Shown here: piece by piece, positions 1-64,000 of the stretch
How the letters are laid out: every line of letters begins with the position of its first letter
Position numbering within the stretch: position 1 is the stretch's first letter
Source of the DNA: Deferribacterales bacterium
GTDB lineage: Bacteria > Chrysiogenota > Deferribacteres > Deferribacterales > Geovibrionaceae
NCBI GenBank assembly: GCA_050253075.1
Contig: JBFWJS010000005.1
Coordinates: 1-64,000 of the forward strand
Direction of reading: 5' to 3'
DNA: 64,000 nt
Program-made: the position numbers and the translations under genes
The notes under the pieces: generated by a model
What the model saw: the letters and a program-made list of their open reading frames with translations, nothing else
What the model was told of the DNA's origin: nothing
Database searches by the model: none

Positions 1-123
1 GAAAAAGTCTCCTTGATGTAATTGTTATTGGAAAATCAATATACCATTTATGGGAGATTTCTTCTATTATTATCCTAGCTATAACAACAAGTTATTGCAT
101 TATGTCAAGGTGCGAAACTTGAG
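1..123 (-). mobile_element. Probable end of an insertion sequence (IS1634-like terminus) inserted in cheB-cheR; transposase presumably starts just left of the window
   Basis: The minus strand reads CTCAAGTTTCGCACC-TTGACA...AAGGAG from 123 towards 1, i.e. an IS-like terminus, a -35 box and an RBS. The cheBR frame ends abruptly within this sequence (…DDN|SSFAP*). Confidence 0.5.
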
Positions 124-1676
124 TTATCATCTATAATAATAAACCTATCAAAAAGCTGATACAAAGTAAGCTCGCTTAAATACTGATCTATATTAAACTT
201 ATTAGCAGATGTCTCCACTTCGTCTTTCTTATGAACATGGCTATAGTTATTTATGTGAATACGCCTAAACTTTGAATCGGCCTCACTAACTTCATATATT
301 CTAAGTTTGCTATCAATTGCCTTTATAATAGGGCTAAGATCACCTACTGTTTCTGATTTACCCAAAAACAGTACACCTCTAGGATTTAATGAGTAATAAA
401 ACTTACTCAGCACCTCTTTTTGTAAAATAGGCTTGAAGTATATCATAAGATTACGACAAGATATCAAATCAATTCTCAGAAAAGGAGGATCCTGTGTAAT
501 GTCGTGTCTGGAGAAAATAACATGTTCTCTAAGCGACTTAACAACCTCAAAGTTGCTGCCTGCACGACGAAAATACTTTTCGATCATGTGTTGAGGCATA
601 TCAGATAAAGATGCTTCTGAATAGACGCCTTTTCTAGCAATAGCCAAAGCACTCTCATCTATGTCAGTAGCAAATATTTGTATATCAATATTACCATGTC
701 TATTTTCAAACAGCTCATTCAAAATTATTGCGATACTGTATGCCTCTTCTCCTGTAGCACACGCAGCAACCCAAACTCTAAAAACTTCTGCTTCAGAATC
801 TCTATATTTATCCTCTAAGACTTCAGTGAGTTTCTCATATGCATCATTATCTCTGAAAAAAGAAGTAACACTTATCAGCAAGTCCTTAAATAAGTTAGAA
901 ATCTCTTTTTGATTTTTCTGGAGACATTTGACATAGTTGCTATAAGTATCAATACGTAAAGCTGCCATTCTCCTGCGTATTCTACGATCAATGGTATTTT
1001 CTTTATAACCATCAAGATCAATTTTATAATTTTTCTTTATTATATTAACAATCTTTTTATAATTACCAGGAGGTTGCTCTGATATCTCTTCAATATGTAT
1101 TGGTTTGTTATTTATGAATATATCTTCCAGCTCTGAATAAATACTTTCCGCTGGCGATATAATATCCACATCACCCGTCTCTATCGCTGAACGTGGCATC
1201 CCGTCATATTTTGCTTTTTGTGGCTCCTGTGCTATTGTAATACCACCGGCAGCCTTTATAGCCCTGACGCCAACCGCTCCATCAGAACCAGTCCCAGAGA
1301 GTATTATTCCGCAACAGTGTTGAGTATGCAAATCGGCTATAGATTTGAATAGAATATCAATAGAAGGCTTTGGCCCTACGAAATTATCAGGTGCAGTAAG
1401 TTTAAATGAGTTCTCTAAACAGTGAACATTGTAATTTGGAGGTGTTATATAAATTATATCAGTGACTATTTCATCCCCATCTGAAAGCTCTTTAACTTCA
1501 ATATTACTATTTTTTGCCAATAATGTAACAAGCATGCTTTTATGAGAAGGACTTAAATGCTGGGCAACGACATAACAGAATTTACCACTTGGCTTTATTG
1601 AACTTATAAAATCTTTAAGTGCCTCAAGTCCACCAGCACTGGCACCGATACCGATAATTATAGTTTTCTTATTCAC
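105..1676 (-). pseudogene. CheB methylesterase-CheR methyltransferase fusion, C-terminally truncated
   Basis: CheB motifs GIGASAGG, AQHL and ILSGTGSDG; CheR motifs VTSFFRD, ACATGEEAYS, ATDID and CRNLMIYF. A GTG start at 1676 follows GAGGTGG. The PAS/coiled-coil tail usual in these fusions is missing. Confidence 0.8.
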
Positions 1677-1821
1677 AAACCACCTCATAGAAAACACACC
1701 AAAAGTTGTCTCTGAAAATAATTTACAAAATATACCATTTGTTTTCAATGTATGCAGTCATAAAACCGTAATGCACCTGATTAAATGACCTAGGTCGAGT
1801 TTTTTAGACACCATAACTTTA

Positions 1822-2703
1822 TCATTTAGCGTAACGCTTCGTCAATTCTAATCGAGCATATGCAGCAGGTGAAAGATTACCAAGACTGGCATGTCTTCTA
1901 ACTCGATTGTAAAATATCTCAATGTATTCCTGAATGTCAGCCTCTGCTTCCTAACGGTTAGAATATTTCTGGTGATAGACCAGCTCATTCTTCAGCGTAC
2001 TAAAGAAGCTTTCTATAGGCGCATTATCGTAACAGTTACCCTTACGGCTCATTGAAACCTCGAAACCAAACTGCTCCAGCAAGGCTCTGTAACTCTTTGA
2101 GCAGTATTGCGACCCCCTGTCGGAATGATGGATTATGCCAGCAGGAGGACGTTTTAGCGATACAGCACGGAACAGAGCACGGCCAACGAGGTCTTGAGTC
2201 ATTCTGGAGTTCATAGCATAGCCCACAATCTCTTTATTCCATAAATCCTTTATCCCTGCCAGATACAGCCAGCCTTCGTCTGTGGCGCAATAGGTGATGT
2301 CAGATACCCATACCTGACAAGGACTGCATACTGAGAGATTCTGGTTCAACAAATTCGGTGCAACAGGATGATTGTGCTTTGAATTTGTCGTCGCTTTGAA
2401 TTTCTTAACCTGTTTACACCGAAGCCCCATTTCTTTGCGCAGACGCTTGATACGATGAAGGCTTACTTCTATATCATACTCATCTCTCAGTTCGTCATGA
2501 AGCTTCTCTACGCCATATGTGCCTCGCCCCTTCTTGTGAGCCATCCTGATAAATACTTTAAGCTTCTCATTGTCCTGAGAGCGTTTAGAGGCTTTACGAT
2601 TTATCCAAGAGTAATAGCTACTCCGGGATACTTTGAGAGTTTTACAGATTGCTGTTATAGGGAAACTGTTCTCCCTGTTTAAAGCCTCTACTTGTGCGTA
2701 CCT
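1822..2703 (-). pseudogene. IS3 OrfB DDE transposase with an in-frame nonsense codon
   Basis: Motifs WVSDITY, HHSDRGSQY and GNCYDNAPIESFF. TAG at 1951-1953 is followed in frame by the normal tail EAEADIQEYIEIFYNRVRRHASLGNLSP, ending at TGA 1822. The N-terminal boundary is approximate. Confidence 0.85.
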
Positions 2704-3002
2704 TTCTGAGGCTCTTGTGTAAGGTACGCCATAGCCGTTTTTAAGATTTCTCTCTCCAGGCGAACCTGTGAAAGCTCTTTTTTAAGGCGGGAGACTTCCG
2801 CCTCTAGCTCTGTTACAGTTCGGCTACCTGATTTATCTTTAAGGCTGCCTTCCTTATGCTTCTTAATCCAGTTACGCAACGTCTGCTCTGATAAACTGAG
2901 TTGACGGCTAACCTCTGCTACTGAAAGACCTCCGTTCAACACTAAAGAGACTGCTTCTTCTTTAAAGGCGTGGGTGTAGAAACTTCTCGGTAATCTCTCC
3001 AT
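2688..3002 (-). CDS. IS3 OrfA (HTH transposase subunit)
   Basis: YTHAFKEEAV…LRNWIKK HTH plus the LKKELSQVRLEREILK coiled coil; GGAGG RBS before the ATG at 3002. Confidence 0.9.
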   Translation of the reverse strand: MERLPRSFYTHAFKEEAVSLVLNGGLSVAEVSRQLSLSEQTLRNWIKKHKEGSLKDKSGSRTVTELEAEVSRLKKELSQVRLEREILKTAMAYLTQEPQKGTHK

Positions 3003-3065
3003 GGACTTTCCTCCGGTTATATTATTTATACCAGCTATGGTGTCCAATTTTTCCGACCTACCTCA

Positions 3066-3239
3066 GAAGTCATAGAGGATGCAGCACAAACAGCACTTGG
3101 ATTGGATTTGTGTCATACAGTTGGAGCGCTGGATAAATTGATAAAGTCTAAGGCATATGCTGTTGCCACAGAGGATGAAGAGCTTATAGAGGCAAACTTT
3201 GAGCACGAAAACATTCGTGGAGCCTCTTATTACAAGTAA
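3066..3239 (+). pseudogene. istA: C-terminal remnant of IS21-family transposase IstA
   Basis: Translates to EVIEDAA…EHENIRGASYYK*. HxNIRGxxYY is the typical IstA C-terminus. The fragment abuts the IS3 end. Confidence 0.8.
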
Positions 3240-3249
3240 GGAGAACAAT

Positions 3250-3990
3250 ATGCTTACAAATATGACAATTCAGAAAATGCAATCACTGAAGCTGGGGGGA
3301 ATGGCGCAAGCCTTTGAAGATCAGCTTGCTGACCCTAACATCGCCCAACTGTCCTTTGAAGAAAGAGTTGGACTGCTGATTGACAGGGAAGAAACACATA
3401 GGGCGAATGCGAGAATCCAAAGGCTGCTTAAACAGGCGAAATTCAAATATCCATCTGCTTGTGTCGAAGATATCGATTATACGAGTAACAGGGGGCTTGA
3501 TAAGAGTGTATTGAGTCAACTACTCAATATGACATGGATAGAAAAAAGGCTTAACCTGACCATCACAGGCCCAACAGGAACAGGCAAAACATGGCTCGCA
3601 AATGCTATTGGCAACAAGGCATGCAGGTCTGGTATATCAACTCTCTTTTACAGGATATCTTTCATATTGGAAGAATGTAAAACCGCAAAACTGCAAGGAG
3701 AGTTTATAAAAACTATCAACAAGTTTACAAAACCAGACTTATTAATTATTGATGATTTTGGCGTGGGTAACATAGACTCAAAAATGCGTGGAGATCTCCT
3801 TGAAGTTATCGAAAGCCGCTCAGAGAATAAATCCACAATAATAACAAGTCAGCTGCCGACTGCTAACTGGCACGACTATCTGGGGGACACCAACAAGACT
3901 TCTTCTGATGCTATTATAGATCGGATACTAGGCGGGTGTTATAAGCTAGAGCTAAAAGGCGACTCACTCAGAAAACACAAAAAATTATAA
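3250..3990 (+). CDS. istB: IS21-family helper ATPase IstB
   Basis: Walker A GPTGTGKT, LLIIDDFG, TSQLP…W and DAIIDR; AAGGAG RBS before the ATG at 3250. Confidence 0.93.
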   Translation: MLTNMTIQKMQSLKLGGMAQAFEDQLADPNIAQLSFEERVGLLIDREETHRANARIQRLLKQAKFKYPSACVEDIDYTSNRGLDKSVLSQLLNMTWIEKRLNLTITGPTGTGKTWLANAIGNKACRSGISTLFYRISFILEECKTAKLQGEFIKTINKFTKPDLLIIDDFGVGNIDSKMRGDLLEVIESRSENKSTIITSQLPTANWHDYLGDTNKTSSDAIIDRILGGCYKLELKGDSLRKHKKL

Positions 3991-4090
3991 GGGGCAGCAA
4001 GCCCCTTTTATTTTGCCCATTTATAGAACCTAGTCATTGTCACATTCCTTAATATAAGACGAATAAGCTTACAGTAAAATATCAGTAGCA

Positions 4091-4187
4091 GTGGCAGGTA
4101 TAGCTCCAGAATAGGTGGCGGTTTTCAGAGCAGAATCACTGGCGGGATTCCAGCAGATTGGGTGGCGGGATTACTACAGAATATGCA
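4091..4187 (+). repeat. IS21 right end: four ~23-24 bp subterminal repeats ending in terminal CA
   Basis: (G/C)TGGC…CAGA(A/T)T units repeated four times, ending …CAGAATATGCA at 4187. Confidence 0.8.
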
Positions 4188-4256
4188 CTCTTTGGCTGAA
4201 AAATTACAAATATAGGTTTTACCTTATAAATTTGAATCATAATTATAAGCTATTCC

Positions 4257-6632
4257 TTATCCTGCGATCTGATTGATCAGGCTTCCGATTTCAAAGACGT
4301 TGTATTTTGCAGGGTCTTTGAATTTTTGTTTCTGGTAAGTCCTGATTTTAAACTTGATGGTTTCAATCGAGCATGAATCATCAATGCCCTGCTCCTTACA
4401 GAATGAAGTAATCTTTTCAACTGCCTTCTTCTGAATCACAGCCACATTATCCCTTGTTGTCCCCATAAGCACCGCCGCTTCACTCTGAGACAGCTTCCCC
4501 CTGTCTGTAAAACCCAGAACATAGTCTAAAACCTCCTCTTCTCTCACAGTGAGTATCCCAAGCAGTGTTTTGATAATTTCTTCGTTTAAACGGCCGTTTT
4601 CGGGCTCATCGTCCTTTACCGACAGCTCATTGTCAGTGAATTCCTCAAAGACACACGCAGACTTGTTGCCGTCTTTAAAAACATCCCGCATGGCAGGCAC
4701 AGTCTGCATGCCTTTTGTGAACCTGCTTCGGAAATTATTCCATATGCGCTCTTCGAATTTGCTTACAGGCACACAGCCGTCAAACTCCGCCAGCATCTCC
4801 TGCAGCACTTCATATACTACGATCAGCACCTCCTGCCTGTAATCATTCGTTGAATAGGTGCTGAACACCTCAAAATCCCTTATAAAGCCTTTGATCTTTT
4901 TATAGCTCTTATCCGCCCACTTAAAAGCGGCCGACCATACAGCCTCACTGTCGGCTGGATCAGCTTTTATTGTCTTATCTGGATCGTCGGGGTCATTATT
5001 GTGCCCAGGGCAATAAATGCAGTAATCCAGAGGCTCAGTCTCCATTACACGCACAAAACAGCATCCGCTGCAGCTTTCATAGCACTTCGCGGCTTTATCT
5101 CTGAGTTCAGCTTCACCTTTTTCTTTCAGGGCAAAATCATTCTTCGTACATTTGCCGCAGTAAGGGAAAGGTGTAGACATGCGAAGCTTCTTCACAACGC
5201 AGTACGATCTAGCCTTGCACTCTTCAAACATCTCGTTTTCGACCTCTTCAGGCGTTTTCTTTGGCCGGAGGTCTTTGTTTATAAACTGATCACAGTATCT
5301 GCAATGCGGCCTTGCCGGAAAATTATCCATAATCACAGAACAATCAGTGTTGCTGGAGCAGCATCTCTGAGCTTTCTCATAAACAGATTCAGTTTCAGAT
5401 TCATACTGACCGGATATAACCTTTCCGGCATTATTCAGAATGAAGCTGAAAGAAGGCTTAAATTTGCCAGAATGCCCTAACAGGAAATCAGACTTTTTGA
5501 CACCATCAAAGATCAGCTCAACAGCTTCCGCACCATATTCAGCCATAAGGTTTTGAATATGATCAAGCCTGCTGTCATTTCTCCTGATCGTTTTCTCAGG
5601 ATCAATAAGACTCAGGTAATAACCCACAGCTTTATCAAAAGCAGCATTTACAGTTTCGGTGTCGAAATTTATCTTTTTTTGTAAACTGGCAGTTTCTTCA
5701 TGACGGACTTCATCCGCTATAGTCTCTGTAGTCTCTGTATTAGTCTCTGTATATATATGAGAACTGGTCATTTTGCACTGACCATCCGGCCAATCTGCAC
5801 TGGCGATGTGGTCATTTTGCACTGACGTCTGGTCACTTTGCACACACGTCCGGTCATTCTGCACTGACGCAATATTTTTAGCTTGCGACTGGTCAGATTG
5901 CACTAGCGTCTGGTCAATCTGCACCCTCGACAGGTCACTTTGCACTGACGACTGGTCATTCTGCACTGACGGTTTATTAAATTTATCGTAATTAATTGTC
6001 AGCCAGCGTAAATTGCTGATCACCGAATCATTGTATTCATCAGTGTTAATTATAGCTTCCTTTTCGGTGAGGCTTTTTATAGTTCTTTTGAGGGTGTCCA
6101 CGCTCCAGAAACTGAACTGATCGAGCCAGGTCTTGTATTTGTTCACAACCCAAAGACACCCTCCCCTCTCCTTGCTGCTGTAGCTCAGCCAGTAATGCAG
6201 CTGCTGAAGAAAGATAGCTTCATTCAGACCATATTTAACAGCAAGCGACGGCTGAAACAGAAGAGGATATTCATCTATGATCAGGTCTGTGCCGTCACTA
6301 AGCCCCGTATAGTCCGCAAGGGTTTTGTAGTCAATACGATACCATTTGGTTTTATTAATGCTCTGATTGAATTCTATGGTTGAGATTATGATCTCTTTAT
6401 CTTCGAGTTTCTTCACTGTCCGACGGAGAGTCTTTTCTGACCAGAACGGGAACTGCTCCAGCCATTGGGCATAAGTATTATATATCCATCTGTACCCGCC
6501 ACGATCATGCTTTGATATTCTCAGCCAGTAATGAATCTGCTGCAGAAGGATACCTTCATTGAGCCCTATTGACTTGGCAAGTGAAGGAAGGATCAGCAGC
6601 GGCGGTTCATTGATGAGATATTTATTATTCAT
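4257..6632 (-). CDS. Multidomain phage-type replication initiator fused to Cys-rich repeats and a sigma-70-like C-terminus
   Basis: Two copies of LI(N/D)ExPL…PSLAxxxGLNExIxLQQxHYWL…FWS; a repeat linker; a replisome-organiser-like FxFILxNxxKVISGxY segment; three Cx5-6C…CxxC units; and a region-4-like LTVREEEVLDYVLG…SQSEAAVLMGTTRDNVAVIQKKAVEKI. Confidence 0.7.
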   Translation of the reverse strand: MNNKYLINEPPLLILPSLAKSIGLNEGILLQQIHYWLRISKHDRGGYRWIYNTYAQWLEQFPFWSEKTLRRTVKKLEDKEIIISTIEFNQSINKTKWYRIDYKTLADYTGLSDGTDLIIDEYPLLFQPSLAVKYGLNEAIFLQQLHYWLSYSSKERGGCLWVVNKYKTWLDQFSFWSVDTLKRTIKSLTEKEAIINTDEYNDSVISNLRWLTINYDKFNKPSVQNDQSSVQSDLSRVQIDQTLVQSDQSQAKNIASVQNDRTCVQSDQTSVQNDHIASADWPDGQCKMTSSHIYTETNTETTETIADEVRHEETASLQKKINFDTETVNAAFDKAVGYYLSLIDPEKTIRRNDSRLDHIQNLMAEYGAEAVELIFDGVKKSDFLLGHSGKFKPSFSFILNNAGKVISGQYESETESVYEKAQRCCSSNTDCSVIMDNFPARPHCRYCDQFINKDLRPKKTPEEVENEMFEECKARSYCVVKKLRMSTPFPYCGKCTKNDFALKEKGEAELRDKAAKCYESCSGCCFVRVMETEPLDYCIYCPGHNNDPDDPDKTIKADPADSEAVWSAAFKWADKSYKKIKGFIRDFEVFSTYSTNDYRQEVLIVVYEVLQEMLAEFDGCVPVSKFEERIWNNFRSRFTKGMQTVPAMRDVFKDGNKSACVFEEFTDNELSVKDDEPENGRLNEEIIKTLLGILTVREEEVLDYVLGFTDRGKLSQSEAAVLMGTTRDNVAVIQKKAVEKITSFCKEQGIDDSCSIETIKFKIRTYQKQKFKDPAKYNVFEIGSLINQIAG
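5764..5972. repeat. Nine ~21-bp iteron-like tandem repeats inside the initiator gene (candidate replication origin)
   Basis: Units start at 5764, 5786, 5808, 5829, 5850, 5889, 5910, 5931 and 5952, with consensus CTGGTCANNYTGCACTGACG. AGTCTCTGT x3 and TATATATA lie at 5721-5758. Confidence 0.8.
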
Positions 6633-6825
6633 ATATTTCGTTTAGAGATATTCTGATGCCTTTGCTTTCAAGAAATGAAATATATTTACGGGCATTCCTG
6701 ATTGTAGGCCTGCTCCTGCCGGTAAGATTAGCAGAGAATGTTTTTTCGTTGATTGGAATCTGAGATGCCAATGACTTCTGAGATTCTGCAATAATAAGCT
6801 CCTTAAATAACTTCTTTAAAGACAT
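6625..6825 (-). CDS. Cro-like small HTH regulator
   Basis: SQKSLASQIPINEKTFSANLTGRSRP HTH; CAGGAGG RBS; divergent from the XRE repressor and overlapping the initiator start. Confidence 0.75.
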   Translation of the reverse strand: MSLKKLFKELIIAESQKSLASQIPINEKTFSANLTGRSRPTIRNARKYISFLESKGIRISLNEIYE

Positions 6826-6862
6826 GTTTCCTCCTGATAAAGAAATAACACACAGAACACGA

Positions 6863-6923
6863 AAAATCTATTATTTTTAGATTTTATCAGATCCCATGAA
6901 AATATTTCTACAATATTAAGATT
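6863..6923. promoter_or_regulatory. Two operator-like palindromes AATCTA-N7-TAGATT in the divergent switch region
   Basis: AATCTA ttatttt TAGATT at 6865-6883 and TTTCTA caatatt AAGATT at 6905-6923. Confidence 0.65.
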
Positions 6924-6954
6924 TACTTTATTAAGAATACTGGCATAATTCTGT

Positions 6955-7401
6955 ATGGATACTTTTGCAGAAAGACTCAAAGCACTTATTGAAACTAAGA
7001 AGATCAAGCAGACAGAACTGGCCGACCTTATTGGCGTAAACTCAAAAAGCATAAATACTTATGTCGGTGGTAGATCAGAGCCAAACCTTAACCTGCTTAA
7101 AAAGATGGCTGAAAAACTTGAAGTCCCCATAGAGTATTTCTTCGGTTACATATCCCTAAACGACGCTTTGAAATCGTCAGAGAGCTCTAATAAAAGAGAA
7201 ATCATCAGACTAATCAACAATATCGAAGCAGACATATCGCCTGAAGCAGTCAGGCTTATAAAAATGATTCTTCTGACATTCAATCATAATATAGCAGACA
7301 AAATAGACATGCTTCTTAAGCTTGATTCAGAAGGGCTTGCAGAAATAGCAAACCAGATAAACAAAGAATACTCCATACAGGAATTCAACAAAAAATCATA
7401 A
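6955..7401 (+). CDS. XRE-family (CI-like) repressor
   Basis: FAERLKAL…QTELADLIGV…INTYVGGRSEP HTH_3 pattern. Confidence 0.88.
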   Translation: MDTFAERLKALIETKKIKQTELADLIGVNSKSINTYVGGRSEPNLNLLKKMAEKLEVPIEYFFGYISLNDALKSSESSNKREIIRLINNIEADISPEAVRLIKMILLTFNHNIADKIDMLLKLDSEGLAEIANQINKEYSIQEFNKKS

Positions 7402-7486
7402 AACGAACCACAACATCAACGCATAACTTCTTTCAAATTTTTCATTTTCAATCCTAATGATAAAACTATTCTAATTAGACTTACTC

Positions 7487-7515
7487 TTGACAATCTACAA
7501 ATATTAGATTTTAAT
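7487..7515 (+). promoter_or_regulatory. Sigma-70 promoter of the xis-int operon with an operator between -35 and -10
   Basis: TTGACA (7487)-17 bp-TTTAAT (7510), with AATCTA caaatat TAGATT at 7492-7510. Confidence 0.7.
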
Positions 7516-7520
7516 CAGCT

Positions 7521-7703
7521 ATGGATTTGATGAAAAACTGTCACGGCAAATACAATTTGACCTATAAGCTTGGAAACAAATCATACCTCTGCTCATCTGG
7601 CGGCAGGCTCATTGAATTTGACTCCAGAGAAGAAGCCGAGCAGGTAAAAAAGAAAATTGAAACTATCATAGAGAGAATGAGCATTGATAATGGCAGAGAG
7701 TGA
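7521..7703 (+). CDS. Small hypothetical protein, first gene of the xis-int operon
   Basis: 60-aa ORF directly after the promoter and overlapping the xis-like gene. Confidence 0.5.
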   Translation: MDLMKNCHGKYNLTYKLGNKSYLCSSGGRLIEFDSREEAEQVKKKIETIIERMSIDNGRE

Positions 7704-7986
7704 AAAGATTTTAGAAAAACTATCACTACTTGAACATCTTGTAGCAAACCAATGCAGCATCGCCCCAAGATGGCTGTCTATGAAAGACGCTTGCGCATAT
7801 GCAGGGAAGAAATCCCGAAACTGGATGCAGGAAAAGCTCCAATCCGGTGACATATACGGATATCAGGAAAACAATAAAGGGAATTGGGTCATAGACAAAA
7901 CTTCCATTGATGAATACTTTTTAGGCTTGTCCGCTTCAACCAAATCAAAATTGCTTGATTTGAAAAAGCGAACAGGGTTATCATAA
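7690..7986 (+). CDS. Excisionase/RDF-like winged-HTH protein
   Basis: WLSMKDACAYAG…KLQSGDIYG…GNWVIDKTSIDEY; translationally coupled to the integrase. Confidence 0.75.
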   Translation: MAESEKILEKLSLLEHLVANQCSIAPRWLSMKDACAYAGKKSRNWMQEKLQSGDIYGYQENNKGNWVIDKTSIDEYFLGLSASTKSKLLDLKKRTGLS

Positions 7987-8993
7987 TGGAAATGAGACTG
8001 TTCAAAAGAGAAAACGGGACTTGGTATATTCAGTTTGAACGAGGAAATAAAAAGTCCCTGAAAACAAAGAACAAACTTGAAGCTCAGCGAATATACAACG
8101 AGTATGTCAAACAGGCAATGGATGGCAAAATCGTTAACCTTCACAATTCTGAATTTTTGTCTGAGTTTAAAGAATCCTGCCTTGATGATATCAAAGCGAC
8201 AAAATCAGCAGCCTATCACACATCGATGACATACAGCCTTGATGCCTTTCTGGATATAACAGGAGACAAAGAAATCTCCAAATTAACAAAAAGAGATATG
8301 GCAAAGTTTGTAGAACACAGACTTGCATCAGGAAAATCAAAAACCACAGTCAATATTGATATAAGAAACGTAAAATCAGCTCTTTCAAAAGCTGTAGAAT
8401 GGGAACTGATCAGTAAGAACCCGATGCATGGTTATAAACAGCTTCGTATCGACAGAAAAGCTCCTGCCTTTCTGACTATGGAAGACATCCCTAAAGTAGC
8501 TGACAAAATTGAGCACCCTGTCGTCAAACAGGCATTTTACTTCTACCTGCTCACAGGATGCCGGAGAGAAGAAATAATTTCTCTTACATGGAAAGACATC
8601 GACTTAAAGAACAACAGAATCCATATCAAGAAAACCAAAACTCATCTGGATAGACACATCCCCATTAACAGTAATCTTAAAAGCATGATTGAAAGCATTG
8701 AACATCGTGTCGGATATCTGTTCCCTGGCAGATGCAAAGGGAAACATATCAATAAAGACACCATGACACATTTAATCAAAAAAGCACTCACTGAAGCTGG
8801 GTTTGGACACATGAGACTTCACGATCTCCGTCACACATTCGCAAGCTTGCTTGCAATGAACAATATTCCCCTGAAAGCAATCGGCGAACTACTCGGCCAC
8901 ACCGATAGCCGGACGACTGAAATATATGCACATCTCACAAAAGACTATCTTGAAAACGCTGTAGACACTCTTGATATCAAAACCAACGACTGA
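7986..8993 (+). CDS. Tyrosine recombinase (integrase 1)
   Basis: Catalytic motifs TGCRREE, KKTKT, HDLRH, LLGH and TEIY; adjacent to the att site. Confidence 0.96.
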   Translation: MEMRLFKRENGTWYIQFERGNKKSLKTKNKLEAQRIYNEYVKQAMDGKIVNLHNSEFLSEFKESCLDDIKATKSAAYHTSMTYSLDAFLDITGDKEISKLTKRDMAKFVEHRLASGKSKTTVNIDIRNVKSALSKAVEWELISKNPMHGYKQLRIDRKAPAFLTMEDIPKVADKIEHPVVKQAFYFYLLTGCRREEIISLTWKDIDLKNNRIHIKKTKTHLDRHIPINSNLKSMIESIEHRVGYLFPGRCKGKHINKDTMTHLIKKALTEAGFGHMRLHDLRHTFASLLAMNNIPLKAIGELLGHTDSRTTEIYAHLTKDYLENAVDTLDIKTND

Positions 8994-8999
8994 AACGTC

Positions 9000-9241
9000 T
9001 GCACCCAACTTGCACCCAATTTTAAAAACAAACACTGATAAATATGAAGTTTTTAGTATTGATCTAATTTCTACGGATCAAAAGGTTTGGGGTTCGAATC
9101 CCTACGGGCGCGTTACTGAAAAAGCCCTATCTTCATGATAGGGCTTTCTTTTTATCTATTCTGCTGTAATTCCCAAAACTGTCCCATTTGAGCCGTTCTA
9201 GCCCCTTTTTTGACGCATCTGCGTACAATTTGCGTACAATT
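9000..9241 (+). mobile_element. att junction 1: 3' half of tRNA-Arg(ACG) (9071-9112) with flanking arm-type direct repeats
   Basis: Core CTACGGATCAAAAGGTTTGGGGTTCGAATCCCTACGGGCGCG. TGCACCCAA x2 at 9000/9011 and TGCGTACAA x2 at 9220/9231. No tRNA 5' half. Confidence 0.88.
9121..9153. terminator. Intrinsic terminator after att1 (probably bidirectional)
   Basis: AAAGCCCTATC-ttcat-GATAGGGCTTT followed by a T tract and preceded by an A tract. Confidence 0.8.
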
Positions 9242-9275
9242 AAAATATCTAGTCACATTACAAAAAAGGCACTTA

Positions 9276-10130
9276 TTATTTTAAAAGTGAGTCGGGCATC
9301 TTTATAAATTCTTTTTTGTTTTTATGATAAGGTTTTTCAGTTGGTTTAAAGATCACCTCACCATCAATGCCTGATACATCAAAAGTTAAATATCCATTTG
9401 TTATTAGATTCTTTATTAAGTTTAAAATATCTTTTTTCCTAAATGACTCTTGCCTACCTAAGTTCTCTCTATATTCTAATTGTTCCTTATATTTTTTGTA
9501 AGTAAACTGATCCCATGAATCAAATATGCTTATTATTCGAGACATAGGGATTTCAAAAGATCTATCAAAATCTCCAGTTAATGAAACTATACTATCAATA
9601 GTATAAGGATCTTTTAGCAACTGTGTTTGTGAGTTTTTCACCCAATAAGTCAAAGCATTGCTTGTTGAGTGAGCCAGACTACTTAAAACTTCCTTAGTCA
9701 ACTGAGCTTCACTAATATTTTTAAATTTGACTGGCTTAATAAGACTTGTCTTTAGTATCTCTGCTTTAAGCTCAGCGAGCTTTCCTTTTTGCTGCTCATT
9801 TTCAAGCCTACTATGAGCTACTTTCTCATCTATAAAACATAATATTTGTTTCTTTTGCTCCATTGCATAGTGATATTCAAAATGAGTGTATGAAATTCCA
9901 CCAAGGCAATCTTCAAATTCACCATATCTGTTATTCAACAGCAAAATAAACAAATCACTACTATCAATTGACTTTACGATATAGTCTTTTGGACTAGAGC
10001 TAGCTGCAGGGAAATATTCCATGCATTTAGGATGAAAGCCTGCTTTCAGTAAACCATCAATGACATCTGCCCTGAAGTTTTGTAAATCTCTGAAAGTTGA
10101 ACTTAAAAAAACTTGATGTAATTTATCCAT
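9276..10130 (-). CDS. DUF4062-domain (TIR/NDT-like fold) protein
   Basis: VFLSSTFRDL…R…MEYFPA…SDLFILLLNNRYG…SYTHFEYHYA; ATG immediately after the upstream stop codon. Confidence 0.82.
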   Translation of the reverse strand: MDKLHQVFLSSTFRDLQNFRADVIDGLLKAGFHPKCMEYFPAASSSPKDYIVKSIDSSDLFILLLNNRYGEFEDCLGGISYTHFEYHYAMEQKKQILCFIDEKVAHSRLENEQQKGKLAELKAEILKTSLIKPVKFKNISEAQLTKEVLSSLAHSTSNALTYWVKNSQTQLLKDPYTIDSIVSLTGDFDRSFEIPMSRIISIFDSWDQFTYKKYKEQLEYRENLGRQESFRKKDILNLIKNLITNGYLTFDVSGIDGEVIFKPTEKPYHKNKKEFIKMPDSLLK

Positions 10131-10131
10131 A

Positions 10132-13100
10132 TTAATACCCATCCAGTTCATGACGTTCAGAGTCATATTTCGCTCTTTTATCGTAGTCTTTTGCTATAGA
10201 CTCGTACAATTCTGAAGTTTTTGGATAATCAATAATAATTTCTTTGGATATTATCCTGCATTTATTAGCGATAGCTCTGTCGTCTTTACCCGGATCTTTT
10301 CTGTCAATCCAAGATGTTCCTTTATTGTTATGAAGTTGTATAATAAACCCTATATTGACATCCTTACTAATATTCTCATTCAGAACCCTAAGTATAGCCT
10401 CTTCTGGCATCATATAACTTTTCACATTAGTACTTTTCGCTAATATATGACCAATATATTGGTCGCCTATTTCTAACCGATCATTTGCCTTACAAATTTC
10501 TCTCGCTTCATGTATCCATTTCATGAGTTTATCAAACTCAATTGCACTATCTTCTTCCTGACCAGGAATCATGTTCCAAATATCTAAAGCATGATAAGCA
10601 TTTTCAGCCTGAGCTAGAGAAACTTCAGCATTGTTCTCTTTAGAATTTCTTGGTTTAAATGCAAAACTGATTAAATCTGCAAAAAAATTTGGATCAGTTG
10701 CTATTTTTCTATTAATAGTTTTTGGAACTTTATCATCATCACGATACTTTTCCCAAATCCGCAAATAAGCCCACTCTAATGTTAGCAAATCTTTTTCAGA
10801 AACGTCTGTAGACTGCCAAAGCTCGTCGAAAGCTTCATTAATGTAATGAGTATCCATAGTGCCAAGCTGTCTTTCTGGTAAGTTTTCAAGCAAAGAAAAT
10901 AATATCTTTACTAATACTGATGAGTCAAATTCTTCTTTTTTCTTGGCTCCAGTAACGTATTCTAATGCTGCTATTGCATTACCAACAGATAAATACTTTT
11001 CAACAACGACGTCTTTATCAAGTGTTTCATTTAAATGGTAAGGGTATACTTTTTTCCAAAAGGTAGAACAACTCTCAGAATCTAATTGAGACAAATATTC
11101 AAATAACTCTTCAATTCTTGAACACCATAATAACACTTCAGTCTTAACCTCATTCTTAACTGAAGCATTATCAAAAATCTTTTGCAGGTAACCTTCTTCA
11201 CTATACACACGCCTTCTTATATATGTTTCATATAGAATTTTATAAGGCATAGAGAAAGAACTTGAATAGTCAGCAAAGTATAAATCCAAACCATCATGAA
11301 ATGAGTGGTTGCCTCCGGCAATCCAACCGATATGCCTAGTATCCTTAGAAATGGATATCAATCTAATAAGACCATCTATCCCATCTTGTTCATATATTTC
11401 AGTTAACGCTCTTAACCTATCTGACTCAAGTTCAGAATCATGTTCTTTCCAATCTTTAGCATCTGGATACTGTCTCTTTACTGCATGGTAGTCATAATCA
11501 AAAAGATAAGAATAGGCATAAGCTAAATCATCAGGCTTAAACTTTTTTGCTAAATCTTTGAGCTGAACGTCTCGTTGCTTTATTGCATCATCGTCAGACT
11601 GTGCACACCTCACTATAATATCTTCAATAGAATCCCAAACTGATTTTCTTTCATCTAATGAGAAATCATTTATATCTAAAGCATTTATTGACTTTACAAG
11701 CTCTATAAACAAATTATCAGGCACCATGTCTGCATGCTCCAAGATAATGTTAATATGCTCACACCTATTCATTATTTTGAGACCAAAAGAAATCAATTTA
11801 TTCGCAAAAGAATATGCTTCACCATAGGTAACAACTTCTGTTTTCCTGTAGTCTCTCCATACTGGTTTTGCAATGCCACTCGCAGTTCCGCCAAATCTTT
11901 CAGGCAATACTTCTTTTATAAGCTTCCATGCAATATTCTCATCGATAGAGTAAATTTTCCCTACCAGGTTAATACGCTCTTCAATAGTAAAATTACCCTG
12001 TGGATGCCAATATAGAAATATTTCTTTCAGGCTTTTAAGAGGCCTATTAACATAATTACTCTCGGTATTAGTATCTAATTTAGCAAGTTCAGCAAGCATA
12101 AGGACCGCCTGCTCATTGTAATCATCTATCCAAACAAGTCTTTCAAGTCCCCATAAAATACCAGTAAAGGAATGTCCACCGAAAAATGCATTTGAAGGTT
12201 CTTCAAACAATTTTTGGACCTTGTCATTTTGATTAGACAAATATTTGAGTGAACGTAAAAACACTGAAGGGGAAGACTCTGCAAAATCATCAATTTCGCT
12301 TCTCAAAGAAGCCCATAGTTCCCAGGAGGTATCCTCATTAAGCAATTCTATTAAAATTGAATCCACATAGGGCTGATTATCGTATTCAATAGCAAGCAAA
12401 CTAAAGGTTTGCTTCAACGAATCTCTTAGATAAGATGAATACTTATATTGTTCATTTGAATATACTGAGTAGCGTTCTTCTATAACTTTTTGAAATTTGG
12501 TGTTCTCATCGCTATAAACAGTTAGAAATGCTTTATGATAGCCTTTCTTTAGCTCTTCTGTAATTTCTGTGGACAAAAAATGCCATGCATCACGAAAAGA
12601 AATTAACTCCCATACACCACCAATTCTGCGTACGTAAGGGTCATCACCTTCAGAAAAGTCCGATAATACTTTTTCGATATAGTCATAATTTTTATTATAA
12701 ATTTCACAGACAATTTGTTTATCCATATCATTATTTGAGTCAAAGGCACCTAACAGCAACATAGGCACCAACTCTTTTTTGTCAAATCCAAGCCAACGAG
12801 GTGGAGTAAATTGCCCGTTTGCTTGTAAACGTCTAAATACCGTTAATGATCTTTTAGAATCGCCTGCGAGTCTCCAAGCTTTAGAATGATCTAATCCTAG
12901 CTCTTCCAGTGCCTCTGTAAATGAAGACTTATCTTGCCTAACGAGGTCTATCGAGTCGCCTCTAAAATTCTTCACACGACCTATAGGAACAATTACAGAA
13001 TGTCCTTTAGATATAGCATAATTACCACCTTCGAATTCTGGAAAAATTGGTATTAAGATTATATTAGAATAATTTTCTACTATATTGTCGTATGCACTCT

Positions 13101-13842
13101 TAGAGCTAACAATTAATGCTCTTGATAATAGGTTTATATTTGAATCAAAAGATTTAGCCGCACAGTAAATAAATGCTAGTCCTTCATCGAGAGAATCAGC
13201 CTCTATAGAGAACACATATCTTTTTTTATCGATAAGTTCTTTGAAAGAATCTACAGCAGCTTGTCTGCCCGCCAGCACCATCTTATCTGAGATATTGGGA
13301 GTTGTAGCCGTACTCCATTTCTCCCACCAGGAGTCAAGAGCTTCAGTACCATCACCAGAGTGTAATCCTATTTTTGAGGCAAACCACTTTGCAACACTGG
13401 GACACGTATTTAACCACGACTCTAAACAGCTAGCATTATACGCCTTAACCGATTGCCAAACTTGCTCTTTATCTTTTGCATCTGCCCACTCAGTATTTTT
13501 ATTGAACGCTCGAGGTGAAACAAATCTAAAATGAGTTGCAGTTGGTTCGACTCCAAGTGGATTTTCAACACGTTTTTCATAGTCGCTATCAGCTTTTGAT
13601 TTAGCGTCCTGACTTACACCAAATTCCCAAACAGACATACCTGTGGGGACATAAGGGTGTTCATCTTCAGTTAAAACAATTCCATCCCAGCCTCCAGTAG
13701 AAACAGCACTACCAGCTGGAATATCTATTTCTTTAACATCCACCGATGCATATATTAATTTCCGTATCAGTAAAGGTAATAAATCCTGGGCATTTCTAGT
13801 TCCTGCCCAGTTTCGAATATGTGATGAATCTACCCAATCCAT
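10132..13842 (-). CDS. Large hypothetical protein with a PD-(D/E)xK-like N-terminus, degenerate STAND-like segment and long helical tail (candidate defence protein)
   Basis: GGWDG…SVWEFG…KADSDYEKR; AGR…SIEADSLDEGLAF lacks a canonical Walker A. GGAG RBS before MDWVD. Confidence 0.55.
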   Translation of the reverse strand: MDWVDSSHIRNWAGTRNAQDLLPLLIRKLIYASVDVKEIDIPAGSAVSTGGWDGIVLTEDEHPYVPTGMSVWEFGVSQDAKSKADSDYEKRVENPLGVEPTATHFRFVSPRAFNKNTEWADAKDKEQVWQSVKAYNASCLESWLNTCPSVAKWFASKIGLHSGDGTEALDSWWEKWSTATTPNISDKMVLAGRQAAVDSFKELIDKKRYVFSIEADSLDEGLAFIYCAAKSFDSNINLLSRALIVSSKSAYDNIVENYSNIILIPIFPEFEGGNYAISKGHSVIVPIGRVKNFRGDSIDLVRQDKSSFTEALEELGLDHSKAWRLAGDSKRSLTVFRRLQANGQFTPPRWLGFDKKELVPMLLLGAFDSNNDMDKQIVCEIYNKNYDYIEKVLSDFSEGDDPYVRRIGGVWELISFRDAWHFLSTEITEELKKGYHKAFLTVYSDENTKFQKVIEERYSVYSNEQYKYSSYLRDSLKQTFSLLAIEYDNQPYVDSILIELLNEDTSWELWASLRSEIDDFAESSPSVFLRSLKYLSNQNDKVQKLFEEPSNAFFGGHSFTGILWGLERLVWIDDYNEQAVLMLAELAKLDTNTESNYVNRPLKSLKEIFLYWHPQGNFTIEERINLVGKIYSIDENIAWKLIKEVLPERFGGTASGIAKPVWRDYRKTEVVTYGEAYSFANKLISFGLKIMNRCEHINIILEHADMVPDNLFIELVKSINALDINDFSLDERKSVWDSIEDIIVRCAQSDDDAIKQRDVQLKDLAKKFKPDDLAYAYSYLFDYDYHAVKRQYPDAKDWKEHDSELESDRLRALTEIYEQDGIDGLIRLISISKDTRHIGWIAGGNHSFHDGLDLYFADYSSSFSMPYKILYETYIRRRVYSEEGYLQKIFDNASVKNEVKTEVLLWCSRIEELFEYLSQLDSESCSTFWKKVYPYHLNETLDKDVVVEKYLSVGNAIAALEYVTGAKKKEEFDSSVLVKILFSLLENLPERQLGTMDTHYINEAFDELWQSTDVSEKDLLTLEWAYLRIWEKYRDDDKVPKTINRKIATDPNFFADLISFAFKPRNSKENNAEVSLAQAENAYHALDIWNMIPGQEEDSAIEFDKLMKWIHEAREICKANDRLEIGDQYIGHILAKSTNVKSYMMPEEAILRVLNENISKDVNIGFIIQLHNNKGTSWIDRKDPGKDDRAIANKCRIISKEIIIDYPKTSELYESIAKDYDKRAKYDSERHELDGY

Positions 13843-14458
13843 TCTAATCTCCAAGTTTGCATTCATAATACAAAATATCTAAACAGCACCTTGGCTAGCC
13901 CGCTTTATGAATTTCCCCATTTTGATTCGAGTCTGCTGCTCAGGGCATAGGTAGACGTTCATTCTCTACCGCAATGTTTAGTCTCTTTCACATCACATAT
14001 TAAACCACAAAGTCACCAATATGAAAACAGATAGCTCGACTAAGAGGGCATGCAAAAAATGAATTTTAAATGAGAGCATTTTTTAATGGATGTGTCGGAT
14101 TAGCACATGACTATTGCAAATAAGTCTTTGCAAAGATAAGTCGAAAAATGGCTGGAGGGATATTCTTTGCAACAGTCATGGCCTTACTCGAAATTTTGTG
14201 TCGAAAAAACCAATGATTAATTTCAAAAAACACACACTATTTTTAGCTGTAAAACAAACAGATACACCACCTTTACATTGTAAAAAAAATACGAACATTT
14301 ACAAAATGGAAATGATCTGCAAGAAAGATTAGGGCACTGGATGGTCGGAAGTGAAAGAAAGAGAATAACAGTAAAGACGGCCTTTAAAATTAAAGTAGTT
14401 GCTTATAAGACAAGCTAATATTATCACAAAATAGATTTATTAAAGATCGTTATTCGCA

Positions 14459-14671
14459 TCAGATATGAAAACCTAAGAGCTTAAGAACAGCTAACATAAC
14501 TCCCATATACACCATAATTTTAAGAACGCTGTTGGCGTTTACACTGATTATTTTATCTGCAATTTCATCATCAGGGGTATCCATTAAACTTCTTGAGGTA
14601 TAGACACCGCTACAGTTTTTGTAATATGTATCATTATCAAAAACTTCGTCATCTCGCATATCATCAGACAT
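14459..14671 (-). CDS. Small protein with a C-terminal transmembrane helix
   Basis: GGAGG RBS; acidic N-terminus and hydrophobic VLKIMVYMGVMLAVLKLLG tail. Confidence 0.55.
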   Translation of the reverse strand: MSDDMRDDEVFDNDTYYKNCSGVYTSRSLMDTPDDEIADKIISVNANSVLKIMVYMGVMLAVLKLLGFHI

Positions 14672-14719
14672 AGCTTCCTCCATTTTAATTTTACTTTTAA
14701 AGCCCAACTTAATACTTTA

Positions 14720-14815
14720 CTACCAGCACTTATATTTTGCTGCGACAACTGTTACTCCGACTGCGATCACAACAAAGCCAATAGAAAGAGTAATTAAAAA
14801 CATTTCAAAACTCAT
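14720..14815 (-). CDS. 31-aa single-TM peptide (absent from the ORF track)
   Basis: MSFEMFLITLSIGFVVIAVGVTVVAAKYKCW*, preceded by AAAAGGAG. Confidence 0.5.
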   Translation of the reverse strand: MSFEMFLITLSIGFVVIAVGVTVVAAKYKCW

Positions 14816-15017
14816 ACAAAGCTCCTTTTCCATTTTTATTAATTACTTAACTGTATACTATAATATATCAAAATTTACTTAATAATTCAATAGTATTTAA
14901 CACCAATAATATAACTGTATATCTTTAAATATACATTAATATTACTTGTAAATATACACTTTATTTTATATTTATTTATTATTTGACAAGCACTTAGGCG
15001 TATATATACTCGAATAC

Positions 15018-15173
15018 ATGAGAGAAAAAAAACGAGAAATGATACACATCAGACTTGATTCCGATGTGCATAAAAAACTTAAAAGTTTCGCAGCAAAAGA
15101 CCACCGCAGTATTTCTGATACAATACGTATGCTGATTGATAAATATATCTCAGAAAAAGAGTCAGCTAAGTAA
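15018..15173 (+). CDS. Ribbon-helix-helix (Arc/CopG-like) regulator (absent from the ORF track)
   Basis: MREKKREMIHIRLDSDVHKKLKSFAAKDHRSISDTIRMLIDKYI…; TTGACA (14983) and TATACT (15005) immediately upstream. Confidence 0.8.
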   Translation: MREKKREMIHIRLDSDVHKKLKSFAAKDHRSISDTIRMLIDKYISEKESAK

Positions 15174-15643
15174 ATCAATTCAACTGTTCAAACATTACCA
15201 TACAACATCACAGGAATGTACAATAACTTGTTTATAAGTATTTTAATTGTATATTCTTAACTATACATTATAAAAAAAATACTTAACATTAAATAAGAAT
15301 TAATTTTCAACCTGTCATTTTGACAGAACGCTCTGATAAGTTATTCATAAACAAAAGAACTCAAATATACTGTATTTTTAAAACAAACGAAAAATAAGCT
15401 AATAGCTTATAATGCATTGGTATTAAAGATAAAATACTAGATTTAAGACTTGATTAAAAGCAGATATGAGATTATACTAAATCTTGAAAGTGAACAAAAA
15501 GAAGGCCTCAGCGTTGGCAGACGCTAAGGCCATGGTCAACACTTTCGTGCGAACGAACTCAACAATTTTATGAAGAGGTGTGTTGTGCTTTTAAGATACT
15601 TATATCTCACACAAAAGTCAACCTCCTCTTCTTTGGAGGAAAA

Positions 15644-16393
15644 ATGGATCAAGAAGACCGCATACTACTTTTCAAAAAACTAGCCGAGCATTACAATATT
15701 GACCTAACAGATGAGCTTATCGACAACTTACATGTTAGAATTTTTGAGAACATGCTTTCTCTTGATGCATTCTCTAATGATGATATTCTTAGTTTTTTCA
15801 TCGCTTCACCTTTTGAGCTGAATAAAACAATTGAAATGTTCAGGAACTTCGGTCACTCAGTTTTAACTTACGCAGACACTAAAGCCCTGTACTTTGGTAA
15901 TCCTGATTTCTTTGATCGCCACTATCTGGACTTCTTTGATTTGTTATACAGAGCTGAAGAAATGAGCATCCCGCACACTGAAATTTTCGATATCTTCAAA
16001 AGAAGCTACAATGATTATGACAAATACAAGCATGCACTCTTCAGATTTGAAGAGCTGGTCATTGATGAGGAAATACTTATCGGACACCGTTCAAACTTTG
16101 AAAAAGAAATGGAGAAGATAAAAGAACTTTTTAAAGAACACCAGACACTTATTAATAAGAGATGGTTAACATTCAATGAGGCGTGTGAGTACTCTAACAG
16201 AGGAAAAAATTGGCTACAAGAAAAGCTTAATAATGGAGATATTTACGGCTATCAAGAACACGGTGAACAGGGTAAATCAGGAAAATGGATTGTTGATCGT
16301 CACAGCATTGATCAATTCTATTTAACTGACAGCAATATGGCTAAACTCAAATTTGAAAAGCTTAAAACTGGGCAAAGCAGAGGTGACGCATGA
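15644..16393 (+). CDS. Excisionase-like HTH fused to an unknown ~170-aa N-terminal domain
   Basis: C-terminus WLTFNEACEY…NWLQEKLNNGDIYGYQE…GKWIVDRHSIDQFY matches the 7690-7986 protein; GGAGG RBS; ATGA overlap with the integrase. Confidence 0.7.
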   Translation: MDQEDRILLFKKLAEHYNIDLTDELIDNLHVRIFENMLSLDAFSNDDILSFFIASPFELNKTIEMFRNFGHSVLTYADTKALYFGNPDFFDRHYLDFFDLLYRAEEMSIPHTEIFDIFKRSYNDYDKYKHALFRFEELVIDEEILIGHRSNFEKEMEKIKELFKEHQTLINKRWLTFNEACEYSNRGKNWLQEKLNNGDIYGYQEHGEQGKSGKWIVDRHSIDQFYLTDSNMAKLKFEKLKTGQSRGDA

Positions 16394-17394
16394 ACCTATG
16401 GCGACATAGTAACGGCACATATTACATACGTTTTGACAGGAACAACCGCAAAAGCCTCAAGACTAAGAACAAACTCGAAGCTCAGCGACTCTTACGTGCT
16501 TTCCAGAAAGAGGCAATGGAAGGCCGACTACTAGAACTAACTAAATCAGAGCTTTTATCCGATTTTATCACTGCGTGCTTACAAGATTATGAATCAACAA
16601 AAACAAAAGCTACTTACGTGTCAATGCGATACAGCTTAACAGCCTTTTTCGATTTTAACGGAGACAAAGAACTGTCTAAACTGAATAAACGTGATTTATC
16701 TGAATTTGTTAATTATAGGATTAAAGCAGGTTACGCAAAAACATCAGTGAACATTGATATAAGAAATTTAAAGGCTGCACTGTCAAAAGCTCTCGAATGG
16801 GAATTGATTCACAATAATCCGTTTTACGGCTTTAAGCAGCTAAAGACAGACCGTCAGGCACCCAAATTCTTATCTTTAGAGGATATACACAAAGTATCCA
16901 CAGCAATAGATGACCCTATCATCAAGAGGGCATTTTTTTTCTACATTTTGACGGGCTGTCGTAGAGAAGAGATTCTCAGCCTTACATGGCAGGATCTTGA
17001 CATTGAAAGGCGTGTTATTCATATCAAAAAGTCAAAGACTCACTTGGACAGATGGATTCCCATAAATGACTCTCTAATGGAGATCATTGATACAATCCCT
17101 CACAAAATAGGCTTCCTGTTTCAAGGTAAGAAAAAAGGAACTCATTTACACAAAGACACTATGACACACAAAATTAAGCAGTACCTGAAGAAAGCAGGCT
17201 TTGCAGAAATGAGACTGCATGACCTTAGGCACACCTTCGCCAGCCAGCTGGCATTAAGTGGAGAATCTCTTCAAACAATACGAGATTTACTCGGTCACAC
17301 AGATATCAGGACAACTGAAATATACGCTCATCTAACAAATGATCACTTGAAAGCAGCAGTCAATAAACTCAAGATAGACATAGGCAAAGAATAA
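16390..17394 (+). CDS. Tyrosine recombinase (integrase 2), paralog of integrase 1
   Basis: TGCRREE, HDLRH, LLGH and TEIY; shares long identical stretches with integrase 1 (KSLKTKNKLEAQR, VNIDIRN). Confidence 0.96.
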   Translation: MNLWRHSNGTYYIRFDRNNRKSLKTKNKLEAQRLLRAFQKEAMEGRLLELTKSELLSDFITACLQDYESTKTKATYVSMRYSLTAFFDFNGDKELSKLNKRDLSEFVNYRIKAGYAKTSVNIDIRNLKAALSKALEWELIHNNPFYGFKQLKTDRQAPKFLSLEDIHKVSTAIDDPIIKRAFFFYILTGCRREEILSLTWQDLDIERRVIHIKKSKTHLDRWIPINDSLMEIIDTIPHKIGFLFQGKKKGTHLHKDTMTHKIKQYLKKAGFAEMRLHDLRHTFASQLALSGESLQTIRDLLGHTDIRTTEIYAHLTNDHLKAAVNKLKIDIGKE

Positions 17395-17461
17395 CAACTT
17401 ATCATTTACAGAAACTAAGCTTGGAACTACAATTACTTATTCTCTTTTTAAAGGCAGGAAT

Positions 17462-18766
17462 ATGGCTGAATCAAACAGGATAGAATACAAACGACAACTT
17501 ACTGACTCGCTTGAAAAAGAAGTCGTTGCTTTTCTGAATTATAAAGACGGTGGCGTTATATACATCGGCGTTGATGATTCAGGAAATCACTACCCCATTG
17601 AAGATTTAGACGATACTCAGCTTAAAATCAAAGACAGAATCAAAAACAATATAGAACCATCCACCATGGGACTCTTTGATGTATCAATTGAAAATGACTC
17701 TGTGAAAATAACTGTTGCCAGCGGTTCAGAAAAACCATATTACATCCGTAAGAACGGAATGTCCGAAAAAGGATGCTTTATACGTGTAGGTTCTTCTGCT
17801 GAACCAATGCCTAAACGTGCAATTGATAACTTATTCTCAAAACGCACAAGGAACTCCATAGGTAAAATAGAATCACCCAAAACACAACTAACCTTTGAAC
17901 AATTAAAAATTTACTATCAGGAAAAGGGAAAGCAGCTTAACGACCAGTTCGCATCCAACCTGGAACTGCTTACAGAAGACAAAAAATACAACTATGCTGC
18001 CTACCTGCTGGCTGATAACAACGGAATTTCTATTAAGGTGGCAAAATACAGTTCACTATCCAAAGCTGAGCTTATAGAAAACAATGAATACGGTTACTGT
18101 TCAATCATCAAGGCAACTAAGCAAGTATTAGATAAACTGGAGCTTGAAAACAAAACTGCTGCGCAGATTACCTCTAAAGAGAGAATAGAAAGTCGCCTGT
18201 ACGACCCTAGAGCTCTTAGAGAAGCCATAATCAACGCCATTGTACATAACGACTACTCAAATGAAAGACCACCAGTCTTTGAAATTTTCCCTGACAGAAT
18301 AGAAATCACTTCCGCCGGCGGCCTCCCCTACTCTTTCACAAAAGAAGAGTTTCTCGCAGGATATTCCGCTCCGAGAAATAAAGAACTGATGCGTGTTTTC
18401 AAAGACCTAGACCTTGTTGAACAGCTCGGCTCTGGTATCCCCAGAATCCTTGAAAAATACGATGAAAGTATATTTACGTTTACCGATAATTTTCTGAAGA
18501 CCACTTTTACAACCAATATGAGGTTGGGTGACAGGTTGGGTGACAGGTTGGGTGACAGGTTGGGTGACCTGAGCGTGAACAGACAGAATATCCTAGCTCT
18601 TATGATAGAAAATCCTGAAATATCAATCCCTCAGATGGCAGACAAAATTGGAATATCAGAAACAGCCATTCAGAATAATATTAAATTTCTGCGCGAAAAC
18701 GGCTATTTAGAAAGACAAGGTACTTTTGGCGGAAAATGGATTGTAATTAGAGGCGATCATGGGTGA
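17462..18766 (+). CDS. Schlafen/AlbA_2 domain + HATPase-like + C-terminal wHTH protein
   Basis: ESNRIEYK…EVVAFLN..GGVIYIGVDD; LREAIINAIVHNDY; PRNKEL…EQLGSGI; C-terminal HTH. Confidence 0.82.
   Translation: MAESNRIEYKRQLTDSLEKEVVAFLNYKDGGVIYIGVDDSGNHYPIEDLDDTQLKIKDRIKNNIEPSTMGLFDVSIENDSVKITVASGSEKPYYIRKNGMSEKGCFIRVGSSAEPMPKRAIDNLFSKRTRNSIGKIESPKTQLTFEQLKIYYQEKGKQLNDQFASNLELLTEDKKYNYAAYLLADNNGISIKVAKYSSLSKAELIENNEYGYCSIIKATKQVLDKLELENKTAAQITSKERIESRLYDPRALREAIINAIVHNDYSNERPPVFEIFPDRIEITSAGGLPYSFTKEEFLAGYSAPRNKELMRVFKDLDLVEQLGSGIPRILEKYDESIFTFTDNFLKTTFTTNMRLGDRLGDRLGDRLGDLSVNRQNILALMIENPEISIPQMADKIGISETAIQNNIKFLRENGYLERQGTFGGKWIVIRGDHG
18521..18568 (+). repeat. Four perfect 12-bp tandem repeats (AGGTTGGGTGAC; RLGD x4)
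   Basis: Direct reading; in-frame linker before the HTH. Confidence 0.95.
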
Positions 18767-19496
18767 AAATGAAGAATACGCCAAAGCAGTACAAGATCTT
18801 TCAAAATTAGGCATCAAAGGAATCGAAGCAATAGAAAAACTAGGTAGCTTTTTCTCAAAAGTGTTCAAAGCACCAATAGAAGAAATATCTGGCATGCTTC
18901 ATGATAGGTTACGTTTTTTTCGCTGGAAATGTCTGGTTAAGATAGTAGATGAGTCAAATGAGATTCTTGACAAAAAAGGCATCACTGAAACAAGGGCTGT
19001 GCCTCCTAAAATCGCTCTGCCAATTTTTGAAGAGGCTTCCCTTGAAGATGATCCAACCCTTCAAGCCCTCTGGAGTCATTTACTAGCAAATGCAATGAAT
19101 CCAGAATTTAATGATGAAATCAGGTATGGCTTTATTGGGATGATCAAGAATATCACAGCCATAGAAGTTAATGTCTTAAATATCCTGTACCAAAGACTAC
19201 CTAATAAGTTTCTAATAGATGGGCCTGAGATAGAAACCCACGCCCTAACCAAGTATGATATTATGGTACTTTTAGATATCAAATCAGATGTTTGCTCTAT
19301 AGCTATAAATAACCTTATGCGTATGCAGCTAATAGAGTATAAATTAATCAGACATAAACCTGTTGTTAGCGATAACGATAGAACATCTTATACCGCAACA
19401 ATGCATGTCGATTTGTATGCAGACTTATTCAATATCACAGATAATCTAGTACTAACGCCTCTAGGGGTAAAATTTGTCGAGGCATGCACACAATAA
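18759..19496 (+). CDS. Abi-alpha family (DUF4393) protein
   Basis: VPPKIALPIFEEASLEDDPTLQALWSHLLANA…NLMRMQLI…LTPLGVKFVEAC. Confidence 0.75.
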   Translation: MGENEEYAKAVQDLSKLGIKGIEAIEKLGSFFSKVFKAPIEEISGMLHDRLRFFRWKCLVKIVDESNEILDKKGITETRAVPPKIALPIFEEASLEDDPTLQALWSHLLANAMNPEFNDEIRYGFIGMIKNITAIEVNVLNILYQRLPNKFLIDGPEIETHALTKYDIMVLLDIKSDVCSIAINNLMRMQLIEYKLIRHKPVVSDNDRTSYTATMHVDLYADLFNITDNLVLTPLGVKFVEACTQ

Positions 19497-19507
19497 AAAG
19501 CTATAAA

Positions 19508-19609
19508 TACGGGAAAAAAGCATCAACACTGTATTCTCACTACTGAAGAAGAATAGCACTTATACCATCAACAGTTTCCTACATATCAAAAAGTTTTGGG
19601 TTCCAAGCC
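19508..19609 (+). mobile_element. Degenerate att-like site (att2)
   Basis: Core 19579-19609 matches att1 at 25/31; arm-like 19508-19527 matches 24284-24303 at 16/20; spacing is the same as at att1 and att3. Confidence 0.7.
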
Positions 19610-19759
19610 AGTCACCAAAATATTGAGGTTACTCCTGTTAAAAGCTCGCTGATATCTTAAACAAACAACAACAAAGACTTACTCTTAGCAGCACTTTGAT
19701 ATAGAAATCATAATATTATTAGTACTATAATATTATAGTTTTTCTTGAAGGTGGTATAG

Positions 19760-22700
19760 ATGAGTAATCCGAAGGGCGGTATCGCCGATAAAGAAGGCAA
19801 CAGATATGAAAAGTGGGCTGTAATCAGTAAGTATATTGAGCTGCTCGAAAATAAGATTGATTATGTGATTGTTGAAAAACTAGGACAACGGCACGCTGAT
19901 TTTATATGTAAAAAAGGCGATGAAATTTATAAATATCAGGCTAAAGCTAGAAAAGGCAATATACTTGTCTGGGATTTTCAAAGCCTCAAATCAATTTTAA
20001 AGAACGCAAAAGAGGATTTGGGCAAAGGCGAAAACTTCCAGAGATTTATACTATTTTCTCCGATCTCAGAAATTGATTATCACGACATGGCCAAAGGACT
20101 TCGTAACCATGGGCTGTCATTATTTTACAAAGATCAGATAGAGGGAAACACTTCCAATAAACCGAAATTCAATAGAATCAAAGAAGAATTCTTCACATCT
20201 GGCAATGATAATGAAGACATCTCTGACACTCTGGATTTTATCAGCCGCTTTGAATCACACACTATGGGCGATGACCAAAACACCAAAGGCTTGCTGATCA
20301 GATCACTTGGGTTATTACTGCTCGGGGAACCCAGTTCAGCTTTCAGCATTTTATATGAGTTTATAGACGAATCTTTCGGCAAAAAGGTTACATATGACAT
20401 CATAACTGACTATTTAGAAGAAAAGGGTTTTAAGTCAAGAGCTGCATCCTCAAAAAATGACATACAGCTTGTTAAGGAAAAAGCTCAATCATATCTCAGC
20501 AAATACAGAGAACGGCTTCTGGATGAAAACCTTTATTCACGTGAATATACACAGCAGATCATCGATTCTTTAAATGAAGGGAATGATATTCTGCTAACAG
20601 GCTCTGCAGGAGTTGGAAAAAGTGGTACGATCTTCGACCTGATCCAAACATTATCAAAGACACACCTTGTTTTCCCTATCAATGTGAACGATGAAACTAT
20701 AGGCGATAATATCAAACAGATGTCGACTGCATTCGGATTTGAGAACCGACTGGATTATGTGTTGCATGATATTAAATCAGAAAAAGAAATTATTGTTATT
20801 ATTGACCAACTTGATACAGCCAAAATGCTTAATGCTAACAAGGGCAATGTCTATTCCACTATTAAAAATTTCATTGAGTCACTCGACTTCATAAGAGGCA
20901 AGGAAAGCAGGGTTAAAATATTAATAACTTGCCGGAGTTTTGACTTAGAGAACGACCCAAGCCTGAAACAGTTAACTGATGAATACACAATAATAAACCT
21001 TGCGCCGCTATCGGAAAAGGATCTGACTGAAATTCTCAGTAAGAAAGGTATCGCCTATAAAACATTACCAAAAGAGACACAGAAGCTTATCGGTACATTT
21101 TTTCATCTTAAGCTGTTTTTGAAAGTATACGACAAGTCGAAACCACATCGGTATGCGACGAAGCTTGACTTAATGGGTGAATATATCAGAAAACTTGAAT
21201 CAAGCTTTCCTGAAATCAGGAATGCCCTTCTCAGCTTCGCTAACGCACTTATTATGAGAAAAGAAACCAGCAGACATAAAGATAAAATTGGCTGTACAGA
21301 AAAAGAGCTGAATATACTAAAATCCGCAGGAGTGTTTTCTGAGAAAGGCGATTTTATAAGCTTCGAACACCAAAGCTTTCTCGACTATTTCAGTTCATTA
21401 GACCTCAGTGAAAGACTGGAGAACAACATTGAAAACCTGCTAAACTGGCTTGGTGATAAAGACGATCAAACTCTTGCAAAAGCAGTTATTTTTTCTAATG
21501 CTCTCCAGATGATTACAGATAAAATGCTCATTGATGTTTCAAAAGCCATTCTCCCAAGCCAGGGTATACGATATCACATAAAACACACATTACTAAGCTT
21601 CTTATCTACAAAAGAAGACCCTGTGCAGCAACTTGAAGAATACATATATCAGCTTGCAATACATCCGAACTATCAGAAGATTATCTTTAACAGAGTGTTT
21701 TATCAGGACCGCTACATCAGCACGCTAATTAGTTCTGGAAAGCTTGAAGAATTGCTAAGTAACGGCAACTTCCTTGCATTAAATGTGATAAGCAATACAT
21801 TAAGACGAGCTGATAAGTATACTGACTTTATCCTAAGTTATGTTTTCCCTAACAAACCAGAGGCGATATATGAGCACTACCAATATGACCTAGAGAAAAT
21901 GCCTATTGCCCTGATGGACTCTTTCATCTCTCATGCTCCTGAAACATATTCAATTATAGAATATATGCATCTTAATACATCCGATGAGCTTGTAAATATC
22001 TGTAGTCTGTGTGCAAAAGCATTGGCAAAGACAGCCTATCAGCCCAGTAATAATGAATATAAAAATAAGATAATTGACAATGAGGATTTCTGCTTTCCGC
22101 TTAAGATGGAGTTTCATAGGATACCAACAAACAGCATAGATGCAACTGTAGATAATACCAGCAAAGAGCAGCTAACGGCTTGTTTCGAAACTCTGATTGC
22201 CCCACTTGTTGAATTGTTCTCTACTATCCCAGAAGAAAAGATATTTACAATAAATACAGACAGAGACGCAGTAGAGGATAAGGATATAATTGAAAATAGT
22301 TACTTTCTGCTCAAGCATATAGGCCGGAAGATTCTGACGCTGGATGAAGATTTTATCATGAAACATTTTAGAGCTTACTGCTCTAGTATGCATCCATATA
22401 TAAAAATACTTTTCTTTGAAATAATGGATGGTATCAGCAAGCCCGAAAACGCAAATTATATTGTAAACTGGCTTACAGAGAAAAAACTGTCCTATGATGA
22501 CTTGCACAGTATTACTATTAGAAACAACTGTCACTTTACTGGGCGGCTAATAGAAAAGATATCACATCTATGCAGCAGGGAAACTCTAAGGGAAATTCAG
22601 GAAATGGTGCTAAGCACCAAGCCGTATATGTATTACAAATCTATAGGTGACAAAGAACAGGAAGACCACTACTTAAAATACTATAAAGGTGAAGCTCAAT

Positions 22701-24277
22701 TTTTACTTCTTTCTAAATTACCCAAAAAAAGACTAATCAAACCTGCAAAAGAAGCTCTCAAAATCGCCACTGAAGGCTATGGTTCAAACAATCACTATTA
22801 TGAACCTATGGATTTTAAAATGAGAAAGGTTGTTTCTCCATTCCATAAGAGGGATGCAACTACAGAAGAATGGCTGAAAGTCATTACAGACCAAAATCTG
22901 AAAGAAGAAGACAGACTGTCAGAAAGAGAAAAGGATTCTGAATATTACTATGAACATTCTGTGAGAGCGTACTCCAGCGACTTTCAGGATGCAGTAATCA
23001 AACAGCCAAATAGGTTCCTAAAGCTTACTCAAGATCATACTGAGCAAGTCAGACCTGAGTTCATAGAGTCCATCTTTTCCGCACTGGAAAAATACTCAAA
23101 TAGGGACGTAAAGGAAGAAATTGATTATAAGCTGATGAAAAGCTTTATCATTAATTATTTTGATATAAACAATGATAACATTAGTAAAAGCTTCTGCAAT
23201 ATTACCAAACACAGATATTCTGATGATCTACCAGTATGTTTTTTATATGCTCTGCCGGAAATAGCAATGCATAAACCACAAAAAGCTATTGATATACACA
23301 ATACTGATCTTGATAATGAGGAGGCTCCTGCAGAAAGTATCGAACATGCAGCATACAACTCTGCTAGAGGCGAAGCCTTTTATACTATGAGCAGTCTGTT
23401 ATTTATAAATCACAACCTTTTCTCGATTTTCGAACCAGCTATCAGACAAGGTATAGAAGATCCGCAGCCAGCTGTTAGAATGGCTGTTATGTCATGTGTA
23501 GCCGCTGCCTACAATATAGACAAAGAGCTTTCGTTGCAAATGTTCAGACAGCTAATTCAAGAAGATTATAAGCCTGCTCTTAGCAGTTACGGTTCCGAAT
23601 ATGTTAACGTAATAGTATCGGAACAACCGGAAATATTCAGAGATATATACTACAGAATTCTTAAATCTGATAATGAAAAAGAGATAGTTAATATAACATA
23701 TGGAGCGACAGCTTACGAAATTTTTTACGGCCATTTTGAGGACTTAGTAGAGGCCTCTTTATCCCACTCGGAACAAGCCAGAAGAGGCGTGTTGAAAGGT
23801 GTACGGCAATGCTTATCAGAGTATTACGACAAGACTATAAGATGGCTGGAAAAATTGTTAGAGTATCAGGATACAGACTTTGATAAATTTGCACGGCTTC
23901 ATCTGAAAGAAATAACAGAGGATCATCTGAAAGATTTTTTGGGCAGACTTAGCAATGGGCAAATCACAATAAAGCTTTTACCCTATATAATTGACTCTAT
24001 AATAGATGGCGGGATTAGCTGGTCTGACTGTATCGTCGAAATACAGCTATGTATAATAGAGTACCTTAATACGCCAAACCAGAATGAACGACCATATGTC
24101 ATCAGTGAATTCTTCGAGAATATTACTACACTCATAAAGGGAATGTACGATCATTACTCATTATCCAAAAATAAAGGGCAAATTTCATTTATTTTGGATA
24201 TTTGGGATGAGATGCTTAAACAACAGAACAGGGCTTATACAGATATGCATAATAAACTTATGCAGGAAATGAACTGA
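19760..24277 (+). CDS. Avs/AVAST-like protein: N-terminal PD-(D/E)xK nuclease + STAND NTPase + helical-repeat sensor
   Basis: GNRYE…E…ADF…YQAK nuclease motif; Walker A GSAGVGKS; Walker B IIVIIDQLD; TCRSFD; FEHQSFLDY; HEAT-like tail (DPQPAVRMAV). Confidence 0.75.
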   Translation: MSNPKGGIADKEGNRYEKWAVISKYIELLENKIDYVIVEKLGQRHADFICKKGDEIYKYQAKARKGNILVWDFQSLKSILKNAKEDLGKGENFQRFILFSPISEIDYHDMAKGLRNHGLSLFYKDQIEGNTSNKPKFNRIKEEFFTSGNDNEDISDTLDFISRFESHTMGDDQNTKGLLIRSLGLLLLGEPSSAFSILYEFIDESFGKKVTYDIITDYLEEKGFKSRAASSKNDIQLVKEKAQSYLSKYRERLLDENLYSREYTQQIIDSLNEGNDILLTGSAGVGKSGTIFDLIQTLSKTHLVFPINVNDETIGDNIKQMSTAFGFENRLDYVLHDIKSEKEIIVIIDQLDTAKMLNANKGNVYSTIKNFIESLDFIRGKESRVKILITCRSFDLENDPSLKQLTDEYTIINLAPLSEKDLTEILSKKGIAYKTLPKETQKLIGTFFHLKLFLKVYDKSKPHRYATKLDLMGEYIRKLESSFPEIRNALLSFANALIMRKETSRHKDKIGCTEKELNILKSAGVFSEKGDFISFEHQSFLDYFSSLDLSERLENNIENLLNWLGDKDDQTLAKAVIFSNALQMITDKMLIDVSKAILPSQGIRYHIKHTLLSFLSTKEDPVQQLEEYIYQLAIHPNYQKIIFNRVFYQDRYISTLISSGKLEELLSNGNFLALNVISNTLRRADKYTDFILSYVFPNKPEAIYEHYQYDLEKMPIALMDSFISHAPETYSIIEYMHLNTSDELVNICSLCAKALAKTAYQPSNNEYKNKIIDNEDFCFPLKMEFHRIPTNSIDATVDNTSKEQLTACFETLIAPLVELFSTIPEEKIFTINTDRDAVEDKDIIENSYFLLKHIGRKILTLDEDFIMKHFRAYCSSMHPYIKILFFEIMDGISKPENANYIVNWLTEKKLSYDDLHSITIRNNCHFTGRLIEKISHLCSRETLREIQEMVLSTKPYMYYKSIGDKEQEDHYLKYYKGEAQFLLLSKLPKKRLIKPAKEALKIATEGYGSNNHYYEPMDFKMRKVVSPFHKRDATTEEWLKVITDQNLKEEDRLSEREKDSEYYYEHSVRAYSSDFQDAVIKQPNRFLKLTQDHTEQVRPEFIESIFSALEKYSNRDVKEEIDYKLMKSFIINYFDINNDNISKSFCNITKHRYSDDLPVCFLYALPEIAMHKPQKAIDIHNTDLDNEEAPAESIEHAAYNSARGEAFYTMSSLLFINHNLFSIFEPAIRQGIEDPQPAVRMAVMSCVAAAYNIDKELSLQMFRQLIQEDYKPALSSYGSEYVNVIVSEQPEIFRDIYYRILKSDNEKEIVNITYGATAYEIFYGHFEDLVEASLSHSEQARRGVLKGVRQCLSEYYDKTIRWLEKLLEYQDTDFDKFARLHLKEITEDHLKDFLGRLSNGQITIKLLPYIIDSIIDGGISWSDCIVEIQLCIIEYLNTPNQNERPYVISEFFENITTLIKGMYDHYSLSKNKGQISFILDIWDEMLKQQNRAYTDMHNKLMQEMN

Positions 24278-24283
24278 TTACTC

Positions 24284-24396
24284 TGCGGCAAAAATGCGTC
24301 AACTTTACTCAACGACTACTGATAAATATCCGACTTTTTAAACCGACCAGTTTTCTACGGATCAAAAGGTTAGGAGTTCGAATCTCTTCGGGCGCG
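24284..24396 (+). mobile_element. att3, right boundary of the island: displaced 3' half of tRNA-Arg(ACG) (24355-24396)
   Basis: CTACGGATCAAAAGGTTAGGAGTTCGAATCTCTTCGGGCGCG, 38/42 identical to att1. Host-type genes follow. Confidence 0.88.
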
Positions 24397-24401
24397 TTTA
24401 T

Positions 24402-24438
24402 AAAAGGCAGGATACCAAAAGGTACTCTGCCTTTTTTT
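24402..24438 (+). terminator. Probable native terminator of the tRNA gene
   Basis: AAAAGGCAG…CTGCCTTTTTTT hairpin plus T tract. Confidence 0.7.
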
Positions 24439-24536
24439 ATATCTTTCCATAGGATTCTAAGCCAAAAAGATGCAGTGATTTTCGCCACAAGGTTTCGGAG
24501 GGCTTTTCATCTGTTACCCATGTGCCACATTTGGAC

Positions 24537-24570
24537 AAAAAAAAGCCGGACATTTCTGCCCGGCTTTATT
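24537..24570 (-). terminator. Intrinsic terminator of the RRM gene
   Basis: A tract-AAAGCCGG…CCGGCTTT. Confidence 0.7.
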
Positions 24571-24594
24571 TACAACATTATATTATTAATGTGA

Positions 24595-24870
24595 TTAGTA
24601 TCTTCTGAAGTTTCCGCCGCGGTTTTCAGTCTTAGGCTTAGCTTCGTTGACTTTGATGTTTCTGCCATCAAGATCAGTTTCGTTAAACTTGTCGATAGCG
24701 GCTTTAGCGTGGTCATCGTTAGACATTTCTACAAAGCCAAATCCTTTCGAACGGCCTGTGTCTCTGTCTGTGATGATTCTTGCTGTGTCTACATCTCCTG
24801 CTTTGCTGAAAAGAGAGAAAATGTCGTCTTCTGTTGTTGAGAAACTAAGGTTACCTACATAAATATTCAT
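24595..24870 (-). CDS. RNA recognition motif (RRM) RNA-binding protein
   Basis: RNP2 IYVGNL and RNP1 KGFGFVEM. Confidence 0.95.
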   Translation of the reverse strand: MNIYVGNLSFSTTEDDIFSLFSKAGDVDTARIITDRDTGRSKGFGFVEMSNDDHAKAAIDKFNETDLDGRNIKVNEAKPKTENRGGNFRRY

Positions 24871-25377
24871 AATTATGCTCCATAAATTTTTTTGTCAAAA
24901 TGATCAGATCGAGTTCGGAATTTGGTACAAAATAGTTGAAAGAGGTGTTTAACCTTTCGGAAGCATGACTTAGAACAAATTTATGTGGCTTTTATTGAAA
25001 TGTATCAATAGATATGCTTAGTAAACTGCTGGTTATGATTCGGAAATCCAATTTAATTTAGTAACAACTTAAAACTTACATCAATGATTGATTGACTAAA
25101 GACACTATAGACTGTTGAGAAGTAATAGCAAGAACTATTTTTATTTATTTAAAAATAACTTACGAAATTTGAGAAATTTTCTTATCAAAAATCGCCATAA
25201 ACTGCTCTGCCGTATCATGTAATACAAAATGTCGGCTAACCGGTATTTCAGTACATTTTATCACTGCGCCGAGGTGACTACGCAAGTATTTATAAATAAA
25301 TATTTTTTCATTCACTCTGTTTTCATAAATCCAAAGGCCAGCGATTTGAAAGTCACGACACTATCTGATGGATCACA

Positions 25378-27093
25378 TTAAATAGACGGGATAGATATCT
25401 CAACGGCGGCGCCTCTTTCGGTGTTGAAGGCGTGTATCTTTCCGTTCATGTGGGTATGGATGATGACCAGAGCCTGATAAAGCCCGAGCCCTGTGCCCTT
25501 CCCTTCGTCCTTTGTGGAGAAGTAAGGGTTGAAAACCTTGCTAAGGGTGCCATCTTTAAAGCCTGTTCCGTTGTCTTCGATATGGATGACAATGTCATCA
25601 TTCTCTTTATTTATGTTCATATGAATAAATTTTTCAGACTGCATATCCTGACCGAATTTTTCATCTATTGCGTCGATAGAGTTATATATGATGTTTGTTA
25701 TCACCTGTTTAAATTCGCCTTTGAAACCCTTTACAAATGTTTCATTAAACTCGCAGCTAGGAAAATCGTCGATGAAGACATGCTGAGTGTTTTTCCTCTG
25801 ACATTTGCATGACACGTAGAGCTTTATCCCCTTAGAGTGGAGCTGTATATTTATCAGTCTGAGCAGAGCGAGAATCTCTTCCACAGCTTCAAACTCGGTT
25901 TCCCTCTCATCAGGTTTAAAGAAATTCCTGAAATCATCTATTATGGAAGACATCTTTTTCACGATCTTCATCTGGCTCTCTTCGAAGCTGTCCATTATCT
26001 CTTCGGTCAGCTCGCCGTTGCGAAACATATCTGCGATGGACTGTGCTTGCAGACCGATATTGTTCAAAGGCTGGCGCCACTGGTGGGCTATGGCGTTTAT
26101 GACCATACCGAGGTCGGACAGCTTCTTCTGCTCGAAGATTATCTCCTCTTGAATGCGCCTTATGGCAAGCTCTTCCTCTACCCGCACTTTAAGCTGTTCG
26201 TTCAGCTCTTTGAGCGAGTTTTCGAGCTCTTTCATTTTTGTAATGTCTTTTGAAACGTTCAGAATGACCTTTTCGCCGTTGAATTCCTGTATGCTGGCAG
26301 ACATAAGCCCGTGGATGACTTCTCCGTCTTTTCTGACAAAGTCCGCAGCCAGATTTCGATAATATCCATTCTCTTTCAATCCTCTGACAAGCTCAAGGCG
26401 GTCTTCTGGATTTTTCCATATATCAAGATCGAGTGAGCTTTTGCCTATCACCTCGTCCTGTGTATATCCCATAATGGCGGTGAAGCCGTCATTGACCATG
26501 ATGTATCGCCCGTCTTCGATGGAGTTCAGGTTGATGGAATCCTGACTGGTCTTAAATGCATTTATAAAAAGCTCTTCGTTGAGCTTTGCTTTCTTTTCTG
26601 ATTCTTCCAGCTCGGATATTTTGAGCAGCAGGTCCTTTGTCCTGTCCTCTACCTTCTTTCCCAGTTCAGCCGTCAGCCTCTCCAGCTCTGCATTCTTTTC
26701 CTTAAGCATGGCTTCCTGCTTTTTCTTATAGGTGATATCAAGCAGATAGTTAACCGTTACCTCAATATCGTCTATGATGTAATAGTTTGAAACAACTTCT
26801 ACATTCAAAAGAGAGCCGTCTTTATGTCTTAAGACTGATTCGACTTTATTAACCTTAACCATGCAAACAATCTCGAAATATTCATGCACATCAGATATAT
26901 CAGCATTAATATCTATATCGCATATATTTTTGCCCGCAATCTCATTCGAGTGATATCCGAGAAAGGCAGTAACAGCCTTGCTGATTTTGAGAATAACCCC
27001 GTCTCTGTCTATCCATAGAACAGGCAGATAAGGATTCTCCTCCATTTTGCTCAATAAGTCTTTCATAGTTTCATCTTTGTATTTAATAAACAC
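25378..27093 (-). CDS. PAS-domain sensor histidine kinase
   Basis: Two PAS regions; H-box IAHQWRQPL; DNGTG; GTGLGL. Start codon uncertain. Confidence 0.9.
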   Translation of the reverse strand: MFIKYKDETMKDLLSKMEENPYLPVLWIDRDGVILKISKAVTAFLGYHSNEIAGKNICDIDINADISDVHEYFEIVCMVKVNKVESVLRHKDGSLLNVEVVSNYYIIDDIEVTVNYLLDITYKKKQEAMLKEKNAELERLTAELGKKVEDRTKDLLLKISELEESEKKAKLNEELFINAFKTSQDSINLNSIEDGRYIMVNDGFTAIMGYTQDEVIGKSSLDLDIWKNPEDRLELVRGLKENGYYRNLAADFVRKDGEVIHGLMSASIQEFNGEKVILNVSKDITKMKELENSLKELNEQLKVRVEEELAIRRIQEEIIFEQKKLSDLGMVINAIAHQWRQPLNNIGLQAQSIADMFRNGELTEEIMDSFEESQMKIVKKMSSIIDDFRNFFKPDERETEFEAVEEILALLRLINIQLHSKGIKLYVSCKCQRKNTQHVFIDDFPSCEFNETFVKGFKGEFKQVITNIIYNSIDAIDEKFGQDMQSEKFIHMNINKENDDIVIHIEDNGTGFKDGTLSKVFNPYFSTKDEGKGTGLGLYQALVIIHTHMNGKIHAFNTERGAAVEISIPSI

Positions 27094-27202
27094 GCCCTTT
27101 AGTCACTATAAAACAGTAGTCATTTATTACTATTATACTCACTGACTAAACCGCAGGGCAATTCTATTTATGTATGGTATAAAATTTTAGCTGTAAAACT
27201 TC

Positions 27203-27559
27203 CTAATCGTCAAGTCCAAGCTCCCGCAGGATAGCGATAATATCGTTATACACTACAGGTTTCATCATATAAAAGTTTACATCGGGGCGGATAGTCTCTT
27301 CCATGCATGCCGTGACGGCAATGATTATTTTGTCTTTATCCTTACTCCGTATGTAATCTATCACCTCATATCCGTTCATCTCCGGCATTATGAGATCTGT
27401 TATCACTATGTCTGGGTTATACTTTTCATAAATCTCGACCCCTTCCTTCCCGTCTACGGCCATGTAGAGCACCTTAAACTTCCGCTCAAACTGCATCTTC
27501 ATCAGCACACTGGTCAGAGGATCGTCTTCTATATATAAAACACTAAGATCTTTAAGCAT
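27203..27559 (-). CDS. Single-domain response regulator
   Basis: YIEDD, TDLIMP, KP. Confidence 0.9.
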   Translation of the reverse strand: MLKDLSVLYIEDDPLTSVLMKMQFERKFKVLYMAVDGKEGVEIYEKYNPDIVITDLIMPEMNGYEVIDYIRSKDKDKIIIAVTACMEETIRPDVNFYMMKPVVYNDIIAILRELGLDD

Positions 27560-27571
27560 ATTCCCTTCCGC

Positions 27572-28957
27572 TCAACCGTTAAGTCTTTTATTCATCGCCT
27601 GTCTGGATATACCCAGCAGAGATGCAGCCTTGCTCTGATTTCCGTTTGTTCTGCTGATGGCCTCTTTTACAAGGAAGATTTCCATCTCTTTTAATGTAGG
27701 AAAATGTCCTTCATATTTAAAGTACGTATTACGCACACTGTCTGCCGAATCCATGCCGACATCATGAGACGCCAGAAATTTTTTCAGCTCCGGTTTTGAT
27801 ATGCTCTTCCCTTTGAAAAGCATTACGTAATCCTGCACCACAGACTGAAGCTCACGCACATTACCGGGAAAATCATGATGCAGCATGGCCGTGATAAACT
27901 CGTCTGACACGTCTCTGTACTCCAGCCCCATCTTAGCCATATAGCTGTTGTAAAAGTGATATATAAGCAGGTCAATGTCGTCCCGTCTGTCTCTCAGCGG
28001 AGGCAGGCTGACCATATGCGATGAAAGCCTGTAATAAAGATCCTGTCTGAATGTCCCCGCTTCGACCTTCGCTTTCAGGTCTGCGTGTGTGGCTGCGACT
28101 ATCCTTGCGTTTGTACTGCTCGGGGCATCCGCACCGACAGGGAAATATTCTTTATTCTGAAGCAGACGCAGCAGCTTTATCTGTGAAGACTCGTCCAGAT
28201 CGCCTATCTCATCCAGAAATACCGTACCGTTATCCGCATTCGCCAGAACACCCGGACGATGCTTATCCGCACCTGTGAAAGCGCCCTTTACATGCCCGAA
28301 GAGAGTGTCGTTAAACAGATGCTCGTCAAAGGCTGAGATATTCACAGGGAGGAACCGCCCCGCCCTGCCGCTGCTGATATGCACGGCTTCGGCCATCAGA
28401 TCTTTCCCGGTGCCCGTCTCACCCGTGATGAGTATCGGCGCATCACCCACGGCAACATTTGAAATATATTTTAAGATATCCTCTATGCTTCTGCTGCGGG
28501 TGACTATCTTCTGAAACGCAGGGTTTGTGAAACAGAAGCTGTGCTCCATATCTTTCTTTATAGAGCTCAGCTCGGTCTTCACTTTATAAAATTCGAGCCC
28601 TTTCATCAGGTTCGTGTGAAATCTGTCTTTGTCTATCGGCTTTACGATGTAGTCTAGGGCGCCATTCTGAATACAGCGCACAGCCGTAGCCACATCCTCC
28701 GTACCGGAGATAATATAAACGGAAGACTGCATCCCCCTGCTCTTTATCTCTGCCAGAACCTCTTCGCCATTCACATGCGGCATACGTATATCCAGAAAGA
28801 GTACGGCAGGCTCTTCTCCCCCCAGCTCGTCCAGAAAGTCTACGGACGAATTATACAGGCGAAAGTTTTTATAGCCCTTCTTCTTCAAAAGTATTTCGTA
28901 GGAATTGGTGATCTCCTGTTCGTCATCGACTATGACGATAAGATCATTACTGTTCAT
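27572..28957 (-). CDS. NtrC-family sigma-54-dependent response regulator
   Basis: REC domain; GETGTGKD; GAFTGA; FLDEIG; FPGNVREL; Fis-type HTH. Confidence 0.95.
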   Translation of the reverse strand: MNSNDLIVIVDDEQEITNSYEILLKKKGYKNFRLYNSSVDFLDELGGEEPAVLFLDIRMPHVNGEEVLAEIKSRGMQSSVYIISGTEDVATAVRCIQNGALDYIVKPIDKDRFHTNLMKGLEFYKVKTELSSIKKDMEHSFCFTNPAFQKIVTRSRSIEDILKYISNVAVGDAPILITGETGTGKDLMAEAVHISSGRAGRFLPVNISAFDEHLFNDTLFGHVKGAFTGADKHRPGVLANADNGTVFLDEIGDLDESSQIKLLRLLQNKEYFPVGADAPSSTNARIVAATHADLKAKVEAGTFRQDLYYRLSSHMVSLPPLRDRRDDIDLLIYHFYNSYMAKMGLEYRDVSDEFITAMLHHDFPGNVRELQSVVQDYVMLFKGKSISKPELKKFLASHDVGMDSADSVRNTYFKYEGHFPTLKEMEIFLVKEAISRTNGNQSKAASLLGISRQAMNKRLNG

Positions 28958-30815
28958 TGCCCACCATAGGTAAAACGATCTTAACCACTGTTCCTTTCCC
29001 CTCTTCTGAGTGTATTTCGATGGAGCCTTTATGCTCCTGTATTATGCTGTATGCGATGGAGAGCCCGAGCCCTGTTCCGCCCTCGCCCTGCCTGGTGGTA
29101 AAGAACGGATCGGTAACCCTGTCCAGATTATCTTTCGGTATCCCCACCCCTTCGTCTATGACATTTATAACACAGGCACCATCCTGACAAAGGACACTCA
29201 CCTCTACCAGATCGGTATTAGACACTATTGCCTCCAGAGCATTCATCAGTATGTTTATGAGAACCTGCTCCAGCTTCTGCTTTATAGCGTTAACTTTTAT
29301 GCCTTCGCAGCAGATATTTACCACAAAGTTTTCGGTGGATTTGTTTATCTGGTGTTCCAGTATGCGTATGGCGGTGGTTACTGATGCGCAAAGGTCGACA
29401 GGCTCGAAAGAGTCCGATGTCTCATGCTTTGCAAATCCTTTCAGATCCTGCACTATGTTCTTGATACGTTCGGAGCCGTTGCCGATTCCTTCCATCAGCT
29501 TTTCAATATCAGAGCGGAGTTCTTCAAGAGGCATACCGTCCACCTCTGTGATGCCTCTGCCCGTGAATTCTTTATATATGCTGTCCCAGAACTCCACCAG
29601 AAGAGAGCTGTTGAACATGATGAAGTTGTTTGGATTGTTTATCTCGTGGGCGACCCCGGAAACAAGAGTGCCGAGGGATGTCATCTTGTTGGCGTGTATC
29701 AGCTTCTGCTGCATCTCTTTTTCAGCATTTTCCATAAGTATCTGCTCTGTAACGTCATATACGTCCAAAAGGTAATATTCCGTACCGTCCAGCATAACTT
29801 TCTTCGCTCTGAAATCCGCATGAAACTCTCTGCCCGAAGGGAGCGTCTGCATGACCCTGTCCATCTTGAAGATGCCGTCCATATCCTGCTTACCTGCGAG
29901 TTTAGCGACAACGGAATCACCAAGATATTCTAAAATGTGGCTGTCCGTATCCTTGTCTCTGGGCACTTCATATGTGTCCATGAAAGCTTCGTTCATCTCA
30001 TATATCATCCCTGTCGTACAGTTCACGAGCACAGCGGGAACCATCTTCTTCCTGAATATCTTGCTGAATCTGCTTTCTGCTTCGCTCAGGGCTGTCTTTA
30101 TCTTATACATCTCCGACAGGTCGGTCACATTCAGTAGAAGCCTTTTATTATGCTCCCATATAAGGCTGGTGACAGACAGCAGGAGGTGCTTTACCTCGCC
30201 TCTGAAATTAAAGTGTATGATGTCCTGCGCACCGCTGTCACGCAGTTCGCTTATGGTACGCTTGTCAAAAACCTCAGAACACACAGCCTGCAAACCTTCG
30301 AAATCTCCATCCTCGACGTCAAATATCTTATAGATATAGCTGTTTGCTCTCTCCAGCTCGATATCGTCCGTGATAACTGCTACGGCGTTGCTTATGCTGT
30401 CAATCAACGTTGACAGCATCTGTTTATTCTGGTCAGACTCCTGCTCCAGAGCGACACGCTTAAACGCTGTCTGCACCGTAGAGGCTAGGACGCCGATGGT
30501 ATAAGGTTTAACAATATAGCCGTAAGGCTCTGTCTTCACAGCTCTTTCGATAGTCGCCAGATCAGAGTAGCTCGTCAGGAATATTACGGGTATCTTGCCG
30601 TATTCCTGTATATCTTTCGCCAGCTCGATACCGTCTATGACAGACTTCAGATTTATATCCATAAGGACCATGTCGGGCACCTGCTGCCGTATCTGGACAA
30701 CAGCATCCTCCGGGCTGCACACGGCGGCAATAACATGATAGTTAAGCGATTGAAGCTTTTGCGAGATATCAAGACCGATTATAACTTCGTCTTCGACGAC
30801 TAATATTTTCTTCAT
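28947..30815 (-). CDS. Hybrid sensor kinase (N-terminal REC, PAS-like regions, HisKA/HATPase)
   Basis: VVEDE…MDINL; GVAHEINNP; GTGLGL. Confidence 0.9.
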   Translation of the reverse strand: MKKILVVEDEVIIGLDISQKLQSLNYHVIAAVCSPEDAVVQIRQQVPDMVLMDINLKSVIDGIELAKDIQEYGKIPVIFLTSYSDLATIERAVKTEPYGYIVKPYTIGVLASTVQTAFKRVALEQESDQNKQMLSTLIDSISNAVAVITDDIELERANSYIYKIFDVEDGDFEGLQAVCSEVFDKRTISELRDSGAQDIIHFNFRGEVKHLLLSVTSLIWEHNKRLLLNVTDLSEMYKIKTALSEAESRFSKIFRKKMVPAVLVNCTTGMIYEMNEAFMDTYEVPRDKDTDSHILEYLGDSVVAKLAGKQDMDGIFKMDRVMQTLPSGREFHADFRAKKVMLDGTEYYLLDVYDVTEQILMENAEKEMQQKLIHANKMTSLGTLVSGVAHEINNPNNFIMFNSSLLVEFWDSIYKEFTGRGITEVDGMPLEELRSDIEKLMEGIGNGSERIKNIVQDLKGFAKHETSDSFEPVDLCASVTTAIRILEHQINKSTENFVVNICCEGIKVNAIKQKLEQVLINILMNALEAIVSNTDLVEVSVLCQDGACVINVIDEGVGIPKDNLDRVTDPFFTTRQGEGGTGLGLSIAYSIIQEHKGSIEIHSEEGKGTVVKIVLPMVGNEQ

Positions 30816-30870
30816 TTATACCCATCCGGCAAATATACCTAGTAACTTAATACTACCCTGCGCATAAAAC

Positions 30871-31026
30871 ATGTCAACTTTAATTTACAAATAACAATTT
30901 ATATAAAATATCAGCAGTTTATAAGTTCACAATATGCATTATGTCAATAAATATTGACATAACACTTGCAACCTAAAACCTAAACTACTTACAAAAAAGA
31001 GGAATATTTTTGGCACACCCTTTGCA
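30871..31026 (+). promoter_or_regulatory. Sigma-54 promoter of the chemotaxis operon with candidate upstream activator sites
   Basis: TGGCAC-accct-TTGCA at 31011-31026; ATGTCAAT-aaat-ATTGACAT at 30941-30960; a related ATGTCAAC-ttta-ATTTACAA at 30871-30890. Confidence 0.8.
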
Positions 31027-31037
31027 TTATATACGGC

Positions 31038-31442
31038 ATGAAAGGCAAAAAAATACTCTTAATAGACGATGAAGACAATCTGAGAACAGGCGTAAAGATA
31101 GCCTTAAAGAAACAGGGCTGTAATGTCGTTGACGTTGCAGACGGCTTTGAGGGTATGCGGCACGTGATAAGGGTCACTTCGGGGCTTGATACATTTAACC
31201 TTATCCTTCTGGACATCATGATGCCTAAGGTATCCGGCATAGATATCCTGGAGTACATGGTTCACAAAAGAATGAACACCCCCGTACTGGTCATCACAGG
31301 ATACATGAACTACGACATAAAATGCTTCTGCTCCAGACTGGAGAGTGTACAGATACTTCAGAAGCCTTTTTCCCATGATGAGCTCATGGAAAAGATACAC
31401 GGAATCCTAGACCCTATAGAAAAGACAGAGGAAACAGCATGA
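31038..31442 (+). CDS. Response regulator (REC only)
   Basis: LIDDE, LDIMMP, QKPF. Confidence 0.88.
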
Positions 31443-32635
31443 TAAAAAAACTAGCACCGCTCTACATCATACTTACGGCACTCATTATACTTCAGGCAGT
31501 ATCTGTCTTTGCAGCGGGCATGCTCGTCAGAGTATCCGTATATGCCGTATCTACTGCAGCAGTCATAGTCGTTATGCTCTACATCATCAAAAGAGCATGC
31601 GCACAGAAATCGATAGAGTTCGGCAGACACGAGGCAGAATGCGCAAAGGAATCTAAAAAATCCATGGCACCTGTAGCAGGGATACTTAACGAAAGAGCAG
31701 AGCTGCTCAGCATCCTCGAAGGTCAGCTTCTCAAAGCAAACGTAGACAGCGAAGAAGCACACAATGTCATCTCCGAGAAGTTTAACTTTGTGATATCCAT
31801 GGCCGAAGATCAGGCATCAAACGCATCTCAGGCTGTAAAAGCATTCACAGGCTCAGACAGATCAGGCGACAGCTTCGTGGATAAGACAAAGGCCGTCTTC
31901 TCAAACGTACTGACAGAGATGAACAGCATCTACAGGCTGATAGAGGACACAAACGAAAAGCTCTCATCGGCCATCCAGGATATAAACACCATTAAGGAAA
32001 CTGTTGTAAATGTTGAATACATCGCAGACCAGACAAACCTTCTCGCACTCAACGCAGCCATAGAGGCAGCCAGAGCAGGAGACGCAGGCAGAGGCTTCGC
32101 CGTGGTCGCAGACGAAGTGAGAAAGCTGGCTGAGAAATCCAACGAATTCTCTGCCGAGATACGAAGCATAGTCGACAGCGTCGCAAACAGCATCTCCGGC
32201 ATACACACAAAGGCCGTCAGCGACGTTAAAAACATAAAAGAGATACAGGAAACATCCGAAAAGGAGATCGCTCAGGCTCTCGAATACCTGAACGACTCAC
32301 TCACAAGCTCTAACGACATAGTTATGGCTCTGCAGCAGTCGGCAAACGGGCTGGCAGACGAGATAAGCAGCATGGTCGTATCCATGCAGTATCAGGACAT
32401 AAACCGCCAGCGTATCGAGCATGTGATCGAGCCTATGCAGATATTTAAAAAAGACATGGACGACATGGCGGCCGCATTCGCCTCATACGACGGCTATGCA
32501 CTGAAACTGAACGTGAAAGAGATATCAAGCCATCTGAAGAACATATACACAATGGAATCAGAGCGGGAGATATTCGACGGAAAAGGTTCCCACAGCAAGC
32601 AGAATAACGACGACGATAACGTAGAACTCTTTTAG
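31439..32635 (+). CDS. Methyl-accepting chemotaxis-like protein (two N-terminal TMs, no evident sensor loop)
   Basis: [48 protein letters not shown]; ends DDNVELF. Confidence 0.9.
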
Positions 32636-32644
32636 GAGATTAAC

Positions 32645-32989
32645 ATGATAAAGATGACTCTCAGCCAAAAAAATGACGAAAGTTCTGTTCTCAGCATCGA
32701 AGGTGCTCTGACTGTAGCGAATATCAATTCCCTGCATAAGAAGATAGTCGAGTTGCTGAGCCAGACAAGCTCACTCGAGCTCAACATCAAAGAAGCCGAA
32801 GCTATAGACCTCACATTCATCCAGCTCATATGCAGCTCCCACAGAGCTTTCGGCACAAAGGGCAAGCTGTTCACCATCAGCGGCGACAAAGCATCGTTTT
32901 ACGGCAGAACAGACTGCATAGGATTCACCAGACACAAGGGGTGTCATTTTGAGAAAGACAGCTCCTGCGTATTAGTAAAGGAGGCTTAA
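32645..32989 (+). CDS. STAS-domain protein
   Basis: LSIEGALTV…IDLTFIQLI; position upstream of cheY. Confidence 0.8.
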   Translation: MIKMTLSQKNDESSVLSIEGALTVANINSLHKKIVELLSQTSSLELNIKEAEAIDLTFIQLICSSHRAFGTKGKLFTISGDKASFYGRTDCIGFTRHKGCHFEKDSSCVLVKEA

Positions 32990-32990
32990 T

Positions 32991-33356
32991 ATGTCTAAAA
33001 CAATACTCACGGTAGACGACTCGGCAAGCATCAGACAAATGGTCAAATTCACCCTTACCAAAGAGGGTTACAACGTTATCGAAGCATCCGACGGCAAAGA
33101 CGCTTTGAGCAAAGCAGGCTCCAACACTGTCGACATGGTCGTAACCGACCTTAACATGCCCAACATGGACGGCATCACGCTGATAAAAGAACTGCGCGCA
33201 CAGGCAAAGTTTAAGTTCATACCTATCATAATGCTGACCACAGAGTCTCAGGACAGCAAAAAAGCAGAGGGTAAATCCGCCGGAGCCACAGGATGGATAG
33301 TAAAACCATTCAAACCTGAACAGCTCCTTACAGTGACCAAAAAAGTATTGAGGTAA
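32991..33356 (+). CDS. cheY: Chemotaxis response regulator CheY
   Basis: VDDSASIR, TDLNMP, MLTTES, GWIVKPF. Confidence 0.92.
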   Translation: MSKTILTVDDSASIRQMVKFTLTKEGYNVIEASDGKDALSKAGSNTVDMVVTDLNMPNMDGITLIKELRAQAKFKFIPIIMLTTESQDSKKAEGKSAGATGWIVKPFKPEQLLTVTKKVLR

Positions 33357-33361
33357 TAATC

Positions 33362-35434
33362 ATGGCCGTAGATGTGCATCAGGAAGTATTCATCCAGGAA
33401 GCGCAGGAACTGCTTCAGGAGCTGGAAGAATCACTTCTGGAACTCGAAAACAACACTGAAGACATGGATGTCGTAGCGAGGATATTCCGTGCTATGCACA
33501 CTATCAAAGGTTCCGGAGCGATGTTTGGTTTTGAAAACCTGGCGCATCTGGTGCACGACGTGGAAACGGCATACGATATGGTCAGAAACGGCGAGCTGAA
33601 AGTTACAAAAGACATGCTCGACTATTCTCTGAAGACATGCGACGTCATCAAAGAACTGCTCGAAGACTCTTTGAAAAAAGCGGACTCGCCCCTTGCGATG
33701 GAGATACTCGGCTTTTTCCGCAGGTGTCAGGGAGCCCCCGCACCGAAAGAGAAAAAAGAGCACCACAAAAGCAGCTCTGATGCTAAAGAGAGCAAAGAAG
33801 AAACAACATACAGAATCAGATTCAAACCTAATGAGAATATACTCATGCAGGGGACAGACCCTGAGCTCCTCATACTGGAACTGGAGGAAATGGGAGAATC
33901 GAAAGTGGTCGCCCACACTACGGCAACCCCGCCACTCGAAGATATGAATCCCGAAAAATGCTATGCATTCTGGGACATAATCCTCACCACTACAAAGACA
34001 AAGAATGAGATCATGGACGTATTCATCTTTGTTGAAGACGACAGCGAAATAATAATAAGCGTCATCGACAATGACTACATAGAGAAGGATCACTACAAGA
34101 AACTGGGTGAGATCCTTCTCGAAAAGGGCGACATCACAAAAGAAGCTCTGGACAAACTGATATCCAAAAAGAAAATGCTCGGCGAAATGATGGTCGAAGA
34201 GGGGCTGGTAGCACCCGAGGCTGTCAAATCCGCCCTCGACGAACAGGAACATATCAAAAACATCAGAGCCAAAAAGCAGGCTGCGGAAAGTGCCGCATCT
34301 GTTCGTGTCCCTTCTGAAAAACTCGACTCGCTCGTAGACCTAGTGGGTGAGCTGGTCACCGTACAGGCAAGGCTGAACCAGACAGCCGCCGCAGGGAACA
34401 ACGCAGAACTGCACAAGATAGCCGAAGAGGTGGAAAGGCTCGTCTGGGAACTCAGAGACAACACTATGAGCATCCGCATGCTCACCATCGGCACAACATT
34501 CAGTAAATATAAAAGACTGGTCAGAGACCTGGCCAAAGAACTGGGCAAAGACATAGACCTGATAACCAAAGGCGAAGATACCGAGCTGGACAAAACTGTC
34601 ATAGAAAAGCTCGGCGACCCGCTGGTGCATCTGGTCAGAAACTCGGTAGACCACGGTATAGAATCCCCCGAAGACAGACTGAAAGCAGGCAAGCCCGCAA
34701 AAGGCACTGTCACACTCTCTGCCGAACACTCGGGAGACTCTGTACTGATACAGATAAAAGACGACGGTAAAGGACTGGACAGAAATGTCCTAATCAAAAA
34801 AGCTCTGGAAAAAGGGCTGATACAGGAAAACGTAGAACTGACAGACAGAGAGGCTTTCGAGCTGATCTTTGCAGCGGGCTTCTCCACTGCGGCTGTCGTG
34901 TCGAATGTCTCCGGCAGAGGCGTCGGCATGGACGTGGTAAGGAGAAACATCGAAGCGCTAAGAGGAACCATAGAGATAGACAGCGTAAAAGGTAAAGGAA
35001 CCACCATCACGCTGAAACTGCCGCTCACCCTCGCCATCATCGACGGACTGCTCGTGCAGATAGGAACACAGTTTTTCATCATACCTCTATCCATCGTGAA
35101 CGAATGCATCGAATTCAAAGAAAAACTGCACAGAACAGAATCAGGCAGAAGGATACTCAAAGTCCGTGACGACCTCGTGCCGTATGTGAAAATGCGCGAC
35201 ATCTTCGGCATCACAGACGAACTGCCCGAGATACAACAGATAGTAATAATCGAGCTGGAAGGCCGCAGGATAGGCTTTGTGGTAGACAGCGTGATTGGCG
35301 ACCATCAGACGGTCATCAAATCTCTGGGTAAATCATTTAAAGACGTGGAATGTATTTCAGGCGCTTCCGTTCTCGGCGACGGCTCCGTCGCGCTGATAAT
35401 AGATGTAATGAAGATATATACAAGTATTCAATAG
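33362..35434 (+). CDS. cheA: Chemotaxis histidine kinase CheA
   Basis: Hpt [32 protein letters not shown]-terminal CheW domain. Confidence 0.97.
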
Positions 35435-35453
35435 CTATTTTGGAGGAAAGAAA

Positions 35454-37502
35454 ATGTTTAAGAACATGAAAGTAGGAACACAGATAGCTGCAGGTTTTAT
35501 TGTAGTTCTCTTAATCCTGGTAATCGTAGCGACTTCTTCATTTGTCGGTATTGACAAAGCTTCCGAAGGTTTTTCAGAGTACAGGAGAAAAGCCAAGAAC
35601 ACCAACATGCTTGGACGTATTCAAGCAAACATGCTGATGACAAGGATGAAGGTAAAGGACTTCCTTATCACAAACTCTGACGCCGACCATCAGGCGACAC
35701 TCGATTTTTTTGCCAAAACTGATGAATTCATGAAAGAAGCAAAAGATATGATAAAAGACCCTGCGAGACTTAAGACTCTCGGCGAAGTTGACGGCATGCT
35801 GGACAAATATGTCGCAACATTCGACAAGGTAGACAAAGCGATAAACAACAGAAACGCAGAGATCAAAAAACTCGGCGTTATCGGTCTCGAAATGCGCAAG
35901 CACATGACAGACATCATGCACATAGCATTTAAAGAGGGCAACTCAGACGCAGCCTATTATGCAGGCAGACTGCAGGAACACCTGATGCTCGCCAGATACT
36001 ATGCTCTCGGCTTTTCAAAAGCAGGCGATAAAGAGTCTGAGGTGCGTGTACGTGAAGAGACAGGCAAAGAGTTCGATACTGTCGCAGCGCCTCTGGGGAA
36101 ACTGCTGAGAAACAAAACAGAAAAAGACCTCTTTGCATCTACAATGAGCCTGAGAGACGAATACGTTAAATCATTCGACGTAATGACAGAAAATATATAC
36201 AGCAGAATGGATCTCGTAAGCAACACTCTCGATGTCCTCGGGCCGAAAATAGCCGAATACACAGAAAACCTTAAGCTCTCCATTATGGAAAGCCAGGATC
36301 TCCTCGGACCACAGGTCGAGGCGAGCAACCAGTTCACCATCAGAATGGTGCTCACAATATCAGGAGCAGGTCTGCTCATAGGTATCTTCTTCGCATGGCT
36401 TATCACTAAGTTTGTGAAAGCTCCTCTGGGCGGAGAGCCAAGAGAGATGGCAGAGATAGCTAAACGCATCGCAGACGGCGACCTCGACGTTCAGTTCAAC
36501 AGCGTAAAAGGCAGACAGCCCACAGGTCTCTACGGCGACCTCAAGGCAATGGTCGACCAGCTCCGCTCTATCGTCGCAGATGTTAAAAACTCTGCAGACA
36601 ACGTAGCATCAGGAAGCACAGAGCTCAGTTCCGCAGCACAGGACATGTCTCAGGGCGCAACAGAGCAGGCAGCCAGCGCAGAGGAAGCATCATCATCTAT
36701 GGAAGAGATGGCGTCCAACATCAACCAGAACGCAGACAACGCTCTCCAGACAGAGAAGATAGCTCTGAAAGCTGCATCCGATGCCAAAGACGGCGGTGAA
36801 GCAGTGGAAGCCACAGTAAAAGCAATGAAGGACATCGCTGATAAGATATCCATCATCGAAGAGATAGCCAGACAGACAAACCTGCTCGCACTCAACGCAG
36901 CCATAGAGGCAGCCAGAGCAGGCGAACACGGCAAAGGCTTCGCAGTGGTGGCATCCGAAGTGCGCAAGCTCGCCGAACGCAGTCAGGAAGCAGCAGGAGA
37001 GATCAGCGAACTGTCATCCAGCAGTGTAGATATCGCCGAGAAAGCAGGCGCACTGCTCGGTCAGATACTCCCTGACATACAGAAAACAGCAGAACTAGTT
37101 CAGGAGATCACAGCGGCAAGCAGTGAGATGAGAACAGGTTCAGAGCAGATCAACACTGCCATCCAGCAGCTCGATCAGGTAATACAGAGAAACGCAGGCG
37201 TATCCGAAGAGATGGCCGCCACATCCGAGGAACTCTCCGGTCAGGCGAGCGCTCTTCAGCAGGCTGTGGCATTCTTCAAAATGTCCGACAGCGGCTCAAC
37301 ATACAGGAAGCCAGTAGTGCAGAAACACCATACACCTGCGGCACATATAAAAACTAAGTCTCTCAGCAGCGACACAAAGCAAAAGGCAAAATCTGCCAAC
37401 GGCAACGGCAAGTCAAACGGAAACGGTGACGGCATAATGCTCGACATGTCCGAAGACACATCCAAAAAGGACAGGCTGGACGCCGACTTTGAAAGCTTCT
37501 AA
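35454..37502 (+). CDS. Methyl-accepting chemotaxis protein
   Basis: Two TMs around a periplasmic helical sensor, HAMP, signalling hairpin and C-terminal pentapeptide DFESF. Confidence 0.95.
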
Positions 37503-37512
37503 GGAGAGTGTG

Positions 37513-38040
37513 ATGTCTGATAACAGTAACAGCAAAAAACACGAAAGCTGTCAGGTGCTCACATTCACTCTGGCAGACGATGTTTACGGCGTGGATATCA
37601 TGTCTGTGCGCGAGGTGCTGGACTACACCAGCGTTACAAAGGTGCCTCAGACACCGGAATATATGATAGGCGTCATAAACCTCAGGGGCAATGTCGTCCC
37701 CGTGCTGGACCTCAGATGTAAGTTCGGCATGGGAAAGACCAAGAAAACCGTCAACACATGCGTGATAATCGTAGAGGTTGAGATAGACGAGGAATCCACT
37801 GTACTCGGCGCACTGGCCGACTCTGTTCAGGAGGTCGTGGACTTCGACGGCGAAAACATCGAAGACGCACCAAAGATGGGCACACAGCTCCGCACAGAGT
37901 TCATAAACGGCATGGCAAAGAGGGACGAAGGCTTTGTGATCATACTGAACATAGACTCCGTCTTCTCCTCTGACGAGATAGTGAGCATAGCATCAAAAGC
38001 TGAAACACACAACGGGACAGAAGAACCCGCAGCAGTATAA
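37513..38040 (+). CDS. cheW: Chemotaxis coupling protein CheW
   Basis: YGVDIMSVREV…GVINLRGNVVPVLDLR; AAGGAG RBS. Confidence 0.95.
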   Translation: MSDNSNSKKHESCQVLTFTLADDVYGVDIMSVREVLDYTSVTKVPQTPEYMIGVINLRGNVVPVLDLRCKFGMGKTKKTVNTCVIIVEVEIDEESTVLGALADSVQEVVDFDGENIEDAPKMGTQLRTEFINGMAKRDEGFVIILNIDSVFSSDEIVSIASKAETHNGTEEPAAV

Positions 38041-38117
38041 AAGCAAAGTAAGGAACCAATTATTTCATGCACTCCTGTCAAATGCGGCAGGAGTGCTTTA
38101 AATTTATCGGAGGACAG

Positions 38118-38969
38118 ATGACCTCTCAGGAAAGCATCTTTTCCCAGCAGTTAAAGCATAAAGATTTCGTTAAGCTGAAAGACTTTATCGAAGACACCTG
38201 CGGGATAAAACTAACAGAAAATAAGAAAAACATGGTGGAAGGCAGACTGAGGAAGCGCATAAAGCACCTCGGATATGCAGGCTATGATGAATACCTGAAA
38301 TATGTATTCGAAAGCGACGAGAACAACCCCGAAAGGCTCCACCTTATAGACGTGATAACCACTAACAAGACCGACTTTTTCCGCGAGCCGAACCATTTCA
38401 AGCTGATGACGGAGCGCATACTCCCCCATCTGGCGCAAACTCACGGGCTCGGAACTGAAGAAACTCTGAATGTGTGGAGCTCTGCCAGCTCTACCGGTGA
38501 AGAACCGTACACACTGGCGATGGTTCTCTCTGAGTTTTACGGTATCCGCGGAAATTTCAATATATTCGCCACTGATATAAACACGAATGTTCTTCAGGTG
38601 GGGCGCACCGCTGTATATTCCGAAGAAAAGTCAGAAGACATACCCCGAGACCTCCAGAGGAAATACATGATGCGCTCCATAAACAGAGCCGACAGACTGC
38701 TCCGCTTTAAACCGGAACTGAGGAGCAAAGTACGCTTCGGCAGGAACAATCTGAAAGACGAAAAATACATACTCCCTGTAAAAGTGGACATCGCATTCTG
38801 CAGGAATGTCATAATCTACTTCGACCAGCCCACACAGGAACGCGTGCTGAACACCATCTGCTCATACATAAAGCCCGGCGGATTCCTCTTCATGGGGCAC
38901 TCAGAGTCTATCCACGGCATGACTCTCCCGCTGAAAAACTATGCGCCGACAGTATACGTGAGAGTCTGA
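38118..38969 (+). CDS. cheR: Chemotaxis methyltransferase CheR
   Basis: TTNKTDFFRE, SSTGEEPY, FCRNVIIYF, GHSES. Confidence 0.95.
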   Translation: MTSQESIFSQQLKHKDFVKLKDFIEDTCGIKLTENKKNMVEGRLRKRIKHLGYAGYDEYLKYVFESDENNPERLHLIDVITTNKTDFFREPNHFKLMTERILPHLAQTHGLGTEETLNVWSSASSTGEEPYTLAMVLSEFYGIRGNFNIFATDINTNVLQVGRTAVYSEEKSEDIPRDLQRKYMMRSINRADRLLRFKPELRSKVRFGRNNLKDEKYILPVKVDIAFCRNVIIYFDQPTQERVLNTICSYIKPGGFLFMGHSESIHGMTLPLKNYAPTVYVRV

Positions 38970-38970
38970 T

Positions 38971-39456
38971 ATGTTTGACGATGCGAGCTGTACATACCTT
39001 TTGCCCGGGGAAATATTCTTTTCCGATGCCCCCTCTATGGTGAATACCGTGCTCGGCTCATGCATCTCTGTCACAATGTTTTCCCACGCTCAGAAGATGG
39101 GGATGATATGCCACAGCATGCTCCCCGACTCCACAACAGTTTATAAAAAAGATCAGAACGAATTCAAGTACGTCGACCACTCCATAGAACACATGCACAT
39201 GAAATTCGCAGCAATGAATATATGCCAGAAGGAAATAGAGGTGAAGCTGTTTGGCGGATCCGATATGTTTGAATACAAGAGCAAGGACGAAACAGTAGGA
39301 ACAAAGAATATTTATTCTGCCATTAATGTCCTGAAGAAATTAGGCTATAATATAAAAGCGAAGGACATCGGCGGGCAATTCACGAGAAAGCTGTATTTTT
39401 CGACCGAGACAGGCATTGTATACGTCAGAAAGATATCCAGGCTGCAGGGTGTATAA
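38971..39456 (+). CDS. cheD: Chemoreceptor glutamine deamidase CheD
   Basis: [24 protein letters not shown]. Confidence 0.92.
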
Positions 39457-40535
39457 TGAGTAATAACAAACTGAAAGTAATGGTTGTGGATGATTCGGCT
39501 GTTGTGAGGCAAACCTTGCAGGAAATACTGTCTGCCGACCCCGCAATAGGAGAAGTGGTCTGTTGCGGAGACCCGTTCGCCGCTGCAGAAAGGATGAAGT
39601 TCTTCATACCTGACGTTATAACACTGGATGTTGAAATGCCTAAGATGGACGGCATCACCTTCCTTAAAAAGATAATGACACAGCACCCTATACCCATCGT
39701 GATGTGCTCCAGCCTTACCGAGCATAACTCCGACACGGCGATAAAAGCTCTGGAATACGGCGCTGTTGATATAATACAAAAGCCCAGACTGGGCACCAAA
39801 GCATTTATAGAAGAATCTAAGATACTGATATGCGATGCCGTGAAAGCCGCCGCAAAGGTTGAAGTGCGGAAGATATCGGGTAAAACTTATGAGGTTCAGC
39901 CAAAGCTGACCGCAGACGCCGTGCTCACCGCCGCAACAAGCCACTCCATGATAAAAACAACCGAAAAGGTCATACTTGTCGGCGCATCAACAGGCGGTAC
40001 AGAGGCTCTGTCGGTATTCCTGCAGGGGCTCCCTGCGGACTGCCCCGGGGTCGTGATAGTTCAGCATATGCCTGAGAACTTCACACTTTCATTCGCAAAC
40101 AGGCTCGACAGCCTGTGCCGAGTATCAGTAAAACAGGCGGATTTCGGCGATACTGTACTGCCCGGCAGGGTTTTACTTGCCCCCGGGAATAAGCACCTGC
40201 TGATAAAGAGGAGCGGAGCCAGATACTACGTTGAGACAAAAGAAGGTCCCCTTGTAAGCAGACACAGACCTTCCGTCGATGTGCTCTTCCGCTCGGGAGC
40301 CAGATACGTCGGGAAAAATGCCATCGGAGTCATCCTCACGGGTATGGGCGACGACGGAGCCAGGGGAATGCGTGAGATGAAAGAGGCAGGGGCTTATAAC
40401 ATCGCACAGGATGAAAAGACAAGCATTGTATTCGGTATGCCGAAGATGGCTATAGAGCACGGAGGGGTGGACAGCATACTCCCTCTGCAGGATATTTCAG
40501 GCGCAGTGCTTTATCACTGCAGAACAAACAGCTAG
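39456..40535 (+). CDS. cheB: Chemotaxis methylesterase CheB
   Basis: REC domain plus GASTGG, QHMP and LTGMGDDG. Confidence 0.96.
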
Positions 40536-40543
40536 GGAAAGGG

Positions 40544-42910
40544 ATGCACGAAGTTTTTTATGACATACTGTCTACACTCACTTCAACAGTTATATTCACA
40601 ATGGTATTTCTCCTTCTTTTCTATATAGAAAAGAACCGATACCTATTCTTCTGGTTTATCAGCTGGGCATGCTTCTCCATTGCACTGACACTGCGTGCAC
40701 TCGCCATAGCAGGCTTTGCCGACAAAGGCGTCTCTGAGCTGAGCATTGCATTCATATATTTCAACAGTGTCTTCATGCTGATGGGAGGGCTCAGCTTCCT
40801 CAACAGCAAAAGGCAGAAGACGGCTCTTTTCAGTCTTATAATATTTGCGATCTTGCTGACACTTCTCGATGCTGTTTTACTGGACAATTCATGCATCAGC
40901 CATACGGTGTTCATCCTGTCGGCTATCATCTATGCATACACAGGGATAAAACTTTATAAAAACACAAAAGACATTGGCTACGGCGGAAAGATAGCAGGGA
41001 TAACACTCTTCTTATGGGGAGTTCATAAGGCAGACTATACCCTCATCGAGCATATGCAGTGGTTTGTCCCTCTGGGATACCACATAGCCGTCGCCCTCAC
41101 ACTCATCACTGCCGTCAGCATTGTTCTCATGCACTTTGAAAAAGTGAAAGTGGATAGAAAGCAGGAGGAATTCCTCTTTAAAAATGTGGCGGAAGCATCG
41201 AAAGACATAGTTTTCATAGTGCGCTACACGCCTAACATGCACGTAGACTTCATCAGCCCAGCAGTGGAAAAGATCACGGGATACACCCCCGACGAGATAA
41301 TGAGATCAAGAGACCTCCAGAACAGATTTGTACTGGACTATATGATAAAGGCACACGGGATAACAAACATAGTGAGCTCCGGTCTGGAGTCCAACATGCA
41401 CAATACCCAGTCAAAATATGCCAAAGACATTATGCTGCAGTATTCATACACAGACTACTTTGCCATGGACGGAAAGCTGGAAAAGACCGTGGGATTTATC
41501 AAAGATGTAACACAGGATGTGCTGGCCCTCGACCAGATCATCGTCAGACAGGACTGGTATGACGCCCTCTTTCATAAATCATCCACCATACAGCTTCTGG
41601 TCAGTATGGAGACGGGATACATCGTAGATGCTAACCAGGCCTTTCTGCAGTCTTACGGATTCGAACCGTCTGAGCTGGAAGAGATGCATTTCAGAGAAAT
41701 ATTCGTCACTAAGAGCGACTCAGAGATATTCATGAACTCGAACAAGCCGACCCCTGTTTCAAAGGTGGTTAAGCACCACGGCAAGAACGGCGGAGTGATG
41801 AATGTCCATCTGACATCCTTCCCCGTGAAGTTCAAAGACAGCAACTATCTATACATCAGCATCATGGACGTTTCAAATGAGGTCCGCTTCAGCACTGCCC
41901 TGCAGAACATCACAAACCAGCACAGTGCCATTCTGAAGTCCCTTAGCGAAGGGGTGATAGGTGTCGATGTGGACGGAGATATCTTCTTCATGAACAGCTT
42001 CGCAGCGGAAAAGCTGGGGATGGAAGAAGATATAATAGGCGTAAACCTCAGGGATATAATAATAAAAGATAAAGATGCAGGCACAAAATTCTCACTTCAT
42101 GAACTCCCCTCTTTCAAGCTGCTCAGTTCATCGGACTTTGAGGTGACAAACAGACAGCATCTGCTGAACCGCAACGGACAAGCCATCCCCGTTGAAATGA
42201 CCATGCGCATGCTGAACACATACGACGGGGACCAGAAATTTGTCCTCGTTTTCAGAGACATCACAAAAGAGCTGGAAAATGAAGAAAGCATGCTGAGACA
42301 AATACAGGAAAACGAAGTGCTCCTGCAGGAAGTGCACCACAGGGTGAAAAATAACCTGCAGATAATATGCAGTCTGCTCTCCCTTCAGGCGGATAAGCTG
42401 GACGACAACGAGCCGAAAAAGTATCTGGACAGCTCCGTAGCAAGGATAAAGTCTATGTCACTCATACACGAACTGCTCTATCAAACAAAAGGTCTGAACG
42501 CCATAAACCTTAAGCAGTACATAGAAAAGCTCATCTTCGACATAAGCAGTACGCTCTCTTTTGAAAACGAGATAACATTCATCACAGATATTCAGGACAT
42601 GACAATATCACTGGACAAGGCTGTGCCGTGCGGACTGATAATCACAGAGCTGATAACCAACTCCATAAAACATGCATACCCAGAAGACACACAGGAAAAA
42701 CAGATCGAAATACGCTTCAAAACCGACGATGAATCAAGCACCCTATGTATAAAAGATAATGGCGTGGGAATAGATACTGAGTTTTCGAGCGACAGCCTCG
42801 GGCTCACTGTCGTGAACTCTCTGGTGCGCCAGCTCAGGGGGAATATCTCTTTTGAAAATGAAAACGGGCTCGCTGTTAAAATAGAGCTTCCGCCGGAATT
42901 CAGAAACTAG
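40544..42910 (+). CDS. Membrane-bound PAS sensor kinase (HisKA_2 type)
   Basis: Multi-TM N-terminus, PAS regions, EVHHRVKNNLQ, ELITNSIKHA. Confidence 0.9.
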   Translation: MHEVFYDILSTLTSTVIFTMVFLLLFYIEKNRYLFFWFISWACFSIALTLRALAIAGFADKGVSELSIAFIYFNSVFMLMGGLSFLNSKRQKTALFSLIIFAILLTLLDAVLLDNSCISHTVFILSAIIYAYTGIKLYKNTKDIGYGGKIAGITLFLWGVHKADYTLIEHMQWFVPLGYHIAVALTLITAVSIVLMHFEKVKVDRKQEEFLFKNVAEASKDIVFIVRYTPNMHVDFISPAVEKITGYTPDEIMRSRDLQNRFVLDYMIKAHGITNIVSSGLESNMHNTQSKYAKDIMLQYSYTDYFAMDGKLEKTVGFIKDVTQDVLALDQIIVRQDWYDALFHKSSTIQLLVSMETGYIVDANQAFLQSYGFEPSELEEMHFREIFVTKSDSEIFMNSNKPTPVSKVVKHHGKNGGVMNVHLTSFPVKFKDSNYLYISIMDVSNEVRFSTALQNITNQHSAILKSLSEGVIGVDVDGDIFFMNSFAAEKLGMEEDIIGVNLRDIIIKDKDAGTKFSLHELPSFKLLSSSDFEVTNRQHLLNRNGQAIPVEMTMRMLNTYDGDQKFVLVFRDITKELENEESMLRQIQENEVLLQEVHHRVKNNLQIICSLLSLQADKLDDNEPKKYLDSSVARIKSMSLIHELLYQTKGLNAINLKQYIEKLIFDISSTLSFENEITFITDIQDMTISLDKAVPCGLIITELITNSIKHAYPEDTQEKQIEIRFKTDDESSTLCIKDNGVGIDTEFSSDSLGLTVVNSLVRQLRGNISFENENGLAVKIELPPEFRN

Positions 42911-43794
42911 CCTTTACGCAGTTTTCCTATATTCAGCGTCGTCAGCAGGATACCCGTAAATATGAACCCGATACCCTTCAGATGAAATCCCATAAGTGAC
43001 TCACCTAAAAATATCACAGCGAGTATTGTGCTGAAGACAGGCATAAGGTGTACGAAAGGACCTGCCTTATTCGCTCCGACATCACGCACAGCCTTATTCC
43101 AGAAGAGGAATGCTATGACAGAGGCAAAGAGCCCCACATAAAGCACGGAAGCGATAGTAGGCGTGTTAAAATGAACGGGTCTGCCCCCGAATGTCTCATG
43201 CAGATAAAACGGCAGAAGTATCAAAACGCCTATCATGGAGATAGCTGTAAGGTATGCTATAGGATTGAGCTCTTTAGGGAATTTCTTAAGATTTACAGAA
43301 TAAGCAGCCCATACAAAAGCCGCAACGAGAACCACAAGGTCGCCCCTGTTGAAAGAGAGCGAACGAAGAGTCTCCACATCACCCTTTGCAATGATGTATA
43401 CCACACCGCCGAGGGATATGATGATCCCCGCAGCCTGCCTGATGCTAACCCTGTCTCTGAACATAAACCATGATACGGCAACGATAATAACAGGGATGCA
43501 GGAATTCACCAGCACGGCATTTATCGCCGTAGTGGTCTGTGTCGCCACGTATATCATAGTATTAAAGCATGCAATGCCCAGCACCGCCTGCACCAGAAGA
43601 TATTTGAAATTCTTCTTAAGCTCAGGTATCTGCTTCAGCATGTAAGGCAGACCGAAAGGCAGCAGTATAAGCCCCGCCACAACCCAGCGGTAAAAAGCCA
43701 GACCGAAAGGAGGGATAACATCGTGCATCCCCCTGCTGAGGACAAAGTTTCCCGACCATATAAGTGCGCTCAATACTAAAAACAGATAAGACAT
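42907..43794 (-). CDS. DMT/EamA-family transporter
   Basis: LIWSGNF, about 10 hydrophobic segments, LMPVFSTILAVIFLGE; start moved to MSYLF. Confidence 0.88.
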   Translation of the reverse strand: MSYLFLVLSALIWSGNFVLSRGMHDVIPPFGLAFYRWVVAGLILLPFGLPYMLKQIPELKKNFKYLLVQAVLGIACFNTMIYVATQTTTAINAVLVNSCIPVIIVAVSWFMFRDRVSIRQAAGIIISLGGVVYIIAKGDVETLRSLSFNRGDLVVLVAAFVWAAYSVNLKKFPKELNPIAYLTAISMIGVLILLPFYLHETFGGRPVHFNTPTIASVLYVGLFASVIAFLFWNKAVRDVGANKAGPFVHLMPVFSTILAVIFLGESLMGFHLKGIGFIFTGILLTTLNIGKLRKG

Positions 43795-43884
43795 AGCTAA
43801 AACCTGCGATATTTTAATAAACCAAGCATCCATTGCGACGTATACATTACCGCTATGAAAAACAAAACTCAACGCTAAATTATG

Positions 43885-43917
43885 AAAAAAACCGGGTGCA
43901 CTTTCATACACCCGGTG
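43885..43917 (-). terminator. Intrinsic terminator downstream of the TRAP genes
   Basis: A tract-ACCGGGTG…CACCCGGT. Confidence 0.65.
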
Positions 43918-43959
43918 TCCAAAAGGACCATCATGTCAATATAGGTTGGGTCGTAAACC

Positions 43960-45243
43960 TTAGTTAGCAAAAAGATTAGGCAGAAACAGCGTGATCTGGG
44001 GCACGTATGTAAGCACCAGAAGCACCACTATCATAGCCAGCAGGAACGGAAGAACCCCCTTCGACACATCCTCCAGAGTTATCTCCGACACTCGTGCAGA
44101 GACAAAGAGGTTCAGCCCCAGAGGCGGAGTGATGAAACCTATCGCAAGGTTCACTATCATAACAACGCCGAAGTGAACCGGATCTATACCCACAGCCAGA
44201 ACAACAGGCAGGAGTATAGGCGAAAGGATGATGATAGCCGCCAGTGTCTCCATAAAACAGCCCACGACAAGGAGCATAAGGTTTATGAAGATAAGTATCA
44301 TTATAGGATTGTCTGTGATATGCGTGATATATTTCGCTATCATCACGGGGATGCCCTCAATGGCGAGCACCCTGCCGAATACCGTGGCAGTACCGACAAT
44401 GATCATTACTGTGGCTGTTGTCAGTGCGGATTTGCTGATCACATGATACAGCTCTCCCCACTTGAGGTCTTTATAAACGAACATGCCGACGAAAAATCCG
44501 TAAAGCACCGCAACGGCAGCCGCCTCTGTCGGTGTGAATATACCGCCGTAGATACCGCCGAGGATGATAACGGGCACCATGATGGCCCACTTTGCATCAT
44601 ATATGATGGCAAGTATTTCTTTTGCGGTGTAATGGTGTTTTTCGCCGTGATAGCCTGATTTTTTAGATTTATAATAGCTGACACCCATGAGCACGGCGCC
44701 GATGAAAAGCCCCGGGATGATACCCGCAAGGAACATCTGGCTGACCGATACGCTGGCAGAGATGCCGTATATTACCATTGGAATGCTCGGAGGTATTACC
44801 ACCCCGATGCAGCCGGCAGAAGCAACGAGCCCCGCCGAAAAGTTCCTGTTGTACCCTCTGGCAGCCATAGCAGGGAACATGATCCCCCCGATGGCGGCAA
44901 CTGTCGCAGGGCCGGAACCCGAGATAGCGGCAAAGAACATGCAGGTAGCCACAGCCACAAGGGCGAGACCGCCTGTGAAACGTCCGAATATGATATCACC
45001 CACATCAAGCAGCCTCTTTGAAAGCCCGCCGTGCCCCATAAGGTCGCCGGCGAGGATAAAGAACGGAACCGCCATCAGAGGGAACGAGTCTATGGATGTA
45101 ACAAGGCTCTGAGCGAGGTAGCTGCTGTCCACGAGCCCGCCGTATATCAGCGCACCCATAGAAGCCGTACCGAGGGCTATACCCACAGGCACGTTTACCA
45201 CGAGGAAGAAGACGAATGTGCCGAACAGTATTAAAGCGGTCAT
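43960..45243 (-). CDS. dctM: TRAP transporter large permease
   Basis: AVPFFILAG, ISGSGPA, IPPSIPM, FTPTEAA, ITPPLG. Confidence 0.95.
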   Translation of the reverse strand: MTALILFGTFVFFLVVNVPVGIALGTASMGALIYGGLVDSSYLAQSLVTSIDSFPLMAVPFFILAGDLMGHGGLSKRLLDVGDIIFGRFTGGLALVAVATCMFFAAISGSGPATVAAIGGIMFPAMAARGYNRNFSAGLVASAGCIGVVIPPSIPMVIYGISASVSVSQMFLAGIIPGLFIGAVLMGVSYYKSKKSGYHGEKHHYTAKEILAIIYDAKWAIMVPVIILGGIYGGIFTPTEAAAVAVLYGFFVGMFVYKDLKWGELYHVISKSALTTATVMIIVGTATVFGRVLAIEGIPVMIAKYITHITDNPIMILIFINLMLLVVGCFMETLAAIIILSPILLPVVLAVGIDPVHFGVVMIVNLAIGFITPPLGLNLFVSARVSEITLEDVSKGVLPFLLAMIVVLLVLTYVPQITLFLPNLFAN

Positions 45244-45731
45244 TTCTGCTCCTCCTTAACATTCAGCTCCTTGATGTTTTTGATCAAACTCTGGATAAGA
45301 CGTATAAAAACGAGCAGGAAGCCCACGGCAGGTGCGAGGTAGACATATCCCATAGGGATGCCCATCGCAGGCGAGCTCTGACCGAAATTAAATATCTTCA
45401 TACTGAGGATAAAGCCCTCCTTTACCACCATAAGGGCAAAGACGAGGAATATTACGTTGGAAAAGATATAGACATACTTCTTCACCTTAGGAGGCATAAA
45501 CATCACGGCGGCTTCCACCCTGATGTGTGCATGTCTTTTCACAGCATAGCTGACACCAATGTAAGAGACCCAGATAAACAGGTATCTGGCGAGCTCTTCT
45601 GACCATGTAAGCGATTCCTGCACTACGTAGCGCATAAATATCTGCACACCGATGATTATACTCATAGCCGAGAGGAGTACGACGAGTACTGCCTCTTCAA
45701 AGTGTTCGTCCAGGTAGTGTAAAATCTTCAT
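45240..45731 (-). CDS. dctQ: TRAP transporter small permease
   Basis: WSEELARYLFIW…HIRV; four TMs. Confidence 0.93.
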   Translation of the reverse strand: MKILHYLDEHFEEAVLVVLLSAMSIIIGVQIFMRYVVQESLTWSEELARYLFIWVSYIGVSYAVKRHAHIRVEAAVMFMPPKVKKYVYIFSNVIFLVFALMVVKEGFILSMKIFNFGQSSPAMGIPMGYVYLAPAVGFLLVFIRLIQSLIKNIKELNVKEEQK

Positions 45732-45823
45732 AAAACTCTCCGTTTAAAACAGCTAAGGTGCGGCACCTTAAAAAAGTGCTGCCGCTCAGATCAATAAGCG
45801 GCAGCATACTAAGAGAGGTGTAT

Positions 45824-46789
45824 TTATTCTGCTGTAGCAGCAGCTATAACTTTCTCTACTATTTCGGCTCCGGCTTTCGCTTTCACCTTTTCGTATACAG
45901 GGCCCATTTTGCTTCTAAAAGCGTCTTTCTCTTCAGGAGTGAGCTCTATGAACTCGATAGTTCCTTCCATAGCTTTCTCTGCGTCGATATCTTTCTGCTG
46001 AGCCATATTTCTTTCAAAACCTTTAGCAGCTTCCACTGCATCGAGGATAATCTTCTGGTCTTCAGGGCTGAAGCTGTTGAAGAGGTCGAGGTTCATCATG
46101 ATAACAAAAGGAGAGTACAGGTGTGCTGTCTTTGTTATGTATTTCTGAACTTCGTAGTACTTCATTTCGTAGAAGAGGTTGATAGGTGTCTCCTGAGCAT
46201 CGAATGTTCCCTGCTGAAGAGCAGTGAAGAGTTCGCCGAAAGCGAGCGGAGCAGGGTTATGCACTGGACGTTTGCTGTTGCTGAAGTTTCTGAATCCGTT
46301 TTCCCAGAAGCCGAGACCTTTGATGTTGATCTTCTCCATGTTTTTAAGCATTTCCTGACCTACAGGTCCGTCGAGCACTCTGTAAACGCTTGCTCTGTCT
46401 TTAAAGAGGAAAGGCATGTCAAGAGCGAAGAACTCTTTCTGGAAAGCCGCAACAGGTGCAGATGAAACGAAGCACATGTTTACGTTGCCGAGCTGAACGC
46501 CTTCCACAAGCTCTCTCTCGCTTCCGAGCTGAGCATTAGGATAGATCTCTGTTGTGATCCTGCCGTTTGTTTCTTTGGCTACGATCTCGCCGAACATCTC
46601 AAGAGCTTTGTGTCCGGGGTTTGACTCAGATGCGGCATGAGCCATTTTGATAACAACTTTCTTCTCTGCTTTAGACTCTGCGCTTTCTTCCTTGCTGCTG
46701 GAGCAGCCTGTGAGGAGCATGAGCCCCGCAGCGAGCATAAGCATAAGCGTCACTTTAAGACGCACTGATACTGTAAGAATCCTTTTCAT
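45824..46789 (-). CDS. dctP: TRAP solute-binding lipoprotein with an apparent in-frame internal deletion
   Basis: YPNAQLG, WENGFR and ALQQGTFDAQE present; the usual DLKGLKIR…GA segment between RPVHNP and APLAFGE is missing. Confidence 0.85.
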   Translation of the reverse strand: MKRILTVSVRLKVTLMLMLAAGLMLLTGCSSSKEESAESKAEKKVVIKMAHAASESNPGHKALEMFGEIVAKETNGRITTEIYPNAQLGSERELVEGVQLGNVNMCFVSSAPVAAFQKEFFALDMPFLFKDRASVYRVLDGPVGQEMLKNMEKINIKGLGFWENGFRNFSNSKRPVHNPAPLAFGELFTALQQGTFDAQETPINLFYEMKYYEVQKYITKTAHLYSPFVIMMNLDLFNSFSPEDQKIILDAVEAAKGFERNMAQQKDIDAEKAMEGTIEFIELTPEEKDAFRSKMGPVYEKVKAKAGAEIVEKVIAAATAE

Positions 46790-46928
46790 AGTTTAACTCC
46801 TTGTGCTTCCATATGAAGCCGGTAATTAAAAATCTTATTTGCTGCTGTAAACGGTTATATTTACAGCTTTTTTACGGAACATTCATGAGGCGTACCGAAC
46901 AGCACATTTACCTGTATTATTCAAATAG

Positions 46929-47702
46929 TCACCCCACTGATTTCAGTTTTTCTGTAATCAAAACTGACGCCTCTTTGACCTTAGCGATATAGTTTTCGAG
47001 ATCACTCTCCATCCTTTCCTTCGGGCCGGAGACACTGACTGCGGCAACGGTCTTCCCATCTGCATCCTTGATGGGAGCCGCCACACACTTCAGTCCGTAT
47101 TCTATCTCTTCATCATCGATGGCGTATCCCGCCTCTCTGATCTTTTTTAATTCTTCGTCCAGCCTTGCTCTGTCCGTGATGGTGTGTTCTGTTTCTTTCG
47201 GCAGTCCCCATTCCTCCACGACATTATTAAGCTGTTTATCACTGAGAGCCGCCAAAAGCACCTTGCCCACACCTGAGCAGTGGCAGTTCAGCGAAGAGCC
47301 CACCCGAGACATAATGCGCAGTGCTCTCTTTTCGCTCTCGATCTTATCTATGTACAGCGCCTGCCCGTTATGCATAACAGCGAGGTGCACTGTCTCTCCG
47401 CACTTTCTGCAGAGCTCCTCGACAAAAGGCTTTGCCGCTGTGCGTATATGCCCGTAAGACTCTGCGAGCTGCCCCAGGCAGTATATGCCGAAGCCGAGCT
47501 TATACGTCTGCGTACCTTCCACCCTCTCGAGGAATGCCGCCTCTTCGAGGTTTCGGATCAGTCTGAGGGTCGAGCTTTTGTTATAAGCCAGCTTCTCGCT
47601 GATCTCCTTTACTGTCAGTGTCTTTCCCCGTTTGTCGAACAGACCCAGTATATTAAATGTCTTTTCCAGAACCTTAACCCTGTAAGTCTCATATGTCGGC
47701 AT
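46929..47702 (-). CDS. IclR-family transcriptional regulator
   Basis: N-terminal HTH; HCSGVGKVLLA; GYAIDDEE…CVAAPI. Confidence 0.95.
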   Translation of the reverse strand: MPTYETYRVKVLEKTFNILGLFDKRGKTLTVKEISEKLAYNKSSTLRLIRNLEEAAFLERVEGTQTYKLGFGIYCLGQLAESYGHIRTAAKPFVEELCRKCGETVHLAVMHNGQALYIDKIESEKRALRIMSRVGSSLNCHCSGVGKVLLAALSDKQLNNVVEEWGLPKETEHTITDRARLDEELKKIREAGYAIDDEEIEYGLKCVAAPIKDADGKTVAAVSVSGPKERMESDLENYIAKVKEASVLITEKLKSVG

Positions 47703-47771
47703 AGTACTCTCCAAATAAATTTTACATTATGAAACTTTTACTTCATCCACGTGCCGTACACAAGTGTTTTC

Positions 47772-49001
47772 CTATTTCAGAACACCTGCGATAAGCTCTA
47801 CAGGGTGTACGAGCCGCATGTTGTCGCCATCTTCGAGAGAGCCTGTCAGGTTTATCCTGCATCCCGGACAACCCGTAGCCCAGAGCTCTGCCCCTGTGGC
47901 CCTTGCGGCAGCAAGTTTCTTGTCTGTCATCTGCTTTGACAGTTCAGGAAAATCGTAAAAGAATGTCCCCCCTCCGCCGCAGCACTCGTCATAACCTCTC
48001 GACTGTACGTATTCGATTACGGGGATCCTATTCAGAAGTTTCAGTGCGTCGGCGCTCCCGCCATGATTACGTTCGTGACATGGCGCATGATACGTTACTT
48101 TCACTTTTTCCTTATCTTTATCTATGCTGTTTTCCAGCCATTCATAATTCTCGTTTATGAAGCGGAGCAGGTCTCGGGATTTCGCCCTCAGCCCTGCCGC
48201 ACCGTCCGTGCTCTCTCCCAGCTCTGCCATCACCTTTTCATATCCTGACGTCAGTGCCGAGCCGCATGTGGTGCAGTCTGTTATAACTGTTTCCGCTTCT
48301 CTGAAAAGCTCGATATTCTTCTGTATGTTTCCCGCCGAGGTTTCCACAGCACCTTTCAGATACATGGGCAGACCACAGCAGACCTGTTCCCTCACTATCT
48401 TCACCCGCAGCCCCATAGCATTCAGAACCTTTACGGTGCTTTCAGCCACCGAGCCGTAGAGATAGTTTGTACTGCACCCTATGAAGTAGTGCACCGTGCC
48501 TCTGACTTCCCCGCCCGAAGGTTCTGCAACTTCGGGCAGAGAGTCCCGCATCGGCTGTTTGTTCAGTCTCGGCATGGAGGAAATCTTTACATTTCCGAGC
48601 CTGATATCCTTATATAGTTTTTCAAAGACGGCGTTCTGACCTTTTGAGGCTATCGCCGCCGATATTTTCAGCTTATTTTCATGGCTGAGGAGGTGAAAGA
48701 AGAGCCTCTTCTTCCAGTCTTCGCCGTGTTCCTGCTTCATGCTTTTACGCATGCTTATATATAGAGCCTCGTGGTCTATCCCGCTGGGGCAGTACATTGT
48801 GCATGCACCGCACATCAGGCACTTTGAGACCACTTTCTGGAGGTTTTTCGAGGTCTCCAGCCCTCCGTCGGTGTATCTCCTGATCAGCTGAACCTTACCT
48901 CTGGGGGTGGTCATCTCTGTCAGGTCTTCCTGATACACGGGGCAGGTCTGTATGCATATTCCGCATTTCCCGCATTTGTATGTCTGCTCCATTGCTTTCA
49001 T
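47772..49001 (-). CDS. GlcF-like Fe-S oxidoreductase subunit (two 4Fe-4S motifs, two CCG domains)
   Basis: CGKCGICIQTCP, CLMCGACTMYCP, VCCG and ECCGGGG. Confidence 0.88.
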   Translation of the reverse strand: MKAMEQTYKCGKCGICIQTCPVYQEDLTEMTTPRGKVQLIRRYTDGGLETSKNLQKVVSKCLMCGACTMYCPSGIDHEALYISMRKSMKQEHGEDWKKRLFFHLLSHENKLKISAAIASKGQNAVFEKLYKDIRLGNVKISSMPRLNKQPMRDSLPEVAEPSGGEVRGTVHYFIGCSTNYLYGSVAESTVKVLNAMGLRVKIVREQVCCGLPMYLKGAVETSAGNIQKNIELFREAETVITDCTTCGSALTSGYEKVMAELGESTDGAAGLRAKSRDLLRFINENYEWLENSIDKDKEKVKVTYHAPCHERNHGGSADALKLLNRIPVIEYVQSRGYDECCGGGGTFFYDFPELSKQMTDKKLAAARATGAELWATGCPGCRINLTGSLEDGDNMRLVHPVELIAGVLK

Positions 49002-49014
49002 ACGTCACCGCACA

Positions 49015-50388
49015 TCAGACAGATTTACCGGGGTTCAGTATCCCCGCAGGGTCCAATGTTTTCTTGATCAGAGCCGTCAGGTCTCTTGTATTCTCGTCTA
49101 TCACAAGGGGGAGGAAGGCCTTCTTCGCCAGCCCTATCCCGTGCTCGCCCGAAAGGGTTCCGCGCAGTTCCACGGCCAGTTTGAAAATCTCTTCGGTGGC
49201 TTTTTCCACCCTCTCCCACTCTTCTTTATCTCTTATGTCCGTCACTATAACAGGATGCATGTTCCCGTCGCCCGCATGCGCTACTAGTCCGGCAGTAATT
49301 TTATATTTTAAAAGGATCTTACGAACACCTTTTATCATAATCGGCACGTTGCTGACAGGAACAGTCGCATCCTCTGTTATGCAGTTTGGAGCCAGTTTGG
49401 AAAGGATACCGTGTACCGCTCTGCGTGCTTTCCACAGCGCTTCCCTCTCCTGCTCGTCTTTTGCAACTTTTATTTCCTTTGCTCCGCAGCCTCTCGCTAT
49501 CTCTATTATCCTGTCCGCCTGTTTAACCACACCCTCGGCCACACCGTCGACCTCTATGATAAGCATCCCCTCGACATCCCTCGGGAGCCCCAGCTTCGCC
49601 GAGTCTTCCACCAGATTCATGGTCACCTTATCCATCAGCTCCATAGCAGCGGGCACTATGCCTGTCGCCATGACGGCTTTCACTGTCTCTGCCGTATTAT
49701 CCAGATCGTCGTAATACGCCAGAATGGTCTTATAGGCTTCGGGCTGTGCGACTATGCGCAGTGTTGCCTCTGTCACTATGCCCAGAGAACCCTCCGAACC
49801 GCAGAAGAGGCTGGAAAGCCTCAGCCCTGTGACATCCTTTACATTACAGCTCCCCGTGCGTATAACACGCCCGTCGGAGAGCACAGCCTCGAGACCGAGT
49901 ATATAGTCGGCTGTTACGCCGTATTTAAGGCATCTTGGTCCGCCCGCATTTTCGGCAATGTTTCCTCCGATGGTGGAAAAGCCCATGCTCGAAGGATCAG
50001 GCGGAAAGAAATAGTTCTGTTCTGCTAATGCTTTCTGAAGATTTGCATTTATCACGCCAGGCTCCACCACGGCGAATCTGTCGCCGAAGTTGAGCTCTTT
50101 TATCTTGTTCATCTTTGTCAGGTTAAGTATCAGTCCGCCTTCCACGGCGACTGTCCCGCCGGAGAGGTTTGACCCTCCGCCACGGGGCACCACGGGTATC
50201 TTATTTTCAAAGGCGATCTTCATTATCTCCGAGACCTCCCCCGTAGTAAGGGGGAATACGACTGCATCCGGTGCGGATTCCTCAACGAATCCGTCGTATG
50301 AATATGCCGCTATCGTCTCGTTATCATCCATGAAGCGCTCTGCTCCGACGATCTTGATAATGCTTTCTCTGATATCTTTGGCTAACAT
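49015..50388 (-). CDS. GlcD-like FAD-linked 2-hydroxyacid oxidoreductase
   Basis: PRGGGSNLSGG, PPDPSS, ENAGG, HAGDGNMHP, SGEHGIG, LNPGK. Confidence 0.9.
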   Translation of the reverse strand: MLAKDIRESIIKIVGAERFMDDNETIAAYSYDGFVEESAPDAVVFPLTTGEVSEIMKIAFENKIPVVPRGGGSNLSGGTVAVEGGLILNLTKMNKIKELNFGDRFAVVEPGVINANLQKALAEQNYFFPPDPSSMGFSTIGGNIAENAGGPRCLKYGVTADYILGLEAVLSDGRVIRTGSCNVKDVTGLRLSSLFCGSEGSLGIVTEATLRIVAQPEAYKTILAYYDDLDNTAETVKAVMATGIVPAAMELMDKVTMNLVEDSAKLGLPRDVEGMLIIEVDGVAEGVVKQADRIIEIARGCGAKEIKVAKDEQEREALWKARRAVHGILSKLAPNCITEDATVPVSNVPIMIKGVRKILLKYKITAGLVAHAGDGNMHPVIVTDIRDKEEWERVEKATEEIFKLAVELRGTLSGEHGIGLAKKAFLPLVIDENTRDLTALIKKTLDPAGILNPGKSV

Positions 50389-50406
50389 TATGACTCCCGT
50401 TTACCT

Positions 50407-51420
50407 TCAGCCTTTCAGCAGCTCAAGAGCTACGTCTTCTATCATGTCTTCCTGACCGCCCACAGTTTTACGTCTGCCCAGCTCTGTCAGTATATCCCTT
50501 GAAGGGATTCCGTATTTTTCAGCAGCCCTTTTTGCAAAGAGCAGAAATGATGAATAAACACCCGCATATCCGAGTGTGAGCGCGTCTCTGTCTACCCTGA
50601 TAGGAGAATCCATATTCGGATATACGACATCCTGCGCAACATCCATCACACCGTAAAGGTCTATCCCCGTTGAAACATTCATCCTGTCGAGCACAGCCAC
50701 AAGCACCTCGAGAGGCGTATTGCCCGCACCCGCACCAAGCCCGGCAGCAGAACCGTCTATGCGGTTTGCGCCTGCTTCGAAAGCAGCGAGGGAGTTCGCA
50801 ACGCTGAGAGAGAGGTTCTCGTGTCCGTGGAACCCGATCTCTGTCTCAGGGCGCAGCTCAGATCGGAGGAGACCTATCTTCTCCTTTACGTCTGAGGGGA
50901 GCATGTATCCTGATGAATCCGTACAGTAAACACACTGCGCACCATAGCTCTCCATCAGCTTCGCCTGAACGAGGAGCTCTTCGGCGGATATCATATGAGC
51001 CATCATAAGGAAGCCCACGGTATCCAGCCCGAGGTCGAGCCCTGCTTTTATATGCTGTTCGGAAATGTCTGCCTCTGTGCAGTGTGTCGCCACACGTACA
51101 CTGCCGATGCCACAGTCTGCGGCACTTTTAAGGTGCTCCACAGTACCTATGCCCGGGACGAGGAGGACAGAAATCTTAGAATTCTTAACCTCTTTGCATA
51201 CAGCTTTAAGGTATTCCTCATTAGTGTGTGCTGCAAAGCCGTAGTTTATAGAATCTCCGCCGAGTCCGTCTCCGTGTGTCACTTCGATGATGTGCACCTT
51301 GGACTCGTCCAGCCTTTTAGCAACTTCTATCATATAGTCCAGAGACATCTGATGCCTTTTGGCATGCATGCCGTCCCTGAGTGAAACGTCTATTAATTTA
51401 AGGTCTAAGCTCATTTTCAT
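50407..51420 (-). CDS. mhpE: 4-hydroxy-2-oxovalerate aldolase (DmpG/MhpE)
   Basis: [42 protein letters not shown]. Confidence 0.95.
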
Positions 51421-51425
51421 AACTC

Positions 51426-52325
51426 CTATTTAGCTGCAGCCGCTTTAAGCATGTTTGATGCGAAAAGCTCGCCAGTGTATAAAGCTGCAGAGGTCATTAT
51501 GTCGAGGTTCCCTGCGTATATAGGGAGAAAGTCTCCGAGGCCTTCGATCTCGAGGAAGACAGACACTCTGTTTCCGTCAAAGACAGGGCCGTTCTTTATC
51601 CTGTAGCCGGGGACATACTTCTGAACTTCGCTGACCATTTCGTGTATGGATTTTGTAATAGCTTCCTTATCCGGCTCGCCCACAGTGAGGCAATGGATAG
51701 TATCACGCATTAAAAGAGGCGGCTCGGCTGGGTTTACTATAACGATAGCTTTACCCTTTGCGGCTCCACCTACCTTTTCAACGGCACGTGCCGTCGTAAC
51801 GGTGAATTCGTCTATGTTCTGCCTTGTGCCCGGCCCGATAGATTTCGATGCGACAGTAGCCACGATCTCTGCGTATTCCACAGGCTGTACTCTGCTGACA
51901 GCCTTTACCATAGGAATGGTCGCCTGTCCGCCGCAAGTCACCATGTTCACATTGCTGTGCTCCGCCTGCATCAGCTCGCTCTGATTTATGACAGGCACAC
52001 AGAAGGGCCCGAGGGCAGCAGGTGTCAGGTCTATCATGACGGCTCCCTTTGCTGTCACCTTGTCAGAGTTTGCTTTATGCGCATAGGCAGATGTAGAGTC
52101 GAAGACGATCTTAATGTCGTCTGCTTCGATATGAGGCGCGAGACCGTCCACACCGTCGGCAGTGGTTTTGAGTCCGAGCTCTTTCGCTTTTTGCAAACCG
52201 GAAGAATCAGGGACAACGCCGACCATCCAGACAGGATTGATAATATCGCTGCGCATAGCCTTGATCAGCAGGTCAGTCCCGATATTACCCGGGCCGATGA
52301 TAGCAGCATTTATCTTTTCTTTCAT
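51426..52325 (-). CDS. mhpF: Acylating acetaldehyde dehydrogenase (DmpF/MhpF)
   Basis: [42 protein letters not shown]. Confidence 0.95.
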
Positions 52326-52410
52326 CAGACAGCTCCTTATTTAGCTTTCGTCTGCTCAGTCAGCAATCCTGTAAAACAGGGGATGCATATTGCCTCATGA
52401 ACCTTAAAAG

Positions 52411-52472
52411 TTCCATAATCTGAAACTTTAATTTTATATTATGAGAATATCCAATTAAAATCGACGTGTCAA
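52411..52472 (-). promoter_or_regulatory. Promoter and candidate IclR operators of the catabolic operon
   Basis: Minus-strand TTGACA-17-TATTCT. TTCCA-N5-TGAAA (52411) and TTTTA-N5-TGAGA (52432); a similar TTTTA-N5-TGAAA at 47720 lies upstream of iclR. Confidence 0.55.
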
Positions 52473-53106
52473 CTGAAATGAGCATAATTAATAATCATGT
52501 TTTATAATTTCGTATTCGTTCAAAAGTACACATCATTTAGACGCTAATCTAAGTTATTAAAATACAAGTATTTTTATCAGGGAAATGTCAGAGAGGGTAT
52601 AATTGTGTTTTTTACATGGGTGCATAAATATAAATATTCGAAATATTAAATATACATTTTCAGCAATGTATTAGCCGTTTTACACATACATATATAAAGC
52701 AGTAATGATGCATCTGTCACAAAGCATAAAACAGGATATGTCCATGCCTTCGGCATAAGCAAAAAAGGGATATATATGAAGCGATCATTTAAAAACAGCA
52801 CCTAACATCGTTTGGTTTAAATGCATAAAAAGTTTCAGCAGGTAAAAAAGTACATTTTTACATATATTTAAATTTTATTATTTCAGAGTTACTTTTTAAT
52901 GAACGATTGTCAGCATTAAAACGCTTAATTTTACCCACAACAGCAATAATATATAATATATGCTCATTAACATATATAACCAAATCCATATACACCAATG
53001 AATTAAAATGCTACCAAAATACTATTTTAATCGTTGACAGAGTTTAACTACTGCGGTTTAATTAGATGTGTTATGCTACATATATATATTCTGCGGAGGT
53101 TAAATT

Positions 53107-54417
53107 ATGGACGCTATTGCACTGTCAAGGCTTCAGTTTGCCCTGACTGCCGGTTTTCACTGGATATTCGTACCGCTAACCCTCGGTCTTATCATCCTGG
53201 TCGCTTTTATGGAGACTATGTACGTGCGCACCGGCGACAAGCTGTATCTGCGTATGACAAAATTCTGGGGGAAACTCTTCCTTATCAACTTTGCCATAGG
53301 CGTGGTCACAGGTATCACCCTTGAGTTCCAGTTCGGTATGAACTGGGCCGAATATTCCAAATACGTGGGAGACATCTTCGGAGCACCCCTTGCCATCGAG
53401 GCAACCGTTGCTTTCTTCCTTGAATCCACCTTCCTCGGCATATGGATATTCGGATGGAAAAAAATAAGTAAAAAGACTCACCTCTTTGCAGTATGGATGG
53501 TTGCCCTCGGGTCAAACCTCTCTGCTCTCTGGATCCTCATAGCGAATGCTTGGATGCAGCACCCTGTCGGATACGAACTTAAAAACGGCAGAGCAGAAAT
53601 GGTTGATTTTGGAGCACTCATCTTTTCACCTTATGCATGGTCAAAGTTCTTCCACTCGGTCTCTTCGGGCTGGGTTGTGGCTGCTTTCCTTGTTATGGGT
53701 GTTTCTGCCTATCACCTTCTACGGAAGAATGAAGTGGCATTTTTCAAAAAGAGCCTTAAATTCGGCGCAGTATTCGGACTGGCTGCCAGCCTCTTCCTCG
53801 CTGCCATAGGCGACACCAGCGCAGTGGAAGTTGCACACTATCAGCCTTCGAAATTTGCCGCAATGGAAGCCCTGTGGGAAACACAGAAAGGCGCTCCCGA
53901 ATATCTCCTCGCACTCCCCGATTCTGAAAACGAAAGAAATACCATAGAGATACTTCCTATACCGAAGCTGGCGAGCTTCCTTGCTTTCCACGACTGGAAC
54001 GCAGAGGTCACAGGTCTGAAAGACATACCAAAAGACGAACGTCCCCCAGTGGGGCTGACATTTTTCAGCTTCAGGGCTATGGTCGGACTCGGCACATATT
54101 TCATTCTCGCCTGTATACTCGTCCTCTTCTACCTGAAAAAAGGGATAGAGAACAAGCCGTGGCTTCTGAAGATGCTCCTCTTCTCCATACCTCTGCCATA
54201 CATAGCAGGCGAGCTCGGCTGGATAGTCGCCGAGGTGGGCAGACAGCCGTGGATAGTATACGGCCTGATGAAAACATCGGATGCAGTATCCGTAAACCTC
54301 ACACCGGGGCACGTGATACTTTCGCTCATAGGATTTGTCGGCTTTTACTCACTTCTGGGCATCATCGACATATTCCTGCTCGTCAAATACTCTAAAAAAG
54401 GCCCCGAAGCGGCCTAA
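53107..54417 (+). CDS. cydA: Cytochrome bd oxidase subunit I
   Basis: LSRLQFA…FHWIF, EFQFGMNW, QPSKFAAME, EVGRQPW. Confidence 0.97.
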   Translation: MDAIALSRLQFALTAGFHWIFVPLTLGLIILVAFMETMYVRTGDKLYLRMTKFWGKLFLINFAIGVVTGITLEFQFGMNWAEYSKYVGDIFGAPLAIEATVAFFLESTFLGIWIFGWKKISKKTHLFAVWMVALGSNLSALWILIANAWMQHPVGYELKNGRAEMVDFGALIFSPYAWSKFFHSVSSGWVVAAFLVMGVSAYHLLRKNEVAFFKKSLKFGAVFGLAASLFLAAIGDTSAVEVAHYQPSKFAAMEALWETQKGAPEYLLALPDSENERNTIEILPIPKLASFLAFHDWNAEVTGLKDIPKDERPPVGLTFFSFRAMVGLGTYFILACILVLFYLKKGIENKPWLLKMLLFSIPLPYIAGELGWIVAEVGRQPWIVYGLMKTSDAVSVNLTPGHVILSLIGFVGFYSLLGIIDIFLLVKYSKKGPEAA

Positions 54418-54428
54418 GGAGGGACTAA

Positions 54429-55469
54429 ATGGAACTGACTACATTACAGATAATATGGTTTGGTCTATGGGGTCTCCTGTGGGCTGTTTATTTCATGCTC
54501 GACGGATTTGATTTCGGCGCGGGCATGGTAATGCCTTTCATCGCTAAATCCGACACGGACAACAGGGTGATAATAAACACTCTCGGCCCTGTGTGGGACG
54601 GTAACGAAGTCTGGCTCATCACTGCGGGCGGTGCCACATTTGCGGCATTCCCCACAACATACGCTTATATGTTCAGCTGGCTTTACCTGCCGCTGCTCCT
54701 CATACTCTTTTCGCTGATATTCAGGGGCGTCGCCTTCGAATTCAGAGGGAAGAAAGACTCCGAAAGCTGGAAAAAAGGCTGGGATAAGGTCATCACTGTC
54801 AGCAGCTTCCTCGCTACGCTCCTTTTCGGTGTGGCGTTTGGAAACATTTTCAGAGGCATACCGATAAACATGGTGGACGGACAGTTCGTATACGAAGGTC
54901 ACTTTTTCCTTCTGCTGAACCCTTATGCACTCCTCACAGGCGTGCTTTTCGTCCTTCTCTTTGCTTTCCACGGTGCGCTCTGGCTCAGCTGTAAGACCAC
55001 GGACGACCTCGCCCTTAGAGCAGCAGCAACAGCGAAGAAGATATTTGTCCCCCTTGTGGTGGTTGCCGTGGCATTCCTCGTCATGACACTTTTCTCCACA
55101 AAGCTGTACGACAACTATTTCAGCATGCCTGCATTCTTTATAGTTATTGCGCTCTGCGTGGCAGCTCTTCTCGCATCGGGATTTACCAAAAAAGTTACGG
55201 CTTTCGCACTCTCATGTGCAACGATCCTGCTGACTGTCTTCACTGGCATCATCGGGCTCTTCCCTAATTTGATACCGTCCAGCATAAACATGGATTATTC
55301 CCTCACCGCATTCAACACTTCATCCAGTCAGTATACTCTGACCATCATGACTGTCGTGGTGGGCATCTTTGTGCCGCTGGTTATCGCTTATCAGATATGG
55401 ACATACTACATTTTCAGGCACCCCGTCGCACCCGAGGACGTGGCAGACCCGGAAGTGGAATCCTACTAA
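54429..55469 (+). CDS. cydB: Cytochrome bd oxidase subunit II
   Basis: DGFDFGAG, PVWDGNEVWLI, RGVAFEFR. Confidence 0.97.
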   Translation: MELTTLQIIWFGLWGLLWAVYFMLDGFDFGAGMVMPFIAKSDTDNRVIINTLGPVWDGNEVWLITAGGATFAAFPTTYAYMFSWLYLPLLLILFSLIFRGVAFEFRGKKDSESWKKGWDKVITVSSFLATLLFGVAFGNIFRGIPINMVDGQFVYEGHFFLLLNPYALLTGVLFVLLFAFHGALWLSCKTTDDLALRAAATAKKIFVPLVVVAVAFLVMTLFSTKLYDNYFSMPAFFIVIALCVAALLASGFTKKVTAFALSCATILLTVFTGIIGLFPNLIPSSINMDYSLTAFNTSSSQYTLTIMTVVVGIFVPLVIAYQIWTYYIFRHPVAPEDVADPEVESY

Positions 55470-55477
55470 ACATCACA

Positions 55478-55505
55478 GCCCCCGCCTTAAAACGGGGGCT
55501 TTTTT
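55478..55505 (+). terminator. Intrinsic terminator after cydB
   Basis: AGCCCCCG-loop-CGGGGGCT-TTTTT. Confidence 0.8.
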
Positions 55506-55566
55506 CACCCCTTGCATCCGACAGAAGCACAGGTTAATATACTCCTCAAACAATCAGGAGTTAAAC

Positions 55567-56079
55567 ATGCTCGACATCCTCAGAAACAGACGCAGTGTGC
55601 GTAAATTCACCGATAAAGCCATAGAAGATAATAAGATAGAAATATTAAAAAATGCCCTGCTGCTCGCCCCCACTTCCCGAAACATTGAGCCGTGCGAGTT
55701 CATAATGGTGCGGGACAAAGACACTCTGGAAAAGCTGTCTAAGCTGAAATCAGCAGGCTCGTCATTCATCGCAGGGTGCGACACTGCATTCGTGATATGC
55801 GGTGATACGGTGAAGAGCGACGTGTGCATAGAAGACTGCTCCATAGCATCCATCGTGCTCCAGCTCACCGCCGAGACCATAGGGCTGAAAAGCTGCTGGG
55901 CACAGGTTCGCCTGCGCAGCGGGGAAAAGCCTTCCGAACAGTATGTCAGAGAGCTTCTGGGACTGCCCGAGAGCTTCACCGTCGTGTCCGTGATAGGCAT
56001 AGGCTACCCCGCAGAGGACAGAGAGCCGAGGCCTGACGACACGCTGAAACGTGAAAAGATACATGCCGAAAAGTTCTAA
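55567..56079 (+). CDS. Nitroreductase-family protein
   Basis: RRSVRKF, APTSRN, GLKSCW, IGIGYP; CAGGAG RBS before the ATG at 55567. Confidence 0.9.
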   Translation: MLDILRNRRSVRKFTDKAIEDNKIEILKNALLLAPTSRNIEPCEFIMVRDKDTLEKLSKLKSAGSSFIAGCDTAFVICGDTVKSDVCIEDCSIASIVLQLTAETIGLKSCWAQVRLRSGEKPSEQYVRELLGLPESFTVVSVIGIGYPAEDREPRPDDTLKREKIHAEKF

Positions 56080-56266
56080 GGCGGAGATAAGCAGACGATG
56101 CACGGGCTGCGGAGCCTGTATATCTAAATGCCCGCAGCGTGCCATAGAGTTTTTCACCGTGGAATACGTGAAGAAGGCACGGGTCATAGAAGAGCTGTGC
56201 GACGGATGCGAAGTGTGCATCCCCCACTGTCAGTTCAAAGCTATAAAAATGAATCTCAAGGACTGA
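56063..56266 (+). CDS. 2x[4Fe-4S] ferredoxin-like protein
   Basis: CTGCGACISKCP and CDGCEVCIPHC. Confidence 0.85.
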   Translation: MPKSSKAEISRRCTGCGACISKCPQRAIEFFTVEYVKKARVIEELCDGCEVCIPHCQFKAIKMNLKD

Positions 56267-56296
56267 AGAGCAGTCTTAGATTGTTCATTTCTCCTA

Positions 56297-56404
56297 AGAT
56301 TGCTTCGCATTCGCTCGCAATGACAAAAGATACGTCACTGCAAAGTCCGCAGGGCTGCGGCACTAGCCGAAGGCTGTACGAGTCCATGACAGTTATTGCC
56401 GAGC
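56297..56404. repeat. Degenerate intergenic palindromic (REP/RPE-like) element
   Basis: AGATTGCTTCGC…CTCGCAATGAC followed by GTCACTGC…; related to 59206-59302. Confidence 0.55.
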
Positions 56405-56442
56405 TAGTCTTATTACATACATTCAAACGGACATTTATCGCA

Positions 56443-56472
56443 TAAAAAAAGCCGACTCGTGAAAGTCGGCTT
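56443..56472 (-). terminator. Intrinsic terminator of the fur/perR-like gene
   Basis: A tract-AAGCCGACT…AGTCGGCTT. Confidence 0.75.
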
Positions 56473-56496
56473 CTGCATCTGATTTATATATCAGAA

Positions 56497-56898
56497 TTAG
56501 TTGTTGCATTTGTGGCATGGGCTCTGCAGCATAACAGCCACACGCTCATACTTTCTGCCTGTCTGTCTCTGTGCTTCATCCATAAAAGGCTTTGTGTCGA
56601 CATTCATAAGGTCTTCGACATTTCCGCACATTGGGCATGTCACGTGGACATGATCGCCAGTATTGATCTCATAAACAGGCTTTCTGCCGTGGATAGGCAC
56701 TTCTGTAAGGATATCTTCCTCGACCAAAAGGTGGATATTCTTATAAATAGTAGCGAGGCTCACGGATGAGTAGAAGTTCTTAACCTTTTCATGAAGGTCT
56801 TCCACACTTGCGTGACCCATTTTTTTAATCTCCTCAAGGATAAATATCCTCTGTGGAGTAACTTTAAGCTCTTTTTCTCTTAAAATCTTATCATACAT
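56497..56898 (-). CDS. Fur-family regulator (PerR-like)
   Basis: LKVTPQR, GHASVE, SLATIYK, HVHVTCPMCG and a C-terminal CxxC. Confidence 0.9.
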   Translation of the reverse strand: MYDKILREKELKVTPQRIFILEEIKKMGHASVEDLHEKVKNFYSSVSLATIYKNIHLLVEEDILTEVPIHGRKPVYEINTGDHVHVTCPMCGNVEDLMNVDTKPFMDEAQRQTGRKYERVAVMLQSPCHKCNN

Positions 56899-57093
56899 TA
56901 CACACTCTCCCGCATCACACGTTATATGATAGTACACTTTGGGTTTTTGTCTACAGAAAAATATTATTAAAAGAACAATTTTTCTTAACAGTATTAGTTA
57001 CAATAGATTTCTCTGTAACATTCTTGTATTTACGTTATAATAGACATACGATTCTTAAATATCAATATTTTTATTCATATGAAAGGATAAACT

Positions 57094-57981
57094 ATGCTTA
57101 ATAAACTATTTTTTACTATTATTATTCTTTTAGGATTCTTTTCATTTTCCTATGCACAAAAAAACGTCGTAGTATCAACGACTCAGATATATGACTTTGC
57201 ATCTCATGTGGCAGGCGGAGACATAAATGTCATCAGCATTCTCGCCCCCGGGCAGGACCCGCACACCTATCAGCCCGTACCGAAAGACATCGAGGCGGTG
57301 CGCAGTGCCGACCTTGTGATAGAGAACGGACTGCACCTCGAGGGGAAGAACTGGATGAAAACCCTCGCCGAAGATGCGGGCAAACCGCTCATAACAGCCA
57401 CAGACGGCATCAAACCGCTGATAATGGATAAGGAAGGTACAAAGGTGAACGACCCCCATGCATGGTTCACCCCCGCCAATGCCGCCGTATATACCAATAA
57501 CATCACAAGAGCTATGATACAGCTGGACCCTGAAAATAAAGACAACTACATAGCAAGGGCAAAGCTATTCCTCGCACAGCTAAAGGCTCTCGACGGATGG
57601 ATACGCTCTGAGGTTTCTGTCATCCCCCCTGAGAACAGAGTGCTGGTGTCAAACCACGATGCATTCCAGTATTTCGCAAAGGAGTACGGCTTTGTAAACA
57701 CGGCCCCAATAGGCTGGAGCACGGGGAGCGAAGTGGGCGGAGGCGTCACACCAAAAAGGCGTGAGATGGTCGTCAGGTCGATACAGGAGATGAAGGTGCG
57801 CTCGATCTTTTTCGAAACCACCATAAACCCGAAGCTGATACGTGAAATAGCCAAAGACGCAGGCGTAAACATCGGCGGAGAGCTCTACAGCGATTCCATG
57901 GGCGACAAAGATTCCCCCGGTGAGACATACATAGGCATGATGCGTGAAAACATTATAAAGATAGTGAGAGGGCTTAGATGA
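57094..57981 (+). CDS. Mn/Zn/Fe ABC transporter substrate-binding protein (TroA/PsaA family)
   Basis: GQDPHTY, DPHAW, HDAFQYF, LYSDS. Confidence 0.93.
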   Translation: MLNKLFFTIIILLGFFSFSYAQKNVVVSTTQIYDFASHVAGGDINVISILAPGQDPHTYQPVPKDIEAVRSADLVIENGLHLEGKNWMKTLAEDAGKPLITATDGIKPLIMDKEGTKVNDPHAWFTPANAAVYTNNITRAMIQLDPENKDNYIARAKLFLAQLKALDGWIRSEVSVIPPENRVLVSNHDAFQYFAKEYGFVNTAPIGWSTGSEVGGGVTPKRREMVVRSIQEMKVRSIFFETTINPKLIREIAKDAGVNIGGELYSDSMGDKDSPGETYIGMMRENIIKIVRGLR

Positions 57982-58460
57982 GATTTATCCTCACAGGCGC
58001 AGTATGGGCGGTGATACTCTCAGCGGTATTCCTCGTCTTTTCCATACGGGCTCCCGAAGTGACAGCACATACAGTCGATACGGACAAGGGCAGGACATCA
58101 GTGTCGTTCGAGATAACCACCACATTCGGCGTGGAGAAGGACCCCTTCGCACTTGATATAGGCGACGAGGTATCTGCTTTCAGCCTGACACTGGACGGAG
58201 AGACGATATTCTCCGCACAGGAAGGCGTGCACGACAGAGTGCCCTTTGTCACCGTAGAGGCAGAGATACCATACGGGCAGCACGAGCTTTTCGTAAAGGC
58301 AAACCCATCGGAAAACGGCATATCACAGGCCGTACGTATAAAGGTGCTGAACCACGGAAACACTCTGAACGAAGAGACCTACTGGTTTCAGGCGGGGCAG
58401 ACAGTGAACGCCTCGCACAAATTCACCATCGAAGAAAAGGATGATAAAAATGAACACTGA
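57978..58460 (+). CDS. Hypothetical membrane-anchored protein in the metal ABC operon
   Basis: N-terminal hydrophobic helix; overlaps both neighbours. Confidence 0.7.
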   Translation: MRFILTGAVWAVILSAVFLVFSIRAPEVTAHTVDTDKGRTSVSFEITTTFGVEKDPFALDIGDEVSAFSLTLDGETIFSAQEGVHDRVPFVTVEAEIPYGQHELFVKANPSENGISQAVRIKVLNHGNTLNEETYWFQAGQTVNASHKFTIEEKDDKNEH

Positions 58461-59196
58461 GCACGCAATACAGGTGCGTAACCTGACAGTCAGCTACGGG
58501 CCGAAGCCCGCTCTGCTGGACGTCAGCTTTGTCATAAATACAGGCGAACTGGTCGGCATCATCGGCCCCAACGGTGCGGGTAAATCCACACTGATGAAGG
58601 CTATCCTCGGCTTTGTTAAGCGTGACATCGGCGATGTTTATATATTCGGAAAACCCGTGGAGCAGACAAGGGGGATGGTGGCGTATGTTCCTCAGAGGGG
58701 TACGGTCGACTGGGACTACCCCGTGACAGTTTACGATGTTGCCATGATGGGGCGCTACGGACACATCAGGTGGTGGCAGAACGAGACGAAAGAAGACCAC
58801 GAGATAGTCGAACGCTGCCTCGAGATGGTGCGCATGTCCGACTTTAAAGACAGACAGATAGGTCAGCTCTCGGGAGGACAGCAGCAGCGTGTCTTCATGG
58901 CTAGGGCTCTGGCTCAGGGGGCAAAGATACTCCTGCTGGACGAACCTTTCGCAGGGGTGGACGCCGCCACGGAGAATGCGATACTCGATGTTCTCGCCGA
59001 AGCGAAAAAGGCGGGAATAACCCTTGTCGTAGTGCATCACGACCTCGCAACGGCATCTGAGTATTTCGATAAACTGCTCCTCGTGAAGCAGAGACTTTAC
59101 GCAGCGGGACCTCCGTCACTTGTTTTCCGTCAGGAACTGTTGACAGAGGTATACGAAGGAAAGCTGAAGGTCTTCACCGACCTTATAAAGGATTAG
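58450..59196 (+). CDS. Metal ABC transporter ATP-binding protein
   Basis: GPNGAGKST, YVPQR, LSGGQQQR, LLDEPF. Confidence 0.95.
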   Translation: MNTEHAIQVRNLTVSYGPKPALLDVSFVINTGELVGIIGPNGAGKSTLMKAILGFVKRDIGDVYIFGKPVEQTRGMVAYVPQRGTVDWDYPVTVYDVAMMGRYGHIRWWQNETKEDHEIVERCLEMVRMSDFKDRQIGQLSGGQQQRVFMARALAQGAKILLLDEPFAGVDAATENAILDVLAEAKKAGITLVVVHHDLATASEYFDKLLLVKQRLYAAGPPSLVFRQELLTEVYEGKLKVFTDLIKD

Positions 59197-59205
59197 GCAT
59201 CCCTC

Positions 59206-59302
59206 GTCATCACGAACCCTAAAAGAGGGAAGTGATCTTCTAACGCATTTGAGCGTTTAGACGTGGAAGACTGCCGCGGATGTACAGCATCCTCGCAGTG
59301 AC
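59206..59302. repeat. Intergenic palindromic (REP/RPE-like) element
   Basis: GTCATCACGA…GTGATC…AGACTGCCGCG…CTCGCAGTGAC with internal hairpins. Confidence 0.6.
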
Positions 59303-59328
59303 TGAAACATACAGAAAAGGATTAAAAA

Positions 59329-60819
59329 ATGGATGTATTTTTTACATTTCTCATAGAACCGCTTACAAAGATGTATTTCCTGAAGGCGCTGATAGGCGGC
59401 AGTATAGTAGCCGTGGTCTGCGCCGTTGCCGGATGCCTTGTGATACTTCAGCGGATGGCATTCCTCGGCGACGCCCTATCCCATGCTATGATAGCGGGTG
59501 TCGGTGCGGGCTACCTGTTTATGAAAGTTTTCTTCGGCATCGAAGCAGCAGCGGGAGCCATGCTCATAGGCTCGCTGATAGCCGCTATGATGACAGTCTT
59601 CATGATAGGCTTCGTGGCGAAGGTCAGCCGTATAAAGGAAGACACCAGCATAGGCATAATGTATACGGGTGTGTTTGCTGCGGGGGTCGTCCTCGTCTCT
59701 GTTTTCAGCAAATACATACACATAGACCTGCTCCATTTCATAATGGGCGACATACTCGGCATATCCGACACAGACATGATAGTATCGTCAATAGTCTCCG
59801 CCGTGGTGCTCTCTATCATCATACTATTTTTCAGATATTTTAAGTTAACCAGCTTTGACCCTGTCATGGCTGCTTCCATAGGCATCCCCGTTCTGTTTTT
59901 CAAATATCTATTTACGGGCTGTGTGTCGCTGATAGTGGTTTCCGCCGTCAGCATGGTGGGCGTGATACTCGTCGTGGGGCTTTTGATAACCCCCGCCGCC
60001 ACTGCGTATCTGCTTACAGACAGGCTGGAAAAGATGATGGTGCTCGCCGCCGTTTTCGGCTTTACCAGCATACTCGGCGGGCTGTACCTCTCTCTATGGC
60101 TGAACTCTTCCGGTGGCGGGGCTATCATGCTCTTCTCCACTGCACAGTTCCTCGCAGTGCTGATATTCGCTCCGAAATACGGCATGCTCGCAGACTATAT
60201 GCGTGACAGAAAGGCAGTCCCTCAGCAGCTAACAGAGGACATCATCGCCAGTATATTCAAATCCGAAGGAGTGATATCCTTCACTGAGCTGACGAAGTAT
60301 GTACAGGCTCCGAAAAAGCAGTTTGCAAACGCTATCTCCAGACTGTCTGATGAAGGACTTATAACCATCTCGCCTGATAAAGCATCCCTCACAGAAAGGG
60401 GAAAATCCGAAGCTCTCAGGCTGAAAAAAGCTCACAGGGTATGGGAAACATACCTGCACCACATGGGCGTACCCGAAAATGAGCTGCACGCACAGGCACA
60501 CGTACTCGAACATTATAACGATGCAGAAGCCATACAATATATTTATGAAAAGATGGGCTCGCCGTCCACAGACCCTCACGGGGCAGTCATACCGGACTTC
60601 TACGCAGACGGTTCTTTCTGTCTGACGGATATGTTCGGCTTTTCAGGGAGCGAATTTGAGGTCGTAACCATCAGGTCCGACAAGGATATAAAAACAGGCG
60701 ATATCGTCAGGATATCACAGACGGACGAAGGGTTTACCATAGTCAAAGACGGTCAGGAGATAGAACTGAACGAAAGAGAGGCCGCCAGCCTCACTGTTAA
60801 AGTTCCCGATAGTCTTTGA
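59329..60819 (+). CDS. Metal ABC permease fused to a DtxR/MntR-like domain
   Basis: ABC-3 permease motifs GDALSHA, SFDPVMA and LITPAATA, followed by a wHTH and LTERG…HRVWETYL…AHVLEH…DPHG. Confidence 0.88.
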   Translation: MDVFFTFLIEPLTKMYFLKALIGGSIVAVVCAVAGCLVILQRMAFLGDALSHAMIAGVGAGYLFMKVFFGIEAAAGAMLIGSLIAAMMTVFMIGFVAKVSRIKEDTSIGIMYTGVFAAGVVLVSVFSKYIHIDLLHFIMGDILGISDTDMIVSSIVSAVVLSIIILFFRYFKLTSFDPVMAASIGIPVLFFKYLFTGCVSLIVVSAVSMVGVILVVGLLITPAATAYLLTDRLEKMMVLAAVFGFTSILGGLYLSLWLNSSGGGAIMLFSTAQFLAVLIFAPKYGMLADYMRDRKAVPQQLTEDIIASIFKSEGVISFTELTKYVQAPKKQFANAISRLSDEGLITISPDKASLTERGKSEALRLKKAHRVWETYLHHMGVPENELHAQAHVLEHYNDAEAIQYIYEKMGSPSTDPHGAVIPDFYADGSFCLTDMFGFSGSEFEVVTIRSDKDIKTGDIVRISQTDEGFTIVKDGQEIELNEREAASLTVKVPDSL

Positions 60820-60865
60820 TTTTGTATAATTTTTCTGCTAATTAATACCCTTGCTCGGAGGAAAG

Positions 60866-61375
60866 ATGAAATATCTCATAGTATTATTAGCCTCGTTCAT
60901 GCTCTTTGCATGCGGTACGAATTTTTACCTGAACAAGCCTACGGTGCACCAGTTCGTCACATTTACCCAGGGCGATAAAAGTCTGAGCCTAGAGGGCGAC
61001 TCACTCATCGAAGACGACATCATAAGGATGCAGCTTGCCGTCGATTTCCACAAAGGAAATGCACAGGTAATCTACGAAAACGGCGTATATGATATGAGAT
61101 CCTCAAACCTGCCTATCAATGAAAAACAGAAAGAATATCTCAAACAAGACCTCTATGCCGCTTTTTATGCGGGCGACTACCCTTTCCGCTCCGATCATAA
61201 AATGTTCGGCAAAACAGAAATGAAGATGGGCACAAAGTCTGTATTCGCCGAAGACGGCTACGAGCTTTACCGTGTGCTCTATAACGGTAAAGAGATCGTA
61301 ATACATAATCTGGTGCGGGATTACCGCATATCTATCTTTTCCGATAAACCTATACAGAATATGAAAAAGGACTAA
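60866..61375 (+). CDS. Hypothetical lipoprotein
   Basis: Signal peptide with LFAC lipobox; GGAGG RBS. Confidence 0.75.
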   Translation: MKYLIVLLASFMLFACGTNFYLNKPTVHQFVTFTQGDKSLSLEGDSLIEDDIIRMQLAVDFHKGNAQVIYENGVYDMRSSNLPINEKQKEYLKQDLYAAFYAGDYPFRSDHKMFGKTEMKMGTKSVFAEDGYELYRVLYNGKEIVIHNLVRDYRISIFSDKPIQNMKKD

Positions 61376-61486
61376 AAGTTTAGTTAAAATAAAATTGACA
61401 ATTTATGCACGGGTATTTCATAATATATCTTTGGCTTTAATGTAAAAGTCTTTAGAGACTTTAATCAACCACAGAGGAATAAAAAA

Positions 61487-62602
61487 ATGAAGAAACTGTT
61501 ACTTTTTGCCGTTATTTCGGCACTTCTCGTTTTCGCAGGCTGCTCAAACCAGCCTAAAGAAGAAGCTGCTGCAGACCAATCAGCTGCAAAAGCCGAAACA
61601 GGCAAAGACATCAAAGCAGCTTTCGTATACGTAGGACCTGTCGGTGACGGCGGATGGACATTCTCACACGACCTCGGACGTAAAGAAATGGTTAAGCTCC
61701 CTTATGTTACAGAGACTAACTATATCGAATCCGTACCAGAAGGTGCTGAATCTGTTCGTATCATCACAAGCCTCGCACAGAAAGGCTACAACCTCATCTT
61801 TACAACCAGCTTCGGTTATATGGACCCTACACTTGAGGTTGCTGCAAAGTACCCTGACATCACATTTATGCATTGCTCAGGCTACAAGTCTTCCGAAAAC
61901 ATGGGCACATACTTCGGACGTATGTATCAGCCGAGATACCTCGCAGGTATCGTAGCAGGTAAAATGACAAAGTCTAACGTAATAGGCTATGTGGGCGCTT
62001 TCCCTATCCCTGAGGTTATCAGAGGTATAAATGCTTTCACACTCGGCGTTAAAAGCGTAAACCCTGAGGCTGTTGTTAAAGTTGTATGGACACAGACATG
62101 GTTCGACCCTGCTAAAGAGCGTGACGCTGCAGAGACACTCCTTGACGTGGACGCAGACGTTATCACAATGCACCAGGACACACCTGCACCTCTTCAGGCT
62201 GCAGAGAAACGCGGCGCATTCGCTATCGGCTACAACTCTGTTATGCAGGAGCAGGTTCCTAATGCATGGCTCACAGCACCTGTATGGAACTGGGCTGCAG
62301 TTTACAACAAAGTCGCAGAGGAAGTTCACAACGGTACATGGAAATCAGAGCAGCTCTGGGGTGGCCTGACAGAGGGATACGTTGACCTCGCACCTATGTC
62401 TGATAAAGTTCCTGCGGATGTACAGGCTTATGTAAACGATGTTAAAGCTAAGATCGTTGCAGGCGAGCTTCACATCTTCTCAGGCGAGATAAAAGACAAC
62501 AAAGGCAATGTTGCAGTACCTGCGGGCACTACAATGTCTGACGGTGATATGCTCGGCATGAACTTCTTCGTTGAAGGCGTTCAGGGCAACATCCCGGGTT
62601 AA
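61487..62602 (+). CDS. BMP-family ABC transporter substrate-binding lipoprotein (nucleoside/purine type)
   Basis: FAGC lipobox; YVGPVGDGGW, TSFGY, EVIRGINAF, TWFDP. Confidence 0.9.
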   Translation: MKKLLLFAVISALLVFAGCSNQPKEEAAADQSAAKAETGKDIKAAFVYVGPVGDGGWTFSHDLGRKEMVKLPYVTETNYIESVPEGAESVRIITSLAQKGYNLIFTTSFGYMDPTLEVAAKYPDITFMHCSGYKSSENMGTYFGRMYQPRYLAGIVAGKMTKSNVIGYVGAFPIPEVIRGINAFTLGVKSVNPEAVVKVVWTQTWFDPAKERDAAETLLDVDADVITMHQDTPAPLQAAEKRGAFAIGYNSVMQEQVPNAWLTAPVWNWAAVYNKVAEEVHNGTWKSEQLWGGLTEGYVDLAPMSDKVPADVQAYVNDVKAKIVAGELHIFSGEIKDNKGNVAVPAGTTMSDGDMLGMNFFVEGVQGNIPG

Positions 62603-62626
62603 TAAAAGTATTAAAGATAAGTAACA

Positions 62627-62665
62627 TAGCCCCCCGTCGTAACAAAGCGGGGGGCATCTTTTTTT
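62627..62665 (+). terminator. Hairpin/terminator after the BMP gene
   Basis: GCCCCCCG…CGGGGGGC…TTTTTTT. Confidence 0.7.
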
Positions 62666-62678
62666 ATAAGGCTTAGCA

Positions 62679-64000
62679 TTGAAACCAGTATTAGAGATCA
62701 AAGACATCGTAAAGACCTTCCCGGGTGTTAAAGCTCTGGACGGCGTATCCCTCGGCATATACGAGGGGGAGATACACACACTCCTCGGCGAAAACGGCGC
62801 AGGGAAGAGTACGCTGATGAATGTCCTGAACGGACTTTATAAACCCGACACGGGGAAGATCATCATCGACGGCAAACAGACTGTCTTCACATCACCGAAA
62901 GACTCCATTAAGGCGGGCATAGGCATGGTGCACCAGCACTTTATGCTTGTCAGGAACCACAGCGTGCTTGAAAACATTCTGCTTTCTGTTGAGGGTCTCA
63001 AATCCATATTCAATAAGAAAGCCATAGTGAAGCAGGTGGAGGATATCCTAGACAGGTTCGACATGGACATAGACCTGAACGAACCTATATGGAAGCTGTC
63101 CATCGGCGCACAGCAGTGGGTGGAGCTGATAAAACTGCTCATCCGTGACTGCCGTATACTCATCCTCGACGAGCCCACAGCCGTGCTCACCCCGCAGGAA
63201 GCGGACAAGCTGTTCACATTTCTGGATAAGCTCCGCTCCGAAGGAAAGTCTATCATATTCATCTCTCACAAGATGCGTGAGGTAATGGCTCTCTCAGACA
63301 GAGTGACAATACTGAAAAAAGGCACAACGGTGAAGGAGCTGACAAAAGGCTCATTCGACGAAAACACCCTGGCCTCTCTTATGATAGGCAACGACGAAGT
63401 GCCCGTATGGGAGCGCAAAGAGCGTGAGATAGGCAAAGAGATACTCAACATCAAAGGGCTCTCCGTAGATAACGACAAAGGTCTCAGTGACCTTGAAAAC
63501 TTTTCCATCGCCCTCCACAAAGGCGAGATACTCGGCATCGCAGGCATAGCGGGGAACGGTCAGAAAGCTCTGGCAGAGGTTCTCACAGGGCTGAAAGAGC
63601 CGAAAGCAGGACGCATCTTCCTCGAAGACGAAGACATCACGAAGGGGAACAGCCGAAAGAAGCACATCGCAGGCATTGCACACGTCCCCGAAGACAGAAA
63701 GAGCATGGGCATCGCTCCTGAAATGCCCGTTTCAGAAAACCTCATATTAAAAAGCTATAAAGAAAAACAGTTCCGCAAGGCATTCCTTCAGGATAAGAAG
63801 GCTATCAAAGCCAATGCGGAGAAACTCATAAAGGAATTCTCCATTAAATCCGGCCCTATGGGCACACCCGTACGGCTACTTTCCGGCGGAAACATTCAGA
63901 AGGTTATCATAGCCCGTGAGCTGTCGCTTAATCCTTCCGTGCTGGTAGCACTCTATCCCACGAGAGGTCTGGACATAGGCTCCGCCGAATACGTGCATAA
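62679..64000 (+). CDS. Sugar/nucleoside ABC transporter ATP-binding protein (two ATPase domains), partial at the window end
   Basis: TTG start; KTFPGVKALD, LLGENGAGKSTL, GMVHQHFML, ILDEPTAVL and LSGGNIQK, read manually; no stop before 64000. Confidence 0.9.
   Translation, partial: MKPVLEIKDIVKTFPGVKALDGVSLGIYEGEIHTLLGENGAGKSTLMNVLNGLYKPDTGKIIIDGKQTVFTSPKDSIKAGIGMVHQHFMLVRNHSVLENILLSVEGLKSIFNKKAIVKQVEDILDRFDMDIDLNEPIWKLSIGAQQWVELIKLLIRDCRILILDEPTAVLTPQEADKLFTFLDKLRSEGKSIIFISHKMREVMALSDRVTILKKGTTVKELTKGSFDENTLASLMIGNDEVPVWERKEREIGKEILNIKGLSVDNDKGLSDLENFSIALHKGEILGIAGIAGNGQKALAEVLTGLKEPKAGRIFLEDEDITKGNSRKKHIAGIAHVPEDRKSMGIAPEMPVSENLILKSYKEKQFRKAFLQDKKAIKANAEKLIKEFSIKSGPMGTPVRLLSGGNIQKVIIARELSLNPSVLVALYPTRGLDIGSAEYVH

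Follow-up and report, generated by a model that had tools for sequence, protein, structure and literature searches.

Tandem integration at tRNA-Arg(ACG) and a likely inert internal att site in a Deferribacterales bacterium

The 64,000-nt stretch of DNA analysed here, referred to as the window (contig JBFWJS010000005.1, positions 1 to 64,000 of the forward strand), carries part of a tandem array of elements at tRNA-Arg(ACG). In the favoured reading, which is given a probability of about 0.68, the internal site of this array, att2, has probably become an inert scar, and the adjoining gene for a STAND-type NTPase is likely captured cargo of a 15.3-kb island predicted to excise by recombination of att1 with att3. 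Repeated integration at tRNA-Arg(ACG), as proposed in the initial annotation, is supported by the congener G002, in which the same two element types occur in reversed order. The same annotation had named an alternative that would speak against its view of att2 as a working site, namely an inert remnant left by ordinary tandem-island decay, and this alternative fits best. As read from the sequence, the array runs from tRNA-Arg (contig C3) to the ICE with Int1, att1, the Int2 island (9113-24396), att3 and the chromosome. Module boundaries in the window fall on att sites, and the features are listed below.

1..8993, unstranded: right-hand part of element 1, the ICE (Pfam); window position 1 is the contig start
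7684..7986, plus strand: Xis1, predicted excisionase (HTH_17, Pfam)
7986..8993, plus strand: Int1, tyrosine integrase of the ICE (Pfam Phage_integrase, 9.8e-33)
9000..9019, plus strand: Int1-type arm repeats (ICE P arm), TGCACCCAA twice, 11 bp apart
9034..9045, plus strand: box ACTGATAAATAT at -37
9071..9112, plus strand: att1 core, junction of ICE and Int2 island; its 42 nt match the tRNA-Arg(ACG) 3' part at every position
9113..9239, plus strand: left end (P' side) of the Int2 island, with a terminator-like hairpin, TTGACGCA inverted at 9210 and TGCGTACAA twice at 9220/9231
9276..10166, minus strand: DUF4062 protein, cargo (Pfam, 2.2e-22)
10132..13866, minus strand: 1244-aa protein, family unassigned, cargo (83% identical protein in G008)
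15578..16393, plus strand: Xis2, HTH_17 at the C-terminus (Pfam and relatives)
16390..17394, plus strand: Int2, tyrosine integrase (Pfam, 2.3e-30; aligned with four relatives)
17462..18766, plus strand: Slfn, a Schlafen/AlbA_2, HATPase_c_4 and wHTH protein (Pfam)
18759..19496, plus strand: Abi_alpha protein, candidate abortive-infection gene (Pfam, 3.5e-26; PADLOC PDC-S47, 1.8e-12)
19508..19608, plus strand: att2, interpreted as an inert scar, with a P arm of decayed Int2 type (19508-19527), a box (19542-19553) and a core (19579-19608)
19760..24277, plus strand: STAND-type NTPase, 1505 aa (weak nSTAND3/AAA Pfam matches; PADLOC PDC-M54A, 2.8e-14)
24284..24396, plus strand: att3, right end of the array; intact Int2-type arms at 24284/24295, box at 24318, core 24355-24396, then a terminator hairpin

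Layout of the three att sites

Lambda-type attP sites carry arm-type sites that flank a core and can integrate at a tRNA anticodon loop, and classes of tRNA sublocation for integration were reportedly distinguished by Williams in 2002. All three sites of the window have a lambda-like layout, with two arm repeats from -71, a box at -37 and a core that starts in the anticodon loop; the coordinates given for these parts in the initial annotation were all correct on re-examination. In each site, the arm pair has a spacing of 11 bp and starts 71 nt upstream of its own core: att1 presents TGCACCCAA at both 9000 and 9011, att2 TACGGGAAA at 19508 and AGCATCAAC at 19519, and att3 TGCGGCAAA at 24284 and TGCGTCAAC at 24295. 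The box is identical at 9034 and 24318 and occurs as the variant ACTGAAGAAGAA at 19542, always 37 nt upstream of the core. Genome-wide, ACTGATAAATAT is found seven times (both strands), two of them at -37 of a core. Each core opens with CTAC (9071, 19579 and 24355). The core sequence corresponds to the final 42 nt of the tRNA-Arg(ACG) gene and thereby reaches from CTACGGA, the anticodon loop, to the 3' end. While the att1 core is identical to the sole tRNA-Arg(ACG) of the genome (C3, 61235-61308), att3 differs from this tRNA at 3/22 pattern positions, and att2 matches the intact sites at 20-24 of the first 30 positions and diverges beyond. The three cores, present besides the intact tRNA, share one orientation, and the elements are thus separated by direct repeats of the target gene 3' end. 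Strand exchange would take place in the anticodon loop, a position deduced from the start of tRNA identity.

An nhmmer profile of the approximately 110-bp site was built from nine sites of other genomes, with no window sequence included. In the window, this profile recovers exactly three sites, each at full length and in register (att3 with an E-value of 9e-23, att1 with 5e-15 and att2 with 9e-6), and the next-best match has an E-value of 0.089. Over the entire 3.04-Mb genome, it finds the three window sites and the C3 tRNA and nothing else, with att2 at 4.4e-4. As a profile devoid of window sequence recovers exactly these three, a chance origin of the layout is dismissed. ARAGORN finds no tRNA in the window; the suggestion that tRNA scanners would miss the middle site therefore holds, but extends to all three. 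The placement of the array at a tRNA-Arg within the window has to be corrected, since the intact gene sits on C3.

Arm sequence tracks the integrase, with TGCACCCAA accompanying Int1 and TGCG..CAA accompanying Int2, and at least four arm sequence types occur across the site family on a single shared box and core. TGCTTCAAA and TGTCTGTAA are further arm types seen in this family. In common with lambda-type attP, short direct repeats lie distant from the core on both sides, beside the int gene. In common with tRNA-loop integration, tRNA identity begins at the anticodon loop, and the element brings a new tRNA 3' end and a terminator. A difference from lambda-type attP lies in the at least four arm types that share one box and one core across this family, and any binding of the arms and the box, be it by Int, by Xis or by a host factor, is putative.

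The ICE and its link to contig C3

Within the window, element 1 comprises genes for a CheB/CheR fusion, IS3 and IS21 fragments, a 791-aa protein, an HTH_3 protein, Xis1 and Int1, the last of which abuts its own P arm. C3:1-61234 carries an F-type T4SS (TraE/K/B/V/C/U/F/G/H, TraN, TrbC and T4CP) together with SSB and ArdC; no relaxase was identified among the ICE genes. Just after the C3 tRNA follow TTGGGTGCA (inverted) and three copies of TGCACCCA at 11-bp spacing, the motif that is found twice directly after int1 at 9000/9011. Int1-type arms and an F-type conjugation system follow the C3 tRNA, and on this basis element 1 is assigned as an ICE that spans at least 70 kb and has its left part on C3. 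The connection of C3 to C5, the contig of the window, consists of the common arm motif and the identical core, without an assembled join, and a search for an overlap of contig ends that would join C3 to C5 found none.

The Int2 island

Int1 and Int2, both full-length proteins, share 60% identity, and an alignment of five sequences shows conservation of the R, HxxR, H and Y positions, which we take to be their tyrosine-integrase catalytic motif. The left end of the island is homologous to the DNA downstream of the tRNA in G002 (78.5% over 163 nt). Regarding the cargo, the DUF4062 protein has no match in PADLOC and the 1244-aa protein none in Pfam, PADLOC or NCBIfam. The G008 homologue of the latter sits within an integrase-less att-bounded module, and homology of this gene region with G008 stops at 14034. 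The profile gives no relic att in the interval that separates the 1244-aa gene from xis2 (13867-15578), and none was found between int2 and Slfn. Slfn is a conserved companion of the element family: it is 88% identical in G002, directly after the int gene, and 80-84% identical in G012, G013 and G014, where it directly follows the tRNA.

Int2-type arms are intact only on the inner side of att1 and at att3, and not at att2. The P' arms of the island (TGCGTACAA) and its P arms (TGCGTCAAC and TGCGGCAAA) differ in sequence by roughly one inserted base, which makes their cognate status putative, and the predicted P arm lies 6.9 kb from the int2 gene. Int2 and Xis2 are predicted to excise the 15.3-kb island by att1 x att3.

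The STAND gene and the internal site att2

The nSTAND3 Pfam match of the 1505-aa protein (7e-4) falls under the model cut-off, and its atlas neighbours belong to AAA/nSTAND/NACHT/HEAT clusters. The name 'Avs-like', under which this gene was initially annotated, finds no support among the PADLOC Avs models (cut-off E<=1e-3), and PDC-M54A is the top match. No match at E<=1e-10 is present in the 62 other genomes of the order, and a pattern scan of genome contigs for the STAND gene returned 27 pattern matches, none of which was confirmed. The module that contains the gene (19609-24396) lacks int and tra genes. Its right site, att3, is intact. Its left site, att2, is changed at 2/7 loop positions and 4/20 arm positions and lacks P' arms.

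The constraint on att2 was assessed against the six pairs that can be formed among four intact Int2-type sites. In these pairs, the arms match at 19-20/21 positions and the anticodon loop at 7/7, while the spacers match at just 4-9/13 and 12-22/25. For att2, the arms match at 16/21 and the loop at 5/7; compared with the G002 and G013 sites, its box matches at 10-11/12 and its spacer at 17-19/25. Thus, the arms and loop of att2 have drifted as far as its own spacers, whereas intact sites keep both. In addition, no P'-type arm repeats were found downstream of att2, unlike on the inner side of att1. Since arms and loop drift like neutral DNA and no P' arms follow, att2 is likely an inert scar. 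These features argue against the proposal that resident integrases add or remove a STAND cassette at this site. With its internal site decayed, the STAND remnant appears no longer to be a clean CIME. An alignment of att2 with the 47-nt T-loop insert of a sister genus is gapless, but a profile of the insert only yields an E-value of 1.5, which leaves its presence in att2 unsupported.

Variation of the locus among relatives

In G002, an Int2-type element sits directly at the tRNA and is followed by an att site and a left-end remnant of the ICE of about 2.2 kb, the reverse of the window order. This element consists of xis-int-Slfn, 2 kb of cargo and then an intact attR; the second site is absent. 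The Int2 island in its window form is absent from the other three genomes of the genus and is therefore held to be recently acquired. Furthermore, over the 20 nt of its two arm repeats, att3 shows no difference from the G002 and G013 sites, despite diverged spacers. The cross-strain comparison suggested in the initial annotation revealed variable order and content with boundaries at att sites, including the reversed G002 array, an empty site in G010 that is filled in G012, and two modules in G008, where decayed att sites are also present.

Seven integrase-less att-bounded modules were detected in six relatives, two of them in G008 and one each in G006, G012, G013, G014 and G015. Their cargo comprises Slfn with Abi_C, Slfn with proteins of unknown function, DUF2971, DUF4062 with the 1244-aa protein, and an AAA_15/21 ATPase. 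The modules are compact, and no int pseudogene was found in them; an integrase of the Int1/Int2 family at E<=1e-30 is absent from 4/6 of these relatives. The second att of G012 leads into a native flank like that of the empty G010 (97% over 75 nt). Between G012 and G013, the Slfn modules are 84.5% alike at the nucleotide level and the chromosomal flanks 67.5%, which points to horizontal movement of the modules.

A census of the box-plus-core pattern yielded six loci in genome contigs and none in metagenome contigs. Five of the six are on contigs titled Deferribacteraceae, Deferribacterales or Seleniivibrio, and the remaining one, labelled Erysipelotrichaceae, has the core alone in common. A scan of metagenome contigs by integrase alignment gave 11 loci that, at 23-37% identity, are too distant for use. 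By eye, int is immediately followed by direct repeats or a tRNA-like fragment in two of these metagenome loci, L045 and L046.

Contigs of public sequencing runs

In contigs of run X3, which stems from another study, 9647-24371 is covered by eight listed pieces, each of which shows 0-2 differences. Of these, the piece at 18539-23423 spans att2, and the final piece stops at 24371 within the att3 core. Gaps in run cover carry no weight: X3 has next to nothing at 7000-8991 or beyond 24928, X4 covers nothing but pieces of the STAND gene, and X6 covers 13995-17651 plus cores only. A true att1 x att3 joint would leave out about 15,284 nt and have at most 17 letters in common; no joint of this geometry was found in the contigs of seven runs, which drop rare forms. 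Joints obtained at a minimum likeness of 90-92 with sides of about 30 or less are unreliable, and nothing is concluded from them: the joint from 9112 to 24355 (X2, one contig, side 29) has the wrong geometry for the att1 x att3 product, those from 19064/19065 to 24351 (X1 and X2, sides 22-32) begin within the Abi_alpha gene, and that from 7448 to 22699 (X3) has an unreliable side of 21. Finally, a lone X5 contig holds a close STAND homologue (92% identity over 19897-24273), and its 491 nt past 24273 are unlike the window and do not form an att3-like site.

Formation and mobility of the array

According to the favoured reading, a Slfn-bearing Int2-type element would have integrated beside an older element that carried the STAND gene. 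This older element would have lost its left part. The junction att2 would then have drifted, and the outer sites att1 and att3 would now bound a single composite island, so that accretion would have led to gene capture. The Int2 island may travel in cis with the ICE. The compact integrase-less att-bounded modules that recur in relatives may leave room for an unseen mobilisation route.

Alternatively, the array to the right of the ICE could be fixed, with no att pair recombining and the 15 kb representing a vertically inherited defence island. Decay is common at this hotspot, as seen for the G002 ICE remnant and the G008 att sites, and the lack of an att1 x att3 joint in run contigs points weakly in the same direction, as contigs lose rare forms. 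However, a fixed array is unlikely in view of the intact int2 and xis2 ORFs with their conserved catalytic positions, the att3 arms preserved next to diverged spacers, and the recent acquisition indicated by the three congeners that lack the island in this form. A further reading is quite improbable. It takes the 2-5 kb defence modules without integrase, all of which end in arm, box and core, not for debris but for cassettes parked in an 'att cassette' system of the lambda type. Visiting integrases of this family, each specific for its own arm sequence, would move them in trans between tRNA-Arg arrays across Deferribacteraceae genera, and the STAND cassette would just have been locked in by mutation of its left site.

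The initial annotation viewed att2 as degenerate but usable and the 4.8-kb STAND module as a cis-mobilizable cassette excised and re-inserted by Int2 (or Int1), in a locus that shuffles integrase-less defence cassettes. Such a model would account for the exact bounding of the module by att2 and att3, for the modules of varied cargo in relatives, for the empty and filled sites of G010 and G012, and for Slfn modules that are more alike than their flanks. Yet it is very doubtful: att2 is altered in the presumed overlap as well as in its arms and has no P' arms on its inner side, modules would lie idle in the four relatives without a family integrase, one X3 contig shows att2 and the STAND gene still continuous with the remainder, and the X5 homologue contig diverges at 24273 instead of entering an att3-like site. 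An accidental resemblance of att2, with att1-att3 always one element, would suit the mid-element position of int2 and the absence of an int/xis remnant beside the STAND gene, but is hardly credible and is refuted by the profile from other genomes; the 74% identity of att2 to the G002 attR over 100 nt also speaks against it.

Relation to known systems and implications

The tandem array with a decayed internal site resembles the accretion of ICEs, IMEs and CIMEs at one att site, for which the available text of one article describes ICESt1/ICESt3 with CIMEs in Streptococcus thermophilus and a tRNA-Lys ICE-IME composite in S. agalactiae (PMC5704250). In both cases, direct repeats of the target gene 3' end lie between a conjugative element, an island with its own integrase and a remnant that has none, and the course of integration, decay and further integration, with composite excision and gene capture expected, agrees with the accretion model as set out in that text (PMC5704250). 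The window differs from these examples in its Deferribacteraceae-labelled host group, tRNA-Arg(ACG) target, F-type T4SS ICE, defence-type cargo and decayed internal site. The likeness to integrons lies in small integrase-less modules between recombination sites near a resident tyrosine recombinase. However, integrons use folded attC sites, whereas the window has tRNA-derived double-strand att sites with arms; its modules bring their own upstream regions, and the attI/Pc arrangement is absent. With the integron-integrase subfamily model TIGR02249, Int1 reaches 83.0 bits and Int2 89.6 bits, far under the cut-off of 265, and the proposed integron-like shuffling finds no support at att2. The general idea is therefore that of the published accretion or CIME model, as far as the available text of PMC5704250 describes it, and is neither new nor integron-like. 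Genomic islands and ICEs with anti-phage defence cargo are likewise described in excerpts of further reports (PMC10484663, PMC8880864, bioRxiv 10.64898/2026.01.13.699239), where islands delimited by att sites, often arranged in tandem at a single location, carry defence-type genes, as in the window. A family-level hotspot with orphan 2-5 kb modules sets the window apart, and the excerpts of this literature contain no description of a Deferribacterales-type lineage.

No new kind of recombination system emerges from the locus, which instead shows an already known kind of island stacking. It represents a clean natural example of the pile-up of defence genes at a tRNA hotspot, in which elements would stack by site-specific integration, inner junctions decay and outer sites merge neighbours into a larger mobile unit. 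The relatives supply an empty site, filled sites, the reverse order, orphan modules and at least four arm types on one box and core, and they provide a ready system for studying the way in which stacked elements are kept independent by arm specificity, and for asking whether modules left as orphans can still move.

Three tRNA-derived att sites

The initial annotation had proposed three att-like sites in the window, and all arm pairs, boxes and cores starting with CTAC were found at the positions it gave. Each of the three comprises two 9-bp repeats (arms) 11 bp apart that begin 71 nt upstream of the core, a box 37 nt upstream of the core, and a core that corresponds to the 3' 42 nt of tRNA-Arg(ACG), from the anticodon loop CTACGGA.

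Arms, boxes and cores of the att sites
9000/9011, att1 arms: TGCACCCAA twice
9034, att1 box: ACTGATAAATAT
9071, att1 core
19508/19519, att2 arms: TACGGGAAA, AGCATCAAC
19542, att2 box: ACTGAAGAAGAA
19579, att2 core
24284/24295, att3 arms: TGCGGCAAA, TGCGTCAAC
24318, att3 box: ACTGATAAATAT
24355, att3 core

ARAGORN detected no tRNA genes in the window; the genome carries 36, including a single tRNA-Arg(ACG) on another contig, C3 (61235-61308, minus strand), whose 3' part is identical to att1 and from which att3 differs at 3 of 22 pattern positions. Chance resemblance was assessed with an nhmmer profile built from nine homologous sites of other genomes, window sequence excluded. This profile aligned end to end and in the same register with att3 (E 9e-23), att1 (E 5e-15) and att2 (E 9e-6), no other hit in the window having an E value below 0.089, and genome-wide it identified only the three window sites and the C3 tRNA. 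Within the att family, one common box and core is combined with arms of at least four types (TGCACCCAA, TGCG..CAA, TGCTTCAAA and TGT.TGTAA). The hit at E 0.089 (25263-25322, between an RRM gene and a PAS histidine kinase gene) covers the arm-box part, lacks a core and is probably AT-rich noise.

Element 1 is an integrative conjugative element

Window position 1 is base 1 of its contig, C5. Immediately past the C3 tRNA, a hairpin is followed by TTGGGTGCA (inverted) and three copies of TGCACCCA at 11-bp spacing, an arm motif that is also found twice directly after int1, the integrase gene of element 1, in the window. Behind this motif, C3:1-61234 carries genes for SSB, a coupling protein, TraN, TrbC, a TraF-like S26 peptidase, TraE, TraK, TraB/TrbI, TraV, TraC, TraU, TraF, TraG and TraH, together with ArdC. 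These features identify element 1 as an integrative conjugative element (ICE) of at least 61 + 9 kb, bounded on the left by the C3 tRNA and on the right by att1; we infer the join of C3 and C5 from the arm motif and core common to both, and contig-end overlaps gave no connection between the two. No relaxase was recognized in the ICE left part (C3:1-61234). A complete set of F-type T4SS genes is present in this segment, along with HipA, a 1123-aa STAND-like protein, an actin-like partition protein and a DUF499-methylase-SNF2 cluster. Another tRNA located at an assembly break is tRNA-Arg(CCG) (C6:249026-249100), 6 nt before the end of contig C6; that end and the beginning of C8 share a 31-nt overlap.

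In public sequencing runs X1 and X2, possibly those behind the source assembly, k-mer depth was 298.6 and 7.1 for the contig spanning the right end of the ICE (7036-9100), against 478-521 and 11.6-15.9 for the contigs adjoining to the right (9086-26900), so that the ICE end reaches about 0.45-0.6x the depth of the Int2 island and chromosome. Contig depth does not measure a fraction of cells, and the difference is no more than a hint that some of the population may lack the ICE.

The window part of the element also contains about ten 21-bp tandem units (TGGTCAnnnTGCACnnnCGnC, 5758-5999) within a 791-aa ORF (4257-6632, minus strand), which may represent either iteron-like DNA or a protein repeat of 7 residues; homologs of this ORF adjoin HTH_3-Xis-Int in two relatives, G006 and G008. 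Insertion-sequence fragments occupy 1951-3990: on the minus strand, OrfB (rve) and OrfA (HTH_Tnp_1) of IS3 type, and in addition an IstB-like ATPase without an adjoining IstA.

The Int2 island and its cargo

Between att1 and att3 lies a 15.3-kb island with its own integrase, Int2 (16390-17394), 60% identical to Int1 and, like it, full length. Catalytic positions typical of tyrosine integrases are kept in an alignment of five family members. On the inner side of att1, a terminator-like hairpin is followed by TTGACGCA (inverted, 9210) and two copies of TGCGTACAA (9220, 9231); this repeats, in a different sequence, the arrangement of one inverted copy plus direct copies found at the left end of the ICE. 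The att3 arms are identical to those preceding right-end sites of the relatives G002 and G013, and no comparable repeat set occurs downstream of att2. Among metagenome contigs, L045 carries AATCCGCTCCA twice at 11-bp spacing immediately past the int stop, and L046 carries repeats past the int stop and then a tRNA-like 3' fragment. Their integrases are 33-37% identical, and int followed by an arm pair and a tRNA tail may be a general arrangement in this integrase clade.

The cargo had been described as defense genes, a label that is likely for two of them and only a candidate one for the rest. The Abi_alpha protein (18759-19496) matches in Pfam (3.5e-26) and PADLOC (PDC-S47). The 1505-aa product of the STAND gene (19760-24277) has PDC-M54A as its best PADLOC hit (2.8e-14), a weak nSTAND3 score, AAA/nSTAND/NACHT/HEAT clusters as Atlas neighbors and no match to the PADLOC Avs models. 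No match in the PADLOC defense library was obtained for the DUF4062 and 1244-aa proteins. Near its 3' end, the Schlafen/AlbA_2 gene Slfn (17462-18766) contains four exact tandem copies of a 12-bp unit (AGGTTGGGTGAC, 18521-18568).

att2 as a probable scar

Four intact Int2-type sites (att3, one in G002 and two in G013) were compared with each other in six pairs, and att2 with each of the four.

Identical positions by segment, intact pairs and att2 against the four
Arms: 19-20/21; att2 16/21
Anticodon loop: 7/7; att2 5/7 (GG to AT)
First 30 core positions: 24-28/30; att2 20-24/30
Spacer 1: 4-9/13; att2 3-6/13
Spacer 2: 12-22/25; att2 12-19/25

Segments kept in the intact sites have diverged in att2 to roughly the same extent as its free spacers, including 4 changes in the 20 nt of both arm repeats, which is the pattern expected of a disused site. 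Against the G002 and G013 contig C6 sites, the box still matches at 10-11/12 and the second spacer at 17-19/25. Strand exchange would take place in the anticodon loop, judging from where tRNA identity starts. If so, the two loop changes alone should prevent att2 from recombining with the other sites, as is generally expected of tyrosine recombinases. Since att2 shares a box and spacer variant with the G002 right-end site (74% identity over 100 nt) and the att3 variant is common to a site on G013 contig C9, the arrangement fits two different element lineages having met at att2. Taken together, the most fitting reading is that att2 is a scar and that the STAND gene was captured as cargo by the 15.3-kb Int2 island stacked behind the ICE.

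The evidence from public runs consists of contigs, among which no trustworthy recombination joints were seen. In X3, from another study, 9647-24371 is covered by eight listed pieces that each differ at 0-2 positions; a single piece bridges att2, and the final one ends at 24371, within the att3 core. X5 contains a single 4,866-nt contig with about 92% match to 19897-24273, followed by 491 nt unlike the window, and X6 contains pieces spanning 13995-17651 (spacer, xis2, int2) with 3-26 differences per piece.

Accretion and integrase-less modules in relatives

Growth of the locus by site-specific accretion, as initially suggested, is supported by the complete genome of a congener, G002. There, tRNA-Arg is followed by a 32-kb element whose left end is 78.5% identical over 163 nt to the DNA after att1 and whose right end consists, in order, of xis, int (61% to Int2), Slfn (88%) and a further 2 kb of cargo encoding AbiEi_4 and a DACNV-DAC protein before intact arms, box and core. 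Starting at this core, a 221-nt stretch matches the tRNA end and the left end of the ICE on C3 at 96% identity; past it, the ICE-like genes (SSB and neighbors) are reduced to about 2.2 kb. Both congeners therefore carry these two element types, in reverse order relative to each other and with one copy decayed. At L032 (G013 contig C5, 2086-5083), 1.3 kb separate an att remnant from an ortholog (55% identity) of the window PAS histidine kinase (25378-27093), so this kinase probably flanked the hotspot on the right ancestrally; in other genomes of the sister genus g4, the tRNA and kinase match are 72-110 kb apart on a single contig.

The family sample comprised 16 genomes. In five of seven g4 genomes, a second att lies 2,059-2,945 nt past the tRNA, and the interval carries varying cargo and no integrase. 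G010 represents an empty site, and the second att of G012 with its next 34 nt is 97% identical over 75 nt to the G010 tRNA end and flank. Two further integrase-less modules occur between decayed or intact atts in G008.

Cargo of integrase-less modules
G012: Slfn and Abi_C
G014: Slfn and one unknown
G013: Slfn and two unknowns
G015: 137-aa gene, Slfn fragments, 404-aa gene
G006: the same 137-aa gene as G015, and DUF2971
G008, first: DUF4062 and 1244-aa gene, 83.5% nucleotide identity to window 9715-13873
G008, second: AAA_15/AAA_21 ATPase

A same-family integrase (E<=1e-30) is present in only 4 of the 16 genomes (the source genome G000, G002, G006 and G008), located elsewhere in G006 and G008, adjoining homologs of ICE right-end genes. 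As none was found at this threshold in G012-G015, the modules there are orphans. The Slfn modules of G012 and G013 are more alike (84.5% nucleotide identity) than their flanks (67.5%), whereas for G012 and G014 the figures are close (88.4% and 85.5%). A conserved T-loop insert of about 47 nt (GTTCGAA / AACAGCGAC...GCTGTTTCTG...GCTGAA / ATCTCTTCAGGCGC) interrupts the tRNA 3' fragment in six g4 right-end att sites (L022 8411, L023 8788, L026 9462, L027 11550, L032 2086, L036 8064); it forms a long hairpin with T-arm sequence and is found behind at least three different arm types.

Relation to known systems

No evidence for integron-like behavior emerged at att2. The window integrases score far under the integron-integrase cut-off and the sites are tRNA-derived with arms, so the locus is not an integron. 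According to the review PMC5704250, which cites Pavlovic 2004 and Bellanger 2011 as original papers, an ICE or IME integrates and decays to a cis-mobilizable element (CIME) with its att sites kept, whereupon another element enters an att site; the resulting tandems can excise singly or as composites, allowing cis-mobilization and gene capture. This ICE/IME/CIME accretion is exactly the scenario proposed for the window array, and a preprint (bioRxiv 10.64898/2026.01.13.699239) treats tandem att-delimited islands as routine. Literature searches, mostly at listing level, returned nothing on this lineage, which does not show it to be undescribed. The window array is another case of already known island stacking, not a new kind.
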